Assembly: GCA_020279385.1 (NCBI GenBank)
Contig: GCA_020279385.1_4762.2
Strand: one strand, 5' to 3'
Source: a phage
DNA length: 64,000 bases
Notes under the pieces: generated by a model
What the model was told of the DNA's origin: nothing
Database searches by the model: none
What the model saw: the letters and a program-made list of their open reading frames with translations, nothing else
Translations under genes and position numbers: made by a program
In this document: positions 1 to 64,000 of the stretch, one piece after another
How the letters are laid out: each line of letters starts with the position of its first letter
Position numbering within the stretch: the first letter of the stretch is position 1

Positions 1-3000
1 GTCATTGCCGGATTAGACTGGTCAACAATGTATAAACCGCCTTGTTTCGCATACAGGTTACGACCTGCAATAAAGTCTCTATATGCTGTCGCGTCGCCAT
101 TGTGTTCCATAGCAAAGGCGTAATGCTCGACTAATCCACCATCATTGATTTTACCGAAAGCGATAGCATTACTATCAACAACTTGAGATGTTCCAGTGCC
201 ACCAACGATAATAGACCATGAGTTTTCCATACCTTCCGATGCGGTTGCGCCATGCAGAGTAATTCCGGTGTGACCGTCAACTCCACGCTCACCCAACACC
301 AGATGACCATTACTCGGATCATCAGTCGAGTTCTTAGTCACAAACAGAGTTTCAAAGGAACCTGATTTTAAGCACTCTAAATCGCCCTTCACGTTAACGT
401 TTTTATTAAACGTGTAATTGCTCTCAATGGTCTGGTCAATGTCTCTACGCGCCCATTTAGCGGCCTCTACGTCACCCAATTTCAAACTATTCTGAGCGGT
501 TGCCATCTTAGGTAAGAAATTAGCAAGTGCGTAGTTTAATCCTTTAGGGGTAACAGCAATTCCGTCATGCTGGTAGTTTCCTAGTTCTTGAGTAGAACCT
601 TGCAGATTGTCACCAACAAAACAGTTTTCCTGAGTAGCAACTTTCAAGAAACCACGACGAGCTTCGGTTGCTTTCCATGTATCCTCTGTCTGAACAACAT
701 ATTTGAAGTTCTTCGGAGAAATTGCTACATTAGCCAGTGTACCAGCCACGGTTTCGGCTTGAGTACCAACTCGGATAATACCTTCTTTACCTTCGGTGGC
801 CTTTTTGCCTTGCAGCTTTTTAGGAGTAATGATCGTAGCGTCATCTTCTCCTGCGTCTGTAAGCTGAGTAGTTGCAACTTTAGCGACACCTTTTGTATCT
901 TCGGTTGCATCAAGACCGCTGATCATGATACCCTGCCACAAGTCACCAGTAAGGTTAAGCCCCTGAGTCGGGTCTACTTTCAAACGCTGCGCATTCTCAA
1001 AGAAGGTTTTAATCTTCAATGGGGTAGAAATGCGAGCATCGTCAAGACCTGCGTCAAATTCCGGTTGAGTTGCAATTTCTGCTAAACCATGTAAAGTTTC
1101 CGTTGCGCGGCGAGTATGCAGCTTTTTAGGCGTGATGATATGGTTATCACTTTGACCTAAGTTTGTTTCTTCCTGAGTTGCAATTTCAGCGATACCAGTG
1201 CGCGATTCGGTAGCAGTACGTTTCGTTAGCGTGCGAGTCGTGATTAGTAAAGCATCTTGCGGGGTTGATTCTGTAGCCCCTTGCACTTCCGCGTCAGTTG
1301 CCAGATAACCAACACCACGGGAAGTTTCGGTCGCCTTGACTTCGTTGATGTTTTGTGGCGTAACAATTTTAACATGGTCGTTGATGTTATAGATCCCTGT
1401 ACCAGCTTCACCACGTCTAGCGGCAGCACTACCGCCAGCCTGAACAATTTCAGCAATACCAGCGAGATCTTCGGAAGCGCGACGTTCTTCTAATTTCTTA
1501 GGAGTAATAGCGCGGGTATCGTCTAAACCTTCATTGGTTTCTTGCTGGGTTGCAATTTCCATCACGCCACGACGGGCTTCGGTAGCAACACAATCATTTA
1601 ACTTTTTAGGCGTAACGATAACATCATCCAGGAAGCTGGAACCAGTATCTTGATGCGTTTCCGCTTGAGTTGCAATGCGAGCAATACCGCGTCGAGTTTC
1701 GTTGGCTGTTTTGTTAGCCAGAACCTTTGGAGTCACCGCAACTTCGTCGCTAGGATTATCTTCATGGTTTTTGTTTGTTTCATCCTGGGTAGCCAGTGCA
1801 ATTACACCAACACGATCTTTACGAGTCGGATCTACTCGTTCTACAATCGGGTGAGCATGTGCCACCAACCAGTATTTCTTACCATCATCACCTTCTGAAT
1901 AAGAGAACTCCAGATAAGGTACATAATCATTTGCAGCGTTGAAAGACAATTCAGACACTCCCGTCCATGTATCGGTCCCATTGAATGGGTACTCGCTACG
2001 CTTAGGAAACTGAACCATGTTTTTCTGAATAAGGATTTTTGTATCCTCTGTGGCGGTGATAATACGGCAATTCTGGTTTCCGTGCATATACTGCATAGAA
2101 ACTTGAATACGATCACCCGGCTCGACATTGGTTGGTAAAGTCAAGGTAACATCACGTTCACCAAATACTGCAACATAGCTATTAGGGGATAAGCGAGTAT
2201 CACTAATGATAGGATTCAAGCGAACAGACTGATCACCATCCCACAAACGCCATAAGTTTTCCGGTTTGTCAAATATGAATACACCATGACCGCTACGCTT
2301 ACCAACAATTTCTTTTACCCCGAAAGTACCGATCGATTGTTCTTGTGCACCTTCATGCACTTTTACCGTAACATGGTTGGTTGCAGTCAATCCGTCAAGA
2401 TCGGTAGTCTGGATCATATCACCGTTATTAGCAAACTTAGGAAGCATCAAAACAATGTTACCCAAAGAACTACGGCGGAATACCTGATCACCGTTTTGCA
2501 TCTGGATCGGGTCGATAGATGGTTGTGCATATACCCCGCGTGGCTCCGTTCCCGTCTGGTAAACGTGCCAGCGATTGCGAACAAAAATGAAGTAGTTCAT
2601 TGCATAAGGGGTAGTACAGTACCATTTGCGGTTGTTTACCACACCGTTATGATAGAACTCATGACCAGCCGCAAGGAACGATAACTCATTAACACCGCAC
2701 TTGCCACCGATATCTTTTACTGTTATAGTGTCGCCCTCTGCCGGATTAGTAGGCATTGAGAATGTCAAGTTTGCAAACTGACAGTCCGCTGCGATATAGT
2801 CACCGGACTTTAAAGGAGTATCGCCGGAAGTTGCTGCAACATAATCCCAACGTGGGTCCGTGCGCAGTGCTTGCCATTTAGTCGGGTCAAAGTCACCTGC
2901 TGGTTTTGCGATATCTTCTTTTGCATAATACGGACGGTTTTGATAGATTGTAGTGCCGTATTGATCATAACCGCGAGTTGTGTCATACTGAGTAATACCA

Positions 3001-3134
3001 TTATGGTAATTGAAAAATTCAACGTTGACCGCATCGGTGTTGACATTCTTATCAGCCAATGCTACATTGACGACCTTTTCATTACCAGCGTCAAAGCCAA
3101 ATGTGGCCTTGAAATGTTGAGAAAAATCTGCCAT
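1..3134 (-). CDS. 34: long tail fiber proximal subunit gp34 (partial; ORF continues beyond window start)
   Basis: Continuous minus-strand frame from ATG at 3132-3134 (RBS AGGAG upstream) to window edge; N-terminus MADFSQHFKATFGFDAGNEKVVNVALADK resembles T4 gp34; absent from ORF track because no stop in window. Confidence 0.8.
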   Translation of the reverse strand, partial: MADFSQHFKATFGFDAGNEKVVNVALADKNVNTDAVNVEFFNYHNGITQYDTTRGYDQYGTTIYQNRPYYAKEDIAKPAGDFDPTKWQALRTDPRWDYVAATSGDTPLKSGDYIAADCQFANLTFSMPTNPAEGDTITVKDIGGKCGVNELSFLAAGHEFYHNGVVNNRKWYCTTPYAMNYFIFVRNRWHVYQTGTEPRGVYAQPSIDPIQMQNGDQVFRRSSLGNIVLMLPKFANNGDMIQTTDLDGLTATNHVTVKVHEGAQEQSIGTFGVKEIVGKRSGHGVFIFDKPENLWRLWDGDQSVRLNPIISDTRLSPNSYVAVFGERDVTLTLPTNVEPGDRIQVSMQYMHGNQNCRIITATEDTKILIQKNMVQFPKRSEYPFNGTDTWTGVSELSFNAANDYVPYLEFSYSEGDDGKKYWLVAHAHPIVERVDPTRKDRVGVIALATQDETNKNHEDNPSDEVAVTPKVLANKTANETRRGIARIATQAETHQDTGSSFLDDVIVTPKKLNDCVATEARRGVMEIATQQETNEGLDDTRAITPKKLEERRASEDLAGIAEIVQAGGSAAARRGEAGTGIYNINDHVKIVTPQNINEVKATETSRGVGYLATDAEVQGATESTPQDALLITTRTLTKRTATESRTGIAEIATQEETNLGQSDNHIITPKKLHTRRATETLHGLAEIATQPEFDAGLDDARISTPLKIKTFFENAQRLKVDPTQGLNLTGDLWQGIMISGLDATEDTKGVAKVATTQLTDAGEDDATIITPKKLQGKKATEGKEGIIRVGTQAETVAGTLANVAISPKNFKYVVQTEDTWKATEARRGFLKVATQENCFVGDNLQGSTQELGNYQHDGIAVTPKGLNYALANFLPKMATAQNSLKLGDVEAAKWARRDIDQTIESNYTFNKNVNVKGDLECLKSGSFETLFVTKNSTDDPSNGHLVLGERGVDGHTGITLHGATASEGMENSWSIIVGGTGTSQVVDSNAIAFGKINDGGLVEHYAFAMEHNGDATAYRDFIAGRNLYAKQGGLYIVDQSNPAM
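640..1820. repeat. in-frame tandem repeat array (~120 bp period, about 8-9 units) inside gene 34
   Basis: Recurring nucleotide motif on plus strand (e.g. gttgcaatttc...ataccag...cttcggtagc at ~1180, ~1450, ~1550, ~1670); minus-strand translation gives repeated ATE(A/S)RRG(I/V)xEIATQ peptide units. Confidence 0.6.
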
Positions 3135-3161
3135 TATTGGGTCTCCTTTTATAGTATGTTC

Positions 3162-3169
3162 ATATTTAT
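3162..3169 (-). promoter_or_regulatory. T4-type late promoter TATAAATA for gene 34
   Basis: Plus-strand TATTTATA = minus-strand TATAAATA ~28 nt upstream of gene 34 ATG. Confidence 0.6.
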
Positions 3170-3179
3170 AAAATAAGGC

Positions 3180-3208
3180 TTGATAGAAACAAAAGAGGAT
3201 GATATATT
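3180..3208 (+). promoter_or_regulatory. possible sigma70-like promoter (TTGATA-17-TATATT) upstream of rnh region
   Basis: TTGATA at 3180-3185, TATATT at 3203-3208; -10 abuts the ATG of the 61-aa ORF, so function is uncertain. Confidence 0.3.
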
Positions 3209-3394
3209 ATGGTTAAATTTGATTTGTCAGAAGGTGCAAAATGGATAGTTGACAGAATACCTGATAAGGATTATAATTATTTTCGCGCAGAACTAAACAA
3301 TGCAATTCTGCGAGTTATGGAGAAATACGGGTATGATCGTGAAGTATCTAGCTCGTTTGATGAGTCTGTTGTTGTGAGAGTGGAGAGAACTTAA
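3209..3394 (+). CDS. hypothetical small protein (61 aa)
   Basis: ATG with RBS AAGAGGA upstream; ends just before rnh start. Confidence 0.4.
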   Translation: MVKFDLSEGAKWIVDRIPDKDYNYFRAELNNAILRVMEKYGYDREVSSSFDESVVVRVERT

Positions 3395-3396
3395 TT

Positions 3397-4344
3397 ATGA
3401 CGTATAACCCGTTTACAAAAACTACCGCTACACTTAATGATTTCTTCGATGCTCCAGAAGATAAACTGCCGGAAGGTGTGCATTTGATTGATATGTCGCA
3501 GCTTATGATTGCTACTATCTCGCATACCTTTAAACCGGAAGACCCTATTAGTGAAGGCATGATCCGTCATCTTATTCTTGACACCATGCGTTATAATATG
3601 ACAAAATTCAAAGAGCAATACCCAATTACGGTACTTGCCTTTGATTCAAGCAAAGGTTACTGGCGACGTGATATCGCCCCTTACTATAAACGCAACCGTA
3701 AGGAAAAACGAGACGCAGATCCGCGTGATTGGGAGATGATCTTTGCTGCGATCAATAAGATCACCGAAGAGTTTAAAGAGAACATGCCTTATCACGTTAT
3801 TAAGGTTGACAAAGTTGAAGCGGATGATATAATCGCTGTGTTAACTAAAAAGTTTTCTGTAGAAGGTCGCCAGGTGCTAATCAACTCCGGCGATGGTGAC
3901 TACACACAGTTGCACAAATACAAAAACGTGAAACAGTGGGCGCCAGTACAGAAAGCATGGAAGAAATGCAAATATGGTAGCCCTTACAAAGACCTTATGG
4001 TAAAATGTGTTAAGGGTGACGCAAAAGACGGTGTAGCTTCGATCAAGTGCCGTAGTGATTTCATTATCTCACGACTGGAAGGAGAACGAGCTAAACCAAT
4101 TGCAACCAAATGGTTAGAGCAAATTTTCGATGCCGAAGATCCAAAGTCTTTGATGACAGAGGAAGAAGCACGACGCTTTGACGAAAACCGCGAACTTATT
4201 GATTTTGAATTTATTCCTGATAACATCGAATATGAAATTTTGTTAGCATGGGAAAAATCTAAACCAGCACCACGCGGTAAAATTTATAACTATTTTGTAA
4301 CAAATGCGTTAGTTAAAATGTTGCAGAAAATTGGTGAGTTCTAA
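3397..4344 (+). CDS. rnh: RNase H (5'-3' exonuclease / flap endonuclease)
   Basis: 315 aa; motifs WRRDIAPYYKRNR, EADDIIAVL, GDGDYTQLHKY, PRGKIYNYF colinear with T4 RNase H. Confidence 0.9.
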   Translation: MTYNPFTKTTATLNDFFDAPEDKLPEGVHLIDMSQLMIATISHTFKPEDPISEGMIRHLILDTMRYNMTKFKEQYPITVLAFDSSKGYWRRDIAPYYKRNRKEKRDADPRDWEMIFAAINKITEEFKENMPYHVIKVDKVEADDIIAVLTKKFSVEGRQVLINSGDGDYTQLHKYKNVKQWAPVQKAWKKCKYGSPYKDLMVKCVKGDAKDGVASIKCRSDFIISRLEGERAKPIATKWLEQIFDAEDPKSLMTEEEARRFDENRELIDFEFIPDNIEYEILLAWEKSKPAPRGKIYNYFVTNALVKMLQKIGEF

Positions 4345-4354
4345 GGGTTGACAT

Positions 4355-4951
4355 ATGAAAGAACTTGAATTAAAATACTATGCACACTCACAAATTGGCG
4401 TCGAAACAATCTGTGATTTGTGGGTAGCAATGTATGACGGGTACAATATCGTAGATCATGCTAACACACTAAAACACGAATTTTATTATGATACCGAAGA
4501 ACATGCACTGCGTCGAAAAGGAATTTATGCTCGACTTGACGTTAATAGATCATTGATCATGGTCAAAATAGGTGATGGTGAATCTGGACTATTCAACCGA
4601 GAAGAAATTACTTTTTCAACAATGGATGATTTTTATCACTATGTTGATAGTCTAGGCGTAAACTCCGACCTTATCGTTCCTTTATTGCAAGTAATGACAT
4701 ACCGCAAGTCATTGACACTTGACCTTGAGGGTGCTATAGTGGAAATGTGCAAAGACACTTTATATTATTGCAAAGTCGGTGAAGGGATGGGCGATGCTCA
4801 CTATGAACTTGAGTTCGAGTTAAAATCAGGTGACGAAAAAGCACTTGACATTATCCGAGAAATGATGCTAAAATATGTTGGTGACGATTTACGTCCTAGC
4901 GAAATCTCAAAAGCTGAACGTGGTTTTCAATTAATGACTAAAGAGGGTTAA
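4355..4951 (+). CDS. CYTH-domain (triphosphate tunnel metalloenzyme / CyaB-like) protein
   Basis: 198 aa; N-terminal ExExK motif (KELELKYY), paired Arg (LRRKG), C-terminal acidic ExExE-like strand (YELEFELK); inserted between rnh and dsbA relative to T4. Confidence 0.55.
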   Translation: MKELELKYYAHSQIGVETICDLWVAMYDGYNIVDHANTLKHEFYYDTEEHALRRKGIYARLDVNRSLIMVKIGDGESGLFNREEITFSTMDDFYHYVDSLGVNSDLIVPLLQVMTYRKSLTLDLEGAIVEMCKDTLYYCKVGEGMGDAHYELEFELKSGDEKALDIIREMMLKYVGDDLRPSEISKAERGFQLMTKEG

Positions 4952-4955
4952 TATT

Positions 4956-5231
4956 ATGACTGAACAGAAAAAAGAAAAAGTAGTATTTGATGAAGCAGTA
5001 CACGGAAATACCCTGGCACAACTGATTAAAGAAGCCAGCGATCAGAAAACCATTCAAGAAGCATATGGCGATAAGATCAAAGAGATCAAACAGCGTGCTA
5101 AAGAAGAATTAGGCGTAGATGGTAAAATGTGGGGCATTCTGTTTAAACTGTATCACCAGCAACAGCGCGAAACCTTCGAAGCAGAACGCGACGAAGCGGT
5201 AGAACTCTATGATCGGGTGTTCAATGCTTAA
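4956..5231 (+). CDS. dsbA: double-stranded DNA-binding protein DsbA
   Basis: 91 aa; FDEAVHG...LAQLIKEASD...ELGVDGKM...ELYDRVF matches T4 DsbA pattern; RBS AAGAGGG. Confidence 0.85.
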   Translation: MTEQKKEKVVFDEAVHGNTLAQLIKEASDQKTIQEAYGDKIKEIKQRAKEELGVDGKMWGILFKLYHQQQRETFEAERDEAVELYDRVFNA

Positions 5232-5478
5232 TGAACATGCGGTAAAAGCCGCAAACAAAACAGCAAACGGTCTTGCAATCGAAAAACTGGTTGTTGAAGA
5301 GGGATTGACTTATCTTGAAGCGACAACGCAGTTTGTAGAGGAAAACTCTATCGAATATGGTCACTATCAGAAGTATATTCCGGTGTCCATTATTGACAAG
5401 ATCACACAAGAATGTATAGTAAATAGAACGCTCAGGAAGGGAGTGATCGACGAACCGACCAACACTCTCGATATTTAA
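5224..5478 (+). CDS. 33: late transcription accessory protein gp33
   Basis: IEKLVVEEGLTYLEATTQFVEENSI and C-terminal TNTLD resemble T4 gp33; start chosen at ATG 5224 (track start 5209 is also possible). Confidence 0.75.
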   Translation: MLNEHAVKAANKTANGLAIEKLVVEEGLTYLEATTQFVEENSIEYGHYQKYIPVSIIDKITQECIVNRTLRKGVIDEPTNTLDI

Positions 5479-5487
5479 GGGGTATGT

Positions 5488-6165
5488 ATGATCAGAAACC
5501 GTCTTCCTCCAGATCCAGATATGCGAATTAATGCTAAATCTGTGTATATGTTATATTGCATGATGAAAGCTCATATGAACGGGCGTTATGATTGCGTAAA
5601 ATATAATTGGAGGATGCGGTTGTCTGATGCCGCATTCAATAAACGCAGAGATAAGTATTATTTCGCAAAATTAGCGGAAAAGTACAATCTAAGAGAATTA
5701 TACTTCTTATTCCTAAGCAATCTGGTAGCCAATACCGATGCATGGGTAGGTGAAATCACCGATGTTGACGCATACGGCTTTTATATGGAATACATAGGAA
5801 AGATAACTGATGCAGCAACACGATTTGACGATGACATTAAAAGTCTGGTATACTTCTCAGAGAAACGCGGGGTTACTCTTAAAGAGCTAATTACATACAA
5901 TCCCGCAACCGAAACTAGCGGTATCTTTAAACTACTGCAAAATCGGATTATATCGTTTGAGTCGTTTATGTTGTTAGATAGCTTTCTAAATATAATCGAC
6001 GAACACGATAAGGTAGCCAAAGACTTGATTTGGCAAACTTATAGTGTTAAAATGAAGGCGTACAAGAAACTACTTGTTATTGACGCCGCAAAAGCAAGAG
6101 CATTATTTGTTAAAGTAGTTAAAGAGTGTAAAGAAATATCGAGGTTAAAAGGTGAAAACATATGA
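5488..6165 (+). CDS. 59: helicase loader gp59
   Basis: 225 aa; KSVYMLYCMMKAHMNGRYDCVKYNW...SNLVANTDAW...FKLLQNRIISFESFMLLDSFLNIID colinear with T4 gp59. Confidence 0.9.
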   Translation: MIRNRLPPDPDMRINAKSVYMLYCMMKAHMNGRYDCVKYNWRMRLSDAAFNKRRDKYYFAKLAEKYNLRELYFLFLSNLVANTDAWVGEITDVDAYGFYMEYIGKITDAATRFDDDIKSLVYFSEKRGVTLKELITYNPATETSGIFKLLQNRIISFESFMLLDSFLNIIDEHDKVAKDLIWQTYSVKMKAYKKLLVIDAAKARALFVKVVKECKEISRLKGENI

Positions 6166-6748
6166 TCCTGAATTGTATGCTCGTTGTCATGAACTCTTTA
6201 AATATGATAACGGTAAGCTGATTCGCAAGATATCGACAAACCGAAAGCATAAAGTCGGATCTAGAGCGGGTGGAGTTAATCCTAGTCATGGATACAGATT
6301 GGTGTGTATCGATGGTAAACATCATAAAGAGCATAGAATAATTTTCTTTATGCATCATGGATACATGCCAAAATACGTTGACCATGTTAACCGAATTATA
6401 ACAGATAATCGGATTGAAAACTTGAGAGATGCGAACGAGCAACAAAACTCAAGAAATATGGGTAAACAGAAAGGTCGATCGTCTGAATATATCGGTGTTA
6501 GTCTTTATAAACGAGATGGTAAATATGTTGCCAATATTCAGGTCGAAAGAAAGAAGTTGATATATTTGGGAATATATGTTCATGAGAAAGCGGCAGCACT
6601 TGCGAGAAACTTTGTTGCTGATGCTATAGACCCAAACTTTTTCAACAAAACAGAAGTAGTTGACATTTCTCCCGAAGAGATGTTAGAATTTGAAAATAGA
6701 AAGCCAAAACTGTTAGATATAATTGATAAAGTATTGACAAGCAATTAA
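6152..6748 (+). CDS. free-standing HNH homing endonuclease (HNH_3 + AP2-like DNA-binding domain)
   Basis: 198 aa; GTG start with GAGG RBS; HGYRLVCIDGKHHKEHRIIF...VDHVNRIITDNRIENLRDANEQQNSRN HNH motif; EYIGVS...KYVANI...IYLGIY...EKAAALARN AP2-like; inserted between 59 and 32. Confidence 0.8.
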   Translation: MKTYDPELYARCHELFKYDNGKLIRKISTNRKHKVGSRAGGVNPSHGYRLVCIDGKHHKEHRIIFFMHHGYMPKYVDHVNRIITDNRIENLRDANEQQNSRNMGKQKGRSSEYIGVSLYKRDGKYVANIQVERKKLIYLGIYVHEKAAALARNFVADAIDPNFFNKTEVVDISPEEMLEFENRKPKLLDIIDKVLTSN

Positions 6749-6808
6749 GTATCTGATATAGTATAAAACGTAAATTAATCAATAGTTAATGTATAAAGAG
6801 GTATAATT

Positions 6809-7783
6809 ATGAACATGTTTCGTCGTCAAGATAGCTCCAAACTGCAAGCTCAACTGGCCGCACTGAAAGGTGGCAACGGTTTCTCCAAAGAAGATCCGAA
6901 AGAGTGGAAGATTAAGACTGATGCAGCAGGTAACGGTGAAGCCCTGATTCGCTTCCTGCCGTCTAAGACAGAAGACGGTCTGCCGATTGTGAAACTGGTA
7001 AACCATTCCTTCAAAGTTAATGGTAAATGGTATTGGGAAAACTGCTCCAGCACCCACGGTGATTTTGATTCTTGCCCTGTGTGCAAATATATTAACGAAA
7101 AAGATCTGTACAATACCGATAAAACCGAATGGCAACTGATTAAGCGTAAAGCGTCTTACTACGCAAATATTCTGGTACTGAAAGATCCTCAAGCACCAGA
7201 AAATGAAGGTAAGGTATTCAAATTCCGCTTCGGTCAGAAAATTTATGATAAGATCGTTGCGATGGTGAACGTGAATACCGATATGGGCGAAGTTCCGGTA
7301 GATGTAACTTGTGTGTTCTCCGGTGCTAACTTCCTCCTGAAAGCTAAGAAGGTTGATAAACACCAGAACTATGATGATTCTCGTTTCATGCAGCAATCAC
7401 AGCTTCCGAAAATTGAAGACGAAGCATATCAGAAATATCTGATGGAAAACATGGTTGATCTGAGTGAGATTGTAGCGCCTAGCCAGTTTAAACCGTTCGA
7501 TGAACTGGAAACCAAATTTAAGAAAACTATGGGCGTTTCTATGGTAGCTGGTGCTGCGGCTTCCAGTGCCGCGGCAGCGATTAACAGCCAGCTTGACGAT
7601 TTTGACGCACAGATGAATGCATTCGATTCTGGTATGACCGCAGCTAGCACTGTAGTTGGTATTAACGCAGCTAGCACGGCGTTAGATTCTTCCGCTGATG
7701 ACCTGATGGCATCTCTGGATCTGGGTGGCGGTACTTCCTCCGCTTCTGATCTGGATGACCTGGATTCTCTGTTAGCGATGTAA
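6809..7783 (+). CDS. 32: single-stranded DNA-binding protein gp32
   Basis: 324 aa; LPSKTED...[23 protein letters not shown] (zinc site), [43 protein letters not shown], acidic C-terminus; strongly T4 gp32-like. Confidence 0.95.
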
Positions 7784-7795
7784 TGAATTTTACAG

Positions 7796-7820
7796 CCTCC
7801 CTTCGGGGAGGCTTTTTTAT
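7796..7820 (+). terminator. rho-independent terminator after gene 32
   Basis: Hairpin CCTCCC-TTCG-GGGAGG followed by CTTTTTTAT. Confidence 0.8.
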
Positions 7821-7845
7821 TGCCTAAATTTTTATGAAAAAGGTG

Positions 7846-7873
7846 TTGACATGCTGATGTTAGGATGTATAAT
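7846..7873 (+). promoter_or_regulatory. sigma70-type early promoter (TTGACA-16-TATAAT) with conserved leader
   Basis: TTGACA 7846-7851, TATAAT 7868-7873, leader acaaacatcgaaacaaaggagga before ATG 7904. Confidence 0.7.
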
Positions 7874-7903
7874 ACAAACATCGAAACAAAGGAGGATAAA
7901 ATT

Positions 7904-9082
7904 ATGTTAGTACGTCAAGCACATGAGATTCGTATAGAAATAAAAGGAAACACGAAAACTCCCTTCTATTGGGAAAATGTTGTAAAAAATTCATGTTTGG
8001 AAGTTGGTTATTCTTTCATGGGGTTTGTTGGAGAATGGTCTGGTCTCAAAACAAAAGCTCTTATATTATGTAATAACAAGCATGAATACACATCAACTCT
8101 AGCAAATATCAGGAAAAAAGTTTCGTGTAAGAAATGTGTGGTTGATTCTCAAAGATTAAACCTAAACCATGTGATAGAAAGAATAAAACAAGAAACAAAC
8201 GATGTATTTGTTGGTTTTGTTGGTGGGGAGTATAAAAATAGCAGAACAAGACTCATTATGAACTGTGCAAACGGACACACATACCAACCAACATATACAG
8301 ATTTCATTCATCAAAAAACAAGATGTCCTTTATGTAACGGTGGCAAGATGTATGATAAAGAAGATTCCTTATCTTATATAAATGAAAATAAAGGAGATTA
8401 TAAATTTTTGGGTATAATTGGGGAATGGAAAGGAACAAAAACTAAACTTAAATTTGAGTGTCCTAATAATCACATTTACGAACAAAGTTATGATAAGTTC
8501 AAACTAGGTCGTCGGTGTCACAAATGTAGCGGAACAGCACCAATAACAAAAAGTGACCGATTAAAACAAATTGAAAAAATATGCGAAACCAACAGACTAA
8601 AATTTATTGGGATTTCAGGAAAGTGGAAAGGTGCATTAACAAGAATACTTCTGACATGCGAACGTAACCATGAATGGGTTGTAACTATTGATAATTTTGT
8701 TAATCGCGGAACACGCTGCCCGTTGTGTTCTAAGCATGGTTATCAGGCATTAAAGACAGGAACTCTTTATATACAGAAATTAACCAACAATGATTCCTTT
8801 GTTGGCGTGAAATTTGGAATAACAAACAAAGAAACACATGAGCGCATGAGAAACCAATCTCGTGTTTCAAAGTTCGATCACGAGATCTTTTATGAATTGA
8901 CTTTACAAGATGGTCAAAAGATCTTAGAATTAGAAAACAAAATCAAGGAAGCGATGAAAGGTAAAACTTCCTATATCTCGAAAGAAGATATGCCGGATGG
9001 CTGGACAGAGACAGTAGCGCCGTCTGAATTGAGCACTATCATGTATATCGTAAAATCTTTTGAAAAAGAGTTGACAGCGTAA
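7904..9082 (+). CDS. protein with four tandem Zn-ribbon repeats and C-terminal GIY-YIG-like (T5orf172-type) domain
   Basis: Four ~50-aa repeats of form F(V/L)G..GEW.G.KTK...C...H.Y.......C..C; C-terminus LYIQKL...FVGVKFGITNKETHERMRN...DGWTE; start set at ATG 7904 (track start 7865 lies inside the promoter). Confidence 0.6.
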   Translation: MLVRQAHEIRIEIKGNTKTPFYWENVVKNSCLEVGYSFMGFVGEWSGLKTKALILCNNKHEYTSTLANIRKKVSCKKCVVDSQRLNLNHVIERIKQETNDVFVGFVGGEYKNSRTRLIMNCANGHTYQPTYTDFIHQKTRCPLCNGGKMYDKEDSLSYINENKGDYKFLGIIGEWKGTKTKLKFECPNNHIYEQSYDKFKLGRRCHKCSGTAPITKSDRLKQIEKICETNRLKFIGISGKWKGALTRILLTCERNHEWVVTIDNFVNRGTRCPLCSKHGYQALKTGTLYIQKLTNNDSFVGVKFGITNKETHERMRNQSRVSKFDHEIFYELTLQDGQKILELENKIKEAMKGKTSYISKEDMPDGWTETVAPSELSTIMYIVKSFEKELTA

Positions 9083-9098
9083 CGCAACAGTGTATAAT
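9071..9098 (+). promoter_or_regulatory. sigma70-type early promoter (TTGACA-16-TATAAT) with same leader as the 7846 promoter
   Basis: TTGACA 9071-9076, TATAAT 9093-9098, leader acaaacatcgaaacaaagagagg; overlaps 3' end of previous CDS. Confidence 0.7.
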
Positions 9099-9129
9099 AC
9101 AAACATCGAAACAAAGAGAGGATTATATT

Positions 9130-9459
9130 ATGTGGACAGTAGAAAAAATCGTAGACGAATCAACCGAAATTGTCTCATGCGGGACTATTGAAGAATGTCT
9201 TAACGCCGCTAACCGCGATTGTATTACGGTTTATGAATCTCGTCGCGGGGATGGCAGCTTAATTCAAAGTGATTATCGTTACACCGCACATAAAATTGTA
9301 TTCCGTTTCTGGGAAAACGGTGTTAATGTTGGTGTCAGCTTACTGAAAATGTGGCGTGATTATTCCGAACGCTATTATGTTTCTCCCGATGATGGTAATG
9401 AATTTAAAACCGAGATCACAGAAGAAAATGTAAACGAAAACTTCTTTAAACTGATTTGA
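9130..9459 (+). CDS. hypothetical protein (109 aa)
   Basis: ATG 9130 after promoter and RBS; no recognisable motif. Confidence 0.5.
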   Translation: MWTVEKIVDESTEIVSCGTIEECLNAANRDCITVYESRRGDGSLIQSDYRYTAHKIVFRFWENGVNVGVSLLKMWRDYSERYYVSPDDGNEFKTEITEENVNENFFKLI

Positions 9460-9473
9460 CAGGAGATTATATT

Positions 9474-10043
9474 ATGATTCAATGTGTATTTGCGATTGGT
9501 AACACTAAAATGTCGGATGAAAATTGGGCTTTTGGTTTTAAAGGTGGCTTACCGTGGGGTCGTCCAATCAAAAAAGATATGGAAAACTTTCAAATCCGCA
9601 CTATTGGTGAGGTTGATTTTTCTGCGGTAGTAATGGGACGCAATACCTTTGAAAGTCTGCCTAAAGCACTTTGGGGACGTTTGAATGTGGTTGTTAGCAC
9701 CGATACCAACAAGCCAGAACCGAAAGCTAAAAACGGCGACCAACCTGATGTGTATACTGGAATTGAATTGAAGGATCTGTTAAAAGCCCTAGAGAAAACG
9801 CAAGGTTTGGTAAGTGTTATCGGCGGACCTTCCCTGATTGAAAAAGCGGTTGACTTTGCGGACCGTATTGTGTTAACGTATGTTCAACGTTCAGGGATCA
9901 ACGATCCATTTGAATATGATGTTGGAATCTCTAAGGAAATGATTCAGGAATTATATTTTGACTTTGCAACAAAAGAAGAACATAGTTACTTCCTTGATGA
10001 TTACCTGATCAGCGAACAAATTTTAGAACGTAAGAAGGCGTAA
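9474..10043 (+). CDS. frd: dihydrofolate reductase
   Basis: GLPWGRPIKKDMENF, VVMGRNTFESLP, VSVIGGPSLIE DHFR motifs; ATG 9474 with RBS AGGAG (track start 9456 is TTG). Confidence 0.9.
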   Translation: MIQCVFAIGNTKMSDENWAFGFKGGLPWGRPIKKDMENFQIRTIGEVDFSAVVMGRNTFESLPKALWGRLNVVVSTDTNKPEPKAKNGDQPDVYTGIELKDLLKALEKTQGLVSVIGGPSLIEKAVDFADRIVLTYVQRSGINDPFEYDVGISKEMIQELYFDFATKEEHSYFLDDYLISEQILERKKA

Positions 10044-10044
10044 C

Positions 10045-10137
10045 ATGAAAATTCTGACAGATTATGAGTGCAAACATTGTGGTGAATCTTTGATGTTTGC
10101 TGGTAGTCGGTGTTTACACTGCGGACGGGAACAATAA
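10045..10137 (+). CDS. possible tiny Zn-ribbon protein (30 aa)
   Basis: MKILTDYECKHCGESLMFAGSRCLHCGREQ; CxxC...CxxC; start overlaps frd stop, stop overlaps next ATG (TAATG). Confidence 0.3.
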   Translation: MKILTDYECKHCGESLMFAGSRCLHCGREQ

Positions 10138-10400
10138 TGAAAATCAGTATTATTCGATTATGGTCGGCAACCCATGAAAACTACGCAGTAGCAGAAGATC
10201 TTTACGGGTTGCAATATCTCTATGATGAATCGAAAGCGTCATGGTTTCCTGTACAAGAAAATAGCGATATATCAAGACCTGTTACTGTATTCGGTCCAGA
10301 CGATATTTTTATTAACATTAGCGAGACAGTAGCAAAACTGCGTAAGAAAGCAAAGAAAAAGGGGAAGTGGGATGAAAGAATATTTGAAACTGTTACGTGA
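10137..10400 (+). CDS. hypothetical protein (87 aa)
   Basis: ATG 10137 coupled to upstream ORF; overlaps td start. Confidence 0.45.
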   Translation: MKISIIRLWSATHENYAVAEDLYGLQYLYDESKASWFPVQENSDISRPVTVFGPDDIFINISETVAKLRKKAKKKGKWDERIFETVT

Positions 10401-11607
10401 TGTTATTGATAATGGCTGGCCTCGTGAAGACCGCACGGGGGTAGGTACGCTCTCTAAATTCGGCGCAGAGATGCGAATTGATTTAAGCAAGGGTTTCCCC
10501 TTACTGACCACTAAAAAGATGGCTACAGCCTCTGTAATTGGCGAATTGCTATGGTTTATGGAGGGATCACTTGACCGCCGTCGCTTACAGGAAATTACAC
10601 GCGGCAAGTTTGACGAGGAAGCCTTTGATATTTGGCGCGGCAACTGTCTTGATATGAAAGAAAAGAATCCCTTGCGATTCAATGGTTATAATGTCGGCAA
10701 TATGTATGGTATGGCGTGGCGACGCAAACCGATTCATCCACACGGTGAAATCAAAATTAAGCGAGTTAAGAGCAAATATGCACATACATTTAAGCACCCG
10801 TGGGTAGAAGACTTTACGCCAACCAATGAAACAGAAGACCGTTTATGTGCTATCTGGCGTGGTATGCGTTATGAAGAGTTTGATTCTGAATATAATCAAT
10901 TCTTAGTAGCCGATCACTGGAAGACTCAATCTAATTTTGTTAATGATGCATATTGCTTGTGGGGATTCCAGGAATGGGTAGATGATGGTTATTTCGGTTA
11001 TCTGCTTGATAGTGATTATCTGGGTGGGGATATTTTAGCACCAGATACCACGATCTTTGCTAGTATGGACGTAGACACATCAAGCACTAAAGACGATGAA
11101 GAATATGTCTATCGCCCGAAGATTTGGGAAGACCAGTTACAAAAAGTTATTGACATGATCAAGAATGATCCGTATAGTCGTCGTATTATCATTGATTCAT
11201 GGAACGTACAGGAAACGCATAATGCTGTGTTAGGTGTATGTCATCCGATGGTACAGTTTTATGTTTCCAACGACAACAAATTGAGTTGTTTATTTTTCAT
11301 GCGTTCGAATGATCTCTTTTTAGGGAATCCGTTCAACGTAGCGAGCTATGCACTGTTAACGCATATCATCGCGAAGATTTGCGGGTTAGAAGTTGGCGAA
11401 CTGGTTTATCAGTGTGGGGATTGCCACATTTACAAAAACCATTTTGATCAAGTTATGGAACAGTTAAGCCGTGTTCCGTTTGATAAACCAACAATTGAGT
11501 TGCCGGAATTTAAGTCTTTAGATGAGGTATTGACAAAGACTCCGAAAGACTTTAAAATTCACAACTATCAAAGCCATCCAGCAATCACCGCTCAAATGGC
11601 AGTATAA
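10372..11607 (+). CDS. td: thymidylate synthase with ~110 aa internal insertion
   Basis: 411 aa; TS motifs RTGVGTL, LLWFMEG, PYSRRIIIDSWNV, CHPMVQFYV, FMRSNDLFLGNPFNVASYALL, GDCHIYKNH; extra segment between GMAWRR and DQLQKVI versus ~8 aa in E. coli ThyA. Confidence 0.9.
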   Translation: MKEYLKLLRDVIDNGWPREDRTGVGTLSKFGAEMRIDLSKGFPLLTTKKMATASVIGELLWFMEGSLDRRRLQEITRGKFDEEAFDIWRGNCLDMKEKNPLRFNGYNVGNMYGMAWRRKPIHPHGEIKIKRVKSKYAHTFKHPWVEDFTPTNETEDRLCAIWRGMRYEEFDSEYNQFLVADHWKTQSNFVNDAYCLWGFQEWVDDGYFGYLLDSDYLGGDILAPDTTIFASMDVDTSSTKDDEEYVYRPKIWEDQLQKVIDMIKNDPYSRRIIIDSWNVQETHNAVLGVCHPMVQFYVSNDNKLSCLFFMRSNDLFLGNPFNVASYALLTHIIAKICGLEVGELVYQCGDCHIYKNHFDQVMEQLSRVPFDKPTIELPEFKSLDEVLTKTPKDFKIHNYQSHPAITAQMAV

Positions 11608-11610
11608 ACA

Positions 11611-11627
11611 AAAGGGGGCGAAAGCCC
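11611..11627. other. GC hairpin (GGGGGCGAAAGCCCCC) between td and nrdA
   Basis: Perfect stem-loop; no plus-strand T tract, so probably an RNA structure rather than a strong terminator. Confidence 0.4.
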
Positions 11628-11676
11628 CCAATATGGAGGATAAACTTGTTCCTGCTAAAATATGAAGTGAGGTAAT

Positions 11677-13920
11677 ATGATTAAAAATGTTGTTAAGTCT
11701 TCCGGTCTGACTGTTCCGTTTGAAAAAGAAAAAGTAATGAAAATTCTGGAAGCGGCAGCCGAAGGTCATAACGTTGATCCATATGAATTGTTTGATATGG
11801 TTGAACCACTTCTGACAGAAGGTATGTCTACCAATGATATCCAGAAAGTATTGATTAAGGTCGCCGCAGATAACATTACTGTAGAAACTCCTGATTATCA
11901 ATATGTAGCAAGTAACCTTGCAATGTTCGCGCTTCGTAAATCAGTATACGGTCAATTCCAACCTATTGATTTTTATAGCCATATTGAGCGTAATATTGCA
12001 ACCGGAAAATATGATCGCGAAATTCTACAAAAGTATTCCCGTGAAGAAGTGGAATATCTGGAGAAATTCATCGACCATAAACTTGATTTTAAAATGACCT
12101 ATGCTGGTGCGATGCAGTTAAAAGAGAAATATCTTGTTCAGGATCGCAGCACTAAGAAAATCATCGAAACACCGCAATTTGCGTATATGCTGATCGGTAT
12201 GTGCTTACATCAAGAAGAGACAGAAAATCGACTTGAACATGTGATTGATTTTTATAATGCTGTTGCGAATAAGCAAATCTCTCTGCCTACTCCGATTATG
12301 GCAGGTGTGCGTACCCCAACACGCCAATTTAGTTCGTGTGTGGTGATTGAAAGTGATGACTCATTGCAGGGTATTAATGAAACCGCAAATGCAATCATTA
12401 AGTATATTAGCAAGCGTGCTGGTATCGGTATCAACGCTGGCATGATTCGCGCGGAAGGATCTAAGATCGGGCATGGTGAAGTTCGTCATACTGGCGTTAT
12501 CCCATTCTGGAAACATTTTCAGACTGCCGTTAAGTCATGCTCACAAGGCGGTATTCGTGGAGGGGCAGCTACTCTCTATTACCCAATGTGGCATTTAGAG
12601 TTTGAAAGTCTGATTGTGTTAAAGAACAATAAGGGGGTGGAAGATAACCGCATTCGTCATCTTGATTACGGCGTACAGATTAATAACCTGATGGTAGAGC
12701 GATTCCTTAAACGGGATTACATTACTCTGTTTAGTCCAGATGTTGCAGGTGGCTTGTTGTGGGATCTGTACTTCCGAGATGAGGAAGGTTTCCGCCAGCT
12801 TTACGAAAAACTGGAAAAAGATCCGAGTGTTCGTAAAACTCGTGTTAAAGCCGAAGACCTGTTTTTAGCGGTGGCAATTGAACGTTTTAACACTGGTCGA
12901 ATCTACCCAACATTCACAGACAACATGAACAATCACGGGGCGTTTATTCGTAATGTAGCACCAATTAAACAATCTAACCTGTGTTGTGAAATTGCTCTGC
13001 CTACTAAACCGATGGGGCGTGATGATTCAGAGATCAGCCTATGTACTTTGGCAGCATATGTTTTAGGTAATTTCGATATCGAAAACATGGAAGAAGTAGA
13101 ACGCATTGCTATGGTTATGGTGCGTGCACTTGACAACCTGTTAGATTATCAGGATTATCCTGTAGAACAAGCTCTGACAGCCAAAAAACGTCGCTCTCTG
13201 GGTGTTGGTGTTACTAACTTTGCGTCATATCTAGCGGATAATTTCTTCACATATGAAGACGCTAACGAGTTTACGCATAAAACGTTTGAACGCTTGCAAT
13301 ATGCTCTGATTAAGGCTAGTGTGCAACTGGCTAAAGAGAAGGGTGCTTGCGAACTGATGCACGAAACACGTTATGGACGCGGTGAACTGCCTATCGACTG
13401 GTACAAAAAGACAGTAGATGAACTGGTTGATCCTGTGTATGAGATGGATTGGGAAGAACTGCGCGAAGACCTGAAAAAATATGGCATTCGTAATAGTACG
13501 CTTTCGGCTCTGATGCCTTGTGAGTCGTCTTCTCAGGTATCTAACAGCACAAACGGTATTGAACCGCCTCGCGGGATTGTATCGGTTAAAGGATCGAAAG
13601 AAGGGCAATTTAATCAGGTTATTCCGAACGTAGAGAATAATGCTGATGTTATTGACCTGCTTTGGACACTGATCAAGAAAGGTAACAAGCCCTATCTGAC
13701 ACTGGCAGCGATCATGCAGAAGTTTGTAGATCAGGCGATTAGTTCCAATACATCCTATGATCCAAGCACTTATAAGACTGGTAAAGTCGATATTGCTGAT
13801 GTGTTAGATGATATGTTGTTCGCTCAACATTACGGTCTGAAAACCCTGTATTATGCGAACGTTCGCGACGGTGCAGATGGTACGGAAGACGCTAGCGAGT
13901 GCTCATCTTGCAAGCTGTAA
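11677..13920 (+). CDS. nrdA: ribonucleotide reductase large subunit
   Basis: 747 aa; class Ia RNR alpha features (active-site NLCCEI, C-terminal redox Cys pair ECSSCKL). Confidence 0.95.
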   Translation: MIKNVVKSSGLTVPFEKEKVMKILEAAAEGHNVDPYELFDMVEPLLTEGMSTNDIQKVLIKVAADNITVETPDYQYVASNLAMFALRKSVYGQFQPIDFYSHIERNIATGKYDREILQKYSREEVEYLEKFIDHKLDFKMTYAGAMQLKEKYLVQDRSTKKIIETPQFAYMLIGMCLHQEETENRLEHVIDFYNAVANKQISLPTPIMAGVRTPTRQFSSCVVIESDDSLQGINETANAIIKYISKRAGIGINAGMIRAEGSKIGHGEVRHTGVIPFWKHFQTAVKSCSQGGIRGGAATLYYPMWHLEFESLIVLKNNKGVEDNRIRHLDYGVQINNLMVERFLKRDYITLFSPDVAGGLLWDLYFRDEEGFRQLYEKLEKDPSVRKTRVKAEDLFLAVAIERFNTGRIYPTFTDNMNNHGAFIRNVAPIKQSNLCCEIALPTKPMGRDDSEISLCTLAAYVLGNFDIENMEEVERIAMVMVRALDNLLDYQDYPVEQALTAKKRRSLGVGVTNFASYLADNFFTYEDANEFTHKTFERLQYALIKASVQLAKEKGACELMHETRYGRGELPIDWYKKTVDELVDPVYEMDWEELREDLKKYGIRNSTLSALMPCESSSQVSNSTNGIEPPRGIVSVKGSKEGQFNQVIPNVENNADVIDLLWTLIKKGNKPYLTLAAIMQKFVDQAISSNTSYDPSTYKTGKVDIADVLDDMLFAQHYGLKTLYYANVRDGADGTEDASECSSCKL

Positions 13921-13928
13921 AATAAGTG

Positions 13929-13957
13929 TTGACGCGGGGAGAAATCCCCGCTATAAT
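13929..13957 (+). promoter_or_regulatory. sigma70-type promoter (TTGACG-17-TATAAT) with palindromic spacer
   Basis: Spacer contains inverted repeat CGGGGAGAAATCCCCG; leader acaaccatcaaaaacaagtgagga. Confidence 0.65.
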
Positions 13958-13988
13958 ACAACCATCAAAAACAAGTGAGGATTTTATT

Positions 13989-14156
13989 ATGACCAAATTA
14001 AAATGTGTTGCTGTAGATTTTGAGCTAGCTGATAGCTTTGTTGTCGGTGATGTATATGAGGCTCGATATGATGGGACTTGCTACTACGTTGAGGATGAAT
14101 ACGGCGTAGAATGGGCTATTCTTCCCGATGATAAATGTTTTGAGGTTGTAGGATAA
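13989..14156 (+). CDS. hypothetical small protein (55 aa)
   Basis: ATG 13989 downstream of promoter and RBS GTGAGGA; track start 13926 lies inside the promoter. Confidence 0.45.
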   Translation: MTKLKCVAVDFELADSFVVGDVYEARYDGTCYYVEDEYGVEWAILPDDKCFEVVG

Positions 14157-14329
14157 TGGCTACTGTATGGTTATTGATTGCAATAAGCAATTCAATGTAT
14201 AATTACGGAAATATGTCAAGCATTGAGTTTGCAACAAAGCAGGATTGCGTTAAAGCTCGCGAGATTATCCGTGAAGACAATAAACGCTTTATGAATCTAT
14301 ATTGCGTTGAAAAACAAAAGGTGAACTAA
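14156..14329 (+). CDS. hypothetical small protein (57 aa), tandem paralog 1
   Basis: MATVWLLIAISNS...; ATG overlaps previous stop (TAATG); below track length cutoff. Confidence 0.4.
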   Translation: MATVWLLIAISNSMYNYGNMSSIEFATKQDCVKAREIIREDNKRFMNLYCVEKQKVN

Positions 14330-14496
14330 TGGCTACATTATGGTTATTGCTTTCCGTTAGCGTAGGATCATATAATAAAGGAACTGTTACCAGCGTGGAG
14401 TTTTCATCACATCAAAGCTGTTTTGAAGCCGTGCAGGAATTGCAACAGGATAACGAAATAAACAGAAATACTAAGTTCTTTTGTGTTAAAAAGTGA
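14329..14496 (+). CDS. hypothetical small protein (55 aa), tandem paralog 2
   Basis: MATLWLLLSVSVGS... shares N-terminal MAT(V/L)WLL and central SxEF...C motif with preceding ORF. Confidence 0.4.
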   Translation: MATLWLLLSVSVGSYNKGTVTSVEFSSHQSCFEAVQELQQDNEINRNTKFFCVKK

Positions 14497-14511
14497 TAGT
14501 GAGGTGAATTA

Positions 14512-15699
14512 ATGAGCGTATTTAACCGCGAACATGTTGATATTATGAACGAACCGATGTTTCTGGGTAGTGGGTTGGGTATCGCTCGCTATGATATTCA
14601 GCGTCATCAAGTATTTGAAGAACTGATCGAAAAGCAATTGTCATTTTTCTGGCGTCCCGAAGAGATTTCACTTGCAACCGACCGCATACAATATCTTAAT
14701 ATGGGTGACGTTGAAAAGCGTTTCTTTACCGAAAACTTGAAGTATCAGACATTACTTGATTCTATTCAAGGTCGCGCACCGTCCGCAGCATTTGGTCCAA
14801 TTGTATCTGATCCAACTCTCGATACATGGTTGCAAACATGGACATTCAGCGAAACGATTCATAGCCGAAGCTATACACACATTATGCGTAACTGTTTCAT
14901 TGATCCGGCTAGTGAGTTCGACCAGATCATCGATAACCCTGCTATCATGAAGCGAGCGGAATCTATCGGGAAATATTATGATGATGTTCTTTATTGGATT
15001 CGTAAGTATGAGAATGCAAAAGAAGATCTCCGCTATTGGGAAGAAGAAGTTCTCCACCACTATTGGGAAGAACGAGACGATCAGACAGAATTAGATGATG
15101 CAAGAAGATTTTTTGAAGATACAAAACGAGATCTGATGGCTTCGATTTATCTGTGTGCACACTGCGTCAATGCACTGGAAGCAATCCGTTTTTATGTGTC
15201 CTTTGCATGTACTTTCAGCTTTGCCGAACGTGGTTTACTGGAAGGTAACGCGAAGATCATGAAATTTATTGCGCGTGATGAACAACTTCATTTAAAAGGC
15301 ACACAATACATTATTCGTCAATGGCAAACGGGGGGTGATGGTGATGAGTGGAAACAGATTGCGGAAGAACTTGAAGGCGAAGCAACGAAAATCTTTCTGG
15401 ATGTTGTCGAGCAAGAAAAAGAATGGGTAGACCACCTATTCGCAATGGGGGCAATTCCTAACCTGTCACCGGAAATTCTGAAAACCTATGTAGAATACCT
15501 GGCAGATTCCCGTATGCGTGCTGTCGGACTGAAAAGCCCGTTTAGTGTTCGTCGTCATCCGTTACCGTGGATGCGTAAGTGGTTAAACTCTGACGAAGTT
15601 CAAAACGCGGCGCAAGAAGTAGAGATTATGTATCTGGTGTCTCAGGTTAATACCGATTTAACAGACGATGACTACAACCGATTCGGTAAATATCTATGA
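14512..15699 (+). CDS. nrdB: ribonucleotide reductase small subunit
   Basis: 395 aa; di-iron/tyrosyl radical protein pattern (SETIHSRSYTHI, EAIRFYVSFACTFSF, ARDEQLH); uninterrupted ORF. Confidence 0.95.
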   Translation: MSVFNREHVDIMNEPMFLGSGLGIARYDIQRHQVFEELIEKQLSFFWRPEEISLATDRIQYLNMGDVEKRFFTENLKYQTLLDSIQGRAPSAAFGPIVSDPTLDTWLQTWTFSETIHSRSYTHIMRNCFIDPASEFDQIIDNPAIMKRAESIGKYYDDVLYWIRKYENAKEDLRYWEEEVLHHYWEERDDQTELDDARRFFEDTKRDLMASIYLCAHCVNALEAIRFYVSFACTFSFAERGLLEGNAKIMKFIARDEQLHLKGTQYIIRQWQTGGDGDEWKQIAEELEGEATKIFLDVVEQEKEWVDHLFAMGAIPNLSPEILKTYVEYLADSRMRAVGLKSPFSVRRHPLPWMRKWLNSDEVQNAAQEVEIMYLVSQVNTDLTDDDYNRFGKYL

Positions 15700-16172
15700 T
15701 ATATTTTGTCGATTTAGATTTTACGATCACAGATCCAACACATCGACTAGCAAAGATGCCAACCGAAAATCTTGATAAAGTCGAGTCATGGATCGAATAT
15801 AACAAGGCATGTGGGGGAGATTCCCCCATTTACGATGTAATTCGTGTTATTAATGCTCTTTCCGACAACGGGCATTTGATTTACATCCTCACCGGACGAA
15901 GTTCACATGCTTACATGGAAACAATTGATTGGTTAATTTCTAACGGGGTGTGTTTTGATAAAATCTTTATGAGAGGCCGTACCGATTCCCGTAAAGATTA
16001 TCACATCAAATTAGAGGTAATTAAATCCTTTGATAAAGATGAAGTTGTCGGAGTCTTTGAGGATAACCCAGAAGTGATTAAAGTTTTGCGTGAAAATGGT
16101 TATCGTGTCTTTGACGTAGGAAATCACAAAGATAAGACGCGAGCGGATATTGCAAATCACGGTCATGATTAA
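15696..16172 (+). CDS. HAD-superfamily phosphatase (nucleotidase-like)
   Basis: 158 aa; N-terminal DxDxT motif (FVDLDFTIT), later ILTGR and FEDNPE acidic motif; start overlaps nrdB stop (ATGA). Confidence 0.6.
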   Translation: MIYFVDLDFTITDPTHRLAKMPTENLDKVESWIEYNKACGGDSPIYDVIRVINALSDNGHLIYILTGRSSHAYMETIDWLISNGVCFDKIFMRGRTDSRKDYHIKLEVIKSFDKDEVVGVFEDNPEVIKVLRENGYRVFDVGNHKDKTRADIANHGHD

Positions 16173-16183
16173 TGTTTGTTCAA

Positions 16184-16211
16184 AGTCGCCCATAGTGGCG
16201 ACTTTTTTGTT
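16184..16211 (+). terminator. rho-independent terminator
   Basis: AGTCGCC-loop-GGCGACT hairpin followed by TTTTTTGTT. Confidence 0.75.
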
Positions 16212-16219
16212 ATTGGGTG

Positions 16220-16248
16220 TTGATAATCGGATCTTGCCATAGCATAAT
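16220..16248 (+). promoter_or_regulatory. sigma70-type promoter (TTGATA-17-CATAAT)
   Basis: Followed by leader cgcacatcgaaacggagga and ATG 16273. Confidence 0.6.
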
Positions 16249-16272
16249 ACGCACATCGAAACGGAGGAACAT

Positions 16273-16491
16273 ATGGAAACAGAAGAACAAGTCATTGCAT
16301 ATTTTCATCGTAAAAAGATGAAACTTAGAATCGAAAAACAGTACATCAATCACTATATTGACCGAGTCCACTTAACAAGTACACCTTACCTATTCCGGTT
16401 GATAAACCCTCGAAAACGGTGGGATAAGTTGGATAGAAACACAAAAATAATTGATAAGCTCACTCAATGGTGGAATGAATACAACAAGTAA
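16273..16491 (+). CDS. hypothetical protein (72 aa)
   Basis: Promoter + RBS GGAGGA + ATG. Confidence 0.5.
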   Translation: METEEQVIAYFHRKKMKLRIEKQYINHYIDRVHLTSTPYLFRLINPRKRWDKLDRNTKIIDKLTQWWNEYNK

Positions 16492-16498
16492 AAAGTAG

Positions 16499-16527
16499 TT
16501 GACACTGAATAACGGGGGTAGTAATAT
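16499..16527 (+). promoter_or_regulatory. PeSL-like promoter cassette (TTGACA-17-TAATAT) with hairpin spanning -10
   Basis: Inverted repeat GGGGGTA...TACCCCC around -10; leader catcgaaacgaaacaaaggagaatcaaa; near-identical copy at 16780. Confidence 0.7.
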
Positions 16528-16560
16528 ACCCCCATCGAAACGAAACAAAGGAGAATCAAA

Positions 16561-16779
16561 ATGAAATTTACTTGCACCGACTCTATCAGCAAACACTTTG
16601 TAGTAGGAGAAGTATACGAATCTACTACCATTCGCCAGCGTGACCTGATGGGTCGCCTTTACAATCAGCCAGTATTCATTATTGGTGAAGAATTGTTCTA
16701 CATTGAAAACCGTCCGTGGGTTGCTTTCAATAAACGAGGACGCAAGGTAGCAAAATTCGAACTTGTCATTAAAAAGTAG
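16561..16779 (+). CDS. hypothetical protein (72 aa)
   Basis: ATG after conserved leader. Confidence 0.5.
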   Translation: MKFTCTDSISKHFVVGEVYESTTIRQRDLMGRLYNQPVFIIGEELFYIENRPWVAFNKRGRKVAKFELVIKK

Positions 16780-16808
16780 TTGACAGCATGAAACGGGGGT
16801 AGTAATAT
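16780..16808 (+). promoter_or_regulatory. PeSL-like promoter cassette (TTGACA-17-TAATAT), copy of 16499 cassette
   Basis: Same hairpin/-10 and leader as the 16499 cassette. Confidence 0.7.
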
Positions 16809-16849
16809 ACCCCCATCGAAACGAAACTAACTTACTAAGGAGTATCAAG

Positions 16850-17248
16850 ATGATTAAATTTCAAACTCGCAAAGACGTTCTGGACTTCGTTAAAGTTTTC
16901 GGTTACGCTGCATTGCAACATGCAATGGACAAAATGACCATCTCCCCAGATCAGACTATGCTGATCCGTATGGTTAAAGCAACCGCCTACAAAAACGACA
17001 TTACCCTCTCAGAAATCAACGACGGTAATAATGTCCGCGAGGTAATTGTTTCTTTCGAATCACCGAAAATTGGCGGTTTTCATACCACGATGTTAGGTGA
17101 AATCACTGTCACTGTATACGGGCAAGGTGGCGGAGTGTTTACCGTCAAAGAAGCAATGGAAAACGGAACACTGAACAAAGAAAAACTGGAATTTGTCCTG
17201 AAAATCATCAAGGAGCGTAACGAAGCTCGCGATATTCTGGAAAGTTAA
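16850..17248 (+). CDS. hypothetical protein (132 aa)
   Basis: ATG after cassette leader and RBS AAGGAG. Confidence 0.5.
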   Translation: MIKFQTRKDVLDFVKVFGYAALQHAMDKMTISPDQTMLIRMVKATAYKNDITLSEINDGNNVREVIVSFESPKIGGFHTTMLGEITVTVYGQGGGVFTVKEAMENGTLNKEKLEFVLKIIKERNEARDILES

Positions 17249-17255
17249 TAAGGTG

Positions 17256-17280
17256 GGCGGGAGAAATCCCGCCTTTGTTG
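17256..17280 (+). terminator. rho-independent terminator
   Basis: GGCGGGA-GAAA-TCCCGCC hairpin followed by TTTGTTG. Confidence 0.7.
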
Positions 17281-17298
17281 TGACGTGAGGAAAGGATA

Positions 17299-17760
17299 AT
17301 GATTAATGAGCTAATAGAAAACTATGGATTCGTTAAATATTCATGTTTAGAGTGTAAAGATGGTGATGTGATTCTACCGCCTCAGAAGAACCGTTTAAAT
17401 GTTCTTTACGCTATTGTGGTTGATGATGAACTGGTATATATTGGTCAGACTGTTAATCTCAGAAAGCGGATCAATTATTACCGGACTAGCATTAACAGAC
17501 AGACACCAACGGCGGATACTCGCAAGAGTAAGAATATTCATAAGGCGCTAGAGGAAGGGAAGACAGTAACATTCTATTACCGCCAGTGCTTTGAGTTATA
17601 TATTGAGAATCCAACGGGTAAAGATATTATAAGCACTGCCGATATCGAAGAACCTGTTTTGATCACCAAATTTAAACCAGAATGGAACACAAATTATGTC
17701 AACAAAAGAAAACAACAAAAAAGTTTTAGCATTGTTCAAAAATCTGATGGCACTATGTGA
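17299..17760 (+). CDS. denA: endonuclease II (GIY-YIG nuclease)
   Basis: VLYAIVVDDELVYIGQTVNLRKRINYYRT GIY-YIG core closely resembles T4 EndoII; lies between nrdB and rnlA as in T4. Confidence 0.8.
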   Translation: MINELIENYGFVKYSCLECKDGDVILPPQKNRLNVLYAIVVDDELVYIGQTVNLRKRINYYRTSINRQTPTADTRKSKNIHKALEEGKTVTFYYRQCFELYIENPTGKDIISTADIEEPVLITKFKPEWNTNYVNKRKQQKSFSIVQKSDGTM

Positions 17761-18865
17761 CGGATCTGATACGTTCTATTACAAAGATGAAATTACGGCG
17801 ATGCAAACCCGTATGCGCATTTTTAGCTATCTGTACTTGAGCAAACCGGAAATGTGGAATAAACCAGATGCGTTAGAGTGTCGCGGGATCATGTTTGAAA
17901 TTGACGATAAAGGTCGTCCGGTCCGCATCGCATCTCGTCCTATGGAGAAGTTTTTTAATTTGGGCGAGAATGATCGCGCTCGCTTTAAGCCGGAAGATGT
18001 GGAAATGGTCATGGACAAAATGGACGGTAGTCTAGTAAGCACATACATTGATAACGGCTATGTTCAGTTGAAGTCTAAAGCGGCCTTGTACTCAAGCCAG
18101 GCAGAGAGAGCAAACGGTCTTCTGTATTCAGAGAAGTATGCGGATCTACGCGCTAAGATTGCTGATATTGGGTCTGATTATACTTTCAACTTTGAATATA
18201 CAGCACCCAGCAACCGAATTGTTGTAGAATATTCTGAACCGTCGCTAACACTTCTGAATGTACGCCATAACGTCACAGGAGAGTACGTACCGCATCAAAT
18301 GCTATTTGCTGACGCAATCCTACGTCCTCATCTGGTAAATGCGTTACAGGTTGATTCAGCGCGTTTTAGCAATATTCTTGATGAAGTTAGGATCGCAGAA
18401 GGTATCGAAGGAATTGTTGCCCGCACTAAAGACGGTCAAATGTTCAAAGTGAAGAGTGAATGGTATATTGGTGTGCACAACATTAAAAACACATCGATGT
18501 TTCCTAATAACCTGATCTACTATGTCGTAGAAAGCGAAACCGATGATTTGCGTGCTGCATATGAAGGCGAACCGGAAGCAATGGAACGAATCGAGCTATT
18601 CGAGGAAGCATTCAGGTCTATTCTTCGCAATGCCTTCACGACAGCAACAGAATTTTATAACGCACACGCGGGAGAAGACAGAAAGACATATGCATCAAAT
18701 GCGACTATCGAATCACGTAAACACGGTGATGCACAAGCATATATTTTCATGTGTCTGATGATTGCATTTGATGGTCTTGATTATGACCGTATTATGGATT
18801 CAATGAAAACTTACTATCTACGGAATTATAAGAAACTTATTCCGGCTGATAAGATTGATTGGTAA
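17696..18865 (+). CDS. rnlA: RNA ligase 1
   Basis: 389 aa; ALECRGIMFE, IASRPMEKFFNLGEN, KMDGSLVSTY (ligase lysine motif), NFEYTAPSNRIV, NIEGIVA, KRKTYA colinear with T4 Rnl1 (gp63). Confidence 0.9.
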   Translation: MSTKENNKKVLALFKNLMALCDGSDTFYYKDEITAMQTRMRIFSYLYLSKPEMWNKPDALECRGIMFEIDDKGRPVRIASRPMEKFFNLGENDRARFKPEDVEMVMDKMDGSLVSTYIDNGYVQLKSKAALYSSQAERANGLLYSEKYADLRAKIADIGSDYTFNFEYTAPSNRIVVEYSEPSLTLLNVRHNVTGEYVPHQMLFADAILRPHLVNALQVDSARFSNILDEVRIAEGIEGIVARTKDGQMFKVKSEWYIGVHNIKNTSMFPNNLIYYVVESETDDLRAAYEGEPEAMERIELFEEAFRSILRNAFTTATEFYNAHAGEDRKTYASNATIESRKHGDAQAYIFMCLMIAFDGLDYDRIMDSMKTYYLRNYKKLIPADKIDW

Positions 18866-18871
18866 TAATAA

Positions 18872-18896
18872 GCGGGGCTAGTTCCCCGCCTTTTGT
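18872..18896 (+). terminator. rho-independent terminator
   Basis: GCGGGG-CTAGTT-CCCCGC hairpin followed by CTTTTGT. Confidence 0.75.
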
Positions 18897-18909
18897 CGTT
18901 GGGGGTAAT

Positions 18910-19233
18910 ATGTCAAAGCTGATATACATTGTTATCATATCTGTATTGCTGGGGGTGGGTGGCAATATGTGGTGGGAAAATAAAAAAGAGGTAGATCGAC
19001 TGAATCAGGAATTTACAGAATATAAGAAAAAGACAGATGAAAAGATGAAGGTCGTAGACTCACTACAAAAGGAGATGTACGGAATAAGAACTAAGTTTGC
19101 AGAAGAACAAAACAAAGCAATGAAAGACGCTACACGAGGCTATGTAGTAGCACAAAAACCCAAGTTGGTAGAGAAACAGCTTAATGATTCATTTAAGGAG
19201 TTTACCGAAGAATTAAAGGAGGCGACTAAATGA
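18910..19233 (+). CDS. membrane-anchored coiled-coil protein (i-spanin-like candidate)
   Basis: N-terminal TM helix (LIYIVIISVLLGVGG) then charged helical region; ATG 18910 after terminator; occupies the T4 alc position. Confidence 0.4.
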   Translation: MSKLIYIVIISVLLGVGGNMWWENKKEVDRLNQEFTEYKKKTDEKMKVVDSLQKEMYGIRTKFAEEQNKAMKDATRGYVVAQKPKLVEKQLNDSFKEFTEELKEATK

Positions 19234-19682
19234 GCATAGAAATATTGTCTACGCAAGAGCAGATAAACAATTTTAATCTTGTTGATTATCTGGGGATAGG
19301 TGCAAGCATTATTATCCTGATGGTGTTTTCAATTTTCGTGATACACTGGATGTTTAAGAAAGCACATAAGAATTTTCAGACCGCCATAATCCATGTCTTC
19401 GCTGTGCCTATTGTATTTGCGCTTTCTTCGTGTACAATGGACCATTATTCACAGGAACCGAAATTACATCCTCCACTACCAGCACCAATAGAAAAAGTTG
19501 ACATTGACCTGAAAGTGGATACAATAGACGGTAAACCTAGAGTTTCTATGTCGTGGGAGGACTCCCAAAAATTCAGAGTCTGGCTTGCGGATATTAAGAG
19601 ATATACACTTGAAAGTAAGTTGATCATGTGTTATTATCGAAAAGAACTTAATGAGGAACGGTGCAAACCGAAGGAGAAATAA
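19230..19682 (+). CDS. membrane protein with internal lipoprotein-like signal (o-spanin-like candidate)
   Basis: Strong RBS AAGGAGG; hydrophobic segment; internal MFKK...VFAVPIVFALSSC resembles signal peptide + lipobox; proline-rich PPLPAP follows. Confidence 0.35.
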   Translation: MSIEILSTQEQINNFNLVDYLGIGASIIILMVFSIFVIHWMFKKAHKNFQTAIIHVFAVPIVFALSSCTMDHYSQEPKLHPPLPAPIEKVDIDLKVDTIDGKPRVSMSWEDSQKFRVWLADIKRYTLESKLIMCYYRKELNEERCKPKEK

Positions 19683-20560
19683 TGCCGAAATGTGAAGTGA
19701 TTTTAACCGTTGGTTGTTCTGGGTCCGGTAAAACTACATGGGCTATGGAAACATGTAAAAGGTTTAGTAATTATCGTAATGTGAATCGTGATGACCTTCG
19801 TCTTATGTTGTTTGGTGTTGACTCACTTTTGAAATACAAATATACTAAGGAAAAGGAAAAGCTGGTAGAGTCTATTCAGAGAATGATTGCTCGCGAGACT
19901 CTATCACGCGGATTGAGTATCATTATCTCTGATACCAACCTGAAAGAAAAACATCGTGTATTCTACAAAGAACTTGCAAAAGAATTTAACGCGGTGTATA
20001 CTGAACAAGTGTTCAATGAACCGTTTGAGACACTAAAGAAACGTAATTTCTATCGCGGCGAGAAAGCAATTCCACTTTCTCATTTGCGTAACCAATTTTA
20101 TCTGATGCAGGAATATATGGGTCAAGAAGTATACAAACCGAATACTATGCTGCCAAAGGCAGTGATCTTTGATATTGATGGAACATTAGCGGATAAGGGC
20201 GGTCGTCATCCGTTTGACTGGACAAAGGTCAAAGAAGATAAACCACGTCAGCAAGTGGTCGAAATGCTTAAACTGTATCGTGATAATGGTTATCGTATCA
20301 TTACATGCTCAGGGCGTGAGGATGTTTGCGAAGAAGATACTCTGCAATGGTTGCGTGAACAGGGTATTGAACCTAGTGATCACTTTCAACGTGAAACTAA
20401 TGATCGTCGTCCTGATCATGAAGTGAAGAAAGAGATCTTCTTCTCTGAAATTGCACCGCGTTATCATGTTGTTTTGGCGGTAGATGACCGTGATCAAGTG
20501 GTTGACATGTACCGCGCAATTGGTGTAGAATGTTTTCAGGTTAACTACGGAGACTTTTAA
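19682..20560 (+). CDS. pseT: polynucleotide kinase / 3'-phosphatase
   Basis: 299 aa; Walker A GCSGSGKTTWA, NRDD, phosphatase DxDGT (IFDIDGTLA), SGRE, DDRDQVV, C-terminal GVECFQV..GDF as in T4 Pnk. Confidence 0.9.
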   Translation: MPKCEVILTVGCSGSGKTTWAMETCKRFSNYRNVNRDDLRLMLFGVDSLLKYKYTKEKEKLVESIQRMIARETLSRGLSIIISDTNLKEKHRVFYKELAKEFNAVYTEQVFNEPFETLKKRNFYRGEKAIPLSHLRNQFYLMQEYMGQEVYKPNTMLPKAVIFDIDGTLADKGGRHPFDWTKVKEDKPRQQVVEMLKLYRDNGYRIITCSGREDVCEEDTLQWLREQGIEPSDHFQRETNDRRPDHEVKKEIFFSEIAPRYHVVLAVDDRDQVVDMYRAIGVECFQVNYGDF

Positions 20561-20763
20561 TGTTTACCGATAAACTCAAGCAATTAGGCGAAGCACTTGC
20601 TAAACGTGGTTTTAATGTTGAAATTGAACCCGCACCAGTTAACCCGTTTAGCGATGAGCGTCGTAGTGTATATGTCATTATGAGCAATGGTCATGGCGTG
20701 AATACATTCAATGTAAAACAGTATAGCGACGGATCAGTAGAATACTTTCGCGTATACGGTTAA
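20560..20763 (+). CDS. hypothetical protein (67 aa)
   Basis: ATG overlaps pseT stop (TAATG). Confidence 0.45.
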   Translation: MFTDKLKQLGEALAKRGFNVEIEPAPVNPFSDERRSVYVIMSNGHGVNTFNVKQYSDGSVEYFRVYG

Positions 20764-20784
20764 TTAATATGTGAGGATTATATT

Positions 20785-21291
20785 ATGTTGTCACAAACTT
20801 ACATGCAGATCGCCTATCTGATCGCAAAGAACTCTAAATGTGTTTCGTGGAAGGTAGGCGCACTGATCGAAAAAGACGGGCGAATCATTTCTACTGGATT
20901 TAACGGAACTCCAGCAGGGCAAGTAAATTGTAGCTGTCATGCACATAAAAACGGTTGGCTGGATGATGACGGCAAAATGATCCCAGAAAAACGACCAGAG
21001 CATAGTGCATGGTCACAGAAAAACGAGATCCATGCTGAATTAAATGCTATTTTGTTTGCTGCCCGTAGCGGTGTATCGATTGAAGGCGCTAGTATGTGGT
21101 GTACTGCTTCACCGTGTCCAGATTGCGCTAAAGCAATTGCAAACAGTGGTATTAAACATCTATACTATTGCGATACATACGACCGAAATGGTGGGCGTGA
21201 TTGGGCTGATATTTTGGATAAAGCCGACATTACGGTTACGCGTATTCCAAAAGCATTATTGACTGATTTGAAGGGTATTGATAATGACTGA
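20785..21291 (+). CDS. cd: dCMP deaminase
   Basis: 168 aa; zinc-binding HAELNAI and PCPDCAKAI deaminase motifs. Confidence 0.85.
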   Translation: MLSQTYMQIAYLIAKNSKCVSWKVGALIEKDGRIISTGFNGTPAGQVNCSCHAHKNGWLDDDGKMIPEKRPEHSAWSQKNEIHAELNAILFAARSGVSIEGASMWCTASPCPDCAKAIANSGIKHLYYCDTYDRNGGRDWADILDKADITVTRIPKALLTDLKGIDND

Positions 21292-21598
21292 ACAAATTGA
21301 TAATATCGCACTTCGTGAAGCACTAAAGAAAATGCTTGCTGTAGGTACTCACTCTTTACAGTTTACTAAGAAAGATGGTACTGTCCGTGAGATGTTCGCC
21401 ACGCGAGATCCGGCACTGATGCCGTTTGAAACATACGAAAAGTGGTTAGTTCCTAATGTTGAAAAACCGCGTAAAGAATCAGAAACATCTTTGCCAGTAT
21501 ATGAAATTGCAGTTGAAGGTTTCCGTAGTTTTGGGCTTGATAGTCTGATTAATGTAGACGGGCTGACTCCAGCGCAGATCGTCGAAATTTATAAATAA
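21284..21598 (+). CDS. hypothetical protein (104 aa)
   Basis: ATG 21284 with RBS GAAGGG (track start 21278 is TTG). Confidence 0.5.
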   Translation: MTEQIDNIALREALKKMLAVGTHSLQFTKKDGTVREMFATRDPALMPFETYEKWLVPNVEKPRKESETSLPVYEIAVEGFRSFGLDSLINVDGLTPAQIVEIYK

Positions 21599-21640
21599 TT
21601 CATCATTAAACTGTATTGATTTGAAGAGGTAATAAAAATT

Positions 21641-21964
21641 ATGACCGTTAAAACTCCTAAAGCACTTGGTGATTATGTAATTATCGAAGCTAAAGCAGAA
21701 AGCGCAGGGACCGAAGTAAAAAGCTCTATGGGGATCATTATTGAGCAAAAGCGCACTATGGGTGAGATTCCGCTGGTAGGTAAGATTATTGATATTGGTG
21801 AAACGGTAGATAAAGAATTGCTGGGTAAAACTGTTCTACTGCCACACGGAAAGATGAATAAAGTTCCTCATCCAGACGTTATTAACGGCGTTAAGAAGGA
21901 AGAAGAGATCGACCTGAAATGGACTGTAACACACAAACAGAATATTGTGGTAGTTTACGGTTAA
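21641..21964 (+). CDS. 31: co-chaperonin gp31 (GroES analogue)
   Basis: 107 aa; position between cd and DNA ligase and GroES-like pattern (GDYVIIEA, mobile-loop-like SSMGIIIEQ, VPHPDV). Confidence 0.65.
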   Translation: MTVKTPKALGDYVIIEAKAESAGTEVKSSMGIIIEQKRTMGEIPLVGKIIDIGETVDKELLGKTVLLPHGKMNKVPHPDVINGVKKEEEIDLKWTVTHKQNIVVVYG

Positions 21965-21975
21965 TGATTTTAAAC

Positions 21976-22002
21976 GGCGGGATTATTTCCCGCCTATATT
22001 TT
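21976..22002 (+). terminator. rho-independent terminator
   Basis: GGCGGGA-TTATT-TCCCGCC hairpin followed by TATATTTTGG. Confidence 0.7.
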
Positions 22003-22046
22003 GGCTATATGATTTTGTAAGTTATTGATTATTAAGGAATTTTATT

Positions 22047-22211
22047 ATGAAAACTATGAATGTAAACATCCACGAAATCCATACCGAAGTATTCACCGAA
22101 GAAGACCAGTTTGGTGTATGGGTAAATCCTCATTCGATTACTATCGATATTCCTAATGACGATTATGATCCGTTCTCTCTGATTAGCGAGATTAGTTTCA
22201 ATGACTTCTGA
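22047..22211 (+). CDS. hypothetical small protein (54 aa)
   Basis: ATG 22047; acidic; below track cutoff. Confidence 0.35.
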   Translation: MKTMNVNIHEIHTEVFTEEDQFGVWVNPHSITIDIPNDDYDPFSLISEISFNDF

Positions 22212-22680
22212 AATTGATATCTATGCGGGTGGACCTTATCCATCTGGTGAATTGAGTAATTTCAATAAAAGACCATTCCGTCTATTTGGTTGCGATATTA
22301 ACAGCACAGAAGGATTTTTACAGGGGCTAAGATTTAAGAACCCTCAGAGACAAAGAGAAATCTTTTTGATGCACGGTGGCAAAGCAAAAAGAACCGGAAG
22401 AACTGAAAAGATTGAGAATCACATGTTATATTTTCAGGGTCGCCCGATTCATCGAATGAGTGAGCATTATTACAGACTGGTACATCTGGCATTTGTTACG
22501 ATGGCACGGAATAACCCAGAATTTTGTAAAGCATTACTCGCTACCGGAAATAAGAAATTACGTCATAGCATAGGTGGAACTGATCCGTTAAAGACTATAT
22601 TGACTGAATCGGAATTTTGTAGTATCCTCAATGATATTCGTGAACGTTTAACAAAACGAGGTGAAAATGTCAATTCTTAA
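22201..22680 (+). CDS. NADAR / YbiA-like domain protein (putative ADP-ribosyl- or N-glycoside hydrolase)
   Basis: 159 aa; ELSNF...F......STEGFLQGLRF resembles the YbiA/NADAR FSNF...TSEHYFQA.KF core; LLATG and GGTDP segments also align with YbiA-like proteins. Confidence 0.5.
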   Translation: MTSEIDIYAGGPYPSGELSNFNKRPFRLFGCDINSTEGFLQGLRFKNPQRQREIFLMHGGKAKRTGRTEKIENHMLYFQGRPIHRMSEHYYRLVHLAFVTMARNNPEFCKALLATGNKKLRHSIGGTDPLKTILTESEFCSILNDIRERLTKRGENVNS

Positions 22681-24163
22681 TATCATTAACCAGCTTGCAG
22701 CGACCGACAAAACATCGCTGAAAGAAAAGATTCTGAAAGAATCCGCGAGCAATGAAACGCTGAAAGAATGCTTTTATCTGGCATATTGCAAACAGGTTAC
22801 GTTTGGCGTAAAGAAATACGATAAACCATCGCGCTATTCGTCTGTATTGTCTTTATCCGGTGCATTACAGGTCTTTAAAAATAAACTTGCCACGCGTCAA
22901 GTAACTGGTAATGCAGCATTACAGCTAGTTACCGATACTCTGACTTGCTTGTCAGAGGATGATGCTAAAGTTGCAATGATGGTCCTGAATCGTGATCTGG
23001 AATGCGGTTGTTCCGCCACCACTGCAAACAAGGTATGGAAGAAACTGATCCCCCAGCAGCCGTGTCACCTTGCATCGTCATATTCTGATAAGGCTATTGC
23101 TAATATCAAGTATCCGGCGTATGCACAACTTAAAAGCGATGGTGCTCGTGGTATGGCTGATATTGACGGGGAAACATTAGCAATCTATACCCGTTCAGGT
23201 AATACCTATCAGGGACTTGATGATTTGTTTGCGGTTTTAGAGCGTCTACGAGGCCGTGGAATTGTTCTAGATGGCGAATTGGTATATATGCCTACCCTTT
23301 CGCAAACACCAGCGCAGAACTTCGTTGAGAGCGTTTATGATGGTACTCTGTCATGGATATTTGAAGAAGAGGAAATGCCATTAACGCCAGTAGCGGAAGC
23401 AGTAAAAGAATCCGTTGTTGCAGACCGTCAGACCGGAAATGGTATCCTCAACAAATCACTTAAAGGAACTATTCCAAAAGAAGAAGCCCAATGTATTGTT
23501 TATACTGTCTGGGATGTTATCGACCGTGATGTGTATTACGGAAACGAGAAAGCAACGAAGCAATATAAAGATCGATTCGAAGAACTAAAACAGATTGTTG
23601 AAGAACTTAACGATCCTCGTGTTCAGATAATCGAAAATACTGTAGTTAACAATATCGATGAAGCTCGCGAAGTATATCATCGCTATGTAAACATGGGCTT
23701 AGAAGGTATTATCCTTAAAAATTTACATGGTGTATTTGAAGATCGTCGCAGTAAAGATCAGGTTAAATTTAAAGAAGTGATTGACTTCGACGCTGAAATT
23801 GTTGATGTATATCCGCATAGTAAAGATCCTAATAAGGTAGGCGGTTTTACTGTCCGTAGTGCGTGCGGACGAATGATGACTAACACCGGATCGGGATTAA
23901 CCGACACCACAACCGAAAAAGGTGATGATGGTATTGAACGTGTAATTCCGTTCGATCGTCGAAATGAACTCGACCGAGAAATGTTATGGGCTGACCGTCA
24001 TAACCTGATTGGAAAAGTCATTGAGATGACATGCAACGGGTACATTCGCAGCAAATCACGTAAAGAAGATGAACCGGAGTTCTCTTTATTTCTCCCGATC
24101 ATCAAACGTATTCGCTACGACAAGACCACTGCAAATACAGTAAAAGAGGTATTCGATGTGTGA
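22667..24163 (+). CDS. 30: ATP-dependent DNA ligase
   Basis: ~498 aa; KSDGAR adenylation lysine motif, LDGELVY, NGILNKSLKGTIPKEEAQC, GLEGIILKN, KFKEVID, GGF; colinear with T4 DNA ligase; ATG 22667 after RBS GAGGTG. Confidence 0.9.
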   Translation: MSILNIINQLAATDKTSLKEKILKESASNETLKECFYLAYCKQVTFGVKKYDKPSRYSSVLSLSGALQVFKNKLATRQVTGNAALQLVTDTLTCLSEDDAKVAMMVLNRDLECGCSATTANKVWKKLIPQQPCHLASSYSDKAIANIKYPAYAQLKSDGARGMADIDGETLAIYTRSGNTYQGLDDLFAVLERLRGRGIVLDGELVYMPTLSQTPAQNFVESVYDGTLSWIFEEEEMPLTPVAEAVKESVVADRQTGNGILNKSLKGTIPKEEAQCIVYTVWDVIDRDVYYGNEKATKQYKDRFEELKQIVEELNDPRVQIIENTVVNNIDEAREVYHRYVNMGLEGIILKNLHGVFEDRRSKDQVKFKEVIDFDAEIVDVYPHSKDPNKVGGFTVRSACGRMMTNTGSGLTDTTTEKGDDGIERVIPFDRRNELDREMLWADRHNLIGKVIEMTCNGYIRSKSRKEDEPEFSLFLPIIKRIRYDKTTANTVKEVFDV

Positions 24164-24632
24164 TAATGAAGGGGCGAAAGCCCCTAAACCTAAAAAATTG
24201 TCAAAGAAAGAGCAACGCCAGATCCTGAAAATGAAATACGGTGGACGTTGTGCCTATTGTGGCGAGGAACTAGGGGATCGCTGGCACGCAGACCACATCA
24301 AACCAGTATTGCGACGCTCAAAAGTAGTCTATGATGAAAATGGACGAATTGCCCGTAATGATGATGGATCGTGGAAGTATAAGGTTGTAGGAATGCATAA
24401 ACCGGAACATGATATACTTGATAACATGAATCCGTCGTGTGTGCAATGCAATCTTTATAAAAGCTGTATGGGCTTAGAATACTGGCGTAAGTGTATACGC
24501 GAGAACTTCCAGAAATACATTCAGCGCAATATGGGGTTGCGAGCGGCTAAACGCTTTGGCTTACTGTCAATCCACGACCAGCCAGTAGAATTTTATTTCG
24601 AAAAGTATGAGCGCGAGCATCAAGAAAAATAA
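24156..24632 (+). CDS. HNH endonuclease
   Basis: 158 aa; CAYCGEELGDRWHADHIKPV...NMNPSCVQCNLYK HNH zinc-finger nuclease motif; start overlaps ligase stop. Confidence 0.75.
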   Translation: MCDNEGAKAPKPKKLSKKEQRQILKMKYGGRCAYCGEELGDRWHADHIKPVLRRSKVVYDENGRIARNDDGSWKYKVVGMHKPEHDILDNMNPSCVQCNLYKSCMGLEYWRKCIRENFQKYIQRNMGLRAAKRFGLLSIHDQPVEFYFEKYEREHQEK

Positions 24633-24645
24633 TTCAAAAAAGTTG

Positions 24646-24674
24646 TTGACAGGGGATCACCGATCCCCTATACT
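24646..24674 (+). promoter_or_regulatory. PeSL-like promoter cassette (TTGACA-17-TATACT)
   Basis: Palindromic spacer GGGGATCACCGATCCCC; leader acacataccgaaacgaactaggagaatcaa. Confidence 0.7.
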
Positions 24675-24708
24675 ACACACATACCGAAACGAACTAGGAG
24701 AATCAATT

Positions 24709-24888
24709 ATGAACTTCAACGAAATCATCGCTAAAATCCGCTACAACGAAGAAACCATTGAACTGATGCAAAACAATATCACCAATGGTTATATGATTGC
24801 AGCGTCACAAGAAATCATTGATTTGACGGTAGCAGAAAATGCTCAGTTGAAACATCAACTTTCAACGGCTGGCGTGATTGTTATGTAA
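24709..24888 (+). CDS. hypothetical small protein (59 aa)
   Basis: ATG 24709 after cassette leader; track start 24607 precedes the promoter. Confidence 0.45.
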   Translation: MNFNEIIAKIRYNEETIELMQNNITNGYMIAASQEIIDLTVAENAQLKHQLSTAGVIVM

Positions 24889-24905
24889 TAAAGAGAGGTG
24901 ACTAA

Positions 24906-25208
24906 ATGGCAAAAGTTAAGGTAGGCGAGGTCTTCAAAATGGAAGACCACACCGTGGAAGAGATGAAAGGCGCAGTATTGAAAGTAACTAATTCAATGTG
25001 TCGTAGTGTGCTTTACATCAACTTTATAGACGGTGATGTGTGGTGGGCTAGCGATAGCGATAAATGGGATATCAAGTTCTACAAAGGTCATACTCACTGG
25101 TTAGGAACAGAGGATGTTGTAGAAGTTCTGGCGGTTGATGTTATGCCAGGCGAGATCGAAAGTCTTAGCGGAACCGCAAAAGAAGCATTGACACGCCATT
25201 TTGTGTGA
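24906..25208 (+). CDS. small protein, HxHW-LAVDV paralog family member
   Basis: 100 aa; C-terminal KGHTHWLGTEDVVEVLAVDV motif shared with five neighbouring ORFs. Confidence 0.5.
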   Translation: MAKVKVGEVFKMEDHTVEEMKGAVLKVTNSMCRSVLYINFIDGDVWWASDSDKWDIKFYKGHTHWLGTEDVVEVLAVDVMPGEIESLSGTAKEALTRHFV

Positions 25209-25214
25209 TATAAT
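25188..25214 (+). promoter_or_regulatory. possible sigma70-like promoter (TTGACA-15-TATAAT)
   Basis: TTGACA 25188-25193, TATAAT 25209-25214; short spacer, followed by hairpin GGGAG...CTCCC. Confidence 0.35.
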
Positions 25215-25265
25215 ATAACAATCATTGGGAGGGGTAATACTCTCCCACAAATTGAGGATAATATT

Positions 25266-25457
25266 ATGTGTGGTCTTAAAATGGTTGCTGAATATAAGCG
25301 AACTGGTAATATTATTATGTATCGACGCAATGCCAACGAAGACTGGAAACCTTCCAACCGCATTAAATCCATCCAGACGTTTATGAATAACATCAAAGAA
25401 AACCTTTTCGTTAAGCGTGTTGGCGCTGAACATTGGGAAGTTTACGAAGCTGTATAA
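25266..25457 (+). CDS. hypothetical small protein (63 aa)
   Basis: RBS GAGGA + ATG. Confidence 0.45.
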   Translation: MCGLKMVAEYKRTGNIIMYRRNANEDWKPSNRIKSIQTFMNNIKENLFVKRVGAEHWEVYEAV

Positions 25458-25473
25458 TTTTGAGGAAAATATT

Positions 25474-25776
25474 ATGGAACGTACCAATTTGTTTGTAACC
25501 GAACCTTTCGTTGAAGGAAACAAGAACCTTGCTAATACGGTTATTCTTTACGAAGATTGGATCTTTTACATCGATGAGAATTTAGATGTATATTGTCGTC
25601 CAACCCCAAATGACTCATTCTATATCGAAGAAAACGATACCCATAATCATTGGTATGACGGAAACGACGAAACCGATCTTGCTATTGTTCTCGAATCCGG
25701 CGTAGAATCGGAACATGCCGATGAAGTAGCAGACAAATTTATGAAATACGCATATAAAGATAAAGTTGAAGAATAA
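25474..25776 (+). CDS. small protein, HxHW paralog family member
   Basis: 100 aa; WIFYIDENLDVY and THNHWYDG...LAIVLE motifs; ATG 25474 (track start 25417 is inside previous gene). Confidence 0.5.
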   Translation: MERTNLFVTEPFVEGNKNLANTVILYEDWIFYIDENLDVYCRPTPNDSFYIEENDTHNHWYDGNDETDLAIVLESGVESEHADEVADKFMKYAYKDKVEE

Positions 25777-25784
25777 AAAAGTTG

Positions 25785-25813
25785 TTGACAGGGGATCGGT
25801 GATCCCCTATAAT
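25785..25813 (+). promoter_or_regulatory. PeSL-like promoter cassette (TTGACA-17-TATAAT)
   Basis: Palindromic spacer GGGGATCGGTGATCCCC; near-identical to cassettes at 29045 and 31421. Confidence 0.75.
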
Positions 25814-25846
25814 GCACACATACCAACGAGATATAGGAGAATCAAA

Positions 25847-26014
25847 ATGTTCCAGACTAAAGCAGAATGCGAAGCATACATTGTAGCAAACCACGGTGAA
25901 GACTACCTGAAATTCGATATCGTAGTAGCACAGAAGATCACCGGAATGGTTGCAAAATATCTAGGTGTTAAAGAAGGTTACTATCCAAGCAACGCACCAG
26001 AAATTAACAAATAA
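25847..26014 (+). CDS. hypothetical small protein (55 aa), paralog of the 29107 ORF
   Basis: MFQTKAECEAYIVANHGEDYLKFDIVVAQK... about 85% identical to the 29107 product. Confidence 0.5.
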   Translation: MFQTKAECEAYIVANHGEDYLKFDIVVAQKITGMVAKYLGVKEGYYPSNAPEINK

Positions 26015-26017
26015 TAG

Positions 26018-26046
26018 TTGACAATGATTAAAGGGAGTAGTAAGAT
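26018..26046 (+). promoter_or_regulatory. PeSL-like promoter cassette (TTGACA-17-TAAGAT)
   Basis: Hairpin GGGAGTA...TACTCCC spans -10; leader catcaagacaacaaacggagaatcaaa. Confidence 0.6.
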
Positions 26047-26078
26047 ACTCCCATCAAGACAACAAACGGAGAATCAAA

Positions 26079-26258
26079 ATGAAAGCTATCGAAGTTCAGA
26101 AGTACATGGAACTCATCATTGAAGGTAAAGCACATACAGTATTGACTACCAACGTAGGATATGATAAAAATGTGCATATGCTGGTAGACAATATCGGCTG
26201 GATGAAGTTTAATCCTAATGAGAATGTACAAGCTCAAGAAATGACCATCCCTTTCTAA
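26079..26258 (+). CDS. hypothetical small protein (59 aa)
   Basis: ATG after cassette leader; below track cutoff. Confidence 0.4.
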   Translation: MKAIEVQKYMELIIEGKAHTVLTTNVGYDKNVHMLVDNIGWMKFNPNENVQAQEMTIPF

Positions 26259-26270
26259 GAGGAATATATT

Positions 26271-26549
26271 ATGATGCGAATTACTGCAACGCTGGATAAG
26301 ACACACAAAGAAAGATTTTTCGGTATGATCTTAAAAACGCCGATTTTCGATAATTACCTTTATGTTGACTATGAAGGCCATATTAGCTATAAATGTAAAA
26401 ATGATATTCGTGATTCCTTTGGTGATAAATCACAAGCTGATATTCACGATCATTGGTGGACCTTCGACGAACCTTTACGGATTATCGCAGTTGATGTAAA
26501 AACAATAAAAGAAGCTGATAAGGTAGTTAACGATTATGAGCAAATTTAA
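26271..26549 (+). CDS. small protein, HxHW-LAVDV paralog family member
   Basis: 92 aa; YLYVDYEGHISY and IHDHWWTFDEPLRIIAVDV. Confidence 0.5.
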   Translation: MMRITATLDKTHKERFFGMILKTPIFDNYLYVDYEGHISYKCKNDIRDSFGDKSQADIHDHWWTFDEPLRIIAVDVKTIKEADKVVNDYEQI

Positions 26550-26745
26550 AGACTATAAAGCATATCAACAGATCCTGCGAGTATACGCACCAGAGTTCGC
26601 CGAAAAGATGATGGAAGATGCATCAAAATGCCCGTCCTTTTCTGGAAACAAAAACCATTATTCGACTGGTATTGTGTCATGGAAAGAAACCGCATATACT
26701 CAACAATGGATAGATGTGTTTTCAAAAACTCTTGAGTGGTGTTAA
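26536..26745 (+). CDS. hypothetical small protein (69 aa), tandem paralog A
   Basis: MSKFKDYKAYQ... shares N-terminus and Cys/Trp pattern with next ORF. Confidence 0.5.
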   Translation: MSKFKDYKAYQQILRVYAPEFAEKMMEDASKCPSFSGNKNHYSTGIVSWKETAYTQQWIDVFSKTLEWC

Positions 26746-26747
26746 TT

Positions 26748-26963
26748 ATGAGCAAATTTAAAGATTATCGAGCATATAAAGCGATCTGCGATATATTCGA
26801 TGAAAAGACCGCTCATGAAATGATGGAAGATGCAGAACAATATGAATCATTCGTCAATTCCAAAGATTGCACAGTAAACGGGATTGTGTGCTGGAAAGAT
26901 ACAAAGTATGAAGAAAAATGGATTACCGTGTATTACGGAGAACTAGAATATGAAATTAACTAA
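26748..26963 (+). CDS. hypothetical small protein (71 aa), tandem paralog B
   Basis: MSKFKDYRAYK...; ATG 26748. Confidence 0.5.
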   Translation: MSKFKDYRAYKAICDIFDEKTAHEMMEDAEQYESFVNSKDCTVNGIVCWKDTKYEEKWITVYYGELEYEIN

Positions 26964-27270
26964 AAAGATTTTCCCAGAATTGCGTAACTGTCTGTTATTG
27001 GTTACTGAATATAAGCCGTATACGATCTACTTGTATGTTGATGAAAATCTGAAAATCCGTTACTATGATTATACGTCTCCAGTGATGAAATCATTTGCTC
27101 ACTCGATAGCAAATAACTGTATGAATCACAATCATTGGGTATCAGAAACGGATGACGATGCGTCAGAAGTTGTAGTGGTTGCATGGAATCTATCACCAGC
27201 GGAAGCAGATCAAGCACGCATTAAGCATTATGCGAAAAACAATTGGTTTGACCTTATAAGTGAGGACTAA
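26950..27270 (+). CDS. small protein, HxHW paralog family member
   Basis: 106 aa; IYLYVDENLKIRYYDY and NHNHWVSE...VVVVAWN. Confidence 0.5.
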   Translation: MKLTKKIFPELRNCLLLVTEYKPYTIYLYVDENLKIRYYDYTSPVMKSFAHSIANNCMNHNHWVSETDDDASEVVVVAWNLSPAEADQARIKHYAKNNWFDLISED

Positions 27271-27274
27271 TATT

Positions 27275-27553
27275 ATGTTCAAAGTAGGTGATAAGTTTAT
27301 TCTTAGTCGTGATATTCTCCCTAATCTGAAAGGTTGTATCATCAATCCTAGTAAAAATTCATGGTTTTATCTGTTTATCGACGACAAACTGAATGTACGC
27401 GCAGAATATAAAGAAGGTCTTCGTACTGGTCTAGGTTTCTTTCACGATCATGATCATAGCCATTGGTTAAACGGTGGATTCGAAGCAACGGTGCTAGCGG
27501 TTGACGTGACCTACACAAACATCATAGAAAAATATCAAAAAATTATTTTATAA
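27275..27553 (+). CDS. small protein, HxHW-LAVDV paralog family member
   Basis: 92 aa; WFYLFIDDKLNV and HDHSHWLNGGFEATVLAVDV; ATG 27275 with RBS GTGAGGA. Confidence 0.5.
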   Translation: MFKVGDKFILSRDILPNLKGCIINPSKNSWFYLFIDDKLNVRAEYKEGLRTGLGFFHDHDHSHWLNGGFEATVLAVDVTYTNIIEKYQKIIL

Positions 27554-27559
27554 AAAGTG

Positions 27560-27588
27560 TTGACACCGGATCGGGGATATAGCATAAT
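27560..27588 (+). promoter_or_regulatory. PeSL-like promoter cassette (TTGACA-17-CATAAT)
   Basis: Hairpin GGGGATAT...ATATCCCC spans -10; leader catcgaaacgagataca...aggagaatcaaa. Confidence 0.7.
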
Positions 27589-27634
27589 ATCCCCATCGAA
27601 ACGAGATACACTTTCTAACTAGGAGAATCAAATT

Positions 27635-27922
27635 ATGGCATACATTACTATCACTCTGAAAGTTAACAAATTTGCTCACGCTGCACACGAAACAGACAAT
27701 GCAATCCGTAACAACAAGTTCGCACGTCTGGTACGCGATGCAGTAGCTAAAGAGTTCAACTTCAAATTTGCAGACGGTAAAGTTATCACTAAATGGACTC
27801 ATGACGGAGAAACTAAAGTAGAACTTGCTGATAACTTCGCAAATCAGGAATATGCACACCGTCGCATTAATGAAATTATCAGCGATGAACTCTACTACGG
27901 TGTACAGGAAGGACTGTTTTAA
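27635..27922 (+). CDS. hypothetical protein (95 aa)
   Basis: ATG after cassette. Confidence 0.5.
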   Translation: MAYITITLKVNKFAHAAHETDNAIRNNKFARLVRDAVAKEFNFKFADGKVITKWTHDGETKVELADNFANQEYAHRRINEIISDELYYGVQEGLF

Positions 27923-27927
27923 TATAC

Positions 27928-27952
27928 GGGGCGTTAAGCCCCACCCCTTTTC
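27928..27952 (+). terminator. rho-independent terminator
   Basis: GGGGC-GTTAA-GCCCC hairpin then ACCCCTTTTCAT; same hairpin recurs at 31705. Confidence 0.65.
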
Positions 27953-27975
27953 ATCCAACTATTGAGGATAATACT

Positions 27976-28284
27976 ATGAAAGATAATATCTTTGAATTTA
28001 CCCGCGAAAATCTCCCAATGTTCCGAAAGTCTCTGCTTAAACTAGAGAACAGCAATTACAACGTATATTTTTACATCACCGAAGACCTAGAGATCCTTTA
28101 CGCAGATTATCCAGGTCCGATCCGTACCTTCGAAGAAGCATCGCAGTATAAAAATGTTCACGGTCATGAGCACTGGTTACGAGAAAACCCAGGTCGCAAG
28201 AAAGCACGCGTTAAAGTGTTGGCGATTGACATAACACCAGCATACGCCGACCGGATTGCACTGAATGATTATTTGTCTAAATGA
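27976..28284 (+). CDS. small protein, HxHW-LAxD paralog family member
   Basis: 102 aa; VYFYITEDLEILYADY and HGHEHWL...KVLAIDI. Confidence 0.5.
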   Translation: MKDNIFEFTRENLPMFRKSLLKLENSNYNVYFYITEDLEILYADYPGPIRTFEEASQYKNVHGHEHWLRENPGRKKARVKVLAIDITPAYADRIALNDYLSK

Positions 28285-28292
28285 TTTCATTA

Positions 28293-28320
28293 GCCGACCT
28301 TAGTGTCGGCTTTTTTATTT
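28293..28320 (+). terminator. rho-independent terminator
   Basis: GCCGAC-CTTAGT-GTCGGC hairpin followed by TTTTTTATTT. Confidence 0.8.
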
Positions 28321-28339
28321 CCAAAAATTAAAAAAGTTG

Positions 28340-28368
28340 TTGACACCTGATCACGCCTATAGCACAAT
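28340..28368 (+). promoter_or_regulatory. PeSL-like promoter cassette (TTGACA-17-CACAAT)
   Basis: Same architecture and leader (acacatcgaaacgagataccacttaggagaatcaaa); -10 slightly degenerate. Confidence 0.55.
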
Positions 28369-28408
28369 ACACACATCGAAACGAGATACCACTTAGGAGA
28401 ATCAAACA

Positions 28409-28678
28409 ATGGCACTGACTAAAACCACTACCAACTTTGCAAAACGTCACGGCTTCGACCTTGAAATCAATAGCTTTAACGATTACACCCTTCTGTGTGT
28501 ATATGAAATCGAAAATGATTGCGAGTGGATGTTCAGCTATCGCGTAAACGAAGACGGATCTTTCACTTGGAACGGAAATATCTATCTTGCACAGGAAGTA
28601 AAAGAAGAACTTCCGGCGACTATCAAAGATGAGAAACATTTACGTCAAGTTTTAAAATTTATTTCTGAAAATATCTAA
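28409..28678 (+). CDS. hypothetical protein (89 aa)
   Basis: ATG after cassette. Confidence 0.5.
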   Translation: MALTKTTTNFAKRHGFDLEINSFNDYTLLCVYEIENDCEWMFSYRVNEDGSFTWNGNIYLAQEVKEELPATIKDEKHLRQVLKFISENI

Positions 28679-28686
28679 AAAAGTTG

Positions 28687-28715
28687 TTGACACCAAAGTA
28701 AGAACATAGCATAAT
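28687..28715 (+). promoter_or_regulatory. PeSL-like promoter cassette (TTGACA-17-CATAAT)
   Basis: Leader acacataccgaaacgaactggagaatcaaa. Confidence 0.65.
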
Positions 28716-28748
28716 ACACACATACCGAAACGAACTGGAGAATCAAAA

Positions 28749-29030
28749 ATGAAATTCATCAAAGCAACCGAAATCCTGAAAAACAAAGAAGCATACATCG
28801 GAAACATCGTTGGTATGAACATTCGCGGCGCTGGTAGCCAGTGGACCAAACTGGTTGATGTTAAAGCTAAAGGCGATAAAATTGAGTTCACTGTAAAAAT
28901 GCTTACTCATAACGCACATATGGGTATCAAGACAAAAACGATGGCCGCAGATAAAAGCATCAACTATCAAGATCTGGGCGATTGGTTGAACTGGTGCAAA
29001 ATGCACAACATCGAAACTAATCACGAATAA
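28749..29030 (+). CDS. hypothetical protein (93 aa)
   Basis: ATG after cassette. Confidence 0.5.
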   Translation: MKFIKATEILKNKEAYIGNIVGMNIRGAGSQWTKLVDVKAKGDKIEFTVKMLTHNAHMGIKTKTMAADKSINYQDLGDWLNWCKMHNIETNHE

Positions 29031-29044
29031 TTTTAAAAAAGTTG

Positions 29045-29073
29045 TTGACGGGGATCGGGAGATCCCCTATAAT
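29045..29073 (+). promoter_or_regulatory. PeSL-like promoter cassette (TTGACG-17-TATAAT)
   Basis: Palindromic spacer GGGATCGGGAGATCCCC; copy of the 25785 cassette. Confidence 0.7.
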
Positions 29074-29106
29074 ACACACATAACGAAACGAAATAGGAGA
29101 ATCAAA

Positions 29107-29274
29107 ATGTTCGAGACTAAAGCAGCATGTGAAGCATATATCATTGAAACCCACGGCGAAGATTATCTGAAATTTGACATTGTAGTAGCACAGAAGATTG
29201 TAGGGATGGTTGCGAAATACCTCGGAGTTAAAGAAGGTTACTATCCTAGCAACGCACCAGAAATTAACAAATAA
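29107..29274 (+). CDS. hypothetical small protein (55 aa), paralog of the 25847 ORF
   Basis: MFETKAACEAYIIETHGEDYLKFDIVVAQK...; below track cutoff. Confidence 0.5.
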   Translation: MFETKAACEAYIIETHGEDYLKFDIVVAQKIVGMVAKYLGVKEGYYPSNAPEINK

Positions 29275-29288
29275 TTTTATAAAAAGTG

Positions 29289-29317
29289 TTGACAGGGGAG
29301 GATAACTCCCCTACAAT
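29289..29317 (+). promoter_or_regulatory. PeSL-like promoter cassette (TTGACA-17-TACAAT)
   Basis: Palindromic spacer GGGGAGGATAACTCCCC; leader caaccatcaagacgagataccacttaggagaatcaaa. Confidence 0.65.
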
Positions 29318-29357
29318 ACAACCATCAAGACGAGATACCACTTAGGAGAATCAAACA

Positions 29358-29609
29358 ATGGCTAACATCGAAACCGCAAAGAAAATCGCTAAAGACCTGA
29401 ACGTTAAAGGCTTCCGTAAACTGAAATTACAGCGTGTACGCTACACCATCGGCAAACAGTGCTCTTTCATGAGCGAAGAAGTTGCTAACAGCCTCATTGA
29501 TAACCTGATTGCGGCTGGCTGGGAAGTTGCGGATCTGAAAACTTGCCGCGAACTGGCTAACAAAGGTCTTTTAGATTCTGTTACTATCAAACCAATGGGG
29601 GCAGCGTGA
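29358..29609 (+). CDS. hypothetical protein (83 aa)
   Basis: Starts MANIE, sharing its first 16 nt with the 31486 ORF. Confidence 0.5.
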   Translation: MANIETAKKIAKDLNVKGFRKLKLQRVRYTIGKQCSFMSEEVANSLIDNLIAAGWEVADLKTCRELANKGLLDSVTIKPMGAA

Positions 29610-29851
29610 AAAGAAAATTAATTAAACGCAATAAGGAATTTCTTAATAACTGCATTAAGGCCGCTAATGGTTGGCCTTTGTTCCTCTTCCTTTATGATTG
29701 GTATTCTAAACAATCGGTAGAGGAAACACGACACTATAAGAAGATCAGAAAAGAATCATATACAAAACAAGGCCGCATTAACGGACTTTACTTAATGTGG
29801 CACGGCAAAGAACCTTCTAAAATCTGTGTTGGATTAAAGGGGCGTATATGA
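29606..29851 (+). CDS. hypothetical basic protein (81 aa)
   Basis: GTG start overlapping previous stop; Lys/Arg-rich; uncertain. Confidence 0.35.
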   Translation: MKRKLIKRNKEFLNNCIKAANGWPLFLFLYDWYSKQSVEETRHYKKIRKESYTKQGRINGLYLMWHGKEPSKICVGLKGRI

Positions 29852-30564
29852 AACAAAAATTAATATTCTGCAACTTTGACGGATCGGGGATAATGGGGCT
29901 AGAATGGGCTAAAGCAGGTCATAAGGTGATCTGCTTTAATGCTGACGATGGCGACCACGGCACATACAAAAAGTATAATACCCGATTTGAACATCCAAAC
30001 ATTACCTATGTAAACACATGGATTGATTTGAACTGGCTGGAAAGAGCAATGGACCTTGAATGGGGGAAACCGGATATTATCTTTGCATTCCCACCGTGCA
30101 CCAATTTAGCTGTTAGTGGCGCTGCACACTTTGAACGAAAGAAACGAGAACAAGGACCATTGATTCAAGTTCATGATGTAAGGGCAGCTAAAATAACCGC
30201 TTATTTGGGTGAATGGCTAGGAGTTCCCTACATGATAGAGAATCCTGTAAGCGTTATCTCTAGCATGTGGCGTAAGCCTGATTATATGTTCCATCCGTGG
30301 GAATATGGTGGTTATTTGCCGGAAGATGATAAGCATCCTACGTTTCCTGAGTATATTGCCGCCCGTGATATGTACCCGAAAAAGACTTGCTTATGGACCG
30401 GACAAGGCTTTATGATGCCAGAAAAGAAACCTTTGCAGATTAATAAAGGGTACAGTAAACAGCATTCTAAGCTAGGCGGGAAAGGAACGAAAACAAAGAC
30501 TATAAGGTCACTTACCCCGCGAGGATTCGCAAAGGCAGTATTTGAAGCCAATAAGGATCTATGA
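29848..30564 (+). CDS. C5-cytosine methyltransferase-like protein (compact, no obvious target-recognition domain)
   Basis: 238 aa; motif I-like IFCNFDGSGIMG, motif IV-like FPPCTNLAVSG (Pro-Cys), motif VI-like ENPVSV, motif X-like RSLTPRGFAKAVF. Confidence 0.5.
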   Translation: MKQKLIFCNFDGSGIMGLEWAKAGHKVICFNADDGDHGTYKKYNTRFEHPNITYVNTWIDLNWLERAMDLEWGKPDIIFAFPPCTNLAVSGAAHFERKKREQGPLIQVHDVRAAKITAYLGEWLGVPYMIENPVSVISSMWRKPDYMFHPWEYGGYLPEDDKHPTFPEYIAARDMYPKKTCLWTGQGFMMPEKKPLQINKGYSKQHSKLGGKGTKTKTIRSLTPRGFAKAVFEANKDL

Positions 30565-30893
30565 TGAGATTGTTTAAGTATTCGCTAACGTCAAATTACG
30601 ATAAACAAGGTCATTGCATCCGTTGCCCTGATTGTCATAGCCATAACATCGAAAGCAAGATCACCGATCATATTGATGGACTTTGGTCGCCAGCAAGTGA
30701 AATAGAATACTATTGCTCTGATTGTGGAATTGTAGTAGCATATTGGGCATACGGATCATATGATCCATACTTCCAGATGGGAGAGCGTTCAATCCCTGCG
30801 CTCATCTGGAGAATTAAGAACAATATCCGCCATTCATGGGATGAGTTCTTAAAAGATATTGATTTACGTGATGATCCATTCAGGAGACTATAA
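30561..30893 (+). CDS. Zn-ribbon protein (110 aa)
   Basis: CIRCPDCHSH ... CSDCG; two CxxC pairs; translationally coupled to flanking genes. Confidence 0.5.
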   Translation: MMRLFKYSLTSNYDKQGHCIRCPDCHSHNIESKITDHIDGLWSPASEIEYYCSDCGIVVAYWAYGSYDPYFQMGERSIPALIWRIKNNIRHSWDEFLKDIDLRDDPFRRL

Positions 30894-30894
30894 C

Positions 30895-31413
30895 ATGAAC
30901 CGTTTAACGCCTAAACGCCGCTACTATACCAATACTAAAAACTTTGTTATCTCTGTTTACGAAGCATGGTTAGAAGATGGCTATATCAACATGAACCCAG
31001 ATTATCAGCGTCCTTTAGTATGGGACACCGAAAACAAACGTATGTTTATTGAAAACCTGATTAATGATTTTCCGGTTGGTGCTATCGCAATGGCTAAGAT
31101 TGATGATGGCTCTCGCTATGAGATCGAAATCGTGGACGGTAAACAGCGTTTAAACGCAATATTCTCCTTTATGAAGGATGAGTTTAGCATTGCCGGTAAT
31201 GATGATTCTATGTTGTATTACAGTGATTTTACGCCAGCAGAAAAGCGACGTTTCCGAAATCTCGGACTACCCGCGATCATGATGGAAGAGAGCACACGAG
31301 AAGACCGATTAGAGTATTTCTACAAAACAAACTTTTTCGGTGTGCCTCAATCGGAAGAACATCGCCAGCATGTGATTGCCCTATTGCAAGATGAGCAATT
31401 AAAAAATAACTAA
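30895..31413 (+). CDS. DUF262 / ParB-like domain protein (DGQQR-type motif)
   Basis: ~173 aa; NPDYQRPLVW and EIVDGKQRLNAIFSF resemble the DUF262 DGQQR signature; ATG 30895 with RBS CAGGAGAC. Confidence 0.55.
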   Translation: MNRLTPKRRYYTNTKNFVISVYEAWLEDGYINMNPDYQRPLVWDTENKRMFIENLINDFPVGAIAMAKIDDGSRYEIEIVDGKQRLNAIFSFMKDEFSIAGNDDSMLYYSDFTPAEKRRFRNLGLPAIMMEESTREDRLEYFYKTNFFGVPQSEEHRQHVIALLQDEQLKNN

Positions 31414-31420
31414 AAAGTTG

Positions 31421-31449
31421 TTGACAGGGGATCGGTGATCCCCTATAAT
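31421..31449 (+). promoter_or_regulatory. PeSL-like promoter cassette (TTGACA-17-TATAAT)
   Basis: Spacer GGGGATCGGTGATCCCC identical to the 25785 cassette. Confidence 0.75.
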
Positions 31450-31485
31450 GCACACATACCGAAACGAACTACTAAGGAGTATCAA

Positions 31486-31698
31486 ATGGCTAACATCGAA
31501 ATCATCATTACCGACGTAACTTATGACCGCATTAACGAAATCGGTACTGCATTACTGGAAGATGGAACAACTCGTACCATCAACTACGCAGAATACGTTG
31601 AAATGCGTGGTTGTATTAAACGAGTAGGAAAATATACCCTGATTGAAAAAGACTATTCAGGATACACCTTAGAGCAATTGCTTGATGGTGCATTATAA
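31486..31698 (+). CDS. hypothetical protein (70 aa)
   Basis: ATG 31486 after cassette; starts MANIE like the 29358 ORF; track start 31435 lies in the promoter. Confidence 0.5.
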   Translation: MANIEIIITDVTYDRINEIGTALLEDGTTRTINYAEYVEMRGCIKRVGKYTLIEKDYSGYTLEQLLDGAL

Positions 31699-31704
31699 TA
31701 AAAA

Positions 31705-31728
31705 GGGGGCGTTAAGCCCCGTTTTCAT
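31705..31728 (+). terminator. rho-independent terminator
   Basis: GGGGGC-GTTAA-GCCCC hairpin followed by GTTTTCAT. Confidence 0.7.
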
Positions 31729-31766
31729 AAATATAGGTTTATAGGTTATCAACTAGAGGATATAAA

Positions 31767-33818
31767 ATGTTTAACTTAGAAATCGACGATCTAATGATTG
31801 AATCTTTCGAGAAATGGCTGTTGACGGAAGAGGAAGAAAACTTTGGCAGTATTGCTCCTGTACAGTGCTTAAAGCCTAAGCAGAATCCTAAACAGCTTTT
31901 TGCAGTACAGACACGCGATAAAGATGTGATTGTCCGTCTTTGCAACTTCACCAACAAAACACCTAAAATCATTCGTATGGGCGACAAGACCGCACATGTT
32001 GTACTGTGCGAAATGAACAAAAGCGGTCGTATTGTACAGCTTAAAAATGGTCTAGGCGATAACCCGATTGCAGTCATGGCAAGTGCTTTTGATGTGGTTA
32101 TGGAAACAGCCCGTAAAGCGCAATTAGACGCTGTTATGTTCCGTTTTAACGTATCCCGCATGAAAGGTAAGACCGAACTGATTAAGCGCGTTATAGAGCG
32201 TTTGGTGCGTCGTACACCGAAGTTTGAAGTATTCCAGCAGGAAGTAATGACCAGCAAAAAGATCGCTTTAGTTGTTGTCAAGCGTCGCGGGATAGCGATT
32301 GATAAGATTAAAGGGATTAAACTTGATGAATCCTTGTTCACTAAAGTAGAAAGTGATTTAGGTGATCGCTGGGTATCTAAGGCTACTGGTGAATCTCTGA
32401 CTAAAGATGAAGCGTATGCGGCTAGTCTTGTGTCAGAAGAAGAACGAAACGCGGAAGCAGAACAACGCGTAGCGGCTAAATCTCGTTTGACTAAAGAAGA
32501 AATGCTGAAAACTCAAGCGACCTATAACAGCGACTATGTGAATCATCCAGAAAAAATTAATCTTAAACCGGAAGAAGATATCACCGAAGCCGAACCTAAG
32601 AAACAGTTTAATACTCTGATTGACCGTCAAGCCTTAGAACGTTCAACCGCCCGTTCTCTGAATGACTGGACAAGTGATATTATCACTCGCTATGGTTTCA
32701 TGCGTACTATTTTTGAAAGCGAAGCCGATGCAAAATACGCAGTAAGCGAACTGGTAAAAGTTCAGGATCAATATGATCCGTTGTCTGCGGAAGTTATCGC
32801 AGCATCAATCAAACGCTTAAAAGAAATCATGAGCGAGGAAGTATTCGAAAACAAGATCACCGCCCTGGCAATGGATCGAGTAGACCAGTCTATGCCAGCA
32901 GATGTAAAAGCTGAAATGCTGCGTAGTCATATCACCCAGATTAAAACCGATGCCCTACGTAATGTTGCTTCCGGTATGTTTGAAGCAATTGCTAGCAACA
33001 TGGGTGAAATGATGGCAGATATTGATCTTGATCTGCCAGGTGCGGAAGGTTTTGTGTTGAGCGAATATGCGGATGCAGCATACATCAATATGAACAACTT
33101 CCTAACCGACCGTAAGCTGGAAGAATTTGATGGTATCGCAGATCCAGAAGAATTGGTCAAGATGTGCGATGCACTGGATAATGCCTTCTCTAACTATGGT
33201 GTTAAACTTGATCCGGGTACTATTCTGTATCGTGGTATGGACTTCCGGTCTCAAATGTGGGAAACTGCACGTAAGCAAAAAGCGTTTTACTTTAAAAACT
33301 ATGTGAGCACTTCCCTTGCACCTAACATTTTTGGCGGCTGGAATGCAAACGTGGCTAGTGCCGTTGCTGGTGTTGATTCTATGGCTGGCTCTCGCGGTGA
33401 AGGTGGCGCTAATGTTGCTTTCTCCATTGCTGGCGCGGAAAACATCCCTGTATTGCCAGTAGGTAACAAAGCATTTGCTTACAAAGAATGCGAGATTTTA
33501 CTTCCTCGCGGTGTTGTGTTATCCTTTGATACGGTAACTCGTGCTACGGCATCGACGGATTCACAAGAAACTTATTACATTGAGGCACATATTATGAACA
33601 AAAATGAACTGGCAGCATTACAAGAATCTGGCGAGATGATCGCGGACGGTGATGCATTCATCCGTGAAGGTGTTGTTAAACCTGCTTCTGACCTGTCTTT
33701 CTCCAGCTTTATTACCGAAGCTAAAACCGAACGTAAGAAAGCAGATAAGGCAACTCTACGTCAGCTTATCGCTGATCTGGTATCTGTAGACGCAATGCCA
33801 GATAAATTTAAAATGTAA
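31767..33818 (+). CDS. alt: ADP-ribosyltransferase Alt
   Basis: 683 aa (T4 Alt ~682 aa); C-terminal R-S-ExE ART triad (LYRGMDF, YVSTSL, KECEILLPRG); position next to ligase region and gene 54 as in T4. Confidence 0.75.
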   Translation: MFNLEIDDLMIESFEKWLLTEEEENFGSIAPVQCLKPKQNPKQLFAVQTRDKDVIVRLCNFTNKTPKIIRMGDKTAHVVLCEMNKSGRIVQLKNGLGDNPIAVMASAFDVVMETARKAQLDAVMFRFNVSRMKGKTELIKRVIERLVRRTPKFEVFQQEVMTSKKIALVVVKRRGIAIDKIKGIKLDESLFTKVESDLGDRWVSKATGESLTKDEAYAASLVSEEERNAEAEQRVAAKSRLTKEEMLKTQATYNSDYVNHPEKINLKPEEDITEAEPKKQFNTLIDRQALERSTARSLNDWTSDIITRYGFMRTIFESEADAKYAVSELVKVQDQYDPLSAEVIAASIKRLKEIMSEEVFENKITALAMDRVDQSMPADVKAEMLRSHITQIKTDALRNVASGMFEAIASNMGEMMADIDLDLPGAEGFVLSEYADAAYINMNNFLTDRKLEEFDGIADPEELVKMCDALDNAFSNYGVKLDPGTILYRGMDFRSQMWETARKQKAFYFKNYVSTSLAPNIFGGWNANVASAVAGVDSMAGSRGEGGANVAFSIAGAENIPVLPVGNKAFAYKECEILLPRGVVLSFDTVTRATASTDSQETYYIEAHIMNKNELAALQESGEMIADGDAFIREGVVKPASDLSFSSFITEAKTERKKADKATLRQLIADLVSVDAMPDKFKM

Positions 33819-33835
33819 TTTTTAAGAAATAATGG

Positions 33836-33864
33836 TTGACTCAAACGGGGACTAGTTTTATACT
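33836..33864 (+). promoter_or_regulatory. sigma70-type promoter (TTGACT-17-TATACT); its hairpin may also terminate alt
   Basis: Imperfect hairpin CGGGGACTAG...CTAGCCCCG followed by TTTTCTGTT. Confidence 0.55.
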
Positions 33865-33896
33865 AGCCCCGTTTTCTGTTATATGGGAGGTTTAAA

Positions 33897-34721
33897 ATGT
33901 TCAAACAATTACAGGATTTTCGTCTTTCAGAAGAATCACGCGAATCAATGATGGAACGTATGGACAATTATATTGAAACATATGACATTGAGGGGATTAA
34001 TGGTTACATGATCACTGAGATGATCAGCGATCAGATTAACTTTGATGATTATGTGAAGGTTATCCGCTTCCTTGAGCGTGAGACACAAGATTATGGATTT
34101 GTCAAGAAAATCATTAATGTGATGTATGAAGTACACTCCGAAGACTTTGGAGATAATGTATTCAAACATTACAAACATAACAACATAACCCCAGCAGAAT
34201 ATAATGCAATCTGTGATTATGTATCTGAACAATACGAATGGGTAAATGGTGCTCTCTTAGGGGAAGAAGACATGACCGATGAGATATCAGAGATTGTCGA
34301 TTTGATGGATTGCGTCATGGATAAAACCGAAAAGTTAAACGGTACTCTTTATCGCGGTCAACATCTTGACATTCAGACAATAGAGCGCATCATTGAAGAT
34401 AAGGAGTTTACCTTTAAAAACTTTGTATCGACCAGCATGACACCGATCATCTTTGGAGGATGGCTATCAAACAGCACTAGCCTTTATTGTGAGAATCGAT
34501 ATGAATCAATGACCGGAAAGATGCAACATTCTTGTAATGTATCATGGGTAATTGACGTAAAAGATCATAAAGGTTTTGTTGTTGGGTCAATTGCATGGAA
34601 CCCTTGCGAATGTGAAGTAATTTTACCGCGCGGGACTTGCGTCAAGGTAAACGACGTAGTAGAATCTTTCGGCGATGAGAATCGTAGACAATTTACAATT
34701 TTCGGTGAGGTGACTAAATGA
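33897..34721 (+). CDS. Alt/Mod-like ADP-ribosyltransferase (second ART paralog)
   Basis: 274 aa; R-S-ExE triad (TLYRGQHL, FVSTSMTPIIFGGW, CECEVILPRG) parallels Alt C-terminus. Confidence 0.65.
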   Translation: MFKQLQDFRLSEESRESMMERMDNYIETYDIEGINGYMITEMISDQINFDDYVKVIRFLERETQDYGFVKKIINVMYEVHSEDFGDNVFKHYKHNNITPAEYNAICDYVSEQYEWVNGALLGEEDMTDEISEIVDLMDCVMDKTEKLNGTLYRGQHLDIQTIERIIEDKEFTFKNFVSTSMTPIIFGGWLSNSTSLYCENRYESMTGKMQHSCNVSWVIDVKDHKGFVVGSIAWNPCECEVILPRGTCVKVNDVVESFGDENRRQFTIFGEVTK

Positions 34722-35203
34722 AAATGATTAAACTGATTGGTCTTGCGGCTGCATTCATGCTTACTGGTTGTGCCAACATGGAAGCTATGATGAATGCTAA
34801 ATCAGATCCGGTTTTCTTGCTTCGTGAATGTAAAGCAGCATATGCAAGTGATGATCAGATCGAATCGTGCTTTATTTCTAAAATGGAACGTCGAGACGTG
34901 GATCGCGTTAAAGTTGGTTTAGCACCACAAACGCAGATGTTCAAGGATGCAATCAAAGAAGCGCGGGAAGAGAAAGCACAAGAAGAAAAGAAGCGTCAAG
35001 AAGAATTGCGCAAGCAGAAAGAAGAGTCTATACAACTTGAGAAGATGAAAGCACGGGATCGCTGTATTATCATGTCTGACATGCAGATAGAGCAAGAAGC
35101 AAGAAAGGCAGCATTAAACGGTGATTATGACCGTTATGAAGAACTTAACAGCGCAGAATTTCAAACTAAGGCACTAAAATATTGCAATGATTTAGCAAAA
35201 TAA
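34718..35203 (+). CDS. predicted lipoprotein with charged coiled-coil region
   Basis: 161 aa; signal peptide + lipobox MKMIKLIGLAAAFMLTGC; KEAREEKAQEEKKRQEELRKQKEE helical segment. Confidence 0.6.
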   Translation: MKMIKLIGLAAAFMLTGCANMEAMMNAKSDPVFLLRECKAAYASDDQIESCFISKMERRDVDRVKVGLAPQTQMFKDAIKEAREEKAQEEKKRQEELRKQKEESIQLEKMKARDRCIIMSDMQIEQEARKAALNGDYDRYEELNSAEFQTKALKYCNDLAK

Positions 35204-35206
35204 AAA

Positions 35207-35230
35207 GGCGGGGGATAATCCCCGCCTTTC
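35207..35230. terminator. bidirectional rho-independent terminator between convergent genes
   Basis: GGCGGGG-ATAAT-CCCCGCC hairpin flanked by A run on plus (T run for minus) and TTTCGCTT. Confidence 0.75.
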
Positions 35231-35235
35231 GCTTA

Positions 35236-36168
35236 TCAGAACCAGTTAGTGACAGTATTCACCACACGCCCACCAACGCCATTTAGACGCGATAAAGCAT
35301 TACCAGCAGCAGATAACCCACTATCAAGTAAATTATTGCCGAAAGTGTTTGTTATTGCGTTTATTGCCTTATCCTCAATCCATTCTCGCGCGGCTTGCTC
35401 TCCTACAGCACCAGTTTGCATAGAACGATATGCGAAAGTAACATCGAATGTTGTGATTTCGTTGTTGTTTTCATAGTTTAATTCCGGTGCACTCACACCA
35501 ACAGGAACACAACCATTAAACATCATGATCGTGTGAGGAACTCCCATTCGGTTATGTAAGTTGACCTGAATATCTGCTTCAACGTCAACAGGAAGCGCAC
35601 GAAGCCCTGTAACGGGGTCTTCCACTGAGTTAACCCAATCCTGCATTGCTCTATAGTTTGATGCGCTAGAGTCCATTCTAAAGCTCAATACAAGCGGATC
35701 AAAATCACGTCCGGTAATTCGAATGTTTGGCGCATTGTGGTTACGGTCCATTTCATAATTCAATCTGTTTTCTGGAACCTTAACAGCATACACCAGAAGA
35801 CCGCTTGTCTTATATGCCATATTGAACCAGTCAAGAGCATACGTACCAACATCAAATTGCCCCAGAAGAGATTGAACTACGCGGGATGACATTGCACCTA
35901 AAAGATACTTTTTGACACCGGATGAATCAACAGCACGCCTAACACCCTGTACAGCAAGATTTGTTAATGCGTCAGTATAATCACCACGAGTAATCCCGAA
36001 ATAGTCATTTAATGCATTTGGTATAATATCATATACCGCACCGCCCATACTTTCTAGGATCGCTTGTGTCTTATTACTTGGAGTGGTGGCAAATGCCACA
36101 CTGAATAAGTTCGATCGCTGAAAGTCAAGGTTAGCGGCTTGTTCGTTAAAGTCATTTAAATCAAACAT
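35236..36168 (-). CDS. 54: baseplate tail-tube initiator gp54
   Basis: 310 aa; synteny (54-48-29-28-27-51) and length. Confidence 0.75.
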   Translation of the reverse strand: MFDLNDFNEQAANLDFQRSNLFSVAFATTPSNKTQAILESMGGAVYDIIPNALNDYFGITRGDYTDALTNLAVQGVRRAVDSSGVKKYLLGAMSSRVVQSLLGQFDVGTYALDWFNMAYKTSGLLVYAVKVPENRLNYEMDRNHNAPNIRITGRDFDPLVLSFRMDSSASNYRAMQDWVNSVEDPVTGLRALPVDVEADIQVNLHNRMGVPHTIMMFNGCVPVGVSAPELNYENNNEITTFDVTFAYRSMQTGAVGEQAAREWIEDKAINAITNTFGNNLLDSGLSAAGNALSRLNGVGGRVVNTVTNWF

Positions 36169-37226
36169 TATGCCGCACTCCCAAATATAGTACCACGGGA
36201 AAGTGTCAAGATCTCTCTAAATGATACTTCCAGAACAAAGGTACTCGGCAAGTTAGGAGAAATAGCAAGGCCATTAAACTTACCATCAGGCGACTTGTCC
36301 AGACGTACACTTGAGATCTGAGCGGGACCAAATGCATCGCTACGCCCTTCAAACGATGTACGCTTGCCGAAGTTAGAGATCATCCATATTGTCGGGTTAG
36401 ATACAGTAATTACGTTTGATAGAAAATCGGTGATCCCTTCAAACAGCGTATCATTTCTCTTTGCCTCGGCTGGAGTGGATTTGCTCAATAGTGTATTTTT
36501 ATACCACGCATCAACTTCCGCTTTTAATTCTTTTGCTGTGCTGGAAATACCACTAGAACCATAAGACAACTCTAAAAACGTTTCGTATATGATCAGAATA
36601 TTGCGAAGGTCTTCAATACTACGTGGGGTTAGATGCCATACGTAGTTTTTCGTTCGTGCGTCAGCACCCGCATACATGCTTCGCGCAGTATTATAAATCT
36701 GTTCACCGTGATCGGCAAGGTATCCACCAGTAATACTTTCGATACCACCAAAAACGGCAGTAGATGCCATATTAGAAAGAGCACCGCCTAAAGTACCACC
36801 GCCGCGAGAAATAACAGATTCACCAACATCATTAAACTTATGGCTGGCAGCGTCAACGTCAGATTGACTACGAGGAAGAAGAATATTAGCAATTGCCTCG
36901 CGGTCAAACGCAGCATTTCTCCCTCCCAAATTTAAATCAAAACCAGCGATATTAACGCTACCGCCAAAACCGCTAGCAACATTTTTCTTTTTCCTGAAAT
37001 CACGCAGCGATCCAGTAGTACGAGATGTGTAATCGTATGCAGTGAATAACAGACCATTATTATATAAGTCGTTGATATAATAACCGCTAGCATCATTACC
37101 GCTAGCACGTTCAGCGGGGAATTGAGCGGTTAATGTTTTCCCTTTATTTTTTGAGGTAAAACCAGCGGAGGTTTTAACCCCCGCTTTAAAGCTATCAACG
37201 GCATCATTGATAACACTAATTTTCAT
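36168..37226 (-). CDS. 48: baseplate tail-tube cap gp48
   Basis: 352 aa; synteny/length; start overlaps gp29 stop. Confidence 0.75.
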   Translation of the reverse strand: MKISVINDAVDSFKAGVKTSAGFTSKNKGKTLTAQFPAERASGNDASGYYINDLYNNGLLFTAYDYTSRTTGSLRDFRKKKNVASGFGGSVNIAGFDLNLGGRNAAFDREAIANILLPRSQSDVDAASHKFNDVGESVISRGGGTLGGALSNMASTAVFGGIESITGGYLADHGEQIYNTARSMYAGADARTKNYVWHLTPRSIEDLRNILIIYETFLELSYGSSGISSTAKELKAEVDAWYKNTLLSKSTPAEAKRNDTLFEGITDFLSNVITVSNPTIWMISNFGKRTSFEGRSDAFGPAQISSVRLDKSPDGKFNGLAISPNLPSTFVLEVSFREILTLSRGTIFGSAA

Positions 37227-38959
37227 TAAAAGTTCCCCATATTAATTGTACCGGGGGCATCAATTCTAGTTGTTGGTGCACCCTGTTTAATAGTTCTATT
37301 GTTTGTTACAATTTGTGTATTATTTACGTTTGAGGTCTGATTTGTCGTTTGTTGCTGGATTGCAGCTTGTTTCTGCATTTGTTCAGTACGCTCCGCTTGT
37401 TTTGCTGTTTCCGTTTCAGTTGCAGGAACAGGTTTAGCTGGAACCACACCCTTAGTTTTATCGGTATACATCTCATCAAATTTTTCAATAAGACGCTCTA
37501 ACTGAGAACGATCACTTTCAACTAATGTAGGATCTTGAACTTGCTCACGGTAAACATCAATATCCTTTTTCAACTCTTCCATTCTTTCTTTGTCATAGTC
37601 ACCGCTCAAATTCTCCATAACTTCATTAATATTATTGATCGCTCCCTCGCTTTTAATTCTAAGTTTACGACTAGCAGATCGTTGTTCAGCAGAAACAGAC
37701 TTATATTCTCCGCGTTTTAATTCTTCTTGTCGTTTCTCTGCGTCAACATCCTTTTGATCTCTCCAGCCCAGACTAACAAGACCTTCGTTAACTTTATCCT
37801 TAATAGATTCGCCTATGGCCTCGCCAATATCACGGGCTTTTCCGGTCCAGCCAGTACGCTCCCCGTATTTGTCCTCTTCGTGTTCAGACTCGACCTTATC
37901 CATTAATTCGAGTTCTCTTTCATTTGGCGTATAGCCTTGAGCGACAGCAGATTTTAAAGCACCATATTCTAACTTATCGGCATAATCACCCATACCAGGG
38001 ATCATGCGAAGAATTTTAGCAATACCCGTAGTGATAATTCGATCAAGTTGGATAAAGGTTTTATAGAATGCATCACCAATACCCATAACAAGAGATTTAA
38101 TTAATTCTCCATATTCACCTTTAGACCAATAATCTCGAACTTGACGAATAGTTGTTAGAATATCACTAATTGGTCCAGCCCATTCTCCGGCCTTATCCAT
38201 AAATTCATCGAATTTTGTTTCGAATAAATCACTCCAATATCTGAAATGAATCATAAGGGTGTCGATGGCAAAAACAATACCCATCAAAATAGCGCCCCAT
38301 TTTGCGGCTTCTGCCATAGCGGTCAAGGTGATCTTAAATAACATCCCTAAGACCTTATTAGAGATACCTATGGTTTCTTTAAATCCTCCACGAACAACTT
38401 TAAGAAGATTTTCCATAGAATCCGCATTGCGCTTATCTGCGGCGTTCTTCTTCTTCCGTTCCTCAACATCTGGTTTTTTCTTTGGAAGACCTTGATAGTT
38501 GTCATTATTAGGCTGTTCCGGTACAATAGGCAAAACTGGCTGAGGTGATGGCATTGTTTGCGGTTGTTCCGGTTTTTTCAGTGCTTCTTCAATCGCACCA
38601 ATACCGCTAGCCATTTTACTGACAACACCAAATCTACGTTCCATCATAACACCAAAACCACGTAATTTCTCATTCATCTGAGAAGAGAAATTATTGAGTT
38701 TTTGCAATTCTTCATAAGTTTTTTGGGTATTGCCAGCGGTAGATTGGGTATTCTCTGCCGTCAATTCATTGGCTGCGGTGTTATCCTCTACCGCACCAAC
38801 AACTTCATTAGATTTTTGTTCTACTGTCTCCGCCACCAATTCGGTAGCGGCTTGCAAATTATCAATAGAATCAAGTTTATCTAACTTGTTAAGTTTATCA
38901 ATCGGATTTTCTTCCGCTTCCTTGCGCATCCCGCGAAATGATGTTAATGCGTCATTCAT
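37226..38959 (-). CDS. 29: baseplate hub / tail length determinator gp29
   Basis: 577 aa; synteny/length; coiled-coil rich with Pro-rich segment. Confidence 0.75.
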   Translation of the reverse strand: MNDALTSFRGMRKEAEENPIDKLNKLDKLDSIDNLQAATELVAETVEQKSNEVVGAVEDNTAANELTAENTQSTAGNTQKTYEELQKLNNFSSQMNEKLRGFGVMMERRFGVVSKMASGIGAIEEALKKPEQPQTMPSPQPVLPIVPEQPNNDNYQGLPKKKPDVEERKKKNAADKRNADSMENLLKVVRGGFKETIGISNKVLGMLFKITLTAMAEAAKWGAILMGIVFAIDTLMIHFRYWSDLFETKFDEFMDKAGEWAGPISDILTTIRQVRDYWSKGEYGELIKSLVMGIGDAFYKTFIQLDRIITTGIAKILRMIPGMGDYADKLEYGALKSAVAQGYTPNERELELMDKVESEHEEDKYGERTGWTGKARDIGEAIGESIKDKVNEGLVSLGWRDQKDVDAEKRQEELKRGEYKSVSAEQRSASRKLRIKSEGAINNINEVMENLSGDYDKERMEELKKDIDVYREQVQDPTLVESDRSQLERLIEKFDEMYTDKTKGVVPAKPVPATETETAKQAERTEQMQKQAAIQQQTTNQTSNVNNTQIVTNNRTIKQGAPTTRIDAPGTINMGNF

Positions 38960-39474
38960 GATAGGCGATCCAATATGTTAATTCCACCATAGATAGTGCC
39001 TTCCGGCGTATCCAGCGCAATAGTTTTTCTTAATCCTGTAGCCCAATCCATAATAAAAGCTGGGAAATCATGGAAGTCTACGCTAGGATCGTGATAATGA
39101 TGACTCAAGAAATCAGCGTCATCGATAATGGGGTCAGAAGTATACATTGGATTTTTAAATTTAAAGACTTTACCATTTAAAGTAAATTCAGTCTCTGTAC
39201 AAATATACACATCAGACAGCTTAAGACCATCTTTTTCTTCCAGACACTTACCATTAAACGCACAAAGGTTAAGCATAACCAATTCCGACTCGGCAGCGTT
39301 TAACCCAGGACAGATTGAATCAAGAAGAATCTTTAATGTTTCATCACAGCTACGAACATCTTTTAATAATCGATGTTGCTTAATCCCCATTTTTGGGATC
39401 TTGATATGTTTCCCGTTTATCTCTAAAGTTTTTACAGGAACAACAAATTTTAGCATAGGTTTAGTTTCTGTCAT
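38956..39474 (-). CDS. 28: baseplate distal hub subunit gp28
   Basis: 172 aa; synteny/length. Confidence 0.7.
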   Translation of the reverse strand: MTETKPMLKFVVPVKTLEINGKHIKIPKMGIKQHRLLKDVRSCDETLKILLDSICPGLNAAESELVMLNLCAFNGKCLEEKDGLKLSDVYICTETEFTLNGKVFKFKNPMYTSDPIIDDADFLSHHYHDPSVDFHDFPAFIMDWATGLRKTIALDTPEGTIYGGINILDRLS

Positions 39475-40583
39475 TATATCTTACCTTCAAATTTGACTTC
39501 CTGTAATTCTTCGCTGTTACCGATCATATACAGGTGAGTTAATGATTGTTCTCGGCTAATTTCATGCACCACTTCATCAACAATAAAATCATTGCGTGCT
39601 TGTTGCTTCTCATCAAAGAATCGAATAACCATACCAGGGCGCAACGAAAAATTACCATGACACACGGCGGTAGCATATGAATCATATTGTTCTATTGTGG
39701 CAAGTTTAGAACCTTCCAAAAATGCATTCTTATAAGTCAACTCCCCATAAGCGCCACCATGTGCAAAATGAGCAATGTTATCCCCGTTACCAACAACAAT
39801 TTTATTATACTGCTTAGTAACAAAATCAATAGTCGTGTATGTCACATTGTTAAATGAATTTTTAACTTTAGCATTGCTCTTAGTCTGCCACTCGAAATTA
39901 AAAACCATCAGATTAGGTGACATATCAATAAATTGCCCCATGAGTCTAGGCTCACAGATTATAGCTGGTATTGGCTCATTTTTTAATATTGTATCGTGTC
40001 CGGCTATAGTTATACCATCAAAATCTTCCCAGCAATACACGAAAGACTCGGTTTCTACGCTTTGCCCGTATGCCCTCACAAAATCCATATAGTCATTTAT
40101 GGTACTAACCCACGGACAACGAGGAATAACAACGTTATCACCTTTTATGGTTGGTTTCCATAAAGGAACTTCTTTATAGATAGCGTCAATCATGCTGGTT
40201 ACGTTATTAACAGCGTTATTTGTCAATGCGCGAGAAAATTTAAGGTTTAGTGTTTCGTGATAGCTCTTTAACTGGAATGTTAAAATGTTGTCGGATTTTT
40301 GGTCAATCGTTACATTACTATGAGAGATCCCATAGATTCGGTTGAACACTTCATCTGTGTTGGCAGTAGATAACGAAATCTGAATGATCTCCCGCCCGTT
40401 TAATTTTGTATGCATCGCTTTATTATCATAGAATTGCAACAATCCTTCGTTCACCCCACGAATCGAATCACGCAGAGTCATTGTAACAAAGGTAGCACCC
40501 AATTCTATAAAGCGATGATTTAGAAACGCCTCATAATCCTGATAAAGTTTTATTGAGACATTAGGAAACCCCGTTCTTTGCAT
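39474..40583 (-). CDS. 27: baseplate hub subunit gp27
   Basis: 369 aa; synteny/length. Confidence 0.75.
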   Translation of the reverse strand: MQRTGFPNVSIKLYQDYEAFLNHRFIELGATFVTMTLRDSIRGVNEGLLQFYDNKAMHTKLNGREIIQISLSTANTDEVFNRIYGISHSNVTIDQKSDNILTFQLKSYHETLNLKFSRALTNNAVNNVTSMIDAIYKEVPLWKPTIKGDNVVIPRCPWVSTINDYMDFVRAYGQSVETESFVYCWEDFDGITIAGHDTILKNEPIPAIICEPRLMGQFIDMSPNLMVFNFEWQTKSNAKVKNSFNNVTYTTIDFVTKQYNKIVVGNGDNIAHFAHGGAYGELTYKNAFLEGSKLATIEQYDSYATAVCHGNFSLRPGMVIRFFDEKQQARNDFIVDEVVHEISREQSLTHLYMIGNSEELQEVKFEGKI

Positions 40584-41331
40584 TGTTTGCCTCTTTTACG
40601 TCTTTCTCGACCAGTGTCAGTGCAATGTTTCTCTCGACGGGTAACATTTCCATAAGATCACTGATAGAATAATTTGATTTTGCCAACAGATGATTTATTC
40701 GATAAAATATGAATAACTCATCTGGATTCAACAACAATTTGAATAATGGAAGAAGACCTATGTATTTCAGGTCATGACTTTCACAACAAGATATCTTTTG
40801 TTCGATCTTGATCGTGTGCATTTGTTTAACAACTTCTTCAAATTCAGCAAACGAGATTGAATCGATAACCTGTTCTCTAACTTCTTCCGGTAATTCGGTC
40901 CACAGATAATCATTAACACCATCAGATACACGCTCTATCGCATCTAGAAACGTTTTTGCATAGTCGGTTGATGGTTTCACATACCGGAAAGTTATTTTAA
41001 GCCCTGCGGCCTCCAGAACGATTGGTTTTAGTGCTTCGACCTGTAAGTTGAGCAACATTTTTCTTTCTTTGTTGCAAGTCGGGCAAGTAAAGCAAAGCGG
41101 TATCTTTGTTTTACCTATTGAGCTAGTAAAAACGTTCAGGAAAATATATTCACGAAATGCAGGGTCTACGTCTGGATATATTTCTTCTAGTAGCTCATCC
41201 AGGATAGTTTGTTCTTCTTCTGGATTCATCTTAATTTCAGTTGACACCAGAAGGAAATCTCTGTAATCTTTAACAGTGAAAGGTTTAAATCGCTGTACAC
41301 CTTCCGGTAGTTTTATTCGTATAATATTCAT
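40561..41331 (-). CDS. 51: baseplate hub assembly protein gp51
   Basis: 256 aa; synteny; CxxC pairs. Confidence 0.65.
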   Translation of the reverse strand: MNIIRIKLPEGVQRFKPFTVKDYRDFLLVSTEIKMNPEEEQTILDELLEEIYPDVDPAFREYIFLNVFTSSIGKTKIPLCFTCPTCNKERKMLLNLQVEALKPIVLEAAGLKITFRYVKPSTDYAKTFLDAIERVSDGVNDYLWTELPEEVREQVIDSISFAEFEEVVKQMHTIKIEQKISCCESHDLKYIGLLPLFKLLLNPDELFIFYRINHLLAKSNYSISDLMEMLPVERNIALTLVEKDVKEANNAKNGVS

Positions 41332-41351
41332 GGTATAATCCCCCTTTCGGG

Positions 41352-41359
41352 TATTTATA
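41352..41359 (-). promoter_or_regulatory. T4-type late promoter TATAAATA for gene 51 operon
   Basis: Plus TATTTATA in divergent 51/26 intergenic region, ~20 nt upstream of gene 51 ATG. Confidence 0.55.
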
Positions 41360-41401
41360 AAATACTAAATAATTCTATGTGTTTATAAAGGGTGTTTTAT
41401 T

Positions 41402-42031
41402 ATGCAATACTTTTTCAAGTTCCAAATAGGCGAAAAGTTGATACACGCCCGTGCTTTCACCTTCGGCGAATTTCAAAAACTAGTAGCAGCAAAAGAGACT
41501 GGCAAGCTGTCAGAGGTTGTTATAGAGATCATACATGAATGTACGGGGATCAATGCATTAGAGCTAGAGAAATGCGAAGCAGAATATATTTTTCTTCTCT
41601 TATGGTGTCACAGCCTCAATAAGATGAAAATTGATGCTACTTGGGTGTGTGGTGTATGCAATAAAGAGAAAGTATACTCTCTTGATGTTTCACGCACACA
41701 GATACCAGAAGTTGAACCGTATATTCTGGACGTAGGACAAGTAAAAATCAAGTTTCGTCAACCTAAGTTTACAGAAGATGTTGATATTATGCAGATGGTA
41801 ATTGCATGTATCGAATATATCGTGATCGGCGATCAGCAATTCAATATAGACGACCTGAACGCACAGGACTTTGACCGCGTGCTGGATATGCTTACCACGG
41901 ATAAAGTGGAAGAAGTGATCGACGAGCTAACAAGAAATCAAATCACGCTGGCAGTACCGATCAAGTGCGAATGCGGGGAATCTGGTGTATATTCATTATC
42001 AGGTCTATCCAGTTTCCTTAAAATTCTTTGA
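41402..42031 (+). CDS. 26: baseplate hub subunit gp26
   Basis: 209 aa; divergent from 51, upstream of 25. Confidence 0.65.
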   Translation: MQYFFKFQIGEKLIHARAFTFGEFQKLVAAKETGKLSEVVIEIIHECTGINALELEKCEAEYIFLLLWCHSLNKMKIDATWVCGVCNKEKVYSLDVSRTQIPEVEPYILDVGQVKIKFRQPKFTEDVDIMQMVIACIEYIVIGDQQFNIDDLNAQDFDRVLDMLTTDKVEEVIDELTRNQITLAVPIKCECGESGVYSLSGLSSFLKIL

Positions 42032-42039
42032 GGTATAAC

Positions 42040-42426
42040 ATGGCAACTATTAATCAGATGTATACCGATTTGGATCTCAATATATCCAGATCGTGGAATA
42101 ACGACGTTAAAAAGAACATAGGGATTAAAGCGGTTAAGGATTCTATTCTACTGATCGTTACTACTCGCAAGGGATCTCGTCCATTTGATCCACTGTTTGG
42201 ATGCGATCTCAATAAATCTTTGTTTGAGAACATGAACCCACTGACGGTGGATACCTTATCAAAAAACATCAATGAGGCGATCCGAAACTATGAACCACGG
42301 GTCCGAAACCTGACAGTAGAAGTAACTCCGCAGTACGACGATAACTCAATCATAGTATCAATCTACTTTTCAGTAATAGATAACCCGGATGATCTTGAAC
42401 AACTACGCATAAGACTTGCAAAGTGA
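42040..42426 (+). CDS. 25: baseplate wedge subunit gp25
   Basis: ATG 42040; TTRKGSRPFDPLFGCDL, NYEPRV, FSVIDNPDD closely match T4 gp25. Confidence 0.9.
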   Translation: MATINQMYTDLDLNISRSWNNDVKKNIGIKAVKDSILLIVTTRKGSRPFDPLFGCDLNKSLFENMNPLTVDTLSKNINEAIRNYEPRVRNLTVEVTPQYDDNSIIVSIYFSVIDNPDDLEQLRIRLAK

Positions 42427-42473
42427 TTTTGTGTGTGATATGATATAGGTCTTAGTGTGAATAAGGGGATATT

Positions 42474-42881
42474 ATGGACCTAAACGATTTGAAAGAACAA
42501 TTAGAAGCTGACATGAAGATCGATGCGACTAAGTTGCAATGGGAGGCGCTGAATAATCCGGTAGTATACTCAAAGTGGTTAAGGATTTACAGCGAGGCGA
42601 AGCGAGAGACGATTGCACTTGAGGCTAAAAAGAAAAAGGCTATGAAAAATCGTCTTGACTTTTACACTAACCGTAGTGATGACTGGTGTCGCGCTGAATA
42701 TGAGAAATCAGAATTGAAAGTTGTCATGGCAGCAGACGACGAGATCTTACCGCTTGATACGAAAATTGCATATTACCAGATGGTAATGGATTTCGCTGGT
42801 CGCGCACTTGATATCGTTAAATCTCGTGGATTTGCGATCAAGAATGCTATAGAATTGCGTATGCTGGAATCTGGTCGCTAA
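42474..42881 (+). CDS. uvsY: recombination mediator UvsY
   Basis: 135 aa; KLQWEALNNPVVYSKWL, YEKSELK, KSRGFAIKN colinear with T4 UvsY. Confidence 0.85.
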   Translation: MDLNDLKEQLEADMKIDATKLQWEALNNPVVYSKWLRIYSEAKRETIALEAKKKKAMKNRLDFYTNRSDDWCRAEYEKSELKVVMAADDEILPLDTKIAYYQMVMDFAGRALDIVKSRGFAIKNAIELRMLESGR

Positions 42882-42901
42882 ATACATGCAGGAGGAATTT
42901 T

Positions 42902-43078
42902 ATGAAAATCTGTATTTGTTGTAAACAACCTGTCGAGGATGCGTTAGCCGTCCAGACAGAAAACGGCGTTGTTCACACTGGCTACTGCTTACAGCTAGTA
43001 ACAGAACGTTCGATTAGTGAAGATGCGAACGGCGAAGAACAAGAACAACTCGTAGAGCAAACAATGCTGTTAATGTAA
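42902..43078 (+). CDS. possible small Cys-rich protein (58 aa)
   Basis: RBS GGAGGA + ATG; MKICICCKQP...; below track cutoff. Confidence 0.35.
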   Translation: MKICICCKQPVEDALAVQTENGVVHTGYCLQLVTERSISEDANGEEQEQLVEQTMLLM

Positions 43079-43111
43079 TTTGTTGATAACCGATTTTAAT
43101 TGGTTTATTTT

Positions 43112-43137
43112 GCCCCATCATTGATGGGGCTTTTTTA
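43112..43137 (+). terminator. rho-independent terminator (plus-strand uvsY operon)
   Basis: GCCCCATC-ATT-GATGGGGC hairpin followed by TTTTTTATAT. Confidence 0.8.
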
Positions 43138-43141
43138 TATC

Positions 43142-43378
43142 TTAAAAATCCTCTTCCGGCTCCTCTTCTGGCTCGTTGTCCGCTTCCAATTGCTTACGGC
43201 GTCCAGCGATGGCATCACGGATCGAAATATCATCAGCAGGTTTCAATTCTGTTTCTTTCTTGCGCTTCTCATAATATGCCTCAAGTTCATTTAATCCCTC
43301 GATAGTATTACAAGAATAAATCTTACGCATGAAACCGTCAATAGCGGCCTCAACCAAAAAACGTTTAAAGCTAATCAT
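43142..43378 (-). CDS. uvsW.1: UvsW.1-like small acidic protein
   Basis: 78 aa immediately downstream of uvsW; acidic C-terminus; RBS GGAG. Confidence 0.55.
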   Translation of the reverse strand: MISFKRFLVEAAIDGFMRKIYSCNTIEGLNELEAYYEKRKKETELKPADDISIRDAIAGRRKQLEADNEPEEEPEEDF

Positions 43379-43395
43379 TTTTAATCTCCGTAGAA

Positions 43396-43418
43396 TAAAG
43401 GGGCATTAAAGCCCCTAT
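43396..43418 (-). terminator. hairpin/attenuator between uvsW and uvsW.1
   Basis: Minus-strand GGGGCTTTAATGCCCC followed by TTTATTC. Confidence 0.45.
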
Positions 43419-43421
43419 TTA

Positions 43422-44924
43422 TTAGATCTCGATTGTTTTCGTGACATATTCGAATCGATCGGTGTTGTAAATTTTTATTCTTTCAAGGGCATGTTTAAGA
43501 GCATAATTAAGGTGGCTAAACTGTTTCTTAGCATTCTTGCTCTTTGTCTTAACCGCCAAATGATCGATAAGATCCCAGACCGTTGCAATGTCTTTCGAAC
43601 CATGTTTACGCAATGCACGACCGATACTCTGACGAACGATAGTTGATTCCTTCACTGGATGACCGAAAATAACATGATGCAAATTCTTAATTGAAACACC
43701 AGTAGAGAATACACCATAAGACGCAACACAAATGATCCCGGTGTCACCCTCCGCCATTTTCTTAAATTCATCACGTTCTTCTGTCTTAACTCCACCGTCA
43801 ATATAATAAACCTTGTCATGTACCTTCTGTAACGCGTCATACATAAGTTTTCCGTGCTTAGTATTGCGGAACATCAGGAATACGTTTTCGCCCTTCTTAG
43901 CGAGTTTTAGCGCCAAATTACAAGCAAACTTATTTCGTCGTGGGTTAGACGTAATATACTTGATCTCTTCCGCATATTCTCTCCCCTTAACCGCGCTACA
44001 TTCCTCATCGGTATAACGAAGGAAAAGACAGTTAATTTTCAGTTTTGTCACCTGCCCTTCTTCCATCAGGCGGTCAATACTCACGATCTTAGAAATATCA
44101 CCGAAAAGCCCGACATACTGCATCATGTTAGCTTTCCCATCACGAGGGGAACCAGTCATGCCGATCTTAAATTGGCAATGATCCATATCAGTAACGATGT
44201 TTAGCAGGTTTTTAGCAGTGGCCTTGTGACATTCATCAACAATTACCATCCCAAATTGCTGGAACCACTCACGAGGTTGTTTACATGCAGATTGCCACGT
44301 ACTAACAACGATCAGGCGATCACCTACGTGTTTACTAGTACCGCTCATGATAGTATGAATTGCTTCATAAGGAAACTGGCGATAATCAACAAAGTCATCA
44401 CGCATTTGCAGCACTAGCGACGTGGTAGGAACGATGATCAGCACTTTCCCTTCGTAGTTCTCTAAGTACCAGCGAGACAACATACAAGCAATCGCAGATT
44501 TACCAGCGGACGTAGGCAAAACTAACATACGGCGTTTATGATGAATACCTTCAAAGACAGCCTTTGATTGATACCAATGCGGGGTGATCCTGTTAGCACC
44601 GGAATATAATTCTAAGTCATTACACCATTTTGTAATTTCTTCTTCTGTAACTTGTTCTTTTTCGAATAAGCGAGGATCTACCCATACGCTATAGCCCATA
44701 TTTTTAGCGAAGATTCCCACGGTTTTAGTTAGGCCGATTGGCAGCTTTCCGTTGTAATCTAAAAGACGAATACGCCCATCCCATCCACCATACTTAAATC
44801 TTTTTTGAAACCGCGCTCTCTCGACTTCAAAACTAAAATAATCTCGCATTTCTAATAAAATTGAATCGCTACATTCAATTTGAACATGGGAGTAGTTCAG
44901 AAAGTGAATTTTAATATCTTGCAT
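43422..44924 (-). CDS. uvsW: SF2 DNA helicase UvsW
   Basis: ~500 aa; Walker A PTSAGKS, DECH box, GRALRKHGSK; colinear with T4 UvsW; ATG at 44922-44924 with RBS GAGG. Confidence 0.9.
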   Translation of the reverse strand: MQDIKIHFLNYSHVQIECSDSILLEMRDYFSFEVERARFQKRFKYGGWDGRIRLLDYNGKLPIGLTKTVGIFAKNMGYSVWVDPRLFEKEQVTEEEITKWCNDLELYSGANRITPHWYQSKAVFEGIHHKRRMLVLPTSAGKSAIACMLSRWYLENYEGKVLIIVPTTSLVLQMRDDFVDYRQFPYEAIHTIMSGTSKHVGDRLIVVSTWQSACKQPREWFQQFGMVIVDECHKATAKNLLNIVTDMDHCQFKIGMTGSPRDGKANMMQYVGLFGDISKIVSIDRLMEEGQVTKLKINCLFLRYTDEECSAVKGREYAEEIKYITSNPRRNKFACNLALKLAKKGENVFLMFRNTKHGKLMYDALQKVHDKVYYIDGGVKTEERDEFKKMAEGDTGIICVASYGVFSTGVSIKNLHHVIFGHPVKESTIVRQSIGRALRKHGSKDIATVWDLIDHLAVKTKSKNAKKQFSHLNYALKHALERIKIYNTDRFEYVTKTIEI

Positions 44925-44960
44925 AGCGAATAGCCTCACTCAATAAATACAGTATACAAA

Positions 44961-44968
44961 TATTTATA
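44961..44968 (-). promoter_or_regulatory. T4-type late promoter TATAAATA upstream of uvsW
   Basis: Plus TATTTATA ~40 nt upstream of uvsW ATG. Confidence 0.5.
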
Positions 44969-44994
44969 CAAACACCCCCAATCAGGAGAATAAC

Positions 44995-45720
44995 ATGTTT
45001 GATAAAGAATATTTCGAAGAACTCCGCGCTATTGCGGCGTCCGACGACAAAGAAGCACAGAAAACAGCTAAAACAGAATTAGCTGACTACGCAAAACAAT
45101 TTGATATTAAGGTCAAAAAGACGCTCTCGTTAGAGAACATGATCGAGTTCGTAGAAACCGAATTAACTAAACTGGCTTCCGAAATGGAAGAAGAAACTCC
45201 GGCAGAAGGAACCAGTATTAACGATCTTATTCTGGCAGCAGACACCGCAGATGATAAAGTGGTATTCGACGAAGTTGATCCGTCTCTGGTTGAAGCAATG
45301 AAAGAACCTGAGATCGTCATTGAAGAAACAAAAGAAGAATCTCCAGCAGTTGAACCAGTGGTCGAAGAAGTTAAGTCAGATGTTGAAGAAGCACCGGAAG
45401 TTAAAGTGGAATCTCCGGCAGCCAACATTTTCTCTGACGAAGCAGAACATCGTTCTCCAGCACATAACACTGATTCATTTTGCGATCTTACTGGCTTCCG
45501 TCCGACCATTTGCTTGATCGGTGGCGGTCGTGGTTACTACTCCTGCCCGTGGTGGATTTTCGACTGGATCGTTAATACTCCAGATTGGAAGAAGTATCCA
45601 GAGCGTTTCCCGCACGCGTATGTACACGACACCCTCAAGTCACTGATCTATTATATCAAACGCGATGGGTCTGTCAAGGTGAGAGAGACTAAACATAGCC
45701 AATTCCACACACTCAAGTAA
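44995..45720 (+). CDS. acidic protein, possibly Inh-like by position (between uvsW and hoc)
   Basis: 241 aa; long E/P/V-rich acidic region then Cys/Trp-containing C-terminal domain; assignment by synteny only. Confidence 0.4.
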   Translation: MFDKEYFEELRAIAASDDKEAQKTAKTELADYAKQFDIKVKKTLSLENMIEFVETELTKLASEMEEETPAEGTSINDLILAADTADDKVVFDEVDPSLVEAMKEPEIVIEETKEESPAVEPVVEEVKSDVEEAPEVKVESPAANIFSDEAEHRSPAHNTDSFCDLTGFRPTICLIGGGRGYYSCPWWIFDWIVNTPDWKKYPERFPHAYVHDTLKSLIYYIKRDGSVKVRETKHSQFHTLK

Positions 45721-45985
45721 TTTTTGGGTGATAAAAGTTGTGAAATATTTGTTATAATTTTAATTGTAGTTCCGTTATGCAATTAAAAAGAGGATACTAC
45801 ATGTCTAACAAAATCAATGTATTACATCAAACAGAACAAATACCCAGACGAGATCGATACTATTTCGTCCTCGTTGCATCACTATTCTAATACTCATGTA
45901 TTGGAATCTCGCAATGGTTATCTGGTTGATGGCAATCAACTATTTCAATTAATTAAATTCGGATTTTCTATGGGAGTGGCTTTAT

Positions 45986-47200
45986 ATGGCTTTCACAGTA
46001 TCAATACAATCTAACAAAAGATGTTTTCTTGCTGGTGATGGTTTCACCTTAACGGCGACTGTAGCGGGTGACGAACCATCACCCAGCAATTTGACATATA
46101 CATGGACAAAAGACGGCAAACCGCATGAAAATAAGACAGCTACGCTAACTGTAGAAGGCGCAACAAGTGAAAATGCGGGTAGCTATAAAGTAACGGTACA
46201 AGATACCGATACGACGGAATCAGTAGAATCTGAAGTTTTCCTCATGGAAGAAGCGGAATTAATCGTAAATATCACCGAACCGCCGCATTTCTACGTATCA
46301 TCACAAAAAGACGTAGAATTACATGCAACAGTAAAATTTTCGGGTGGGAAGACTCCAGCAGACAACTATGAACTACATTATAGTTGGAGTAAGGGCGAAG
46401 AAGTTATAGACACAAAACAGAATATTACAATCCAAAAATTTACAGCAGATAAAAACGGCGTGTATACTGTAAAAGTGTGGGGCGAGTCGGAAAATTCAGC
46501 CGATAGCGCATCGACTAAAATCATGCTGGCAACAATGAACGTAGATCAGGATGTGGTGGAATCAAAGACCGTGGCACTAGGTAATGAGATCTTACTTAAT
46601 TATGTTGTGTCAGAGGACATTGTAGGCGATTCTAGCGGTATGCCTGAATTGACGATCAAACATAACTGGTATTTGCAGCGCGAAGGGCAACTGTCACCGA
46701 CTCTGATCGGTAATGAGGTCGGCGAAGCACTGGAAGGATTTTCTATCACTCCAGACGGTCATCTGTTCAAAGAGAGTGCTACTTACGATGACACAGCCAA
46801 ATTCTGGTGTGTTGCTAAACTATATCAACAGATTGAAGATGAACCAGTAGAAGTTGCAACAAGTACAAGTAGAAAATGTTCAATGGAAGTTGTTAAAATG
46901 TTTCGTTACGTACACCCGATCCCGTGGCGCAAAACTTCATTTATCTACATTGGATGGTGGGTATTTGACGAGATTGTTAAATTCAATGAGGCTGGGTTAG
47001 AGTGGCGTGACCGAGAAGTTTATTCTACCAGCAAGTACGCCAAAGATCTGGAGACAATCGCGGCAGCGGAAGAAAAATATAGTGATTGCACTTGCATGGA
47101 ATCTCGCAATGGTTTCATGTATCATTCCAAAGAGTTACATAAACTGGACCGAGATACGTTAGAGCGAGTTCTACGCATTCGTGAAACGCATCCTGCTTAA
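45986..47200 (+). CDS. hoc: Hoc-like outer capsid protein with Ig-like domains
   Basis: 404 aa; repeated Ig-like strand patterns (TLTATVAGDEPSPSNLTYTWTKDGKP, GSYKVTV, YSWSKGEEV, GVYTVKV); position as T4 hoc. Confidence 0.65.
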   Translation: MAFTVSIQSNKRCFLAGDGFTLTATVAGDEPSPSNLTYTWTKDGKPHENKTATLTVEGATSENAGSYKVTVQDTDTTESVESEVFLMEEAELIVNITEPPHFYVSSQKDVELHATVKFSGGKTPADNYELHYSWSKGEEVIDTKQNITIQKFTADKNGVYTVKVWGESENSADSASTKIMLATMNVDQDVVESKTVALGNEILLNYVVSEDIVGDSSGMPELTIKHNWYLQREGQLSPTLIGNEVGEALEGFSITPDGHLFKESATYDDTAKFWCVAKLYQQIEDEPVEVATSTSRKCSMEVVKMFRYVHPIPWRKTSFIYIGWWVFDEIVKFNEAGLEWRDREVYSTSKYAKDLETIAAAEEKYSDCTCMESRNGFMYHSKELHKLDRDTLERVLRIRETHPA

Positions 47201-47211
47201 TGAAATCTATC

Positions 47212-47240
47212 AGCCATCCTTCGGGGTGGCTTTTTTGTTT
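47212..47240 (+). terminator. rho-independent terminator after hoc
   Basis: GCCATCC-TTCG-GGGTGGC hairpin followed by TTTTTTGTTTTT. Confidence 0.75.
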
Positions 47241-47247
47241 TTAGTGC

Positions 47248-47275
47248 TTGACAGAGCGATTTAGATGCCTATAAT
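47248..47275 (+). promoter_or_regulatory. sigma70-type promoter (TTGACA-16-TATAAT)
   Basis: TTGACA 47248-47253, TATAAT 47270-47275. Confidence 0.6.
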
Positions 47276-47402
47276 GACACGCATCGACATGCTACTGTCC
47301 ATAGTGAGGCGAAGAAAATATTATGAATATGGGGTTGAAAATGGCGTTGATAACTGTTACTGTATTATTCGTTGTTGTGTTTATGAATGTATGAGGTGAA
47401 GT

Positions 47403-47600
47403 ATGAATGAGATTGTACGATTGATCAAAGAAGCACCAATCGAGATGTATTTTCTGGCTTTGGTTGCAACAATGGTCTATCAGCTAGTCGCATGTCATGT
47501 GTGGAAGTCGGAAAATGCGTTTATCCGGTTTTTTGGTACTGTCATGATCCAGTTTCCGGTACTGATCACTATCCTGTTAATCGTCAATGGGGCGAAGTGA
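47403..47600 (+). CDS. small membrane protein (65 aa)
   Basis: Two hydrophobic segments; RBS GAGGTGAAG. Confidence 0.4.
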   Translation: MNEIVRLIKEAPIEMYFLALVATMVYQLVACHVWKSENAFIRFFGTVMIQFPVLITILLIVNGAK

Positions 47601-47875
47601 TGGACAAGAAAACAGCGTTAATGGTTTACATGCTACGCGAAGACCACGGTCTTAATTTTGTTGATATTGCTAAGAAGATTGGCGGTATCAGCGGACAAGA
47701 TGCGGCTAAGGCATGGTTGATGGTAAAAGATGCACGCGAGGCTTACGCCAACCGTGAAAAGGTTGTTTATCGTAAACACCACATCAACAAAAAATTTAAA
47801 AATAAAGTTCAAAAACGTGTTGACAAGCCAAATAACACTGTTATAATGGACGCATTCAAACGGGCAATGTCCTGA
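47600..47875 (+). CDS. hypothetical basic protein (91 aa)
   Basis: ATG 47600 overlapping previous stop (ATGA). Confidence 0.4.
   Translation: MDKKTALMVYMLREDHGLNFVDIAKKIGGISGQDAAKAWLMVKDAREAYANREKVVYRKHHINKKFKNKVQKRVDKPNNTVIMDAFKRAMS
47820..47847 (+). promoter_or_regulatory. sigma70-type promoter (TTGACA-16-TATAAT) inside 3' end of preceding ORF
   Basis: TTGACA 47820-47825, TATAAT 47842-47847. Confidence 0.55.
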
Positions 47876-47921
47876 TTTGTAATTAATATTCTGAATAACT
47901 AATCAATAGAGGTGACTAATT

Positions 47922-48359
47922 ATGAAATTCCGTAAAAACCACGTAGCAATGAAAAAGGCAATGTTCGAAGCATTCAAAGCAGTTGATCAGGGCGGTGTTA
48001 CTCTGATTGAGCAAATTAATGTTGATGTTTGGCAATCTCCGGCGATCACCTGCTCCCGTCTTGCTACGGCTGGCCTTCTGAAAGTTCACAGCTCTACCGC
48101 ATACGACGAAGCATTGCAAGTTATTAAGGCTTTTGCTGGAGACGTTACCAGCAAGTGGGTCTATGAGAATAAAGGTGAAATTGCGGTTGCTCACGTAGGC
48201 AACAATATCCAGATGGAAATCAAGATTAAGGAAGGGTCTAAACGCAATCAGATGCTTGTTCGCTTCCAGCCATACAAAACTAACGTAGTGCCGGATGATC
48301 TGATCATCTCTAAGAGTAATGTTACCATTCGCCGAAATCAGATCGTTATCAACAAATAA
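47922..48359 (+). CDS. hypothetical protein (145 aa)
   Basis: RBS AGAGGTG + ATG. Confidence 0.5.
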   Translation: MKFRKNHVAMKKAMFEAFKAVDQGGVTLIEQINVDVWQSPAITCSRLATAGLLKVHSSTAYDEALQVIKAFAGDVTSKWVYENKGEIAVAHVGNNIQMEIKIKEGSKRNQMLVRFQPYKTNVVPDDLIISKSNVTIRRNQIVINK

Positions 48360-48368
48360 TTAACATTA

Positions 48369-48393
48369 GCCGTCCTTCTGGGCGGCTTTTTTG
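48369..48393 (+). terminator. rho-independent terminator
   Basis: GCCGTCC-TTCT-GGGCGGC hairpin followed by TTTTTTG. Confidence 0.75.
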
Positions 48394-48773
48394 TATCTGT
48401 TATTAACATAATTTTAGTTTACATGTGCACAATATTAATACTGTTTGATTAAATTATGATCAAAACGAAGAAAGATCTTTAGAACATAGAAAATGTATCT
48501 TTGGTTAATTATTAATCACTACATATTGTAACACAAATGTTATACTCCGTAGGAGTTCGCGAAGCGATATCCTTTTGTGTAGTTTTTACATGTATGATTA
48601 AATTATGATCAAAACGAAGACTTATCTTATAGAATAATAAAAATTTGTTTCGAACATTTATTAATCAATTACTGGAAGTGTTTTTATTGCTCGCTGTGCT
48701 CGCTTCCGCTACGCGGATACTTGTATTTGTTATTAACTTGTAGTATGATATTGCTTTCTATGGAGGAAATATT
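48394..48773. repeat. AT-rich noncoding region with imperfect direct repeats
   Basis: TTGTAT(C/T)TGTTATTAAC at 48391 and 48721; TTACATGT..TGATTAAATTATGATCAAAACGAAGA at ~48420-48475 and ~48585-48620. Confidence 0.6.
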
Positions 48774-49361
48774 ATGTTTGACCAGTTACAAGATCTATTT
48801 GGAGTAAAACCACTTCGTAGATGTGCTTTAATAGGCTCTAGAAAAGCGCCTAGCGACATTTTGATAATGGCTAGTACCATTGGGAGGGTATTGTCAGAAA
48901 ATCGCGTTGTAGCGCATTCTGGAGGGGCTTACGGTATGGACAATGCTTTCATGAAGTATTACGATCCAGATTATAGAAAAATTTTCATTCCAAATTGGAA
49001 GTTTTATGACCACAAGCATAACGGTCATGATGTTATTGCATGGCAAACATTAGAACAAAAAAATCTGGCGATGGATGAATTAGAACATGTTTATGATAAT
49101 CCTCGTTCTATACCGTTATACATGCAAAATCTGTTTTCTAGAAATGTTGCTCAAGTCTTAGGTGAGACACTTGATGATCCTGTAGATTGTGTGATATTCT
49201 GGGCGAAAGAAGTTAATGGAATCGTTTCGGGAGGAACTAGAATTGCTGTTTATGTTGCCCGTAGACATGGGATACCATGTTTTAACTTATATCATCAAGA
49301 AAATAGATCCGCCGTCGAAAAAATCTTGGGCGGATCTGACTTGTCTTGGTTAGATATTTAG
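48774..49361 (+). CDS. DprA/SLOG-like Rossmann-fold protein (putative)
   Basis: 195 aa; CALIGSRKAPSD...MASTIGRVLSENRVVAHSGGAYGMDNAF resembles the DprA/Smf GSR...SGGARGID core. Confidence 0.4.
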   Translation: MFDQLQDLFGVKPLRRCALIGSRKAPSDILIMASTIGRVLSENRVVAHSGGAYGMDNAFMKYYDPDYRKIFIPNWKFYDHKHNGHDVIAWQTLEQKNLAMDELEHVYDNPRSIPLYMQNLFSRNVAQVLGETLDDPVDCVIFWAKEVNGIVSGGTRIAVYVARRHGIPCFNLYHQENRSAVEKILGGSDLSWLDI

Positions 49362-50603
49362 TTAAGCGTTGTCAATCTCAAGCGGTGGCAGTTCGATTCC
49401 TAAAATGTAGGACATTTCTGAACGTCCAGCCATTTTACCCCAATCGTCACCCTTGATGACCTGGTGTTCTTCCTGATCAACTTTTGATGTGTATGGGTTG
49501 ACAGAGAGTGAATAACGATTCATAATAGCTACATGATGCTGGAAGCTATTGGGGTCAATTACACTCTTATACGCGCCAGCGCCGTCGGCTTCTGTATATG
49601 GGGAGTAGAACAGAGAACCTACACTCTCCATATCACCGATCATGTGCTTACAACCAACGAGCATATAATCGAAAGGTGTTGTCGTGTCTGCGTACACTTC
49701 CAGACCGCAACGTAGACGACCTTCGCTTAGAGCATTGTCGGTTTCTTCCATCCAACCGGAAGATTGCAGGAGGCCAACCACGCGAGAAGACGCCAAAACG
49801 TATGTACCAGCAAAGGAGGAAGTCCGCAACATTTGATTGCTCATTTCGCAAGCATAGCGGTAAAGTTCACGCGCTTGTGCTGGTGCATCCTGAACGCTAA
49901 CGAGAGAAAGTACGCCGTCAGGGGTGATCCCTTTAATTTTATAGCGAGATGATACAGTGATCAACTTCTGAATAATATCTTTGTTGATCTCTTCGGAAGC
50001 GATCGTAGCCAGAAGATCAATTACAGAGTTTTCAGAGTTGATTTGGCTTGCCTCAAGATCCTGCATCAATTCGGTCGTGAATGAGGTTTTCAGTTTACGA
50101 GAACCTACATTAACCTGCCATTTATCAAACTGCATAGAGGTAGACGAAATTTCGGTGTTTTTATCTTCAAAGTATTCTACCGATGCACAATCGCTATAGA
50201 AACGAATTTTGTTTGTCATTACGCCTTTAAAGATTGCGGCTTCTGGAGTTTCGGCATCTTCACCGACTGTACCAGCGGTCACAACTTCGTATACAACATC
50301 GCCTGATTTGAATAGTGCGCCTTCGTCATAAGATTTTTCTTTTGAAAACTCTTCAATCTCTGTGCGATCACCAGCCGCGCCACCGTAGGTTGTAGCAGTT
50401 CGGAAAGTCATCTGACCATCACGATTAAGATAACGTAGTCCGTACAATGCAGATACTGGTTGATCCGTTGGCTGGATTGCTACCAGATCAGAGAAAATCA
50501 GGTTGTTTACCGCGCGAGTTAATGATAATAGTTGCGGTCGCGCTGTCTGGTTAGCTACTGAGGAAGTAGATTCCCGCAACAGTTCAGTAAAAATATGAGT
50601 CAT
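49362..50603 (-). CDS. 24: head vertex protein gp24
   Basis: Start set at ATG 50601-50603 (MTHIFTELLRES... parallels T4 gp24 MAKINELLREST); ATTYGGAAG, KWQVNVGSRKLKT, SNPYT motifs. Confidence 0.85.
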   Translation of the reverse strand: MTHIFTELLRESTSSVANQTARPQLLSLTRAVNNLIFSDLVAIQPTDQPVSALYGLRYLNRDGQMTFRTATTYGGAAGDRTEIEEFSKEKSYDEGALFKSGDVVYEVVTAGTVGEDAETPEAAIFKGVMTNKIRFYSDCASVEYFEDKNTEISSTSMQFDKWQVNVGSRKLKTSFTTELMQDLEASQINSENSVIDLLATIASEEINKDIIQKLITVSSRYKIKGITPDGVLSLVSVQDAPAQARELYRYACEMSNQMLRTSSFAGTYVLASSRVVGLLQSSGWMEETDNALSEGRLRCGLEVYADTTTPFDYMLVGCKHMIGDMESVGSLFYSPYTEADGAGAYKSVIDPNSFQHHVAIMNRYSLSVNPYTSKVDQEEHQVIKGDDWGKMAGRSEMSYILGIELPPLEIDNA

Positions 50604-50640
50604 GTTTATGAATCCTGTATTTGCCTTAATGGATATATCA

Positions 50641-50648
50641 TATTTATA
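50641..50648 (-). promoter_or_regulatory. T4-type late promoter TATAAATA for gene 24
   Basis: Plus TATTTATA ~37 nt upstream of gene 24 ATG, just downstream of a minus-strand terminator. Confidence 0.6.
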
Positions 50649-50649
50649 C

Positions 50650-50677
50650 AAAAAGAAAAAGGAATCCGAAGGATTCC
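50650..50677 (-). terminator. rho-independent terminator between gene 23 region and gene 24
   Basis: Minus-strand hairpin GGAATCC-TTCG-GATTCC followed by TTTTTCTTTTT. Confidence 0.7.
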
Positions 50678-50687
50678 AAAAATAAAC

Positions 50688-50840
50688 TTACTTCTTCCTA
50701 GAAACATTATCAACGCTACGGTTAACTTTGTTTACCAGATTAATTGCATGGTCAGAACGAATAATTGCATAAGCTAATGCTAACATCAATTCGTTGTATT
50801 CCTTACGAGTCATAACATAGCTGTTTTCTTTCTTACTCAT
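50688..50840 (-). CDS. possible small protein (50 aa) between genes 23 and 24
   Basis: ATG with strong RBS GGAGGA; MSKKENSYVMTRKEYNELMLALAYAIIRSDHAINLVNKVNRSVDNVSRKK; not in track. Confidence 0.3.
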   Translation of the reverse strand: MSKKENSYVMTRKEYNELMLALAYAIIRSDHAINLVNKVNRSVDNVSRKK

Positions 50841-51105
50841 GCATTTCCTCCTTATGGAGAATTTGGGGTTAATTCAGGGAACAGCGTACCAAAACCAAAA
50901 TTACCGCTAGCGTCACGCTGAAATGTCATAACAAGGCAGATCTGTATATCTACCAAATCTATCCGACCTAATATCAACATGAACGCTCATTTCATTCATT
51001 GGTCCTTTGCCATGCAGTTACTACGAAAATTTGTGGAATTGTTTGTTGTGTGTATCTATTTTCGCTCCCAATAGAATATAGGCTTGCAACCCTATTTATA
51101 TACGC

Positions 51106-51134
51106 AAAAAGGGAAGACCCTTTCGAGTCTTCCC
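51106..51134 (-). terminator. rho-independent terminator after gene 23
   Basis: Minus-strand hairpin GGGAAGAC..GTCTTCCC followed by TTTTT. Confidence 0.7.
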
Positions 51135-51218
51135 TTTGGAATTAACACTTTACACTGTCATAAGGTTTATGATAAGTCGGGCATTGCACCCGACAGGAGT
51201 TTTCAGGAATGGCTTATA

Positions 51219-52805
51219 TTAGCAACCTTTAACCCATACACGACGGAAGTATGCGTTTTTACCTACGCTGTCTTTGCTCAACATACCGGAGGTGATGCGA
51301 GCGGACGGTGCCTGGGATTTGCTGTCTGCAAACGGGTTAATACCGATGCCGTAGCGAGTCTTGAAGCCCAGAACCGGGTGGAAAGACTGCGGATCAGTTG
51401 CACGCAGCGGAGTCAGAGCAACATACGGAGCATAGTAGATACCAGCATCCATTTCGTTGTCGCCTTTGTAACCTACGGTGAAGTAGTCCTGACGAGCATA
51501 CTGGTCGATGAATACTTTGTACTTACCAGCCAGAACACCAGCGAAAACAGCTTTAGTGGTGTCGGTATTCAGACCTTTTGCAGCACCCTGCATAGCAAGA
51601 CTGATACCCTGATCAGCAGAAGCCAGAATGTTTACAACGTTACGGGAAGCGATAACAAAGTTACCAGCACCGCGACCAGTCTGACGAGCGATTTCAGCAG
51701 CTTCTTTGTCGATCTGGTAGATCAGAGATTTGAAGGATTCACCAGCCCAACGAGCACCGCGAGTATCGATCGGGTCTTGCAGGTCAAATACACCAGCTTT
51801 AGAACCAACGGTCTGAGTCATACCAGTCTTACCCACCTGAGCGGTAAAGTTGATAACGTCAACGATTTCACGGTTGATTTCCAGCAGAACTTCGTTAGCT
51901 AGGATAGCATTCAGTTCAGCGTCAGCGTCCATACCGTGTACAGCACGCAGATCCTGCGCAACTTCGATAGAATAACGAGCTTTCAGTTGGCGAGATTTCG
52001 CTTCAACAACCTGTTTGTCAATACGCATTGACATTTCAGCCCACGGGTTATTGCTGGAACCGTTAAAACCTTCCTGAATTTCGGCAATGGAAGTAGCCAT
52101 ACCATAAGCGATTTCAGCCAATTTACCTTCTTCCATCAGCTTCATAACAGTTTCGTCTGCGGTTTCTTGACCTGCTTTGGTAGGGGTTACTGCGTCTGCG
52201 GTAACGTTTTGCAGATATGCAATACCAGTTTCTGCGAAGGTGTGGTGAACAATATCACCAGCTGCAATCTGAGTACCGATTTCCAGTTTAGCAAACGGAG
52301 TACCAGTCGGGGAACCAGTGGTTGCACCTTTAGCAGCCAGAGAGCTATGGAACACATCAGGCGCATACATCGGATGGAATGCTTCTTTCGCCTGAGATGC
52401 CAGCGGGTTAGGACCGTATACAGAACGGATTGCAAAGATCTGGCTAGTCGGAGTGCTCATCGGCTGAACGCCACAAATATCAAATGCGATCAGGTTAGGG
52501 ATAGCACGGCGAACCATACCGATAACAGCCGGACCTACGTTGGTGATTGCACCAGTAGTCTGACCAGACGCGATATTAGATGCGTCATAACCGTGGTCGC
52601 CAGCAACTTCGGCTTCTGCGATAAAGCCACCGAATGCTTCAACAACTTTTTCATCCTTATAGATCGGGTCTACAGCAAAATCCGCTTCCTGAGATTCCAG
52701 AATTTTAGCAACCAGTTTCTGCTTAGACGCAGTTGCGATTTCCGGCAGTTTTTCGTTCTCCAGCAGCGGGGACCATTTTTCCATCAGTTCTTTGGTAGTT
52801 TTCAT
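51219..52805 (-). CDS. 23: major capsid protein gp23
   Basis: 528 aa; very close to T4 gp23 (VRRAIPNLIAFDICGVQPM, EAFHPMY, DKQVVEAKSRQLKA, GRGAGNFVIASRNV, GIYYAPYVALTPLR, NAYFRRV). Confidence 0.95.
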   Translation of the reverse strand: MKTTKELMEKWSPLLENEKLPEIATASKQKLVAKILESQEADFAVDPIYKDEKVVEAFGGFIAEAEVAGDHGYDASNIASGQTTGAITNVGPAVIGMVRRAIPNLIAFDICGVQPMSTPTSQIFAIRSVYGPNPLASQAKEAFHPMYAPDVFHSSLAAKGATTGSPTGTPFAKLEIGTQIAAGDIVHHTFAETGIAYLQNVTADAVTPTKAGQETADETVMKLMEEGKLAEIAYGMATSIAEIQEGFNGSSNNPWAEMSMRIDKQVVEAKSRQLKARYSIEVAQDLRAVHGMDADAELNAILANEVLLEINREIVDVINFTAQVGKTGMTQTVGSKAGVFDLQDPIDTRGARWAGESFKSLIYQIDKEAAEIARQTGRGAGNFVIASRNVVNILASADQGISLAMQGAAKGLNTDTTKAVFAGVLAGKYKVFIDQYARQDYFTVGYKGDNEMDAGIYYAPYVALTPLRATDPQSFHPVLGFKTRYGIGINPFADSKSQAPSARITSGMLSKDSVGKNAYFRRVWVKGC

Positions 52806-52863
52806 GTTCTTTAAACCTTGTTTGTTGTTAACCTAAAGTATTTATTAGTAGATTTGAATTGCA

Positions 52864-53658
52864 TTAGATGAAATTCAGGTAGCGAGATACGCCGGAATCT
52901 ACAGTTGCTTTTTTCTCTGATTCTTCGACAGCTTCTGCAATAACATTCAGCTTGTCGGCATCAGTATTTAGTGATTCTTCAATCTTCGCTGGTTTGTCTT
53001 CTTTCTTAGCCACCATTTCGACAATTGTAGTTAATTTCTTATCGAAAGTTTCGCTATATTCCAGACCTTCAATCAGCGCGGTTACTTTTTCTTTCTGAGT
53101 ATCGGAAAGATCACGAGTGCTTTCATTGATCGCTTGTTCGCGCTTCATGCCACGAATTTCGCTTTCAAGTTGCAGTTTGGCATCAAAGAGTTCGGAGGTT
53201 TTTTCTTTTTCTTCTTTGAGTGCTTCGTCAAGTTCAGCAACAACGTCTACAGATTCTTCCGGTACTACAACATTGTGAGTAACGAAAACATCTTTCAGAG
53301 AACCAATCAGGGATTCGCACAGATCCGCTTTAATATTACGGGTGACGGCTTCTTTATTTTCTGCCAGCCATTTAGCGCCTAAGTGATTCAGGAATTTATC
53401 TGCATCTTCGTACAGTTTGGTTTCAATCTCGGTGCGTGCTTCTTCGACCTTTGATTCTACCAGTTCATCGGCTTTAGCGGCGATTTTTTCAATGTGGCTT
53501 TCTGCCAGTGCAACAGCATTAGCTTTTACCGCCTGAGCGTAGATAGTACCAAAATTTTCTTTTACTTCCGGCGACAGTTCGACGGATTCAAACAGGTCAT
53601 CGAGAGCAACGTCTACGGTGATCTGTTTTGCTTCTTCGAGCAGCATTTCTTTAAGCAT
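52864..53658 (-). CDS. 22: prohead core scaffold protein gp22
   Basis: 264 aa acidic coiled-coil protein; synteny and length. Confidence 0.8.
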   Translation of the reverse strand: MLKEMLLEEAKQITVDVALDDLFESVELSPEVKENFGTIYAQAVKANAVALAESHIEKIAAKADELVESKVEEARTEIETKLYEDADKFLNHLGAKWLAENKEAVTRNIKADLCESLIGSLKDVFVTHNVVVPEESVDVVAELDEALKEEKEKTSELFDAKLQLESEIRGMKREQAINESTRDLSDTQKEKVTALIEGLEYSETFDKKLTTIVEMVAKKEDKPAKIEESLNTDADKLNVIAEAVEESEKKATVDSGVSRYLNFI

Positions 53659-53689
53659 GGTTATAACCTTCTTGTTGATAACGACGTTA

Positions 53690-54385
53690 TTATTTATAGC
53701 GTTTAGATAACGCTTCTGCGAGCGCCATAAACGCGCTATTATTCGATTCTACGATGTTTTGTTGTGAGACTGTAGGGTTAATCACTTTTTCGGTTTTATC
53801 GCTTTCTGGTGCGTCTGACGCGCTAGAATCGCTATCCGTTGACTCAACCACAGGAGTTACCCACGCATCCGGTGCGCTCGGACCCCAAACAACATCAACA
53901 CCAACCGTCAACACAAAACCTTCCTGTACAATATTGTATCCGCGACCAGAGTCTTTCAACCGACCCAACCCACGGGAGGAAACGCCAGGAATCCAGCCAG
54001 CGCGAATCAGTGCCGCAAGTTTATCACCTGCGCCTTTATCCCCTTCAATAACACGGGCTTTACCCATCACGTTATTACCTTCCCACCATAATTTTTCAAT
54101 TATGATGCAAGCATTAGATGGGTCTGGCATTGCTCTTGCTGGGTGATTAAGTTCGCCTAGAGCTTGATGTGTCTCAACTTGTTCATGTATGTATTTAGTA
54201 ACCGCATTTTCTAGAACACTGCGAGGATACCAGCGTTTATTGCGGTTTACCGTTTCGGCTTGCAGGAAAATCCCTTGAATATAGAGATTTCCTGTAGCCT
54301 TATCATCAAATGATTCAAGCAATGACGAACTACCGCGAGCACAAGGAACGCCCCATTGTTCGATCAGTAATTCGTTCTTTTCCAT
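53690..54385 (-). CDS. 21: prohead core protease gp21
   Basis: 231 aa; QALGELNHP, IRAGWIPGVSSRGLG, VWGPSAPDAWVTP match T4 gp21. Confidence 0.9.
   Translation of the reverse strand: MEKNELLIEQWGVPCARGSSSLLESFDDKATGNLYIQGIFLQAETVNRNKRWYPRSVLENAVTKYIHEQVETHQALGELNHPARAMPDPSNACIIIEKLWWEGNNVMGKARVIEGDKGAGDKLAALIRAGWIPGVSSRGLGRLKDSGRGYNIVQEGFVLTVGVDVVWGPSAPDAWVTPVVESTDSDSSASDAPESDKTEKVINPTVSQQNIVESNNSAFMALAEALSKRYK
53691..53698 (-). promoter_or_regulatory. T4-type late promoter TATAAATA for gene 22
   Basis: Plus TATTTATA ~32 nt upstream of gene 22 ATG, inside 3' end of gene 21. Confidence 0.55.
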
Positions 54386-54396
54386 GTTGTTTCCTG

Positions 54397-54804
54397 TTAT
54401 AATCCTAACGCCTTACGTTTACGCATTGCTTTTTTGCGCTTACGTTCCGCATGACGTTCGATAGATGGATTTGCGCGTTTGGTTTTTGCAGCACGACGGG
54501 CAATTTGACGGCGTTTAGCTTTGCTTAGGCCAGTAGTCATGTAAGCATTACGCTCACGGGTTTTGCGATCTTTCTTACGTGCAACTTCCCCGCGTGCGTT
54601 TACATGTTTAACCATTGCTTCATTTACAGTAATTCCGTCGATGATAGACAGCATTGCTACCGCCAGTTCCGGCTCATCCTCGGAGATACCTTCAACGATT
54701 TTCAATAGTTCTTCTGACTCAAACATAGCCAACATGTCCAATTTTTCCTGTGCTTCCGGCAGAAAAGTTTCTAAGTCAGCTTTAGGAGTAAAATCTTTAA
54801 TCAT
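54397..54804 (-). CDS. 68: prohead core protein gp68
   Basis: 135 aa; basic C-terminus; synteny. Confidence 0.6.
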   Translation of the reverse strand: MIKDFTPKADLETFLPEAQEKLDMLAMFESEELLKIVEGISEDEPELAVAMLSIIDGITVNEAMVKHVNARGEVARKKDRKTRERNAYMTTGLSKAKRRQIARRAAKTKRANPSIERHAERKRKKAMRKRKALGL

Positions 54805-54816
54805 GTTGGCTTCCTA

Positions 54817-55059
54817 TTATTCGTCGTCTTCTTTGTCTTTTTTATCGTCTTTGCGATCTTCGTCTTCGTCGTCCTCATCATCCATATCTTTTTCATCATC
54901 GCGGTCTTTTTCTTCTTCACCTTCGATCATGATACTGGATGCGATTTCGACACGCTGGGATTCGATGATCTGGGCTTTTTTAGCCTCCATGATCTTATCA
55001 AATTCTTTTTCGATCAGCGTTAGATCGCGAGTTTTAATTGCTTCGATAAATTGTTTCAT
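54817..55059 (-). CDS. 67: prohead core protein gp67
   Basis: 80 aa; highly acidic C-terminus; synteny. Confidence 0.6.
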   Translation of the reverse strand: MKQFIEAIKTRDLTLIEKEFDKIMEAKKAQIIESQRVEIASSIMIEGEEEKDRDDEKDMDDEDDEDEDRKDDKKDKEDDE

Positions 55060-56625
55060 TTAAAAATCCTCTATTTCATCGGGAGTTTGTTTAAAGCGCG
55101 GATCGTTCGCTTCTTCTTCGATCTGTTTCTTCTCGGTGTCCATCTGGTCATCGGTATATTTCAGAATGTCACGCATCACTGTCTGGTTAGAGAAATATTT
55201 ACCAATGTAAGGTGTAATACGTTCGATTAGACCGATTCGACGTTCTAAAATTTCCGCGTCTTTAACTTCTGTATAGTAAGAGTCCCGATGGAAAACCACC
55301 TTGATATTATTTATTTCACGATCCCAATCGTCTTCCGTAATTACATTTTTGAGAATCAGATTATATTTCAGAGGATCGCGCAATACTTCCGAAAACTGTG
55401 ATTGCAGAGTTCTAATGAATTTCGAAAATTCCAACTCATCGCGAGTAATTTCTGAACCGTCACCACCGATCACCATATTAGCATCGGAGAGATTACTGCG
55501 TGACAATGGTACACGCAACGCTTCATACAATTTACGGTTAAAGTAGCGAATATCATCGATATCACTCATACCGGATGCACCGGGTAAAGTAGTAACGTCG
55601 GTGATTGCTTTACCATCTCGACGCTGTAACCAGTAGTCCTCTGTCATTGATAGATTTGCTTGCTGGTTTTTAAGTTTACCAGTCGATGCATCATAAACAA
55701 CGCGGTTTTTAAAAGACTGTGCCACTGAGTTCATGTGCTGTGCAGCCTTGCGGTTGTTCATGTTTCCGGTATCAATAAAGAACACTCGGCGTTCCGGTGC
55801 ACGCGTGATACGATAAACGACCATTGCGTCTTCCAACAATTTAAGCTGGTTTGCTGGCTTAACAGCCCGATGCAAATAACCAATGATATATTTATCATCA
55901 CAATCCATCAAGCCGCTGTGAGCGTATGTAATAGCACTACGCGGGATTTTAACGCGACTATTAGGAGAGAATACTTGACCACCCGCGCAATAAGAACTAT
56001 TGCCTACGGTGTAAATGAAATATTCTTTCGTTGCTTTATAAATTTTACCTTCCGGTGTGTCTTCTGTAATGATCTCGCGAACATATTCAAGATTACGTGG
56101 GTCAAGCTGGCGTAATTCTACGATACCATCTTTTGGATTTTTGCCGATGATTTTATGGAAGAAAATACGCGAATCGACATACCAGCGACGGAACATATCC
56201 TGACCGCGCCTATCAAACTGGATAGTGTTTAAAAGATCTTTAAATTCTTCATGAATGCGCTCTTTTACAGATTCACTAAAGCCAGTCGCCTCAAGATTTA
56301 ATGAAACAACTTCATGACCTTCTTCAAATACAATCGCATCGTTAACGATATTTTGTACAGCGTTTTCGACTTCATGGTTATTCATCAAACCGCGATATGT
56401 GTTAACTAATTGCTTAGTTGTGCTGATTTTCTGGTCGGTGCTGTAAAATTGCTGGGTAAGAGAGTTCCACGAGCTAGCCGGAGAATTATCATTAATTTCT
56501 ACTTCCGTAGCACCATCATTGTTTTTAGGTGCGGCGATAGACTCTGCTTTATCTTTAATTTGTTCTTCGTATTTGTCGTTGTCAAAATCAGCCCAACGCG
56601 CAAGCATTTTTAATCTACTAAACAT
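55060..56625 (-). CDS. 20: portal vertex protein gp20
   Basis: 521 aa; FRRWYVDSRIFFHKII, IGYLHRAVKPANQLKLLEDA, MTEDYWLQRRDGKA, EILERRI colinear with T4 gp20. Confidence 0.9.
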   Translation of the reverse strand: MFSRLKMLARWADFDNDKYEEQIKDKAESIAAPKNNDGATEVEINDNSPASSWNSLTQQFYSTDQKISTTKQLVNTYRGLMNNHEVENAVQNIVNDAIVFEEGHEVVSLNLEATGFSESVKERIHEEFKDLLNTIQFDRRGQDMFRRWYVDSRIFFHKIIGKNPKDGIVELRQLDPRNLEYVREIITEDTPEGKIYKATKEYFIYTVGNSSYCAGGQVFSPNSRVKIPRSAITYAHSGLMDCDDKYIIGYLHRAVKPANQLKLLEDAMVVYRITRAPERRVFFIDTGNMNNRKAAQHMNSVAQSFKNRVVYDASTGKLKNQQANLSMTEDYWLQRRDGKAITDVTTLPGASGMSDIDDIRYFNRKLYEALRVPLSRSNLSDANMVIGGDGSEITRDELEFSKFIRTLQSQFSEVLRDPLKYNLILKNVITEDDWDREINNIKVVFHRDSYYTEVKDAEILERRIGLIERITPYIGKYFSNQTVMRDILKYTDDQMDTEKKQIEEEANDPRFKQTPDEIEDF

Positions 56626-56683
56626 TATTCACCTCGAATTGGGAGAAATTAGGCGGGGAACTTCTCCCCGCATGATAATATAT

Positions 56684-57178
56684 TTATTCTACCCAATCGA
56701 TAGCAAAAGTAACTTCAAACGTTTCAACTTCGTTGTTTTGTTCCCAATCGAGGGTTACTTCACCAACGTTGGTCGGGAAAATACCGTACAATGTTTTTTC
56801 GCTAGTTGATTCGGTGTTACGGTTAAGTTGACGAACAATAGCTTGTTTCTTATATTGTGCAGGAGTTGCACCAGTGATTGCCGAACCAGTGCCATGTGTC
56901 TGATCGCTCCATGCAACGATAGCATCACGGATCTTGTGTGCGTCATCGTTGAATACAGTGATGGTCCAGTCGTCGTATACACGGTCGCCAGCGATGTTAA
57001 TTTTACGGTTTTGATAGCCTACAGCAATTTTTTCTACGGTAGCAGCCGGGACAGTAGCAGCCTTACACATCAGCTTAAAGTTTTGCCCCAGATATGGGAT
57101 CTCAACTTCAAACAGGTTAGGACGAGCAAAATCGCCAGACTCGAAACCGCGTGTAATATCATTCAAATCGAGTGCCAT
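56684..57178 (-). CDS. 19: tail tube protein gp19
   Basis: 164 aa; FESGDFARPNLF, NRKINIAGDR, PTNVGE, NNEVETFEVT match T4 gp19. Confidence 0.9.
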   Translation of the reverse strand: MALDLNDITRGFESGDFARPNLFEVEIPYLGQNFKLMCKAATVPAATVEKIAVGYQNRKINIAGDRVYDDWTITVFNDDAHKIRDAIVAWSDQTHGTGSAITGATPAQYKKQAIVRQLNRNTESTSEKTLYGIFPTNVGEVTLDWEQNNEVETFEVTFAIDWVE

Positions 57179-57251
57179 AATTGATATTCCTTAATAGAGC
57201 GGGGATTTTCTCCCCGCTTGATTTAACTTTTAATCTATGCTAATTTACTGA

Positions 57252-59261
57252 TTATGCCTGGTTAGCTGGACCGATAATTTCGTCAAAGTCAGCACCAGTT
57301 GCAACAGCAGTGAAATTGAGCATGATATAGTTGATCGATTTTGCTGGTTTGATGAACATACTAGCAACAAATTCATTACGATCAATTACATCCGGCGTGT
57401 TGTTCGTGGTGTCGCATTGTACTCGGAAGTCATAAATGCCGCCCAGAGAGCGAATCGTGCTGAGATATTGCGAAACCTCCATACGGAAGGAAGCGCGAGT
57501 AAAGTTATCGTTGTTTTCAAACAGTTTGTATTTGCTTGAATCGCCGATATTCTTTTTCAGCATGTTAAACAGACGACGAACGTTAATTCGGTCAAACGGG
57601 CTAGGAACAGTCGTAGCGGTTTTATCACCCATCAGGATAAACCCTTCACCACCAGCACCGATCACCGGGTTAATTGCGGCCTGATACAGACGATCGCGGT
57701 GCGCCTTGCGAGGCTCAATTGCCAGTTTAACCACGTTCATGATCTGACCACGGTTATAACCTGCCGGACTCATCCACGGCTGGGATACAGCATCAGTACG
57801 AGCGCACAAACCAGCAATATCAGCAGCCAACGGAACCCAACGGTTTACGTCGTTGTATTTGTCATACTGATATTTGTAGTTACCATCAATAACCGCGTAA
57901 GTGGTATTAATGTTCATGTTGTTTTCATTATAGTTTCCTGAACCTTCGCGCCATGCAATCAGGTTATCAATTGCGGTAGTCACCGGAATATTAACAACAG
58001 TGCTACGCGGCGGAGAAACCATTACTAAGCAATCCTGACGCTCATCACCGATGGAAACAGCATGTTTCTGTACGGTAGAGAACGCATCGCCTTCGCCAGC
58101 ACATGCACCAGCGATCAACAGGTTTACGTGAATAGATTCACGTTCAGCAAACAGATCCCAACCTTGCATCATCGCACCGATGAACGGATCAGCACCAACT
58201 CCACCAGTCGTTGCTTCGTTAGCAGAAACACCACCAGCAAGAGAGATAATACCACTGAAACCATCTACCCACCCTTGAGCGGTTGCATAGATGTACTGGC
58301 TAGAACCACGAGCAAAGAAGTCGTCCATGTAGATAGAATTTCCGTATACGTCTTTATCCCCTTTCAGAGTAGACAGTACATAGGATTCTACCACAACACC
58401 ATCGCGACGAACAATAAATGCATATTGATTATCATTCTGCGGTGCATATGGAATCAGGTTGCGTGCTGCGGCACGAGTTCCGCCGAACGGATACATAGTT
58501 AATTCAGGTGCTACCGCGCCACTGAACGCGCTACGTGCCAGAATTTCAACTTCCAGCGAGTTGCCAATCTCACCAGCATAGATCGCGCTTACCGCTGGCA
58601 TATCATACTTCTGGAGTTTAGTCAAGAAAGTCTGATTTGTGATATTGGCGCGGGAAGTTTCCAGATCCGTTAACAGAAGACCGGAATCAGTAACAATTTT
58701 AGTTACTGACAGCGCCGCACTACCGTTACCTGACGAAGAAGTGAACTCTGCCGTCCAACCGCCATCAAGTTCTGGATATACACCGATTGCTTTAGCGTGA
58801 GCGATAATTTTACCAGTTGGGATAAATACGCCCTTAACTTTACCATCACCATCACCATCAACTTTAGTTACTTTACCAGCCGTTTCAATATCTTGACGGT
58901 TATGTTTAATCTTGATGGTATCGCCTACTTCATAGTTTGAACCTTCGTTTGTGATTTCAAACTCTACGTTACCAGCTAGGGCAGTTGCGTTTTTTGCTTT
59001 TTCTTTATTGAGTACACGAACAACACGCAGGTCATTGCCATACTGGAGGAAGTTAGCCCCGCTCATGAAATAGTCTGCGGTGTTATTATCCGGCTGACCA
59101 AATTTATTAACTAATTCAACTTCATTAGTTACTTGAACAATCTGGAAAGCTGGACCCCATTGAAATTTACCTACCAGCGCCGCGCGACCAGTCGCAGATT
59201 GCACAATGGTAGTGGAGAGAGTAGTTTCTTTCGTTTCGAAACCCGGTGATAATAGAGTCAT
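57252..59261 (-). CDS. 18: tail sheath protein gp18
   Basis: 669 aa; synteny and length (T4 gp18 ~659 aa). Confidence 0.85.
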   Translation of the reverse strand: MTLLSPGFETKETTLSTTIVQSATGRAALVGKFQWGPAFQIVQVTNEVELVNKFGQPDNNTADYFMSGANFLQYGNDLRVVRVLNKEKAKNATALAGNVEFEITNEGSNYEVGDTIKIKHNRQDIETAGKVTKVDGDGDGKVKGVFIPTGKIIAHAKAIGVYPELDGGWTAEFTSSSGNGSAALSVTKIVTDSGLLLTDLETSRANITNQTFLTKLQKYDMPAVSAIYAGEIGNSLEVEILARSAFSGAVAPELTMYPFGGTRAAARNLIPYAPQNDNQYAFIVRRDGVVVESYVLSTLKGDKDVYGNSIYMDDFFARGSSQYIYATAQGWVDGFSGIISLAGGVSANEATTGGVGADPFIGAMMQGWDLFAERESIHVNLLIAGACAGEGDAFSTVQKHAVSIGDERQDCLVMVSPPRSTVVNIPVTTAIDNLIAWREGSGNYNENNMNINTTYAVIDGNYKYQYDKYNDVNRWVPLAADIAGLCARTDAVSQPWMSPAGYNRGQIMNVVKLAIEPRKAHRDRLYQAAINPVIGAGGEGFILMGDKTATTVPSPFDRINVRRLFNMLKKNIGDSSKYKLFENNDNFTRASFRMEVSQYLSTIRSLGGIYDFRVQCDTTNNTPDVIDRNEFVASMFIKPAKSINYIMLNFTAVATGADFDEIIGPANQA

Positions 59262-59292
59262 TAGAATTTCCTCATCTTTTTATGCATTATCG

Positions 59293-61613
<2,321 letters not shown>

Positions 61614-61626
61614 AATAAATTACCTC

Positions 61627-62460
61627 TTAAAATTCTCTTACAATACGTGGACCCGGTGGAGTCGGTGCAACTGGTATTGGAATATCACTAGAATATGATT
61701 CTTTGATAGTTCCGTCCCAATCTTCTTGCTCGACGTCACGTTTAACGACCTCGTGATCCACTGATTCAAAATTACCGCTAGGATTCAATTCACGAGAATT
61801 GGCATGAAAATCAAGATAAATCGTTCTGATTTCCCCCTTAACGTCGGTAGCTGGAGGATATATAAACCCGATAAATTCGAACATAATGGTCCACTCAAGA
61901 CGACGACGAGAAAACTTATCTTCGCCTACCTGTTCATCTGGAGTAATAGAACTAATTGTGACCTGAATATCTCGATCAATCCATACATCATTACCGTGTA
62001 GTTCTTTAATCTTACAGTTAAAATGAGGCTGGAAGTAAGGAAGAATCTGTTCAATTATTTGAAACATATCATCTTCGTTACGCGTATAAATCCCTAACTC
62101 GAAAGTAAACTTATATGGTACAGGATTATATTGTGTTACGCTCCTGATTCCATCAGCCGTATATTTTGGTACTGTCTTATTTGCAATATTGGTTTTAAAG
62201 TTCTGGGCGTATGTCATATCAATCAAAGAAAGACACATACGCGGTAAAATAGTTTCTACCTTTGCTACGTCTTCCTCACTTGAGATATTGTTATATTTGT
62301 CCAGACTCATCATGAATTTTTCTTTCTTTGCGTAGGTGATAGGAACTTTAATAAACCGCTCACCGTCACTACGCACCCTTTTAATTTGTACGCCGGAGAA
62401 TAAATTACCCAGCAATACAATATACCGTCTAATTGACGAATTGTAAAAATGTGAAAACAT
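61627..62460 (-). CDS. 15: tail completion / sheath stabiliser gp15
   Basis: 277 aa; synteny and length. Confidence 0.75.
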   Translation of the reverse strand: MFSHFYNSSIRRYIVLLGNLFSGVQIKRVRSDGERFIKVPITYAKKEKFMMSLDKYNNISSEEDVAKVETILPRMCLSLIDMTYAQNFKTNIANKTVPKYTADGIRSVTQYNPVPYKFTFELGIYTRNEDDMFQIIEQILPYFQPHFNCKIKELHGNDVWIDRDIQVTISSITPDEQVGEDKFSRRRLEWTIMFEFIGFIYPPATDVKGEIRTIYLDFHANSRELNPSGNFESVDHEVVKRDVEQEDWDGTIKESYSSDIPIPVAPTPPGPRIVREF

Positions 62461-63216
62461 TTATTCATATCTCCATGTAGGAAACTTATCTGAGAGAAGT
62501 CTAGCTTTAACCGTTTTATAACTTATACCAAACATTTTAGCTGCATCACTCAAAATATAAAATTCCATATCGTCGATGAAGAATCTTTTTGCCCTAAAGT
62601 GTTGTTTTCCTCTCGGTGTATTTTGCGTTATTGCTGCCACATGTTCTGGGGGTAGTTTTCTCCCTGTTAATTTTGCCGCAACCTTCTCTCCTATATCTGG
62701 TCGTTTCTTTCCTCGCCACGTTTTACCTATTTTGAACTTGTGTTCTTCTGTGAACTTTCTTCCTGTGTTTGCCTTCTTTAGCGCGTCTATCTGCTTCTGT
62801 GATAGCTTATGACCTTTGAATCTTGCGCTAACCTTATCTCTAGATTCTTGCTTCCATACTCTATTTCGGTTTGCTTCTGCGTGTCTTTCGCTTGCAAGTT
62901 TTCTTCGTTCTTCGCTCATCCCAGCGTGAGTATTTCCACCTTGTCCACCAACCGAAACATTATAGGTATCTTCTCTTTTTACAAATTCCTCTGTAACTAT
63001 TTCTCTTTCTGCTTTCCTTGCCTCTTTCCATGAGTCAAACGTTTTGAGAATTGTTTTTGTGAAGTTTTCTATCCCGTTCTTTTTAATAGACCTCTTAAGA
63101 GTCAATCCACTACCCATATAAGGATCTTGACTTATGTCACCATCATACCCACGAATGCCAACATATATCTTACCATTTATATTGTTCTTTATTTCGTATA
63201 GATAATAGTTTTTCAT
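62461..63216 (-). CDS. free-standing GIY-YIG homing endonuclease (Seg-like) between genes 15 and 14
   Basis: 251 aa; N-terminal YLYEIKNNINGKIYVGIRG GIY-YIG motif; basic repeat region; ends with HTH-like module. Confidence 0.75.
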   Translation of the reverse strand: MKNYYLYEIKNNINGKIYVGIRGYDGDISQDPYMGSGLTLKRSIKKNGIENFTKTILKTFDSWKEARKAEREIVTEEFVKREDTYNVSVGGQGGNTHAGMSEERRKLASERHAEANRNRVWKQESRDKVSARFKGHKLSQKQIDALKKANTGRKFTEEHKFKIGKTWRGKKRPDIGEKVAAKLTGRKLPPEHVAAITQNTPRGKQHFRAKRFFIDDMEFYILSDAAKMFGISYKTVKARLLSDKFPTWRYE

Positions 63217-63256
63217 AAGTCATTAGATCCTTATATTATATCAATACAAGTATTTA

Positions 63257-63997
63257 TCAAAAATCGGCGAAAGGTGAACCCTTGCCATTAATAGGATCAA
63301 ACGGATCAATAAAATCTTGTCCTTCGATTCTGAATTGCTTATCTTCTTTGTACTGATCTAAGTTGATATCTGTTAACCCGTCCAGATTAGTGATCGGTGC
63401 AAGATCCAGATCCGCAAACTCATCAACATTAATTCCCTCATTGCGTTGTAATTCTGGTCGCAATTCCTCACCGCTATACACGAATTTCTCTGCAATAATT
63501 TTACGCATGGCATTTTTGCCAGCCTGAAAAAACGGCTGATATGGCTCGACGTAATTGATTTCAAAGAGATCATTACTCATTGGAATATAAATTAAGTCAC
63601 CTGATTTTGGCTCTTGATCATCTACTTGATGCTTGAATAGGTTGGGGTTAACCGTAAAAGTTAATTCATCATTAGCTTGATACCCGAAACTAGAGAAGAA
63701 ATTACCCGCTCCTTCATACCCATCAAATGAGTTAATATAAGCCGCAAATTTCCATGCTTTAGTAAATTTGCTTTGAACATCCTCACCAAAGATCATATCT
63801 GGTTTGACAAATTCACGAGGGATGTAATATAATTCTACACCTCGCATCTGAATAGCTTCGGCGACCATAACGTCGGCTAACGTCTGGGTGTTTGTATGAC
63901 GGTTGAAATTTACGTAAGGATTGAGAATCTCGGTTTGTCGTGTATTCTCATAATCCTTTTGCGATTCAAGGCGAGCAAAAAGAGTGTTGTTAAACAT
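63257..63997 (-). CDS. 14: neck protein gp14
   Basis: 246 aa; [39 protein letters not shown] colinear with T4 gp14. Confidence 0.85.
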
Positions 63998-64000
63998 ATG

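Follow-up and report, generated by a model that had tools for sequence, protein, structure and literature searches.

In phage T4, the i-spanin PseT.3 and the o-spanin PseT.2 are encoded within the order rnlA-alc-pseT.3-pseT.2-pseT.1-pseT, in a 'separated' architecture in which the two spanin genes overlap by 4 nt (ATGA). The pair complements lambda Rz/Rz1, both Cys87 and Cys98 of PseT.2 are essential, and the genes lie far from those for the holin (t) and endolysin (e) (Kongari et al. 2018, PMC6139136). Lambda Rz/Rz1 differ in that their genes are embedded one in the other and in that both subunits form intermolecular disulfides, whereas in the T4 type only the o-spanin carries Cys. The SpaninDataBase assigns RB49, JSE and Phi1 to the spanin families of T4 (PMC6139136), with the entry 'sep, -4' for their gene pair.

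The locus described here holds essentially the same two genes as pseT.3-pseT.2 of RB49, JSE and Phi1, with no difference of substance. We consider it very likely that it represents an RB49-like spanin pair in its ancestral rnlA–pseT slot, in an unmodified-cytosine lineage from which alc and pseT.1 are missing, and that its o-spanin carries an N-terminal extension.

Gene order and proteins of the rnlA–pseT interval

The window (the whole stretch of DNA analysed, 64,000 nucleotides) is assigned by sequence to a Krischvirus, an RB49-like T4 relative infecting Escherichia coli. It is collinear with RB49 at 82.9–148.2 kb. The region considered here is 98% identical at the DNA level to RB49, 98% identical to the Krischvirus SAP and 99.5% identical to phage Skers, and identities of 95–99.5% were obtained with 59 Krischvirus records. 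The features of the interval are as follows:

17696..18865, plus strand: rnlA, RNA ligase 1, gp63 homologue (PHROG 562, 4.8e-124; Pfam RNA_lig_T4_1 and T4_Rnl1_C)
18872..18889, plus strand: terminator-like GC hairpin, followed by CTTTTGT, in the rnlA/pseT.3 spacer (consensus scan and sequence)
18910..19233, plus strand: ORF1, assigned i-spanin of 107 aa, pseT.3 orthologue (PHROG 739, T4 homology)
19216..19222, plus strand: Shine-Dalgarno sequence AAGGAGG, 7 nt upstream of the ORF2 ATG (sequence)
19230..19682, plus strand: ORF2, assigned o-spanin precursor of 150 aa, pseT.2 orthologue (PHROG 812, T4 homology)
19230..19349, plus strand: clade-specific N-terminal extension of the o-spanin (hydropathy, charge, AF2, pN/pS, absence in other representatives)
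19350..19430, plus strand: lipoprotein-signal-like segment of the o-spanin (hydropathy/charge, AF2 helix 47–67)
19431..19679, plus strand: predicted mature o-spanin, 83 aa (lipobox Cys68 = TGT, 19431–19433)
19682..20560, plus strand: pseT, polynucleotide kinase/phosphatase (PHROG 505, 5.4e-115; Pfam AAA_33 and HAD_PNKP; RB49 annotation)

The order rnlA, ORF1, ORF2, pseT, all on the plus strand, agrees with that in RB49, and the rnlA product is 43% identical to T4 RnlA. Only 44 bp separate rnlA from ORF1. The ORF1 stop and the ORF2 ATG share the sequence ATGA (19230–19233), the same 4-nt overlap as in T4, and the pseT ATG (19682) overlaps the o-spanin stop (TAATG). The interval 18910–20560, which the initial annotation had given to two membrane proteins, does contain their genes, ending at 19682, but it also holds pseT.

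ORF1 matches PHROG 739 ('Rz-like spanin', E 7.8e-27) over residues 2–107 and is 35% identical to T4 PseT.3 (BLASTP, E 1e-13). It has a single N-terminal hydrophobic segment (residues 4–20, mean Kyte-Doolittle hydropathy 2.18 for the 17-mer) preceded by one basic residue, and the remainder of the protein is charged and helical. In the AF2 model (mean pLDDT 80), helices 4–81 and 85–105 form a predicted two-helix periplasmic domain with a short linker; for the RB49 i-spanin, the SpaninDataBase gives 83.5% helix and places a coiled coil at 25–56. By eye, ORF1 equals the curated JSE i-spanin at every residue, and the cognate o-spanin gene lies directly 3' of it. Like T4 PseT.3, it has an N-terminal TMD and two periplasmic helices and lacks Cys, and it is 10 aa shorter. 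The RB49 RefSeq version of pseT.3 begins at an internal Met, giving 88 aa without the TMD, an annotation error that the SpaninDataBase curators have already corrected.

ORF2 matches PHROG 812 ('Rz-like spanin', E 1.5e-32) over residues 53–150 only, and is 48% identical to T4 PseT.2 (BLASTP, E 4e-23). It has two hydrophobic segments (residues 22–38 and 52–68). The initial annotation had noticed an internal lipoprotein-like signal and a proline-rich stretch, and both are readily located: a basic loop, MFKKAHKNFQ (+3), and a hydrophobic stretch (about 52–67; AF2 helix 47–67) lead to the lipobox L-S-S-C, in which Cys68 is invariant in all 12 aligned sequences, and 5 Pro occur in the 25 residues that follow. 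The +2 residue after Cys68 is Thr (Ser in relatives L009 and L014) rather than Asp, and sorting of the product to the outer membrane is therefore predicted. The AF2 model of ORF2, which is of moderate confidence (mean pLDDT 67, from a 10-sequence alignment), gives the mature part, beyond its Pro-rich linker, a β-hairpin (94–107) and a helix (109–144). Cys134 and Cys145 align with the two Cys of T4 PseT.2; Cys134 is invariant and Cys145 is present in at least 90% of sequences. The predicted mature domain resembles that of T4 in its 83-aa length, its Pro-rich linker, its β-hairpin and helix, and its two C-terminal Cys. Compared by eye with the JSE protein, ORF2 shows three residue differences, all of them within the N-terminal extension.

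The PHROG and BLASTP matches of both ORFs are far beyond chance, and the AF2 secondary structures agree with the published T4 descriptions. On these comparisons, ORF1 and ORF2 are identified as an i-spanin/o-spanin pair orthologous to T4 PseT.3/PseT.2, and the resemblance to such a pair proposed from the letters alone is borne out. The genes are not new: both are already annotated and catalogued as spanins, the pair being labelled 'Rz-like spanin' (pseT.3/pseT.2) in the RB49 RefSeq record and i-spanin/o-spanin in Skers. That ORF1 and ORF2 might instead be lineage-specific membrane proteins replacing alc, for example in host takeover or superinfection exclusion, is hardly credible. Both are small membrane proteins, their genes lie among early genes at a distance from those for holin and endolysin, and for both of them NCBIfam gave no match and a Pfam-A version without PF26831 gave sub-threshold noise only. 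However, the T4 spanin genes are likewise distant from t and e, the synteny with T4 is identical, PF26831 (Phage_T4_Spanin) is assigned to ORF2 homologues, and the T4 proteins to which the two ORFs are significantly homologous are experimentally validated spanins.

By homology to T4 and lambda, the pair would function as a two-component spanin. It resembles lambda Rz/Rz1 in functional class and, by analogy, in topology, with one type II protein of the inner membrane and one lipoprotein of the outer membrane; there is no sequence similarity, and the genes here are separated rather than embedded. ORF1 and ORF2 would be translationally coupled through the ATGA overlap. The N-terminal TMD of the i-spanin would fix this protein in the inner membrane, with its two-helix domain reaching into the periplasm, and the o-spanin, after lipidation at Cys68 and cleavage by signal peptidase II, would be sent to the outer membrane. 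Binding between the C-termini of the two proteins would span the periplasm, and, upon removal of the peptidoglycan by holin and endolysin, the spanin complex would fuse the inner and outer membranes, releasing the virions.

Absence of alc and of T4-type hydroxymethylcytosine genes in RB49-like phages

T4 Alc shares nothing with ORF1 or ORF2; it is the neighbour expected directly upstream of the i-spanin in T4-type hydroxymethylcytosine (hmC) phages, and it occupies that place in 1137 phage records. The T4 locus has alc upstream and pseT.1 downstream of the spanin pair, and the rnlA–pseT interval of the window lacks both. The initial annotation had placed the two membrane proteins at the 'T4 alc position'. 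Both are indeed present between rnlA and pseT, but the slot is their own ancestral one and not that of alc, the T4 interval comprising alc, pseT.3, pseT.2 and pseT.1.

That no alc homologue is present in the window was confirmed, both by the short gap between rnlA and ORF1 and by tblastn, in which T4 Alc matched nothing in the window with an E cut-off of 10. In the RB49 genome its best E was 0.36; the same query matches 1137 other phage records, down to 26% identity. T4 alpha-gt and beta-gt gave only E > 0.5 in the window and in the whole RB49 genome, and T4 gp42 gave weak paralogous matches to thymidylate synthase only (E 2.7e-4 in the window, 0.008 in RB49). These tblastn negatives were run beside strong positive controls. 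In the RB49 annotation, 42 and beta-gt are missing between uvsX and 43, and alpha-gt is missing between 47 and 55; DenB, like Alc, is absent. A 411-aa 'td' was considered as a disguised dCMP hydroxymethylase and rejected, as the thymidylate synthase of the window matches Thymidylat_synt over its full length (9.8e-84) and retains, in its PFN motif, the Asn typical of ThyA. Because Alc selectively blocks the transcription of DNA that contains cytosine, it is useful only to phages with hmC genomes.

The distribution of alc is the same as that of gene 42, with RB49 excluded (Petrov 2010), and RB49 DNA, which is cut by HpaII and NheI, has been described as unmodified. The missing alc fits this known lack of T4 hmC genes in RB49-like phages, and the suggestion that the phage belongs to a lineage without the T4 hmC system is well supported. 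Both alc and pseT.1 are simply missing from this lineage; Krischvirus genomes are without gene 42 and both glucosyltransferases, and RB49 DNA contains ordinary cytosine. The C5-MTase-like gene that had been offered as further support does not provide it. The ORF at 29848–30564 matches the Pfam C5 methylase family PF00145 with E 0.023 and 14.6 bits, below the 22-bit cut-off. It matches PHROG 757 ('DNA methyltransferase', 2e-90), and searches with it found no relative in a PDB sequence search and no match in NCBIfam.

A 2026 study of the Krischvirus SAP reported 5-hmdC (about one-third) and alpha-gentiobiosyl-mdC (two-thirds), and genes for a pathway could not be identified (PMC13390438). SAP and the window share 98% identity in this region, and one reading is that the present phage too modifies its cytosines with hmC-derived sugars, through a pathway unrelated to gp42, alpha-gt and beta-gt, in which case the absence of alc would be uninformative on modification. 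We regard this as very unlikely. TB34, 99.96% identical to SAP, is unmodified, and the SAP profile equals that of seven Tequatrovirus phages of the same collection (PMC13390438). In our view, a stock in which phages were mixed would give this profile as well. Restriction digestion indicates unmodified RB49 DNA, a scan of five larger RB49 proteins with hypothetical or vague annotations revealed neither glycosyltransferase nor TET-like domains, and Alc and DenB, both of which are absent, should be of advantage to a phage whose C is fully modified. An unmodified-cytosine lineage thus remains the preferred reading. Nevertheless, 'unmodified' may not hold for every Krischvirus isolate, and gene absence may not equal an unmodified genome, as SAP reportedly has hmC-derived bases without pathway genes.

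The N-terminal extension of the o-spanin

At 150 aa, the precursor of the o-spanin is longer than the 99-aa protein of T4, and it carries an extra acidic tail and TM helix before the lipoprotein signal. As a result, 67 residues with two hydrophobic helices precede Cys68, in excess of the conventional signal length of about 15–30 aa. The SpaninDataBase curators flagged a 'too long signal sequence' and doubted the start, yet filed the protein in the T4 family (PMC6139136). The long signal is an anomaly of the ORF2 precursor and not of the mature protein. A two-helix pre-sequence of this length is atypical for SPII substrates; processing at the internal lipobox is nevertheless predicted.

The extension itself (40 residues) consists of an acidic tail (residues 1–20, net −3) and the extra TM helix (about 21–40; AF2 helix 17–44). 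The charge pattern, an acidic tail and a basic loop, is kept across relatives, and the motifs FNL and LGxG are conserved within the extension. It is absent from all other T4-type o-spanin representatives, and searches of Pfam and PHROG with the 67-aa pre-sequence by itself gave no meaningful relative. In an exhaustive phmmer search of 1.84 billion proteins, relatives of the pre-sequence were limited to the clade representative P0004 and a 108-aa protein, P0009, which is 92% identical over residues 1–79; the other matches cover the mature domain only.

A different account of the long signal is that the true start is Met41 (ATG 19350), with a 27-residue lipoprotein signal, the upstream 40 codons being an artefact or lying outside the functional protein. 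Such a start would give a textbook n-region, h-region and lipobox, and it would agree with the absence of the extension from the other family representatives, with a PHROG 812 profile that starts only at residue 53 and with the doubts of the curators. The codons themselves argue otherwise. Codon 41 has no Shine-Dalgarno sequence before it in any lineage examined, and it is not Met everywhere: JSE has Leu there, and L009 and L014 have ATT or ATA. By contrast, the upstream ATG has an AAGGAG-type Shine-Dalgarno sequence with the stop/start overlap in six of seven divergent lineages (L013 has AGAGAGG). The extension is in frame and without stops in seven lineages, down to 62% identity, and among lineages its codons show saturated pS (0.6–0.8) against pN of 0.05–0.46; for the pair L015–L016, pS is 0.75 and pN 0.05. 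A start at Met41 is thus quite unlikely, and these comparisons indicate that the extension is translated, under purifying selection and confined to the Krischvirus clade.

Two further ideas about the extension were considered. Fusion of a former separate gene finds no support, as L011, a relative with the short form, shows no additional ORF between its i-spanin and o-spanin. TM1 is unlikely to be a SAR-type releasable helix, being strongly hydrophobic (mean Kyte-Doolittle hydropathy 2.7).

For the translated precursor, the most likely topology would be a periplasmic N-tail, TM1, a cytoplasmic basic loop and TM2 as the lipoprotein signal. Cleavage would then release a mature o-spanin of the usual 83 aa, and a peptide of 67 residues with two TM segments would stay behind in the inner membrane. 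It is conceivable, though we hold it only tentatively, that the pre-sequence acts as a module with a function of its own and is not simply a signal peptide of excess length, either gating or delaying LspA processing or persisting after cleavage as a small hairpin. We know of no described o-spanin with such a built-in regulatory membrane domain.

Taken as a whole, the observation on this locus is confirmed and its interpretation supported, but both are already known and ordinary. The main finding carries little weight, as the genes are catalogued spanins and publications going back to at least 2010 describe RB49-like phages as lacking alc, gene 42 and the glucosyltransferases. Of some value are two minor points, the SAP hmC report and the o-spanin extension, the extra TM helix of which had been flagged but left without an explanation. 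If the pre-sequence is indeed a module, delayed or gated LspA processing might do the same to the arming of the spanin or, alternatively, an N-out/C-out inner-membrane hairpin might contact the i-spanin TMD or the holin/antiholin machinery, tuning the timing of lysis.

The rnlA–pseT locus

By nucleotide similarity, the window is assigned to an RB49-like phage of the genus Krischvirus. Positions 17600–20800 match 59 phage records at 95–99.5% identity (megablast), all of them RB49-like Escherichia/Shigella phages of this genus, the closest being vB_EcoM_Skers (99.5%; RB49 98.3%). The window is collinear with RB49 (around 82.9–148.2 kb, reverse complement) end to end at 92–98% identity, broken only at three short stretches that are inserted or replaced (local blastn). 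A homing-endonuclease-like ORF with HNH_3 and AP2 domains (6152–6748, 198 aa) lies between gene 59 and gene 32; RB49 lacks it, and 6158–6809 finds no blastn match there. Also lacking from RB49 is a GIY-YIG, I-TevI-type (Seg-like) homing endonuclease ORF (62461–63216, minus strand, 251 aa) between gp14 and gp15. A 405-aa protein (7865–9082) carries four CapR-homology/treble-clef zinc-finger repeats; the 5′ part of its gene (7903–8767) does not match the RB49 counterpart, labelled ‘endonuclease’, at the DNA level.

The initial annotation placed two membrane proteins, resembling an i-spanin/o-spanin pair, at the T4 alc position (18910–20560). Both genes lie within this range, between rnlA and pseT, but the range also includes pseT itself.

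Genes from nrdB to cd, in window positions
14512–15699, +, nrdB
15696–16172, +, HAD phosphatase, 158 aa (HAD_PNKP, 2.9e-13), overlapping the nrdB stop
between HAD phosphatase and denA, +, four small ORFs
17299–17760, +, denA
17696–18865, +, rnlA
18910–19233, +, ORF1, i-spanin (PHROG 739)
19230–19682, +, ORF2, o-spanin (PHROG 812)
19682 (ATG) to 20560, +, pseT
between pseT and cd, +, cd.2 homologue
20785–21291, +, cd

The 44-bp spacer from rnlA to ORF1 contains a terminator-like hairpin (18872–18889) and a GGGGG Shine–Dalgarno (SD) sequence. The HAD phosphatase stands alone and duplicates the phosphatase half of PseT; its RB49 label is ‘polynucleotide kinase’.

Because the T4 transcription order (RefSeq record: rnlA, alc, pseT.3, pseT.2, pseT.1, pseT) already has pseT.3 and pseT.2 between rnlA and pseT, ORF1 and ORF2 are, as judged from homology and gene order, T4's own spanin genes in a conserved position and not newcomers in an alc slot. 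In T4 the pair is flanked by alc and pseT.1, both of which are missing from the lineage of the window.

The two proteins had been described accurately. ORF1 has a single N-terminal hydrophobic segment (residues 4–20) and is otherwise highly charged; AF2 predicts helices at 4–81 and 85–105, separated by a three-residue break (mean pLDDT 80). ORF2 has two hydrophobic segments (22–38 and 52–68) and an internal LSSC lipobox with Cys68, followed by five prolines in 25 residues. Their identity as spanins is borne out by matches to the ‘Rz-like spanin’ families PHROG 739 (ORF1, E 7.8e-27) and PHROG 812 (ORF2, E 1.5e-32), by BLASTP similarity to T4 PseT.3 (35% identity, 1e-13) and PseT.2 (48%, 4e-23), and by Pfam PF26831 ‘Phage_T4_Spanin’ on homologues. 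At 83 aa, the predicted mature o-spanin has exactly the T4 length, and ORF2 conserves Cys134 and Cys145, equivalents of PseT.2 Cys87 and Cys98, both of which are essential (Kongari et al. 2018, PMC6139136). Its predicted fold, a disordered proline-rich linker, β-hairpin 94–107 and long helix 109–144 (AF2, local pLDDT 74–87), agrees with the β-α description of T4 PseT.2 published in that study, in which PseT.3/PseT.2 complemented λ Rz/Rz1 mutants and the T4 i-spanin and o-spanin families took in RB49, JSE and Phi1.

Compared by eye with that study's curated SpaninDataBase (SpaninDB), ORF1 is identical to the JSE i-spanin at every residue, and ORF2 differs from the JSE o-spanin at three, all N-terminal. 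The genes are labelled pseT.3 and pseT.2 ‘Rz-like spanin’ in RB49 RefSeq, and i-spanin and o-spanin in Skers. RB49 RefSeq pseT.3 (L001 7363–7629) is annotated from an internal Met, so that 88 aa remain and the transmembrane domain is lost. The correct start is that of the 107-aa form (window 18910), as in Skers and SpaninDB.

The extended o-spanin pre-sequence

T4 PseT.2 is 99 aa long with its lipobox cysteine at position 17, whereas ORF2 has 150 aa and Cys68. Its 67-residue pre-sequence (window 19230–19430) thus places two TM helices ahead of the lipobox cysteine. SpaninDB curators flagged a ‘too long signal sequence’ without explanation, and also recorded a ‘perfect SD’ and a start at the pseT.3 end (PMC6139136). 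Six more lineages were added from RefSeq and metagenome sequences, with protein identity down to 62%. The extension (residues ~1–40, an acidic tail and the extra TM helix) is in frame in all six; in each, an SD lies 7–8 nt before the ATG, which overlaps the i-spanin stop. The SD is AAGGAG-type except in one relative (L013, AGAGAGG). Across lineages, pS in the extension is 0.6–0.8 (saturated) and pN much lower, 0.05–0.46. No SD precedes the alternative start, Met41; two lineages have ATT or ATA at this codon, and JSE has Leu at this residue.

Run exhaustively over 1.84 billion representatives, phmmer found 72 relatives, among which the full extension occurs only in the clade's own representative (P0004, 151 aa). 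One 108-aa match (P0009) shares 92% identity over residues 1–79 and diverges beyond; other o-spanin-sized matches (70–132 aa) have the lipobox region much closer to the N-terminus, and three of 814–1832 aa match over short internal stretches only. A more distant relative (L011 2192–2808, metagenome contig k119_4708) has a 98-aa short-form o-spanin without extension; it has no pseT at all, and cd comes after a 72-aa ORF. Substitution and distribution patterns show that purifying selection acts on the extension and that it is confined to the Krischvirus clade.

AF2 models the pre-sequence as two helices (17–44 and 47–67), and its charge pattern is kept (N-tail −1 to −3, inter-helix loop +2 to +3). 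By the positive-inside rule, this conserved pattern implies an N-out topology, with TM1, a cytoplasmic loop and TM2, the lipobox facing the periplasm. The most economical reading is a polytopic precursor whose predicted cutting by LspA at Cys68 would yield a normal o-spanin and leave a 67-residue membrane hairpin. The pre-sequence is a minor curiosity.

alc and the hydroxymethylcytosine system

The window and the complete RB49 genome were searched by tblastn with T4 proteins. Alc, α-gt, β-gt and PseT.1 gave no match in either (all E > 0.3), and gp42 gave only weak paralogous matches within thymidylate synthase; strong matches came from the controls (PseT, RnlA, DenA, Cd, gp56, Dam). The Alc result, which upholds the reported absence of alc, is not a sensitivity problem, because the same query detects 1137 other phage records at identities down to 26%, usually with an i-spanin directly adjacent. 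The RB49 syntenic slots uvsX–43 (42, β-gt) and 47–55 (α-gt) are empty. The window td (10372–11607, 411 aa) has an insertion of ~130–145 residues mid-protein, is otherwise canonical and keeps the catalytic Cys; because its match to the 266-position Pfam profile is full-length and the PFN motif keeps the ThyA-type Asn, td is classed as a genuine ThyA.

The literature agrees: alc and denB share the distribution of gene 42, RB49 excluded (Petrov 2010); RB49 lacks hydroxymethylase and β-gt and has DNA that is sensitive to cutting with HpaII and NheI; and Krischvirus lacks hmC-transferase and endonuclease IV genes. The T4 hmC system is absent from this phage group. The initial observation was real, and its reading as a spanin pair in a phage without that system is right, both points being already annotated and published for the RB49-like group.

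A caveat comes from a 2026 study (PMC13390438), in which Krischvirus SAP was found to contain 5-hmdC and α-gentiobiosyl-mdC; TB34, 99.96% identical to SAP, was unmodified. SAP yielded no homologues of gene 42 or of the glucosyltransferases and no pathway genes, and the study's authors call the modification unexplained. SAP and TB34 are 98% identical to window 17600–20800. SAP shares its modification profile with seven Tequatrovirus phages from the collection to which it belongs (PMC13390438), and we infer that a mixed phage stock would also yield this result.

A C5-MTase-like gene had been offered as further support for the lack of hmC. This ORF (29848–30564, 238 aa) matches PHROG 757 DNA methyltransferase (2e-90) and has motifs resembling C5-MTase I, IV and VI; it adds little to the argument, because its Pfam C-5 methylase match is below threshold. 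It belongs to a small cluster upstream of alt (29848–31413), together with a Cys-rich, zinc-ribbon-like 110-aa ORF and a 184-aa protein whose GmrSD_N/DUF262 domain is matched at E 5e-20. Given SAP's unexplained cytosine modifications (PMC13390438), this cluster may be of interest.

Follow-up and report, generated by a model that had tools for sequence, protein, structure and literature searches.

The open reading frame between gene 31 and the DNA ligase gene in the 64,000-nucleotide stretch of phage DNA analysed here (hereafter the window) almost certainly encodes a NADAR-fold ortholog of phage T4 gp30.3, also known as AdfN. Our analysis established what the gene is and which family it belongs to, together with its fold, conserved residues and synteny. 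The frame runs from an ATG start to a TAA stop (Table 1), and its product matched the Pfam family PF08010 (Phage_30_3, "Bacteriophage protein GP30.3") with 132.5 bits and E = 1.2e-38, against a cutoff of 36 bits, over protein residues 13-148 and profile positions 2-138 of 138. The same protein matched PHROG 652 (E = 2.5e-45), and tblastn recovered homologs in 1510 phage records. Because of these matches to PF08010, PHROG 652 and the phage records, a chance open reading frame was ruled out and the frame was accepted as a genuine gene. The protein was 100% identical to RB49 gp30.3 (AJ550428), and the 2.6-kb stretch around it (21600..24200) showed 98-99% identity to RB49-like Krischvirus phages of E. 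coli. The RB49-type gp30.3 is of an already known kind and is annotated as gp30.3 in RB49; most phage records with homologs label the gene "hypothetical protein". A profile search with the gp30.3 family returned 1665 clusters at E <= 1e-3 and 457 at E <= 1e-30, and 66 single-domain representatives made up the family alignment (A2) to which residue counts out of 66 refer.

Table 1. Positions of the gp30.3/AdfN gene, its key residues, its neighbours and the ADP-ribosyltransferase genes in the window
Feature	Position	Strand	Details
Gene 31, GroES-like co-chaperonin	21641..21964	+	RB49 annotation; weak Cpn10 match
Terminator-like hairpin	21976..21994	+	7 bp with 6 GC pairs, then a T-rich tract; directly after gene 31
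54-aa ORF (31.-1 in RB49)	22047..22211	+	Its end and the start of adfN overlap by 11 nt
Gene 30.3/adfN ortholog	22201..22680	+	159 aa; single-domain "phage NADAR", core NADAR fold only
Codon GAA (E37), conserved catalytic Glu	22309..22311	+	Aligns to T4 E36 and YbiA E48
Codon AGA (R44), position of the catalytic phosphate-coordinating Lys	22330..22332	+	Aligns to T4 K43 and YbiA K55
Codon CAT (H122), clade-defining His	22564..22566	+	Position of the YbiA-type Glu and the DarG1-type Asp
C-terminal alpha-helix, residues 136-157, intact	22606..22671	+	DSSP on the model; aligns to the T4 C-terminus
Gene 30, ATP-dependent DNA ligase	22667..24163	+	PF01068, E = 4.2e-22; start overlaps the adfN end by 14 nt
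Alt, full-length, 683 aa	31767..33818	+	PF03496 (ADPrib_exo_Tox) above threshold; RB49 annotation
Alt-like ADP-ribosyltransferase (ART), 274 aa	33897..34721	+	PF03496 above threshold; paralog of the C-terminal ART domain of Alt

A preliminary description of this locus, made from the letters of the window, had compared the product to NADAR/YbiA-like proteins on the strength of three short strings, and all three are present in the translation (LSNFNKRPFRLF at residues 18-29, STEGFLQGLRF at residues 35-45 and LLATG at residues 112-116). The resemblance held, and of the profile-HMM comparison proposed along with it the direct form fell short and the profile-profile form was positive. The Pfam NADAR model (PF08719) scored 15.5 bits (E = 0.021), below its gathering threshold of 35.1 bits; NCBIfam gave only a faint match, to a NADAR anti-phage family; and profile HMM searches of PDB sequences matched YbiA weakly (E = 0.12 and 0.018) and through the N-terminal motif only. 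Since sequence-only HMM searches were insufficient to link gp30.3 with the NADARs, hhalign and a fold search were needed. With hhalign, the 66-sequence profile aligned to E. coli YbiA (sequence from NC_000913) over 128 columns with 92% probability and E = 6.6e-7, and the catalytic motifs were in register. The AlphaFold2 model of the 159-aa protein, built on the first alignment, was confident (mean pLDDT 94.3, pTM 0.89) and has the three-dimensional fold of a NADAR. Foldseek searches with this model retrieved 2b3w (E = 3e-6) and 8bau (probability 1.0), and against predicted viral structures they returned gp30.3-type proteins first, followed by dozens of proteins named NADAR. The combination of no profile match and an unrelated fold, which would have spoken against the preliminary description, did not occur; profile-profile and fold searches both reach NADARs. 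The sub-threshold PF08719 score reflects how far the gp30.3 clade has diverged; Pfam has a separate model for this clade. PF08719 was matched at E <= 1e-3 by 8 of the 70 longer relatives. DltA (7vhv) was considered as a relative on the basis of a phmmer match (E = 3.8e-4) and was dropped when the similarity was lost in the profile and fold searches.

These 70 longer relatives are fused to heterogeneous partners, including ASCH, NT5C, SLOG, LRR and D-Ala-D-Ala ligase domains, and some of the fusions are probably gene-calling artefacts. No ART fusion partner was found among the 70 proteins surveyed. Five metagenomic relatives (P0014, P0022, P0031, P0058 and P0087) carry two to three tandem gp30.3-type domains or are fused to ASCH, NT5C, SLOG (YpsA) or LRR partners; P0014, with 480 aa, has three gp30.3-matched stretches.

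Within the NADARs, gp30.3 is a recognised "phage NADAR" family, which carries a His where YbiA-type proteins have Glu and DarT1-associated proteins have Asp (Schuller et al. 2023, PMC11543638; Toxins 2024, PMC11125620; Toxins 2026, PMC12945103). The alignment column of H122 holds His in all 66 representatives. Counted without gaps from the common LLAT motif, H122 corresponds to YbiA E125, whereas hhalign sets it one residue off, opposite YbiA H126. The catalytic Glu is equally invariant (66/66), and the equivalents of E37 include PnNADAR E43 and E. coli C7 DarG1 E88 besides the T4 and YbiA residues listed in Table 1. The window protein differs from E. coli YbiA (2b3w) in having H122 in place of the Glu of the last strand that marks the YbiA subfamily, and in a 14-residue beta-hairpin insert at about residues 75-88 (strands E75-78 and E81-84 in the model), which is common to the gp30.3 clade and absent from YbiA; YbiA is found in housekeeping and SOS-operon contexts. 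A small-molecule substrate, either a soluble ADP-ribose derivative acting as an immune signal or a riboflavin-pathway intermediate, is very unlikely for the window protein. E. coli YbiA does act as an N-glycosidase of riboflavin intermediates (PMC11543638), but the Glu that defines YbiA is replaced by His here, T4 gp30.3 acts on DNA-linked ADP-ribose both in vitro and in infection, and the RB49 annotation places no NAD-salvage genes beside 30.3.

The DarG1 antitoxins (BC4488-type, as in E. coli C7 and Geobacter lovleyi, 8bat) differ from the window protein in three respects: they have Asp instead of His at the third catalytic position, they bear N-terminal extensions of the fold where the window protein consists of the core domain, and their genes adjoin darT1, whereas the window gene has no DarT neighbour. 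AdfN-Bas32 and AdfN-Bas60 of T5-like and Vequintavirinae phages are, like the window protein, phage-encoded stand-alone NADARs; they counter DarTG1 and are specific for guanine. They belong to other, independently co-opted NADAR branches, whereas the window protein falls in the gp30.3 clade, and their neutralisation of DarT1 does not depend on infection by a phage.

The closest functionally characterised protein is T4 AdfN; the two share 38% identity across residues 3-150 (E = 3e-30), almost the whole length. Both match PF08010, both have a single domain and are about equally long (159 aa in the window and 152 aa in T4), and both genes occupy the slot between gene 31 and the ligase gene 30 on the same strand. 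Both retain the catalytic Glu (E36 in T4, E37 here), the C-terminal helix and the clade His; the window protein runs about 9 residues further at its C-terminus, and its alignment to the T4 C-terminus, where the T4 helix segment reads TILTEAEF...LRDSL, contains neither a frameshift nor an early stop. The two differ at R44, which stands where T4 AdfN has the experimentally tested catalytic K43. T4 is assigned to the Tevenvirinae, a lineage to which the Krischvirus of the window does not belong.

For T4, the function of this family has been worked out in some detail. Resistance of T-even phages to DarTG1 was mapped to gene 30.3, which was renamed adfN for anti-DarT factor NADAR (Johannesman et al., Nat Commun 2025, PMC11825919). 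In the same study, purified T4 AdfN stripped ADP-ribose from DarT1-modified DNA, a T4 adfN deletion mutant was sensitive to DarTG1, and the thymine-modifying DarTG2 was not countered (PMC11825919). Rescue was reduced by each of E36A, K43A and a truncation of the C-terminal helix; the truncation mimics a natural frameshift in RB69, whose allele is DarTG1-sensitive (PMC11825919). An independent transposon-sequencing preprint found T4 30.3/adfN to be conditionally essential on DarTG1 hosts. T4 gp30.3 is described as a guanine-specific glycohydrolase of guanine-N2-ADP-ribose on DNA, and the reversal of guanine ADP-ribosylation by NADARs, which the preliminary description had mentioned, has been demonstrated on DNA for T4 gp30.3 itself. 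Its further suggestion that a phage copy could serve as a counter-defence against DarTG-like systems was right in substance and had already been published for T4 (PMC11825919). Our literature searches found no test of a Krischvirus or of RB49 against DarTG.

By analogy with T4 AdfN, the RB49-type allele would do the same, and we consider it likely that RB49-type gp30.3 functions as a guanine de-ADP-ribosylase directed against DarTG1-type systems. On infection of a DarTG1-type host, the DarT1 toxin would ADP-ribosylate the N2 of guanine in the phage DNA and block its replication; RB49-type gp30.3 would then bind the ADP-ribose and hydrolyse the N-glycosidic bond between ribose and guanine, so that unmodified DNA would be restored and phage replication could proceed. 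Going by the homologous residues, the distal ribose would lie between E37 and H122, with R44 in contact with the phosphates. The phage protein would in effect be an "orphan antitoxin". Several points temper the analogy. Identity to the assayed T4 enzyme is 38%. T4 AdfN reaches full function only when a T-even phage infects and is no substitute for DarG1 in uninfected cells (PMC11825919), and a T-even factor that it is reported to need may differ or be absent in an RB49-type phage. The RB49-type locus lacks T4 genes 30.1 and 30.2, as well as the small ORFs 30.4-30.9 near T4 30.3. The sub-threshold PF08719 score also counts against the analogy.

A second possibility is that the protein acts as a general eraser of guanine-linked ADP-ribose with another target, such as ADP-ribosylated RNA (guanosines of tRNA or mRNA) or DNA modified by pierisin- or ScARP-like enzymes or by YarT. 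Other guanine-directed ART toxins are indeed paired with NADAR/YbiA antitoxins, as in YarT-YbiA (PMC11125620), and the rare R44 could reflect a shifted substrate preference. We nevertheless regard this possibility as unlikely: the sole phenotype of T4 gene 30.3 found so far is specific to DarTG1, and the window shows no linkage of 30.3 specifically to RNA repair.

The substitution at R44 deserves separate consideration. The position lies seven residues after the catalytic Glu and corresponds to PnNADAR K50 and DarG1 K95 in addition to the T4 and YbiA lysines; it is Lys in 63 of the 66 aligned representatives. In a wider set of 156 representatives, Lys occupies the column in 152 and Arg in 3, and the three carriers of Arg are the cluster of the window protein itself, a relative with 69% identity (P0002) and one unrelated fusion protein. 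Across the A2 columns that are at least 80% conserved, only three residues of the window protein are atypical, T36 (Met in the family), F78 (Trp) and R44 (Lys). The same change has been made in DarG1, whose K95R variant retained hydrolysis of guanine-linked ADP-ribose in vitro and lost the ability to rescue cells from DarT1 (Schuller et al., PMC11543638). This makes R44 a real caveat for transferring the in vivo function of T4 AdfN to the RB49-type protein.

On this evidence, the RB49-type gene could be an attenuated allele, in which the fold is intact and R44 makes for a poor anti-DarTG1 factor in vivo, so that Krischviruses may be sensitive to DarTG1 or tuned to another DarT1 variant. The DarG1 K95R behaviour and the scarcity of Arg in the column both fit such an allele, and natural anti-DarT alleles that are inactive or retuned have been described, namely the RB69 AdfN truncation and AdfA variants (PMC11825919). 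The conservation of the gene points the other way. All 60 records that match the Krischvirus gp31-ligase region carry it at 95% identity or more, and this conservation, together with the R44 shared with P0002, speaks for purifying selection that maintains a functional protein. Arg also keeps the positive charge of the Lys, which again argues for a working enzyme, and the DarG1 result may not transfer because the phage clade differs from DarG1 in its third catalytic residue (His, not Asp). An attenuated allele thus appears quite improbable. For the Krischvirus lineage with R44 as a whole, the broader proposition that it has either been retuned to another substrate or DarT1 variant or is a weak anti-DarTG1 factor is unlikely. 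We retain the anti-DarTG1 reading as the preferred one.

The preliminary description had also pointed to two ADP-ribosyltransferases in the window and proposed that the phage may carry both writer and eraser activities. The two genes are there, each with PF03496 above threshold (Table 1); the functional pairing found no support, with the genes 9-12 kb apart from 30.3. The two Alt-like ART genes sit in tandem, followed by a 161-aa ORF (34718..35203) that has no Pfam match. Co-occurrence of NADAR and ART genes in T4-like phages has been noted before in the literature. If gp30.3 were an eraser for the phage's own Alt-type enzymes, it would reverse or limit the modification of host or phage targets; the presence of the two ARTs downstream would fit such a role. 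Alt modifies arginine side chains. Both window enzymes are of the ADPrib_exo_Tox type, and the name given to Alt in the RB49 annotation is RNA polymerase ADP-ribosyltransferase. NADAR activity has been demonstrated only on base-linked ADP-ribose (PMC11543638, PMC11125620, PMC12945103), the ART genes are separated from 30.3 by many small ORFs, and the T4 phenotype is accounted for by the host DarT1. The pairing with the Alt-like ARTs was rejected on the grounds of substrate and of gene position, and an eraser of this kind is extremely unlikely.

The placement of the gene between gene 31 and the DNA ligase gene, as first described, was correct: gene 31, the 54-aa ORF, 30.3 and the ligase gene follow one another in that order (Table 1). 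The interval contains one 54-aa ORF and 30.3 and is far more compact than its T4 counterpart, where nine ORFs lie between gene 31 and 30.3 or the ligase, including gp30.1 and the 278-aa gp30.2. The terminator-like hairpin after gene 31 would separate that gene from a unit made up of 31.-1, 30.3 and 30. From the hairpin to position 22047 the + strand showed no sigma-70-like promoter, and a scan for promoters and terminators around 30.3 returned nothing above the shuffled expectation apart from this hairpin. The overlap between 31.-1 and adfN suggests translational coupling. The 54-aa ORF itself had no Pfam match, and it was discarded as a candidate partner conserved with T4, since the ORF overlapping the T4 30.3 start did not resemble it. 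For the ligase, the mechanical list of open reading frames begins at GTG 22661 and the RB49 annotation at ATG 22667; the latter start is favoured because of that annotation and because a Shine-Dalgarno-like GGTGA motif lies just upstream.

Beyond the ligase, an ORF on the + strand (24156..24632; PF01844, E = 1e-5) overlaps the ligase 3' end by 8 nt; its RB49 counterpart is annotated as an HNH endonuclease, and it is probably a homing-endonuclease-type insertion beside gene 30. Further downstream, between approximately 24700 and 31700 in the window and 23000 and 32200 in RB49, the coordinate offset between the two phages shifts by about 2 kb (from +1600 at 30.3 to -480 at alt). The small hypothetical ORFs between the ligase gene and alt consequently differ in content from those of RB49, which suggests that this block is a variable region.

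The main use of these results is in annotation, through transfer of the name adfN-like or phage NADAR to the gene, and their significance beyond correct annotation is small. R44 offers an inexpensive handle on the uneven in vivo efficacy of phage NADARs with in vitro activity, and if the lineage that carries it is indeed retuned or weakened, it would constitute a natural test of what sets in vivo specificity in phage NADARs. From the analogy with T4 AdfN we predict resistance to DarTG1-type defences in RB49-type phages, a group in use for phage collections and therapy screens.

Follow-up and report, generated by a model that had tools for sequence, protein, structure and literature searches.

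The promoter-early stem-loops (PeSLs) of phages RB49 and Phi1 were defined by experiment at the hyperplastic region 3 (HPR3) locus, where activity as promoter and as terminator was demonstrated, as was the formation of mini-circles. LacZ promoter and terminator assays were used, together with inverse PCR of mini-circles at ORF192 and ORF210, the junctions of which differed in position (Arbiol 2010, PMC2839356). The RB49 early consensus is reported to be consistent with 5'-end mapping of early transcripts. The T-even counterparts are analogues, not homologues, and are built on T4-type early promoters (Arbiol 2010, PMC2839356). According to a later comparison, composite terminator/promoter motifs are found in hyperplastic regions of T4/PST and KVP40/nt-1, where sequences that are otherwise unrelated are likewise exchanged at these motifs (Comeau, Arbiol, Krisch 2014, PMC4122927).

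PeSL cassettes resemble integron gene cassettes (attC + IntI), as both are small promoter-associated single-ORF modules with a hairpin-forming repeat at the boundaries, and circular excised intermediates have been reported for PeSLs by authors who drew this comparison themselves (PMC2839356). Unlike integrons, PeSL cassettes have no integrase and no fixed crossover position, each has a promoter to itself where integron cassettes depend on a common Pc, and their recombination appears to be homology-driven. Lambdoid morons (Hendrix et al. 2000) are similar in being additions to a phage genome that consist of an autonomous promoter, gene and terminator, and the 'linker' sequences of Botstein and Campbell in being conserved boundary sequences mediating modular exchange, whereas in PeSLs recombination acts on the regulatory cassette itself.

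Judged by its sequence, the source phage of the DNA studied here is a Krischvirus (RB49/Phi1-like T4-type coliphage), and Krischvirus genomes, including Phi1 and GEC-3S, are 95-97% identical to the window, i.e. the whole 64-kb stretch analysed. The region 24640-31450 is the counterpart of Phi1 ORFs 185-212. It shares with the PeSLs of RB49/Phi1 the genus, the locus and the indel loci ORF192 and ORF210 (PMC2839356), and these published mini-circle loci are structural events 8 and 1, respectively, of the present comparison. The composite is also the same: a stop codon in an AT-rich tract, a sigma70 -35/-10 pair, a variably placed stem-loop, an SD and an ORFan start codon (ATG). Nothing essential differs, but the present genome lacks the ORF210, ORF192 and ORF186 modules, combines cassette variants in a way of its own, and one of its cassettes (28687) is stemless. 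The cassette at 25785 is identical at 75 of 80 positions to Phi1 PeSL206/205, the promoter activity of which was measured. The original prediction had recognized the PeSL architecture of RB49-type phages in this region, and both the HPR3 locus and this identity support that interpretation.

Cassette architecture

The interval from the HNH gene (24156-24632) to alt (31767-33818) contains 22 ORFs, in agreement with the annotations of relatives, and not about 25 as first counted. The full module precedes nine of them, rather than eleven, with a variant promoter at 25188 in addition. Its order is A-tract, TTGAC(A/G), 17-nt spacer, -10, conserved leader, GGAG(A/T)ATCAA and ATG. The cassettes are direct repeats of ~85-100 bp, with -35 elements starting at 24646, 25785, 26018, 27560, 28340, 28687, 29045, 29289 and 31421; a site at 27248 is merely a promoter-like match overlapping an ATG, not a full cassette. 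The genes downstream of the cassettes are small and their function is not known. The features of the region are as follows.

24629..24711, plus strand: PeSL cassette 1; -35 TTGACA at 24646, -10 TATACT, leader ending in GGAGAATCAA, ATG at 24709
Within 24629..24711, plus strand: spacer hairpin of cassette 1, GGGGATC-ACC-GATCCCC, -13.0 kcal/mol
24709-24888, plus strand: ORF of 59 aa, predicted to be driven by cassette 1
25188..25268, plus strand: variant promoter TTGACA-N17-TAATAT, 10/12 sigma70 match, leader different from that of the cassettes
25768..25849, plus strand: PeSL cassette 2; perfect TTGACA-17-TATAAT (12/12), spacer GGGGATCGGTGATCCCC, orthologue of Phi1 PeSL206/205
26001..26081, plus strand: PeSL cassette 3; stem GGGAGTA/TACTCCC overlapping the -10 (TAAGAT), -15.2 kcal/mol, z -5.3
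27543..27637, plus strand: PeSL cassette 4; stem GGGGATAT/ATATCCCC overlapping the -10 (CATAAT)
27928..27950, plus strand: terminator-like hairpin read from the sequence, GGGGC-GTTAA-GCCCC then ACCCCTTTT, past ORF 27635-27922
28292..28411, plus strand: PeSL cassette 5; promoter TTGACA (28340)-17-CACAAT, no stem within the promoter
28670..28751, plus strand: cassette 6; TTGACA-17-CATAAT (11/12), conserved leader
29028..29109, plus strand: PeSL cassette 7; TTGACG, spacer GGGATCGGGAGATCCCC, -10 TATAAT
29272..29360, plus strand: PeSL cassette 8; spacer GGGGAGGATAACTCCCC, -10 TACAAT
31404..31488, plus strand: PeSL cassette 9; perfect TTGACA-17-TATAAT

In the nine full cassettes the -35 begins 3-55 nt past the upstream stop codon, the overlap with the last codons being confined to the A-tract. 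Several cassettes had been placed inside the 3' ends of upstream genes; this holds only for the variant promoter, the -35 of which lies in the 3' end of ORF 24906-25208, 21 nt before the stop-codon end. A downstream stem GGGAG..CTCCC (about 25229-25248) and then an alternative TIR, GAGGATAATATTATG, follow this promoter, which was undetected by the cassette profile and does not belong to the cassette sequence family.

Sites matching sigma70 at 11/12 positions or more numbered 7 on the plus strand and 0 on the minus strand (0.13 +/- 0.36 expected from 300 dinucleotide shuffles), and those at 10/12 or more numbered 13 and 0 (1.9 expected). With leave-one-out nhmmer searches 8 of the 9 whole cassettes were recovered at E <= 3e-12, the best values reaching 1e-19, and the homology thus extends past the promoter hexamers. 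Searches restricted to the leader, downstream of the -10, still recovered 8 of 9 at E <= 1e-5. Cassette 1 gave a profile E of 8e-24 and a leave-one-out E of 2e-17, with cassette 3 scoring lowest of all copies (leave-one-out E 2e-3). Within the 64 kb, exact matches to GGAGAATCAA number 9, every one of them in a cassette. Consensus promoters inside the core genes rnh, gp33, gp59, td and pseT, an internal control, are without the leader; full cassettes, by contrast, precede ORFans. All cassette copies in 19 genomes (195/195) share one strand, and the family turned up in only 59 of 50,697 phage records, all of them Krischvirus, and in 2 IMG/VR contigs. Were there no real feature, but only chance promoter-like matches in AT-rich intergenic DNA, a lax consensus scan would look as it did (41 found against 33 +/- 6 in shuffles), not exceeding chance, unlike the strong matches. 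That possibility is refuted by the excess and complete strand bias of the strong matches, by the leave-one-out E values and by conservation of the family at orthologous positions in 59 genomes, and we regard its probability as negligible. The core of the predicted repeated promoter cassettes is thus real and far above chance, although several of the counts were wrong.

Stems of -13 to -16 kcal/mol fold in 7 of the 10 promoters. A palindromic spacer had been described as usual, and a GC-rich stem does lie in the spacer of five of the ten; elsewhere it overlaps the -10 (two promoters), lies upstream of the -35 (28292-28311) or downstream (25188), or is absent (28687). The upstream element in cassette 5 is a canonical terminator (28292-28311 plus T-run). 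Cassette 6 (28687) forms no stem-loop (-0.5 kcal/mol), and its orthologues in relatives are likewise without one. Pairing and G-to-C polarity are kept by several different arm sequences, including those of cassette 4, where GGGGATAT/ATATCCCC is replaced in relatives by GGGTGTAT/ATACACCC, two stem positions differing with Watson-Crick pairing kept. The hairpin loop is inverted between copies, both ACC and GGT being present. After spacer-type stems come TATAAT and ACAC but no U-run, and the terminator role of these stems therefore rests on one published assay of one stem-loop. In GEC-3S and G2494 the site homologous to the hairpin at 27928..27950 carries a terminator annotation.

At 10 of 11 positions the SD element GGAGAAUCAAA, which is invariant in the cassettes, agrees with GGAGRAYARAA, the target consensus of the T4 RegB/S1 endoribonuclease (Durand et al. 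2006, PMC1702504). Like T4 RegB sites, it is located in the SD of early genes, but it has C at position 8, where A is strongly favoured. A divergent RegB is encoded by RB49. We treat this as a resemblance only.

A profile made from the in-region copies only was run on the 64-kb window, and detected copies at 7831, 9056, 13916, 16217, 16488 and 16768, all on the plus strand and all upstream of ORFans. Six of the seven copies predicted outside the region were thereby confirmed; the seventh, at 33836, is of PeSL type, but was missed by the profile and is outside the cassette sequence family.

7831..7911, plus strand: more distant family member, E 4e-6, upstream of the ORF240 orthologue
9056..9121, plus strand: more distant family member, E 6e-5, upstream of the ORF239 orthologue
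13916..13980, plus strand: more distant family member, E 8e-6, upstream of the ORF233 orthologue; spacer hairpin CGGGGA-GAAA-TCCCCG, -15.3 kcal/mol
16217..16855, plus strand: three family members, -35 at 16220, 16499 and 16780, upstream of the orthologues of ORFans 228, 227 and 226
33836..33899, plus strand: PeSL-type promoter and stem-loop after alt, stem overlapping the -10, then TTTT, -20.6 kcal/mol; annotated as a promoter in GEC-3S

Breakpoints, hybrid cassettes and duplicated modules

Comparison of the region with 18 relatives gave 13 structural events, which were not placed on a phylogeny, so that some may be non-independent. The cassettes make up 10.8% of the DNA, yet hold 8 of the 13 events and 10 of the 18 junction ends (P ~1e-5 under a uniform null). 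Against a gene-boundary null, in which 9 of 23 boundaries have a cassette, the enrichment is marginal (P ~0.05). Junction overlap is 24-95 bp at most cassette junctions and at most 17 bp elsewhere. With the long junction homology and the chimeric cassettes, these counts bear out the predicted coincidence of cassette boundaries with breakpoints of gene presence and absence.

Events 1-3 have a breakpoint in cassette 1, and cassette 2 is the right breakpoint of event 3. At cassette 5 the recombination repeat is the entire ~95-bp unit, and the junction of event 7 overlaps by 95 bp. The left edge of cassette 7 is the insertion point of an RB49-type ORF192 in G2494 and FL38, and deletions 9 and 10 also have this cassette as their left parent. 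Extra ORFs in relatives have a cassette on either side. Three stretches illustrate the modules exchanged.

25774..26015, plus strand: cassette and 55-aa ORF module, with a paralogous copy at 29034-29275 (86% nt, 89% aa identity)
29034..29275, plus strand: second copy of the duplicated module, absent in Brandy, UPWr_E1 and JK32
29358..31413, plus strand: five-ORF block without internal promoters, start and stop codons overlapping or abutting; 83 aa, 81 aa, DNA methyltransferase (29848-30564), Zn-ribbon protein (30561-30893) and GmrSD_N-only protein (30895-31413)

The two copies of the duplicated module are 3.2 kb apart, homologous from the A-tract to the stop codon, and their edges fall exactly at cassettes. 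Loss of the second copy in Brandy, UPWr_E1 and JK32 corresponds to recombination between cassettes 7 and 8. The five-ORF block is missing in MIZ4, where the deletion runs from cassette 7 to cassette 9. Cassette 9 is a hybrid of the two cassettes bordering the Phi1-ORF186 module in 13 of the 18 relatives, and cassettes 5 and 8 have a common leader and are therefore mosaics. Crossovers in hybrid cassettes were seen at three positions, A-tract/-35, -10/ITS and leader, which fits homologous rather than site-specific recombination. In a four-gamete test on spacer, -10, ITS and leader variants all four gametes were present in 5 of 6 segment pairs, and the variants thus recombine freely.

Five of the 13 events have junctions that lack a cassette and share 0-17 bp of homology, and the cassettes are therefore not needed for plasticity. 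It could be argued from these events, from the marginal gene-boundary enrichment and from other consensus promoter-only sites that are not indel sites, that the repeats are strong early promoters with a favoured leader, alike through selection on expression, among dispensable genes where illegitimate or microhomology-mediated indels arise at any gene boundary and the link with cassettes is incidental. We find this unlikely, as most cassette junctions have long overlaps with clean left-parent/right-parent hybrids as products, the duplicated module ends precisely at cassette edges, the four-gamete mosaicism amounts to frequent exchange within cassettes, and cassette-to-cassette circles were detected at HPR3 by inverse PCR (PMC2839356).

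An integron-like site-specific system, in which a dedicated DNA-binding protein or recombinase targets the GGGG...CCCC hairpin, cuts and joins, with homology being secondary, was raised as a possibility by Arbiol et al. themselves (PMC2839356). Stem polarity is conserved and stems are maintained despite different arm sequences, and the two loop orientations (ACC, GGT) are compatible with hairpin or cruciform extrusion. However, two of the three crossover positions fall outside the stem, cassette 5 recombines over 95 bp of homology despite its stemless promoter, published mini-circle junctions vary in position (PMC2839356), and Pfam (on 10 ORFs only) and PHROG scans of the ORFs in the region gave no integrase or recombinase. 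Such a system is very improbable here.

Proposed role as expression units and portable homology

Most probably by far, the PeSL cassettes of Krischvirus HPR3 are early expression units that also provide portable homology for general recombination and modular exchange. Each ~85-100-bp cassette would be a self-contained unit, with an A-rich UP-like tract overlapping the end of the upstream gene and a near-consensus sigma70 promoter presumably used by unmodified host RNA polymerase right after infection. The G-run/C-run hairpin, in or beside the promoter in most copies, would be transcribed only via upstream read-through, which it may attenuate, insulating the units from one another. The last part of the unit is a leader, conserved and unstructured, with a strong SD (GGAGAAUCAAA) placed 6-8 nt ahead of the start codon of a small ORFan. 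Alongside the observed repeat family, strand polarity, stems, coincidence with indel junctions, hybrid cassettes and module duplication, this account takes promoter strength, hairpin termination and mini-circles from the literature on near-identical orthologues.

Since the cassettes are co-directional and near-identical over 25-95 bp, they would serve as portable homology for the phage general recombination machinery. Unequal crossovers between cassettes could delete, duplicate, insert or swap modules of a cassette and its ORF(s), leaving the neighbours undisturbed, and may in this way make the region hyperplastic. We infer that the proneness to recombination has itself been selected for, rather than arising as a side effect. 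The PeSL cassettes at 24640-31450 represent a known phenomenon at a known locus, already described, and our results confirm that gene gain and loss by recombination between repeats is real, yet published, biology of these phages.

The HPR3 locus and its promoter cassettes

The region of repeated promoter cassettes is bounded by the DNA ligase/HNH genes and alt, as the original prediction had placed it. A 7.3-kb query matched Krischvirus genomes (RB49-like T4-type coliphages; 59 records match), among them Skers, PHB13, ECD7, GEC-3S and Phi1, over its full length and at 95-97 % identity, and the region is the counterpart of Phi1 ORFs 212 to 185. Phi1 and RB49 are the phages on which PeSLs (promoter-early stem-loops) were defined, with eight PeSLs within ~5 kb around ORF192 in hyperplastic region 3, HPR3 (Arbiol et al. 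2010, PMC2839356). The region studied here is the HPR3 locus described in that work, and the feature is a published, already known system, correctly rediscovered at its type locus.

Genes and promoters of the region (window positions; cassettes and promoters by the start of the -35)
22661-24163, gp30 DNA ligase
24156-24632, HNH endonuclease (Pfam HNH)
24646, cassette 1
25188, variant promoter
25785, cassette 2
26018, cassette 3
27560, cassette 4
28340, cassette 5
28687, cassette 6
29045, cassette 7
29289, cassette 8
31421, cassette 9
31767-33818, alt
33836, PeSL-type promoter after alt

Reading frames and the annotation of relatives gave 22 ORFs between the HNH gene and alt, where about 25 had been predicted. 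The full module proposed to precede eleven of them is real and is carried by nine. All ten promoters in the region match 10-12 of the 12 sigma70 positions with a 17-nt spacer. Between 24600 and 31500, sites with at least 11/12 matches numbered seven on the + strand and none on the - strand (0.13 +/- 0.36 expected from 300 dinucleotide shuffles), and those with at least 10/12 numbered 13 and none (1.9 expected by the same shuffles). A scan of lax threshold was not above chance (41 found vs 33 expected); sigma70 matches are informative only at 10/12 or better. An A-tract (aaaaagttg or aaaaagtg) stands ahead of every -35, in 8/10 promoters the -35 follows a stop codon by 3-14 nt, and GGAG(A/T)ATCAA is found 1-4 nt ahead of the ATG in 9/9 cassettes. 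In the GEC-3S record promoters are annotated at the homologous sites. Several cassettes had been thought to sit inside the 3' ends of upstream genes, but the -35 is within the upstream ORF at 25188 only; at the other promoters it starts 3-55 nt past the stop codon and the coding overlap is confined to the A-tract.

The copies align beyond their shared promoter hexamers, as the original prediction required: a profile of any eight copies detected the one left out at E <= 3e-12 in 8/9 cases, and a profile of the leader alone did so at E <= 1e-5, also in 8/9 cases. Three candidates undetected by the cassette profile were rejected as family members. The promoter at 25188 has a good -35 and -10 and a leader that differs from the cassette leader, 27248 is a promoter-like match only, overlapping an ATG and lacking a leader, and 33836 is a promoter with a stem-loop outside the cassette sequence family. 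With the last of these, one of seven copies predicted outside the region was lost; the profile retained six (7831, 9056, 13916, 16217, 16488 and 16768, all on the + strand), which precede orthologues of ORFans 240, 239, 233, 228, 227 and 226. All 59 of these Krischvirus records contain the sequence family, which had no match elsewhere among the 50,697 phage records searched; it also occurs in two IMG/VR contigs of Krischvirus size. An Rfam search of the whole window gave no match.

Near-consensus promoters also lie within core genes (rnh, ORF245, gp33, gp59, td, pseT), without the cassette leader, and provide an internal control, showing that more than a promoter is needed for a cassette. Promoters of at least 11/12 inside core genes (ORF247, rnh, ORF245, gp33, td, pseT.2 and pseT) were located at 3249-6734, 11150, 11530, 19498 and 20502 on the + strand, each upstream of the next core gene and likewise leaderless. 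Window-wide, sites of this quality numbered 27 on the + strand and one on the - strand. In a phage that lacks MotA, the core-gene internal promoters may stand in for the middle promoters of T4. A role for GATC/Dam, considered because the spacers carry two GATC sites, was set aside: 13 per kb vs 5.7 per kb is a modest excess only, and GATC is more frequent than expected in the window as a whole (367 vs 232).

Stem-loops and predicted functions of the cassettes

Five positions with respect to the promoter have been described for the PeSL stem-loop, which is often polyG...polyC (Arbiol et al. 2010, PMC2839356), and the spread of positions found here agrees with these subclasses. A stable stem-loop is present at 9/10 promoters, five in the spacer, two over the -10, one upstream and one downstream, and 7/10 promoters have predicted folds of -13 to -16 kcal/mol. 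Cassette 5 (28340) has a canonical terminator just upstream (28292-28311) in place of a promoter stem, and the downstream stem belongs to 25188. Folding found no stem-loop at cassette 6 (28687), which, considered by itself, is therefore a promoter plus leader cassette and not a strict PeSL. The predicted PeSL architecture was otherwise borne out: sigma70 promoter, stem-loop, SD/ATG, position before ORFans and association with indels were all found. As published, a PeSL shows conservation across about 100 bp, ends with the SD and start codon of the gene that follows, and occurs mainly in hyperplastic regions, directly ahead of ORFans.

Scanning the homologous stretch from ligase to alt with nhmmer, in the window and in 18 relatives, yielded 195 cassette copies whose -35 could be identified, representing 79 distinct promoter cores. 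Unrelated arms still pair, G-rich then C-rich (GGGGATC/GATCCCC, GGGGAG/CTCCCC, GGGAGTA/TACTCCC). The pairs GGGGATAT/ATATCCCC and GGGTGTAT/ATACACCC keep this polarity at the same cassette position, and differ from each other at two stem positions on both arms with pairing kept.

The spacer GGGGATCACCGATCCCC (24652-24668) is the exact reverse complement of GGGGATCGGTGATCCCC (25791-25807, 31427-31443), so that the inverted part is the 3-nt loop only. Among the 19 genomes, promoter cores that are otherwise identical carry the loop in either orientation (ACC, GGT). The loop inversion could result from palindrome-mediated template switching or short conversion tracts.

The promoter of Phi1 PeSL206/205 gave about 13,000 Miller units, and the PeSL211/210 stem-loop, Phi1's or another phage's copy, was about as efficient a terminator as rrnB T1 (Arbiol et al. 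2010, PMC2839356). Cassette 2 is identical to PeSL206/205 at 75/80 positions, the five differences being in the loop (3), in the -10, towards consensus (1), and in one ITS base. Cassettes 2 and 9 and the Phi1 cassette ahead of ORF210 all have the same spacer, GGGGATCGGTGATCCCC. By analogy with these published measurements, the window cassettes would act as both promoters and terminators. The RB49 early consensus is described as consistent with mapping of early-transcript 5' ends (Desplats et al. 2002, as cited by Nolan et al. 2006).

The decamer GGAGAATCAA has nine exact occurrences in the 64-kb window, always within a cassette. Read as RNA, GGAGAAUCAAA agrees with the T4 RegB/S1 consensus GGAGRAYARAA at 10/11 positions, but it has C at position 8, where the RegB/S1 target strongly prefers A. 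T4-type sites are 11 nt long, single-stranded and located in the translation initiation region of early genes, and RB49 encodes a divergent RegB. Considering this resemblance and the RB49 RegB, the invariant GGAGAAUCAAA might be a RegB/S1 cleavage site, which would give each cassette its own post-transcriptional shut-off of early mRNA.

Downstream of the region, alt is followed by a shorter paralogue (33897-34721; residues 487-593 vs 151-257, 37 % identity) with its own PeSL-type promoter and stem at 33836. This stem probably also terminates alt transcription.

Cargo genes and structural events among relatives

The ORFs downstream of cassettes had PHROG matches exclusively of unknown function, and those of the region as a whole fell into unknown-function families plus one methyltransferase. 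Pfam, run on ten region ORFs, found only HNH, a sub-threshold Zn-ribbon and GmrSD_N. The cargo is made up of unknown-function ORFans together with one methyltransferase, one Zn-ribbon protein and one protein with GmrSD_N only.

Some of these ORFs are related to each other. A paralogous family of ~100 aa (24906-25208, 25474-25776, 26950-27270, 27275-27553, 27976-28284 and possibly 26271-26549) shares the C-terminal motif HxHW ... V(L/V)A(V/I)D; a three-member profile recovers the remaining two (E 6e-7 and 5e-5), and the PHROGs concerned (9345, 17255, 15965, 16486) are all unannotated. The ORFs 26536-26745 and 26748-26963 are tandem paralogues of 69 and 71 aa, 46 % identical, both beginning MSKFKDY, and the pair is variable among relatives. 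At 29358-31413 five ORFs, whose start and stop codons overlap or abut, form a block without internal promoters. It encodes a DNA methyltransferase (phrog_757, Dcm in some records), the Zn-ribbon protein and a 172-aa GmrSD protein with the N-terminal (DUF262) domain alone, without the nuclease domain. The block, which is entirely missing from MIZ4, could be an epigenetic or anti-restriction module.

Chained BLAST alignments of 22600-34000 with the homologous stretch of 18 relatives gave 13 distinct structural events, eight at cassettes and five elsewhere. The predicted coincidence of cassette boundaries with breakpoints of gene presence and absence was thus seen in 8/13 events, with hybrid cassettes at junctions.

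Structural events at cassettes
ORF210 module insertion: cassette 1; junction overlap 61-75 bp
Larger two-ORF insertion: left edge of cassette 1
Cassette-1-to-cassette-2 replacement: PTE-Eco09
~500-bp module: cassette 5; 95 bp overlap
ORF192 module: left edge of cassette 7; G2494, FL38
Deletion of ORF 29107-29274: cassettes 7/8; Brandy, UPWr_E1, JK32; 90 bp overlap
2.3-kb deletion: cassettes 7/9; MIZ4; 75 bp overlap
ORF186 module: cassette 9; in 13/18 relatives, missing from the window

Extra modules have a cassette on either side in the genomes carrying them. The cassette-less events (24903-24908, 25268-25460, 26401-26534, 29622-29849, 30892-30895) have junction homology of at most 17 bp. Cassettes make up 10.8 % of the region and contain 10 of the 18 distinct junction ends. 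Support for the association is strong against a uniform null (P about 1e-5) and marginal when only gene boundaries, 9/23 of which carry a cassette, are considered (P about 0.05). The association is real, but with gene boundaries taken into account cassettes are not required for an event and are not overwhelmingly favoured as its site. The published count of 10/14 differential ORFans is in line with this (Arbiol et al. 2010, PMC2839356).

In G2494 the promoter ahead of the RB49-type ORF192 (8138-8200 in that genome) is a degenerate PeSL, with a stem GGGAGTAT/ATACTCCC over a TAAGAT -10 and no recognisable -35, and homology at this junction is an AT-rich tract only. A second motif of the translation initiation region (TIR), GAGGA(N1-2)AATA(N)TATG, lies ahead of four cassette-less ORFs (25254, 25462, 27262, 27964, + strand) and had no other match on either strand of the window. 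In UPWr_E1 and FL15 a 191-bp deletion/replacement (25268-25460) has its junction within this 17-bp repeat, so short TIR repeats too act as exchange points. UPWr_E1, JK32 and G2248 have a precise deletion of the 81-aa ORF 29606-29851; its junction overlap is about 16 nt, and the junction sequences GAAAAGAAAATTAAT and GAAACAAAAATTAAT look alike by eye. In these genomes the methyltransferase downstream is annotated as 672 nt, vs 717 nt. At megablast level 6140-6810, upstream of gene 32, and 7901-8759, within or beside the ORF240 orthologue, had no Phi1 alignment, and they may be additional mosaic segments beside cassettes 7831 and 9056.

Recombination of the cassettes and its meaning

The cassettes at deletion junctions are clean chimeras of both parental cassettes, and the switch point varies by event: MIZ4 switches within the A-tract/-35, Brandy around the -10/ITS, and cassette 9 of the window in the leader. 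Variants of loop, -10, ITS and leader are found in nearly every combination among type-A cassettes, all four gametes being present in 5/6 segment pairs, and cassettes 5 and 8 have a common leader and different spacers. A unit of cassette and 55-aa ORF is doubled (25774-26015 and 29034-29275; 86 % nucleotide and 89 % amino acid identity), its homology running from the A-tract to the stop codon, directly before the next cassette. As 195/195 copies in the 19 genomes have the same orientation, exchanges yield deletions and duplications and not inversions. The chimeras, segment mosaicism, unit duplication and uniform orientation fit general homologous recombination over short repeats.

During infection, inverse PCR detected PeSL mini-circles for ORF192 and ORF210 with variable crossover zones (Arbiol et al. 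2010, PMC2839356). The window, lacking both modules, is in the state expected after excision. Variable crossover, in the mini-circles as in the genomes compared here, argues against a fixed site-specific cut. Integron-type systems combine a dedicated integrase/recombinase with a fixed crossover in a hairpin site, and neither was found here: crossovers fell at three different cassette positions, and no recombinase family was detected among the ORFs of the region (Pfam on ten ORFs; PHROG scans), which makes an integron-type site-specific system very unlikely.

The hairpin itself might take part. ACC and GGT loops in otherwise identical cassettes, the constant G-to-C polarity and the pairing across arm sequences hint that the G-run/C-run structure, beyond insulating transcription, extrudes from replicating phage DNA as a hairpin or cruciform and itself triggers exchanges, which we regard as quite improbable. 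Such exchange might be mediated by a structure-specific nuclease or binding protein, or arise by template switching, and the cassettes would then be a recombinase-independent, integron-like gene-capture system.

The value of the window is confirmatory, and current understanding is unchanged: an inference published from two genomes stands with 18 further genomes unavailable in 2010. The junctions are chimeric cassettes with variable crossover, and a unit of cassette and ORF was copied within one genome. The comparison also tempers the claim, as roughly 40 % of the indels in the region occur without cassettes. Few concrete mechanisms at the sequence level have been proposed for modular evolution of the Botstein type in large lytic phages, and PeSL cassettes are one of them. 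They account for the turnover of accessory early genes in T4-like phages while the essential operons stay undisturbed; many of these accessory genes probably have roles in host takeover or counter-defence.
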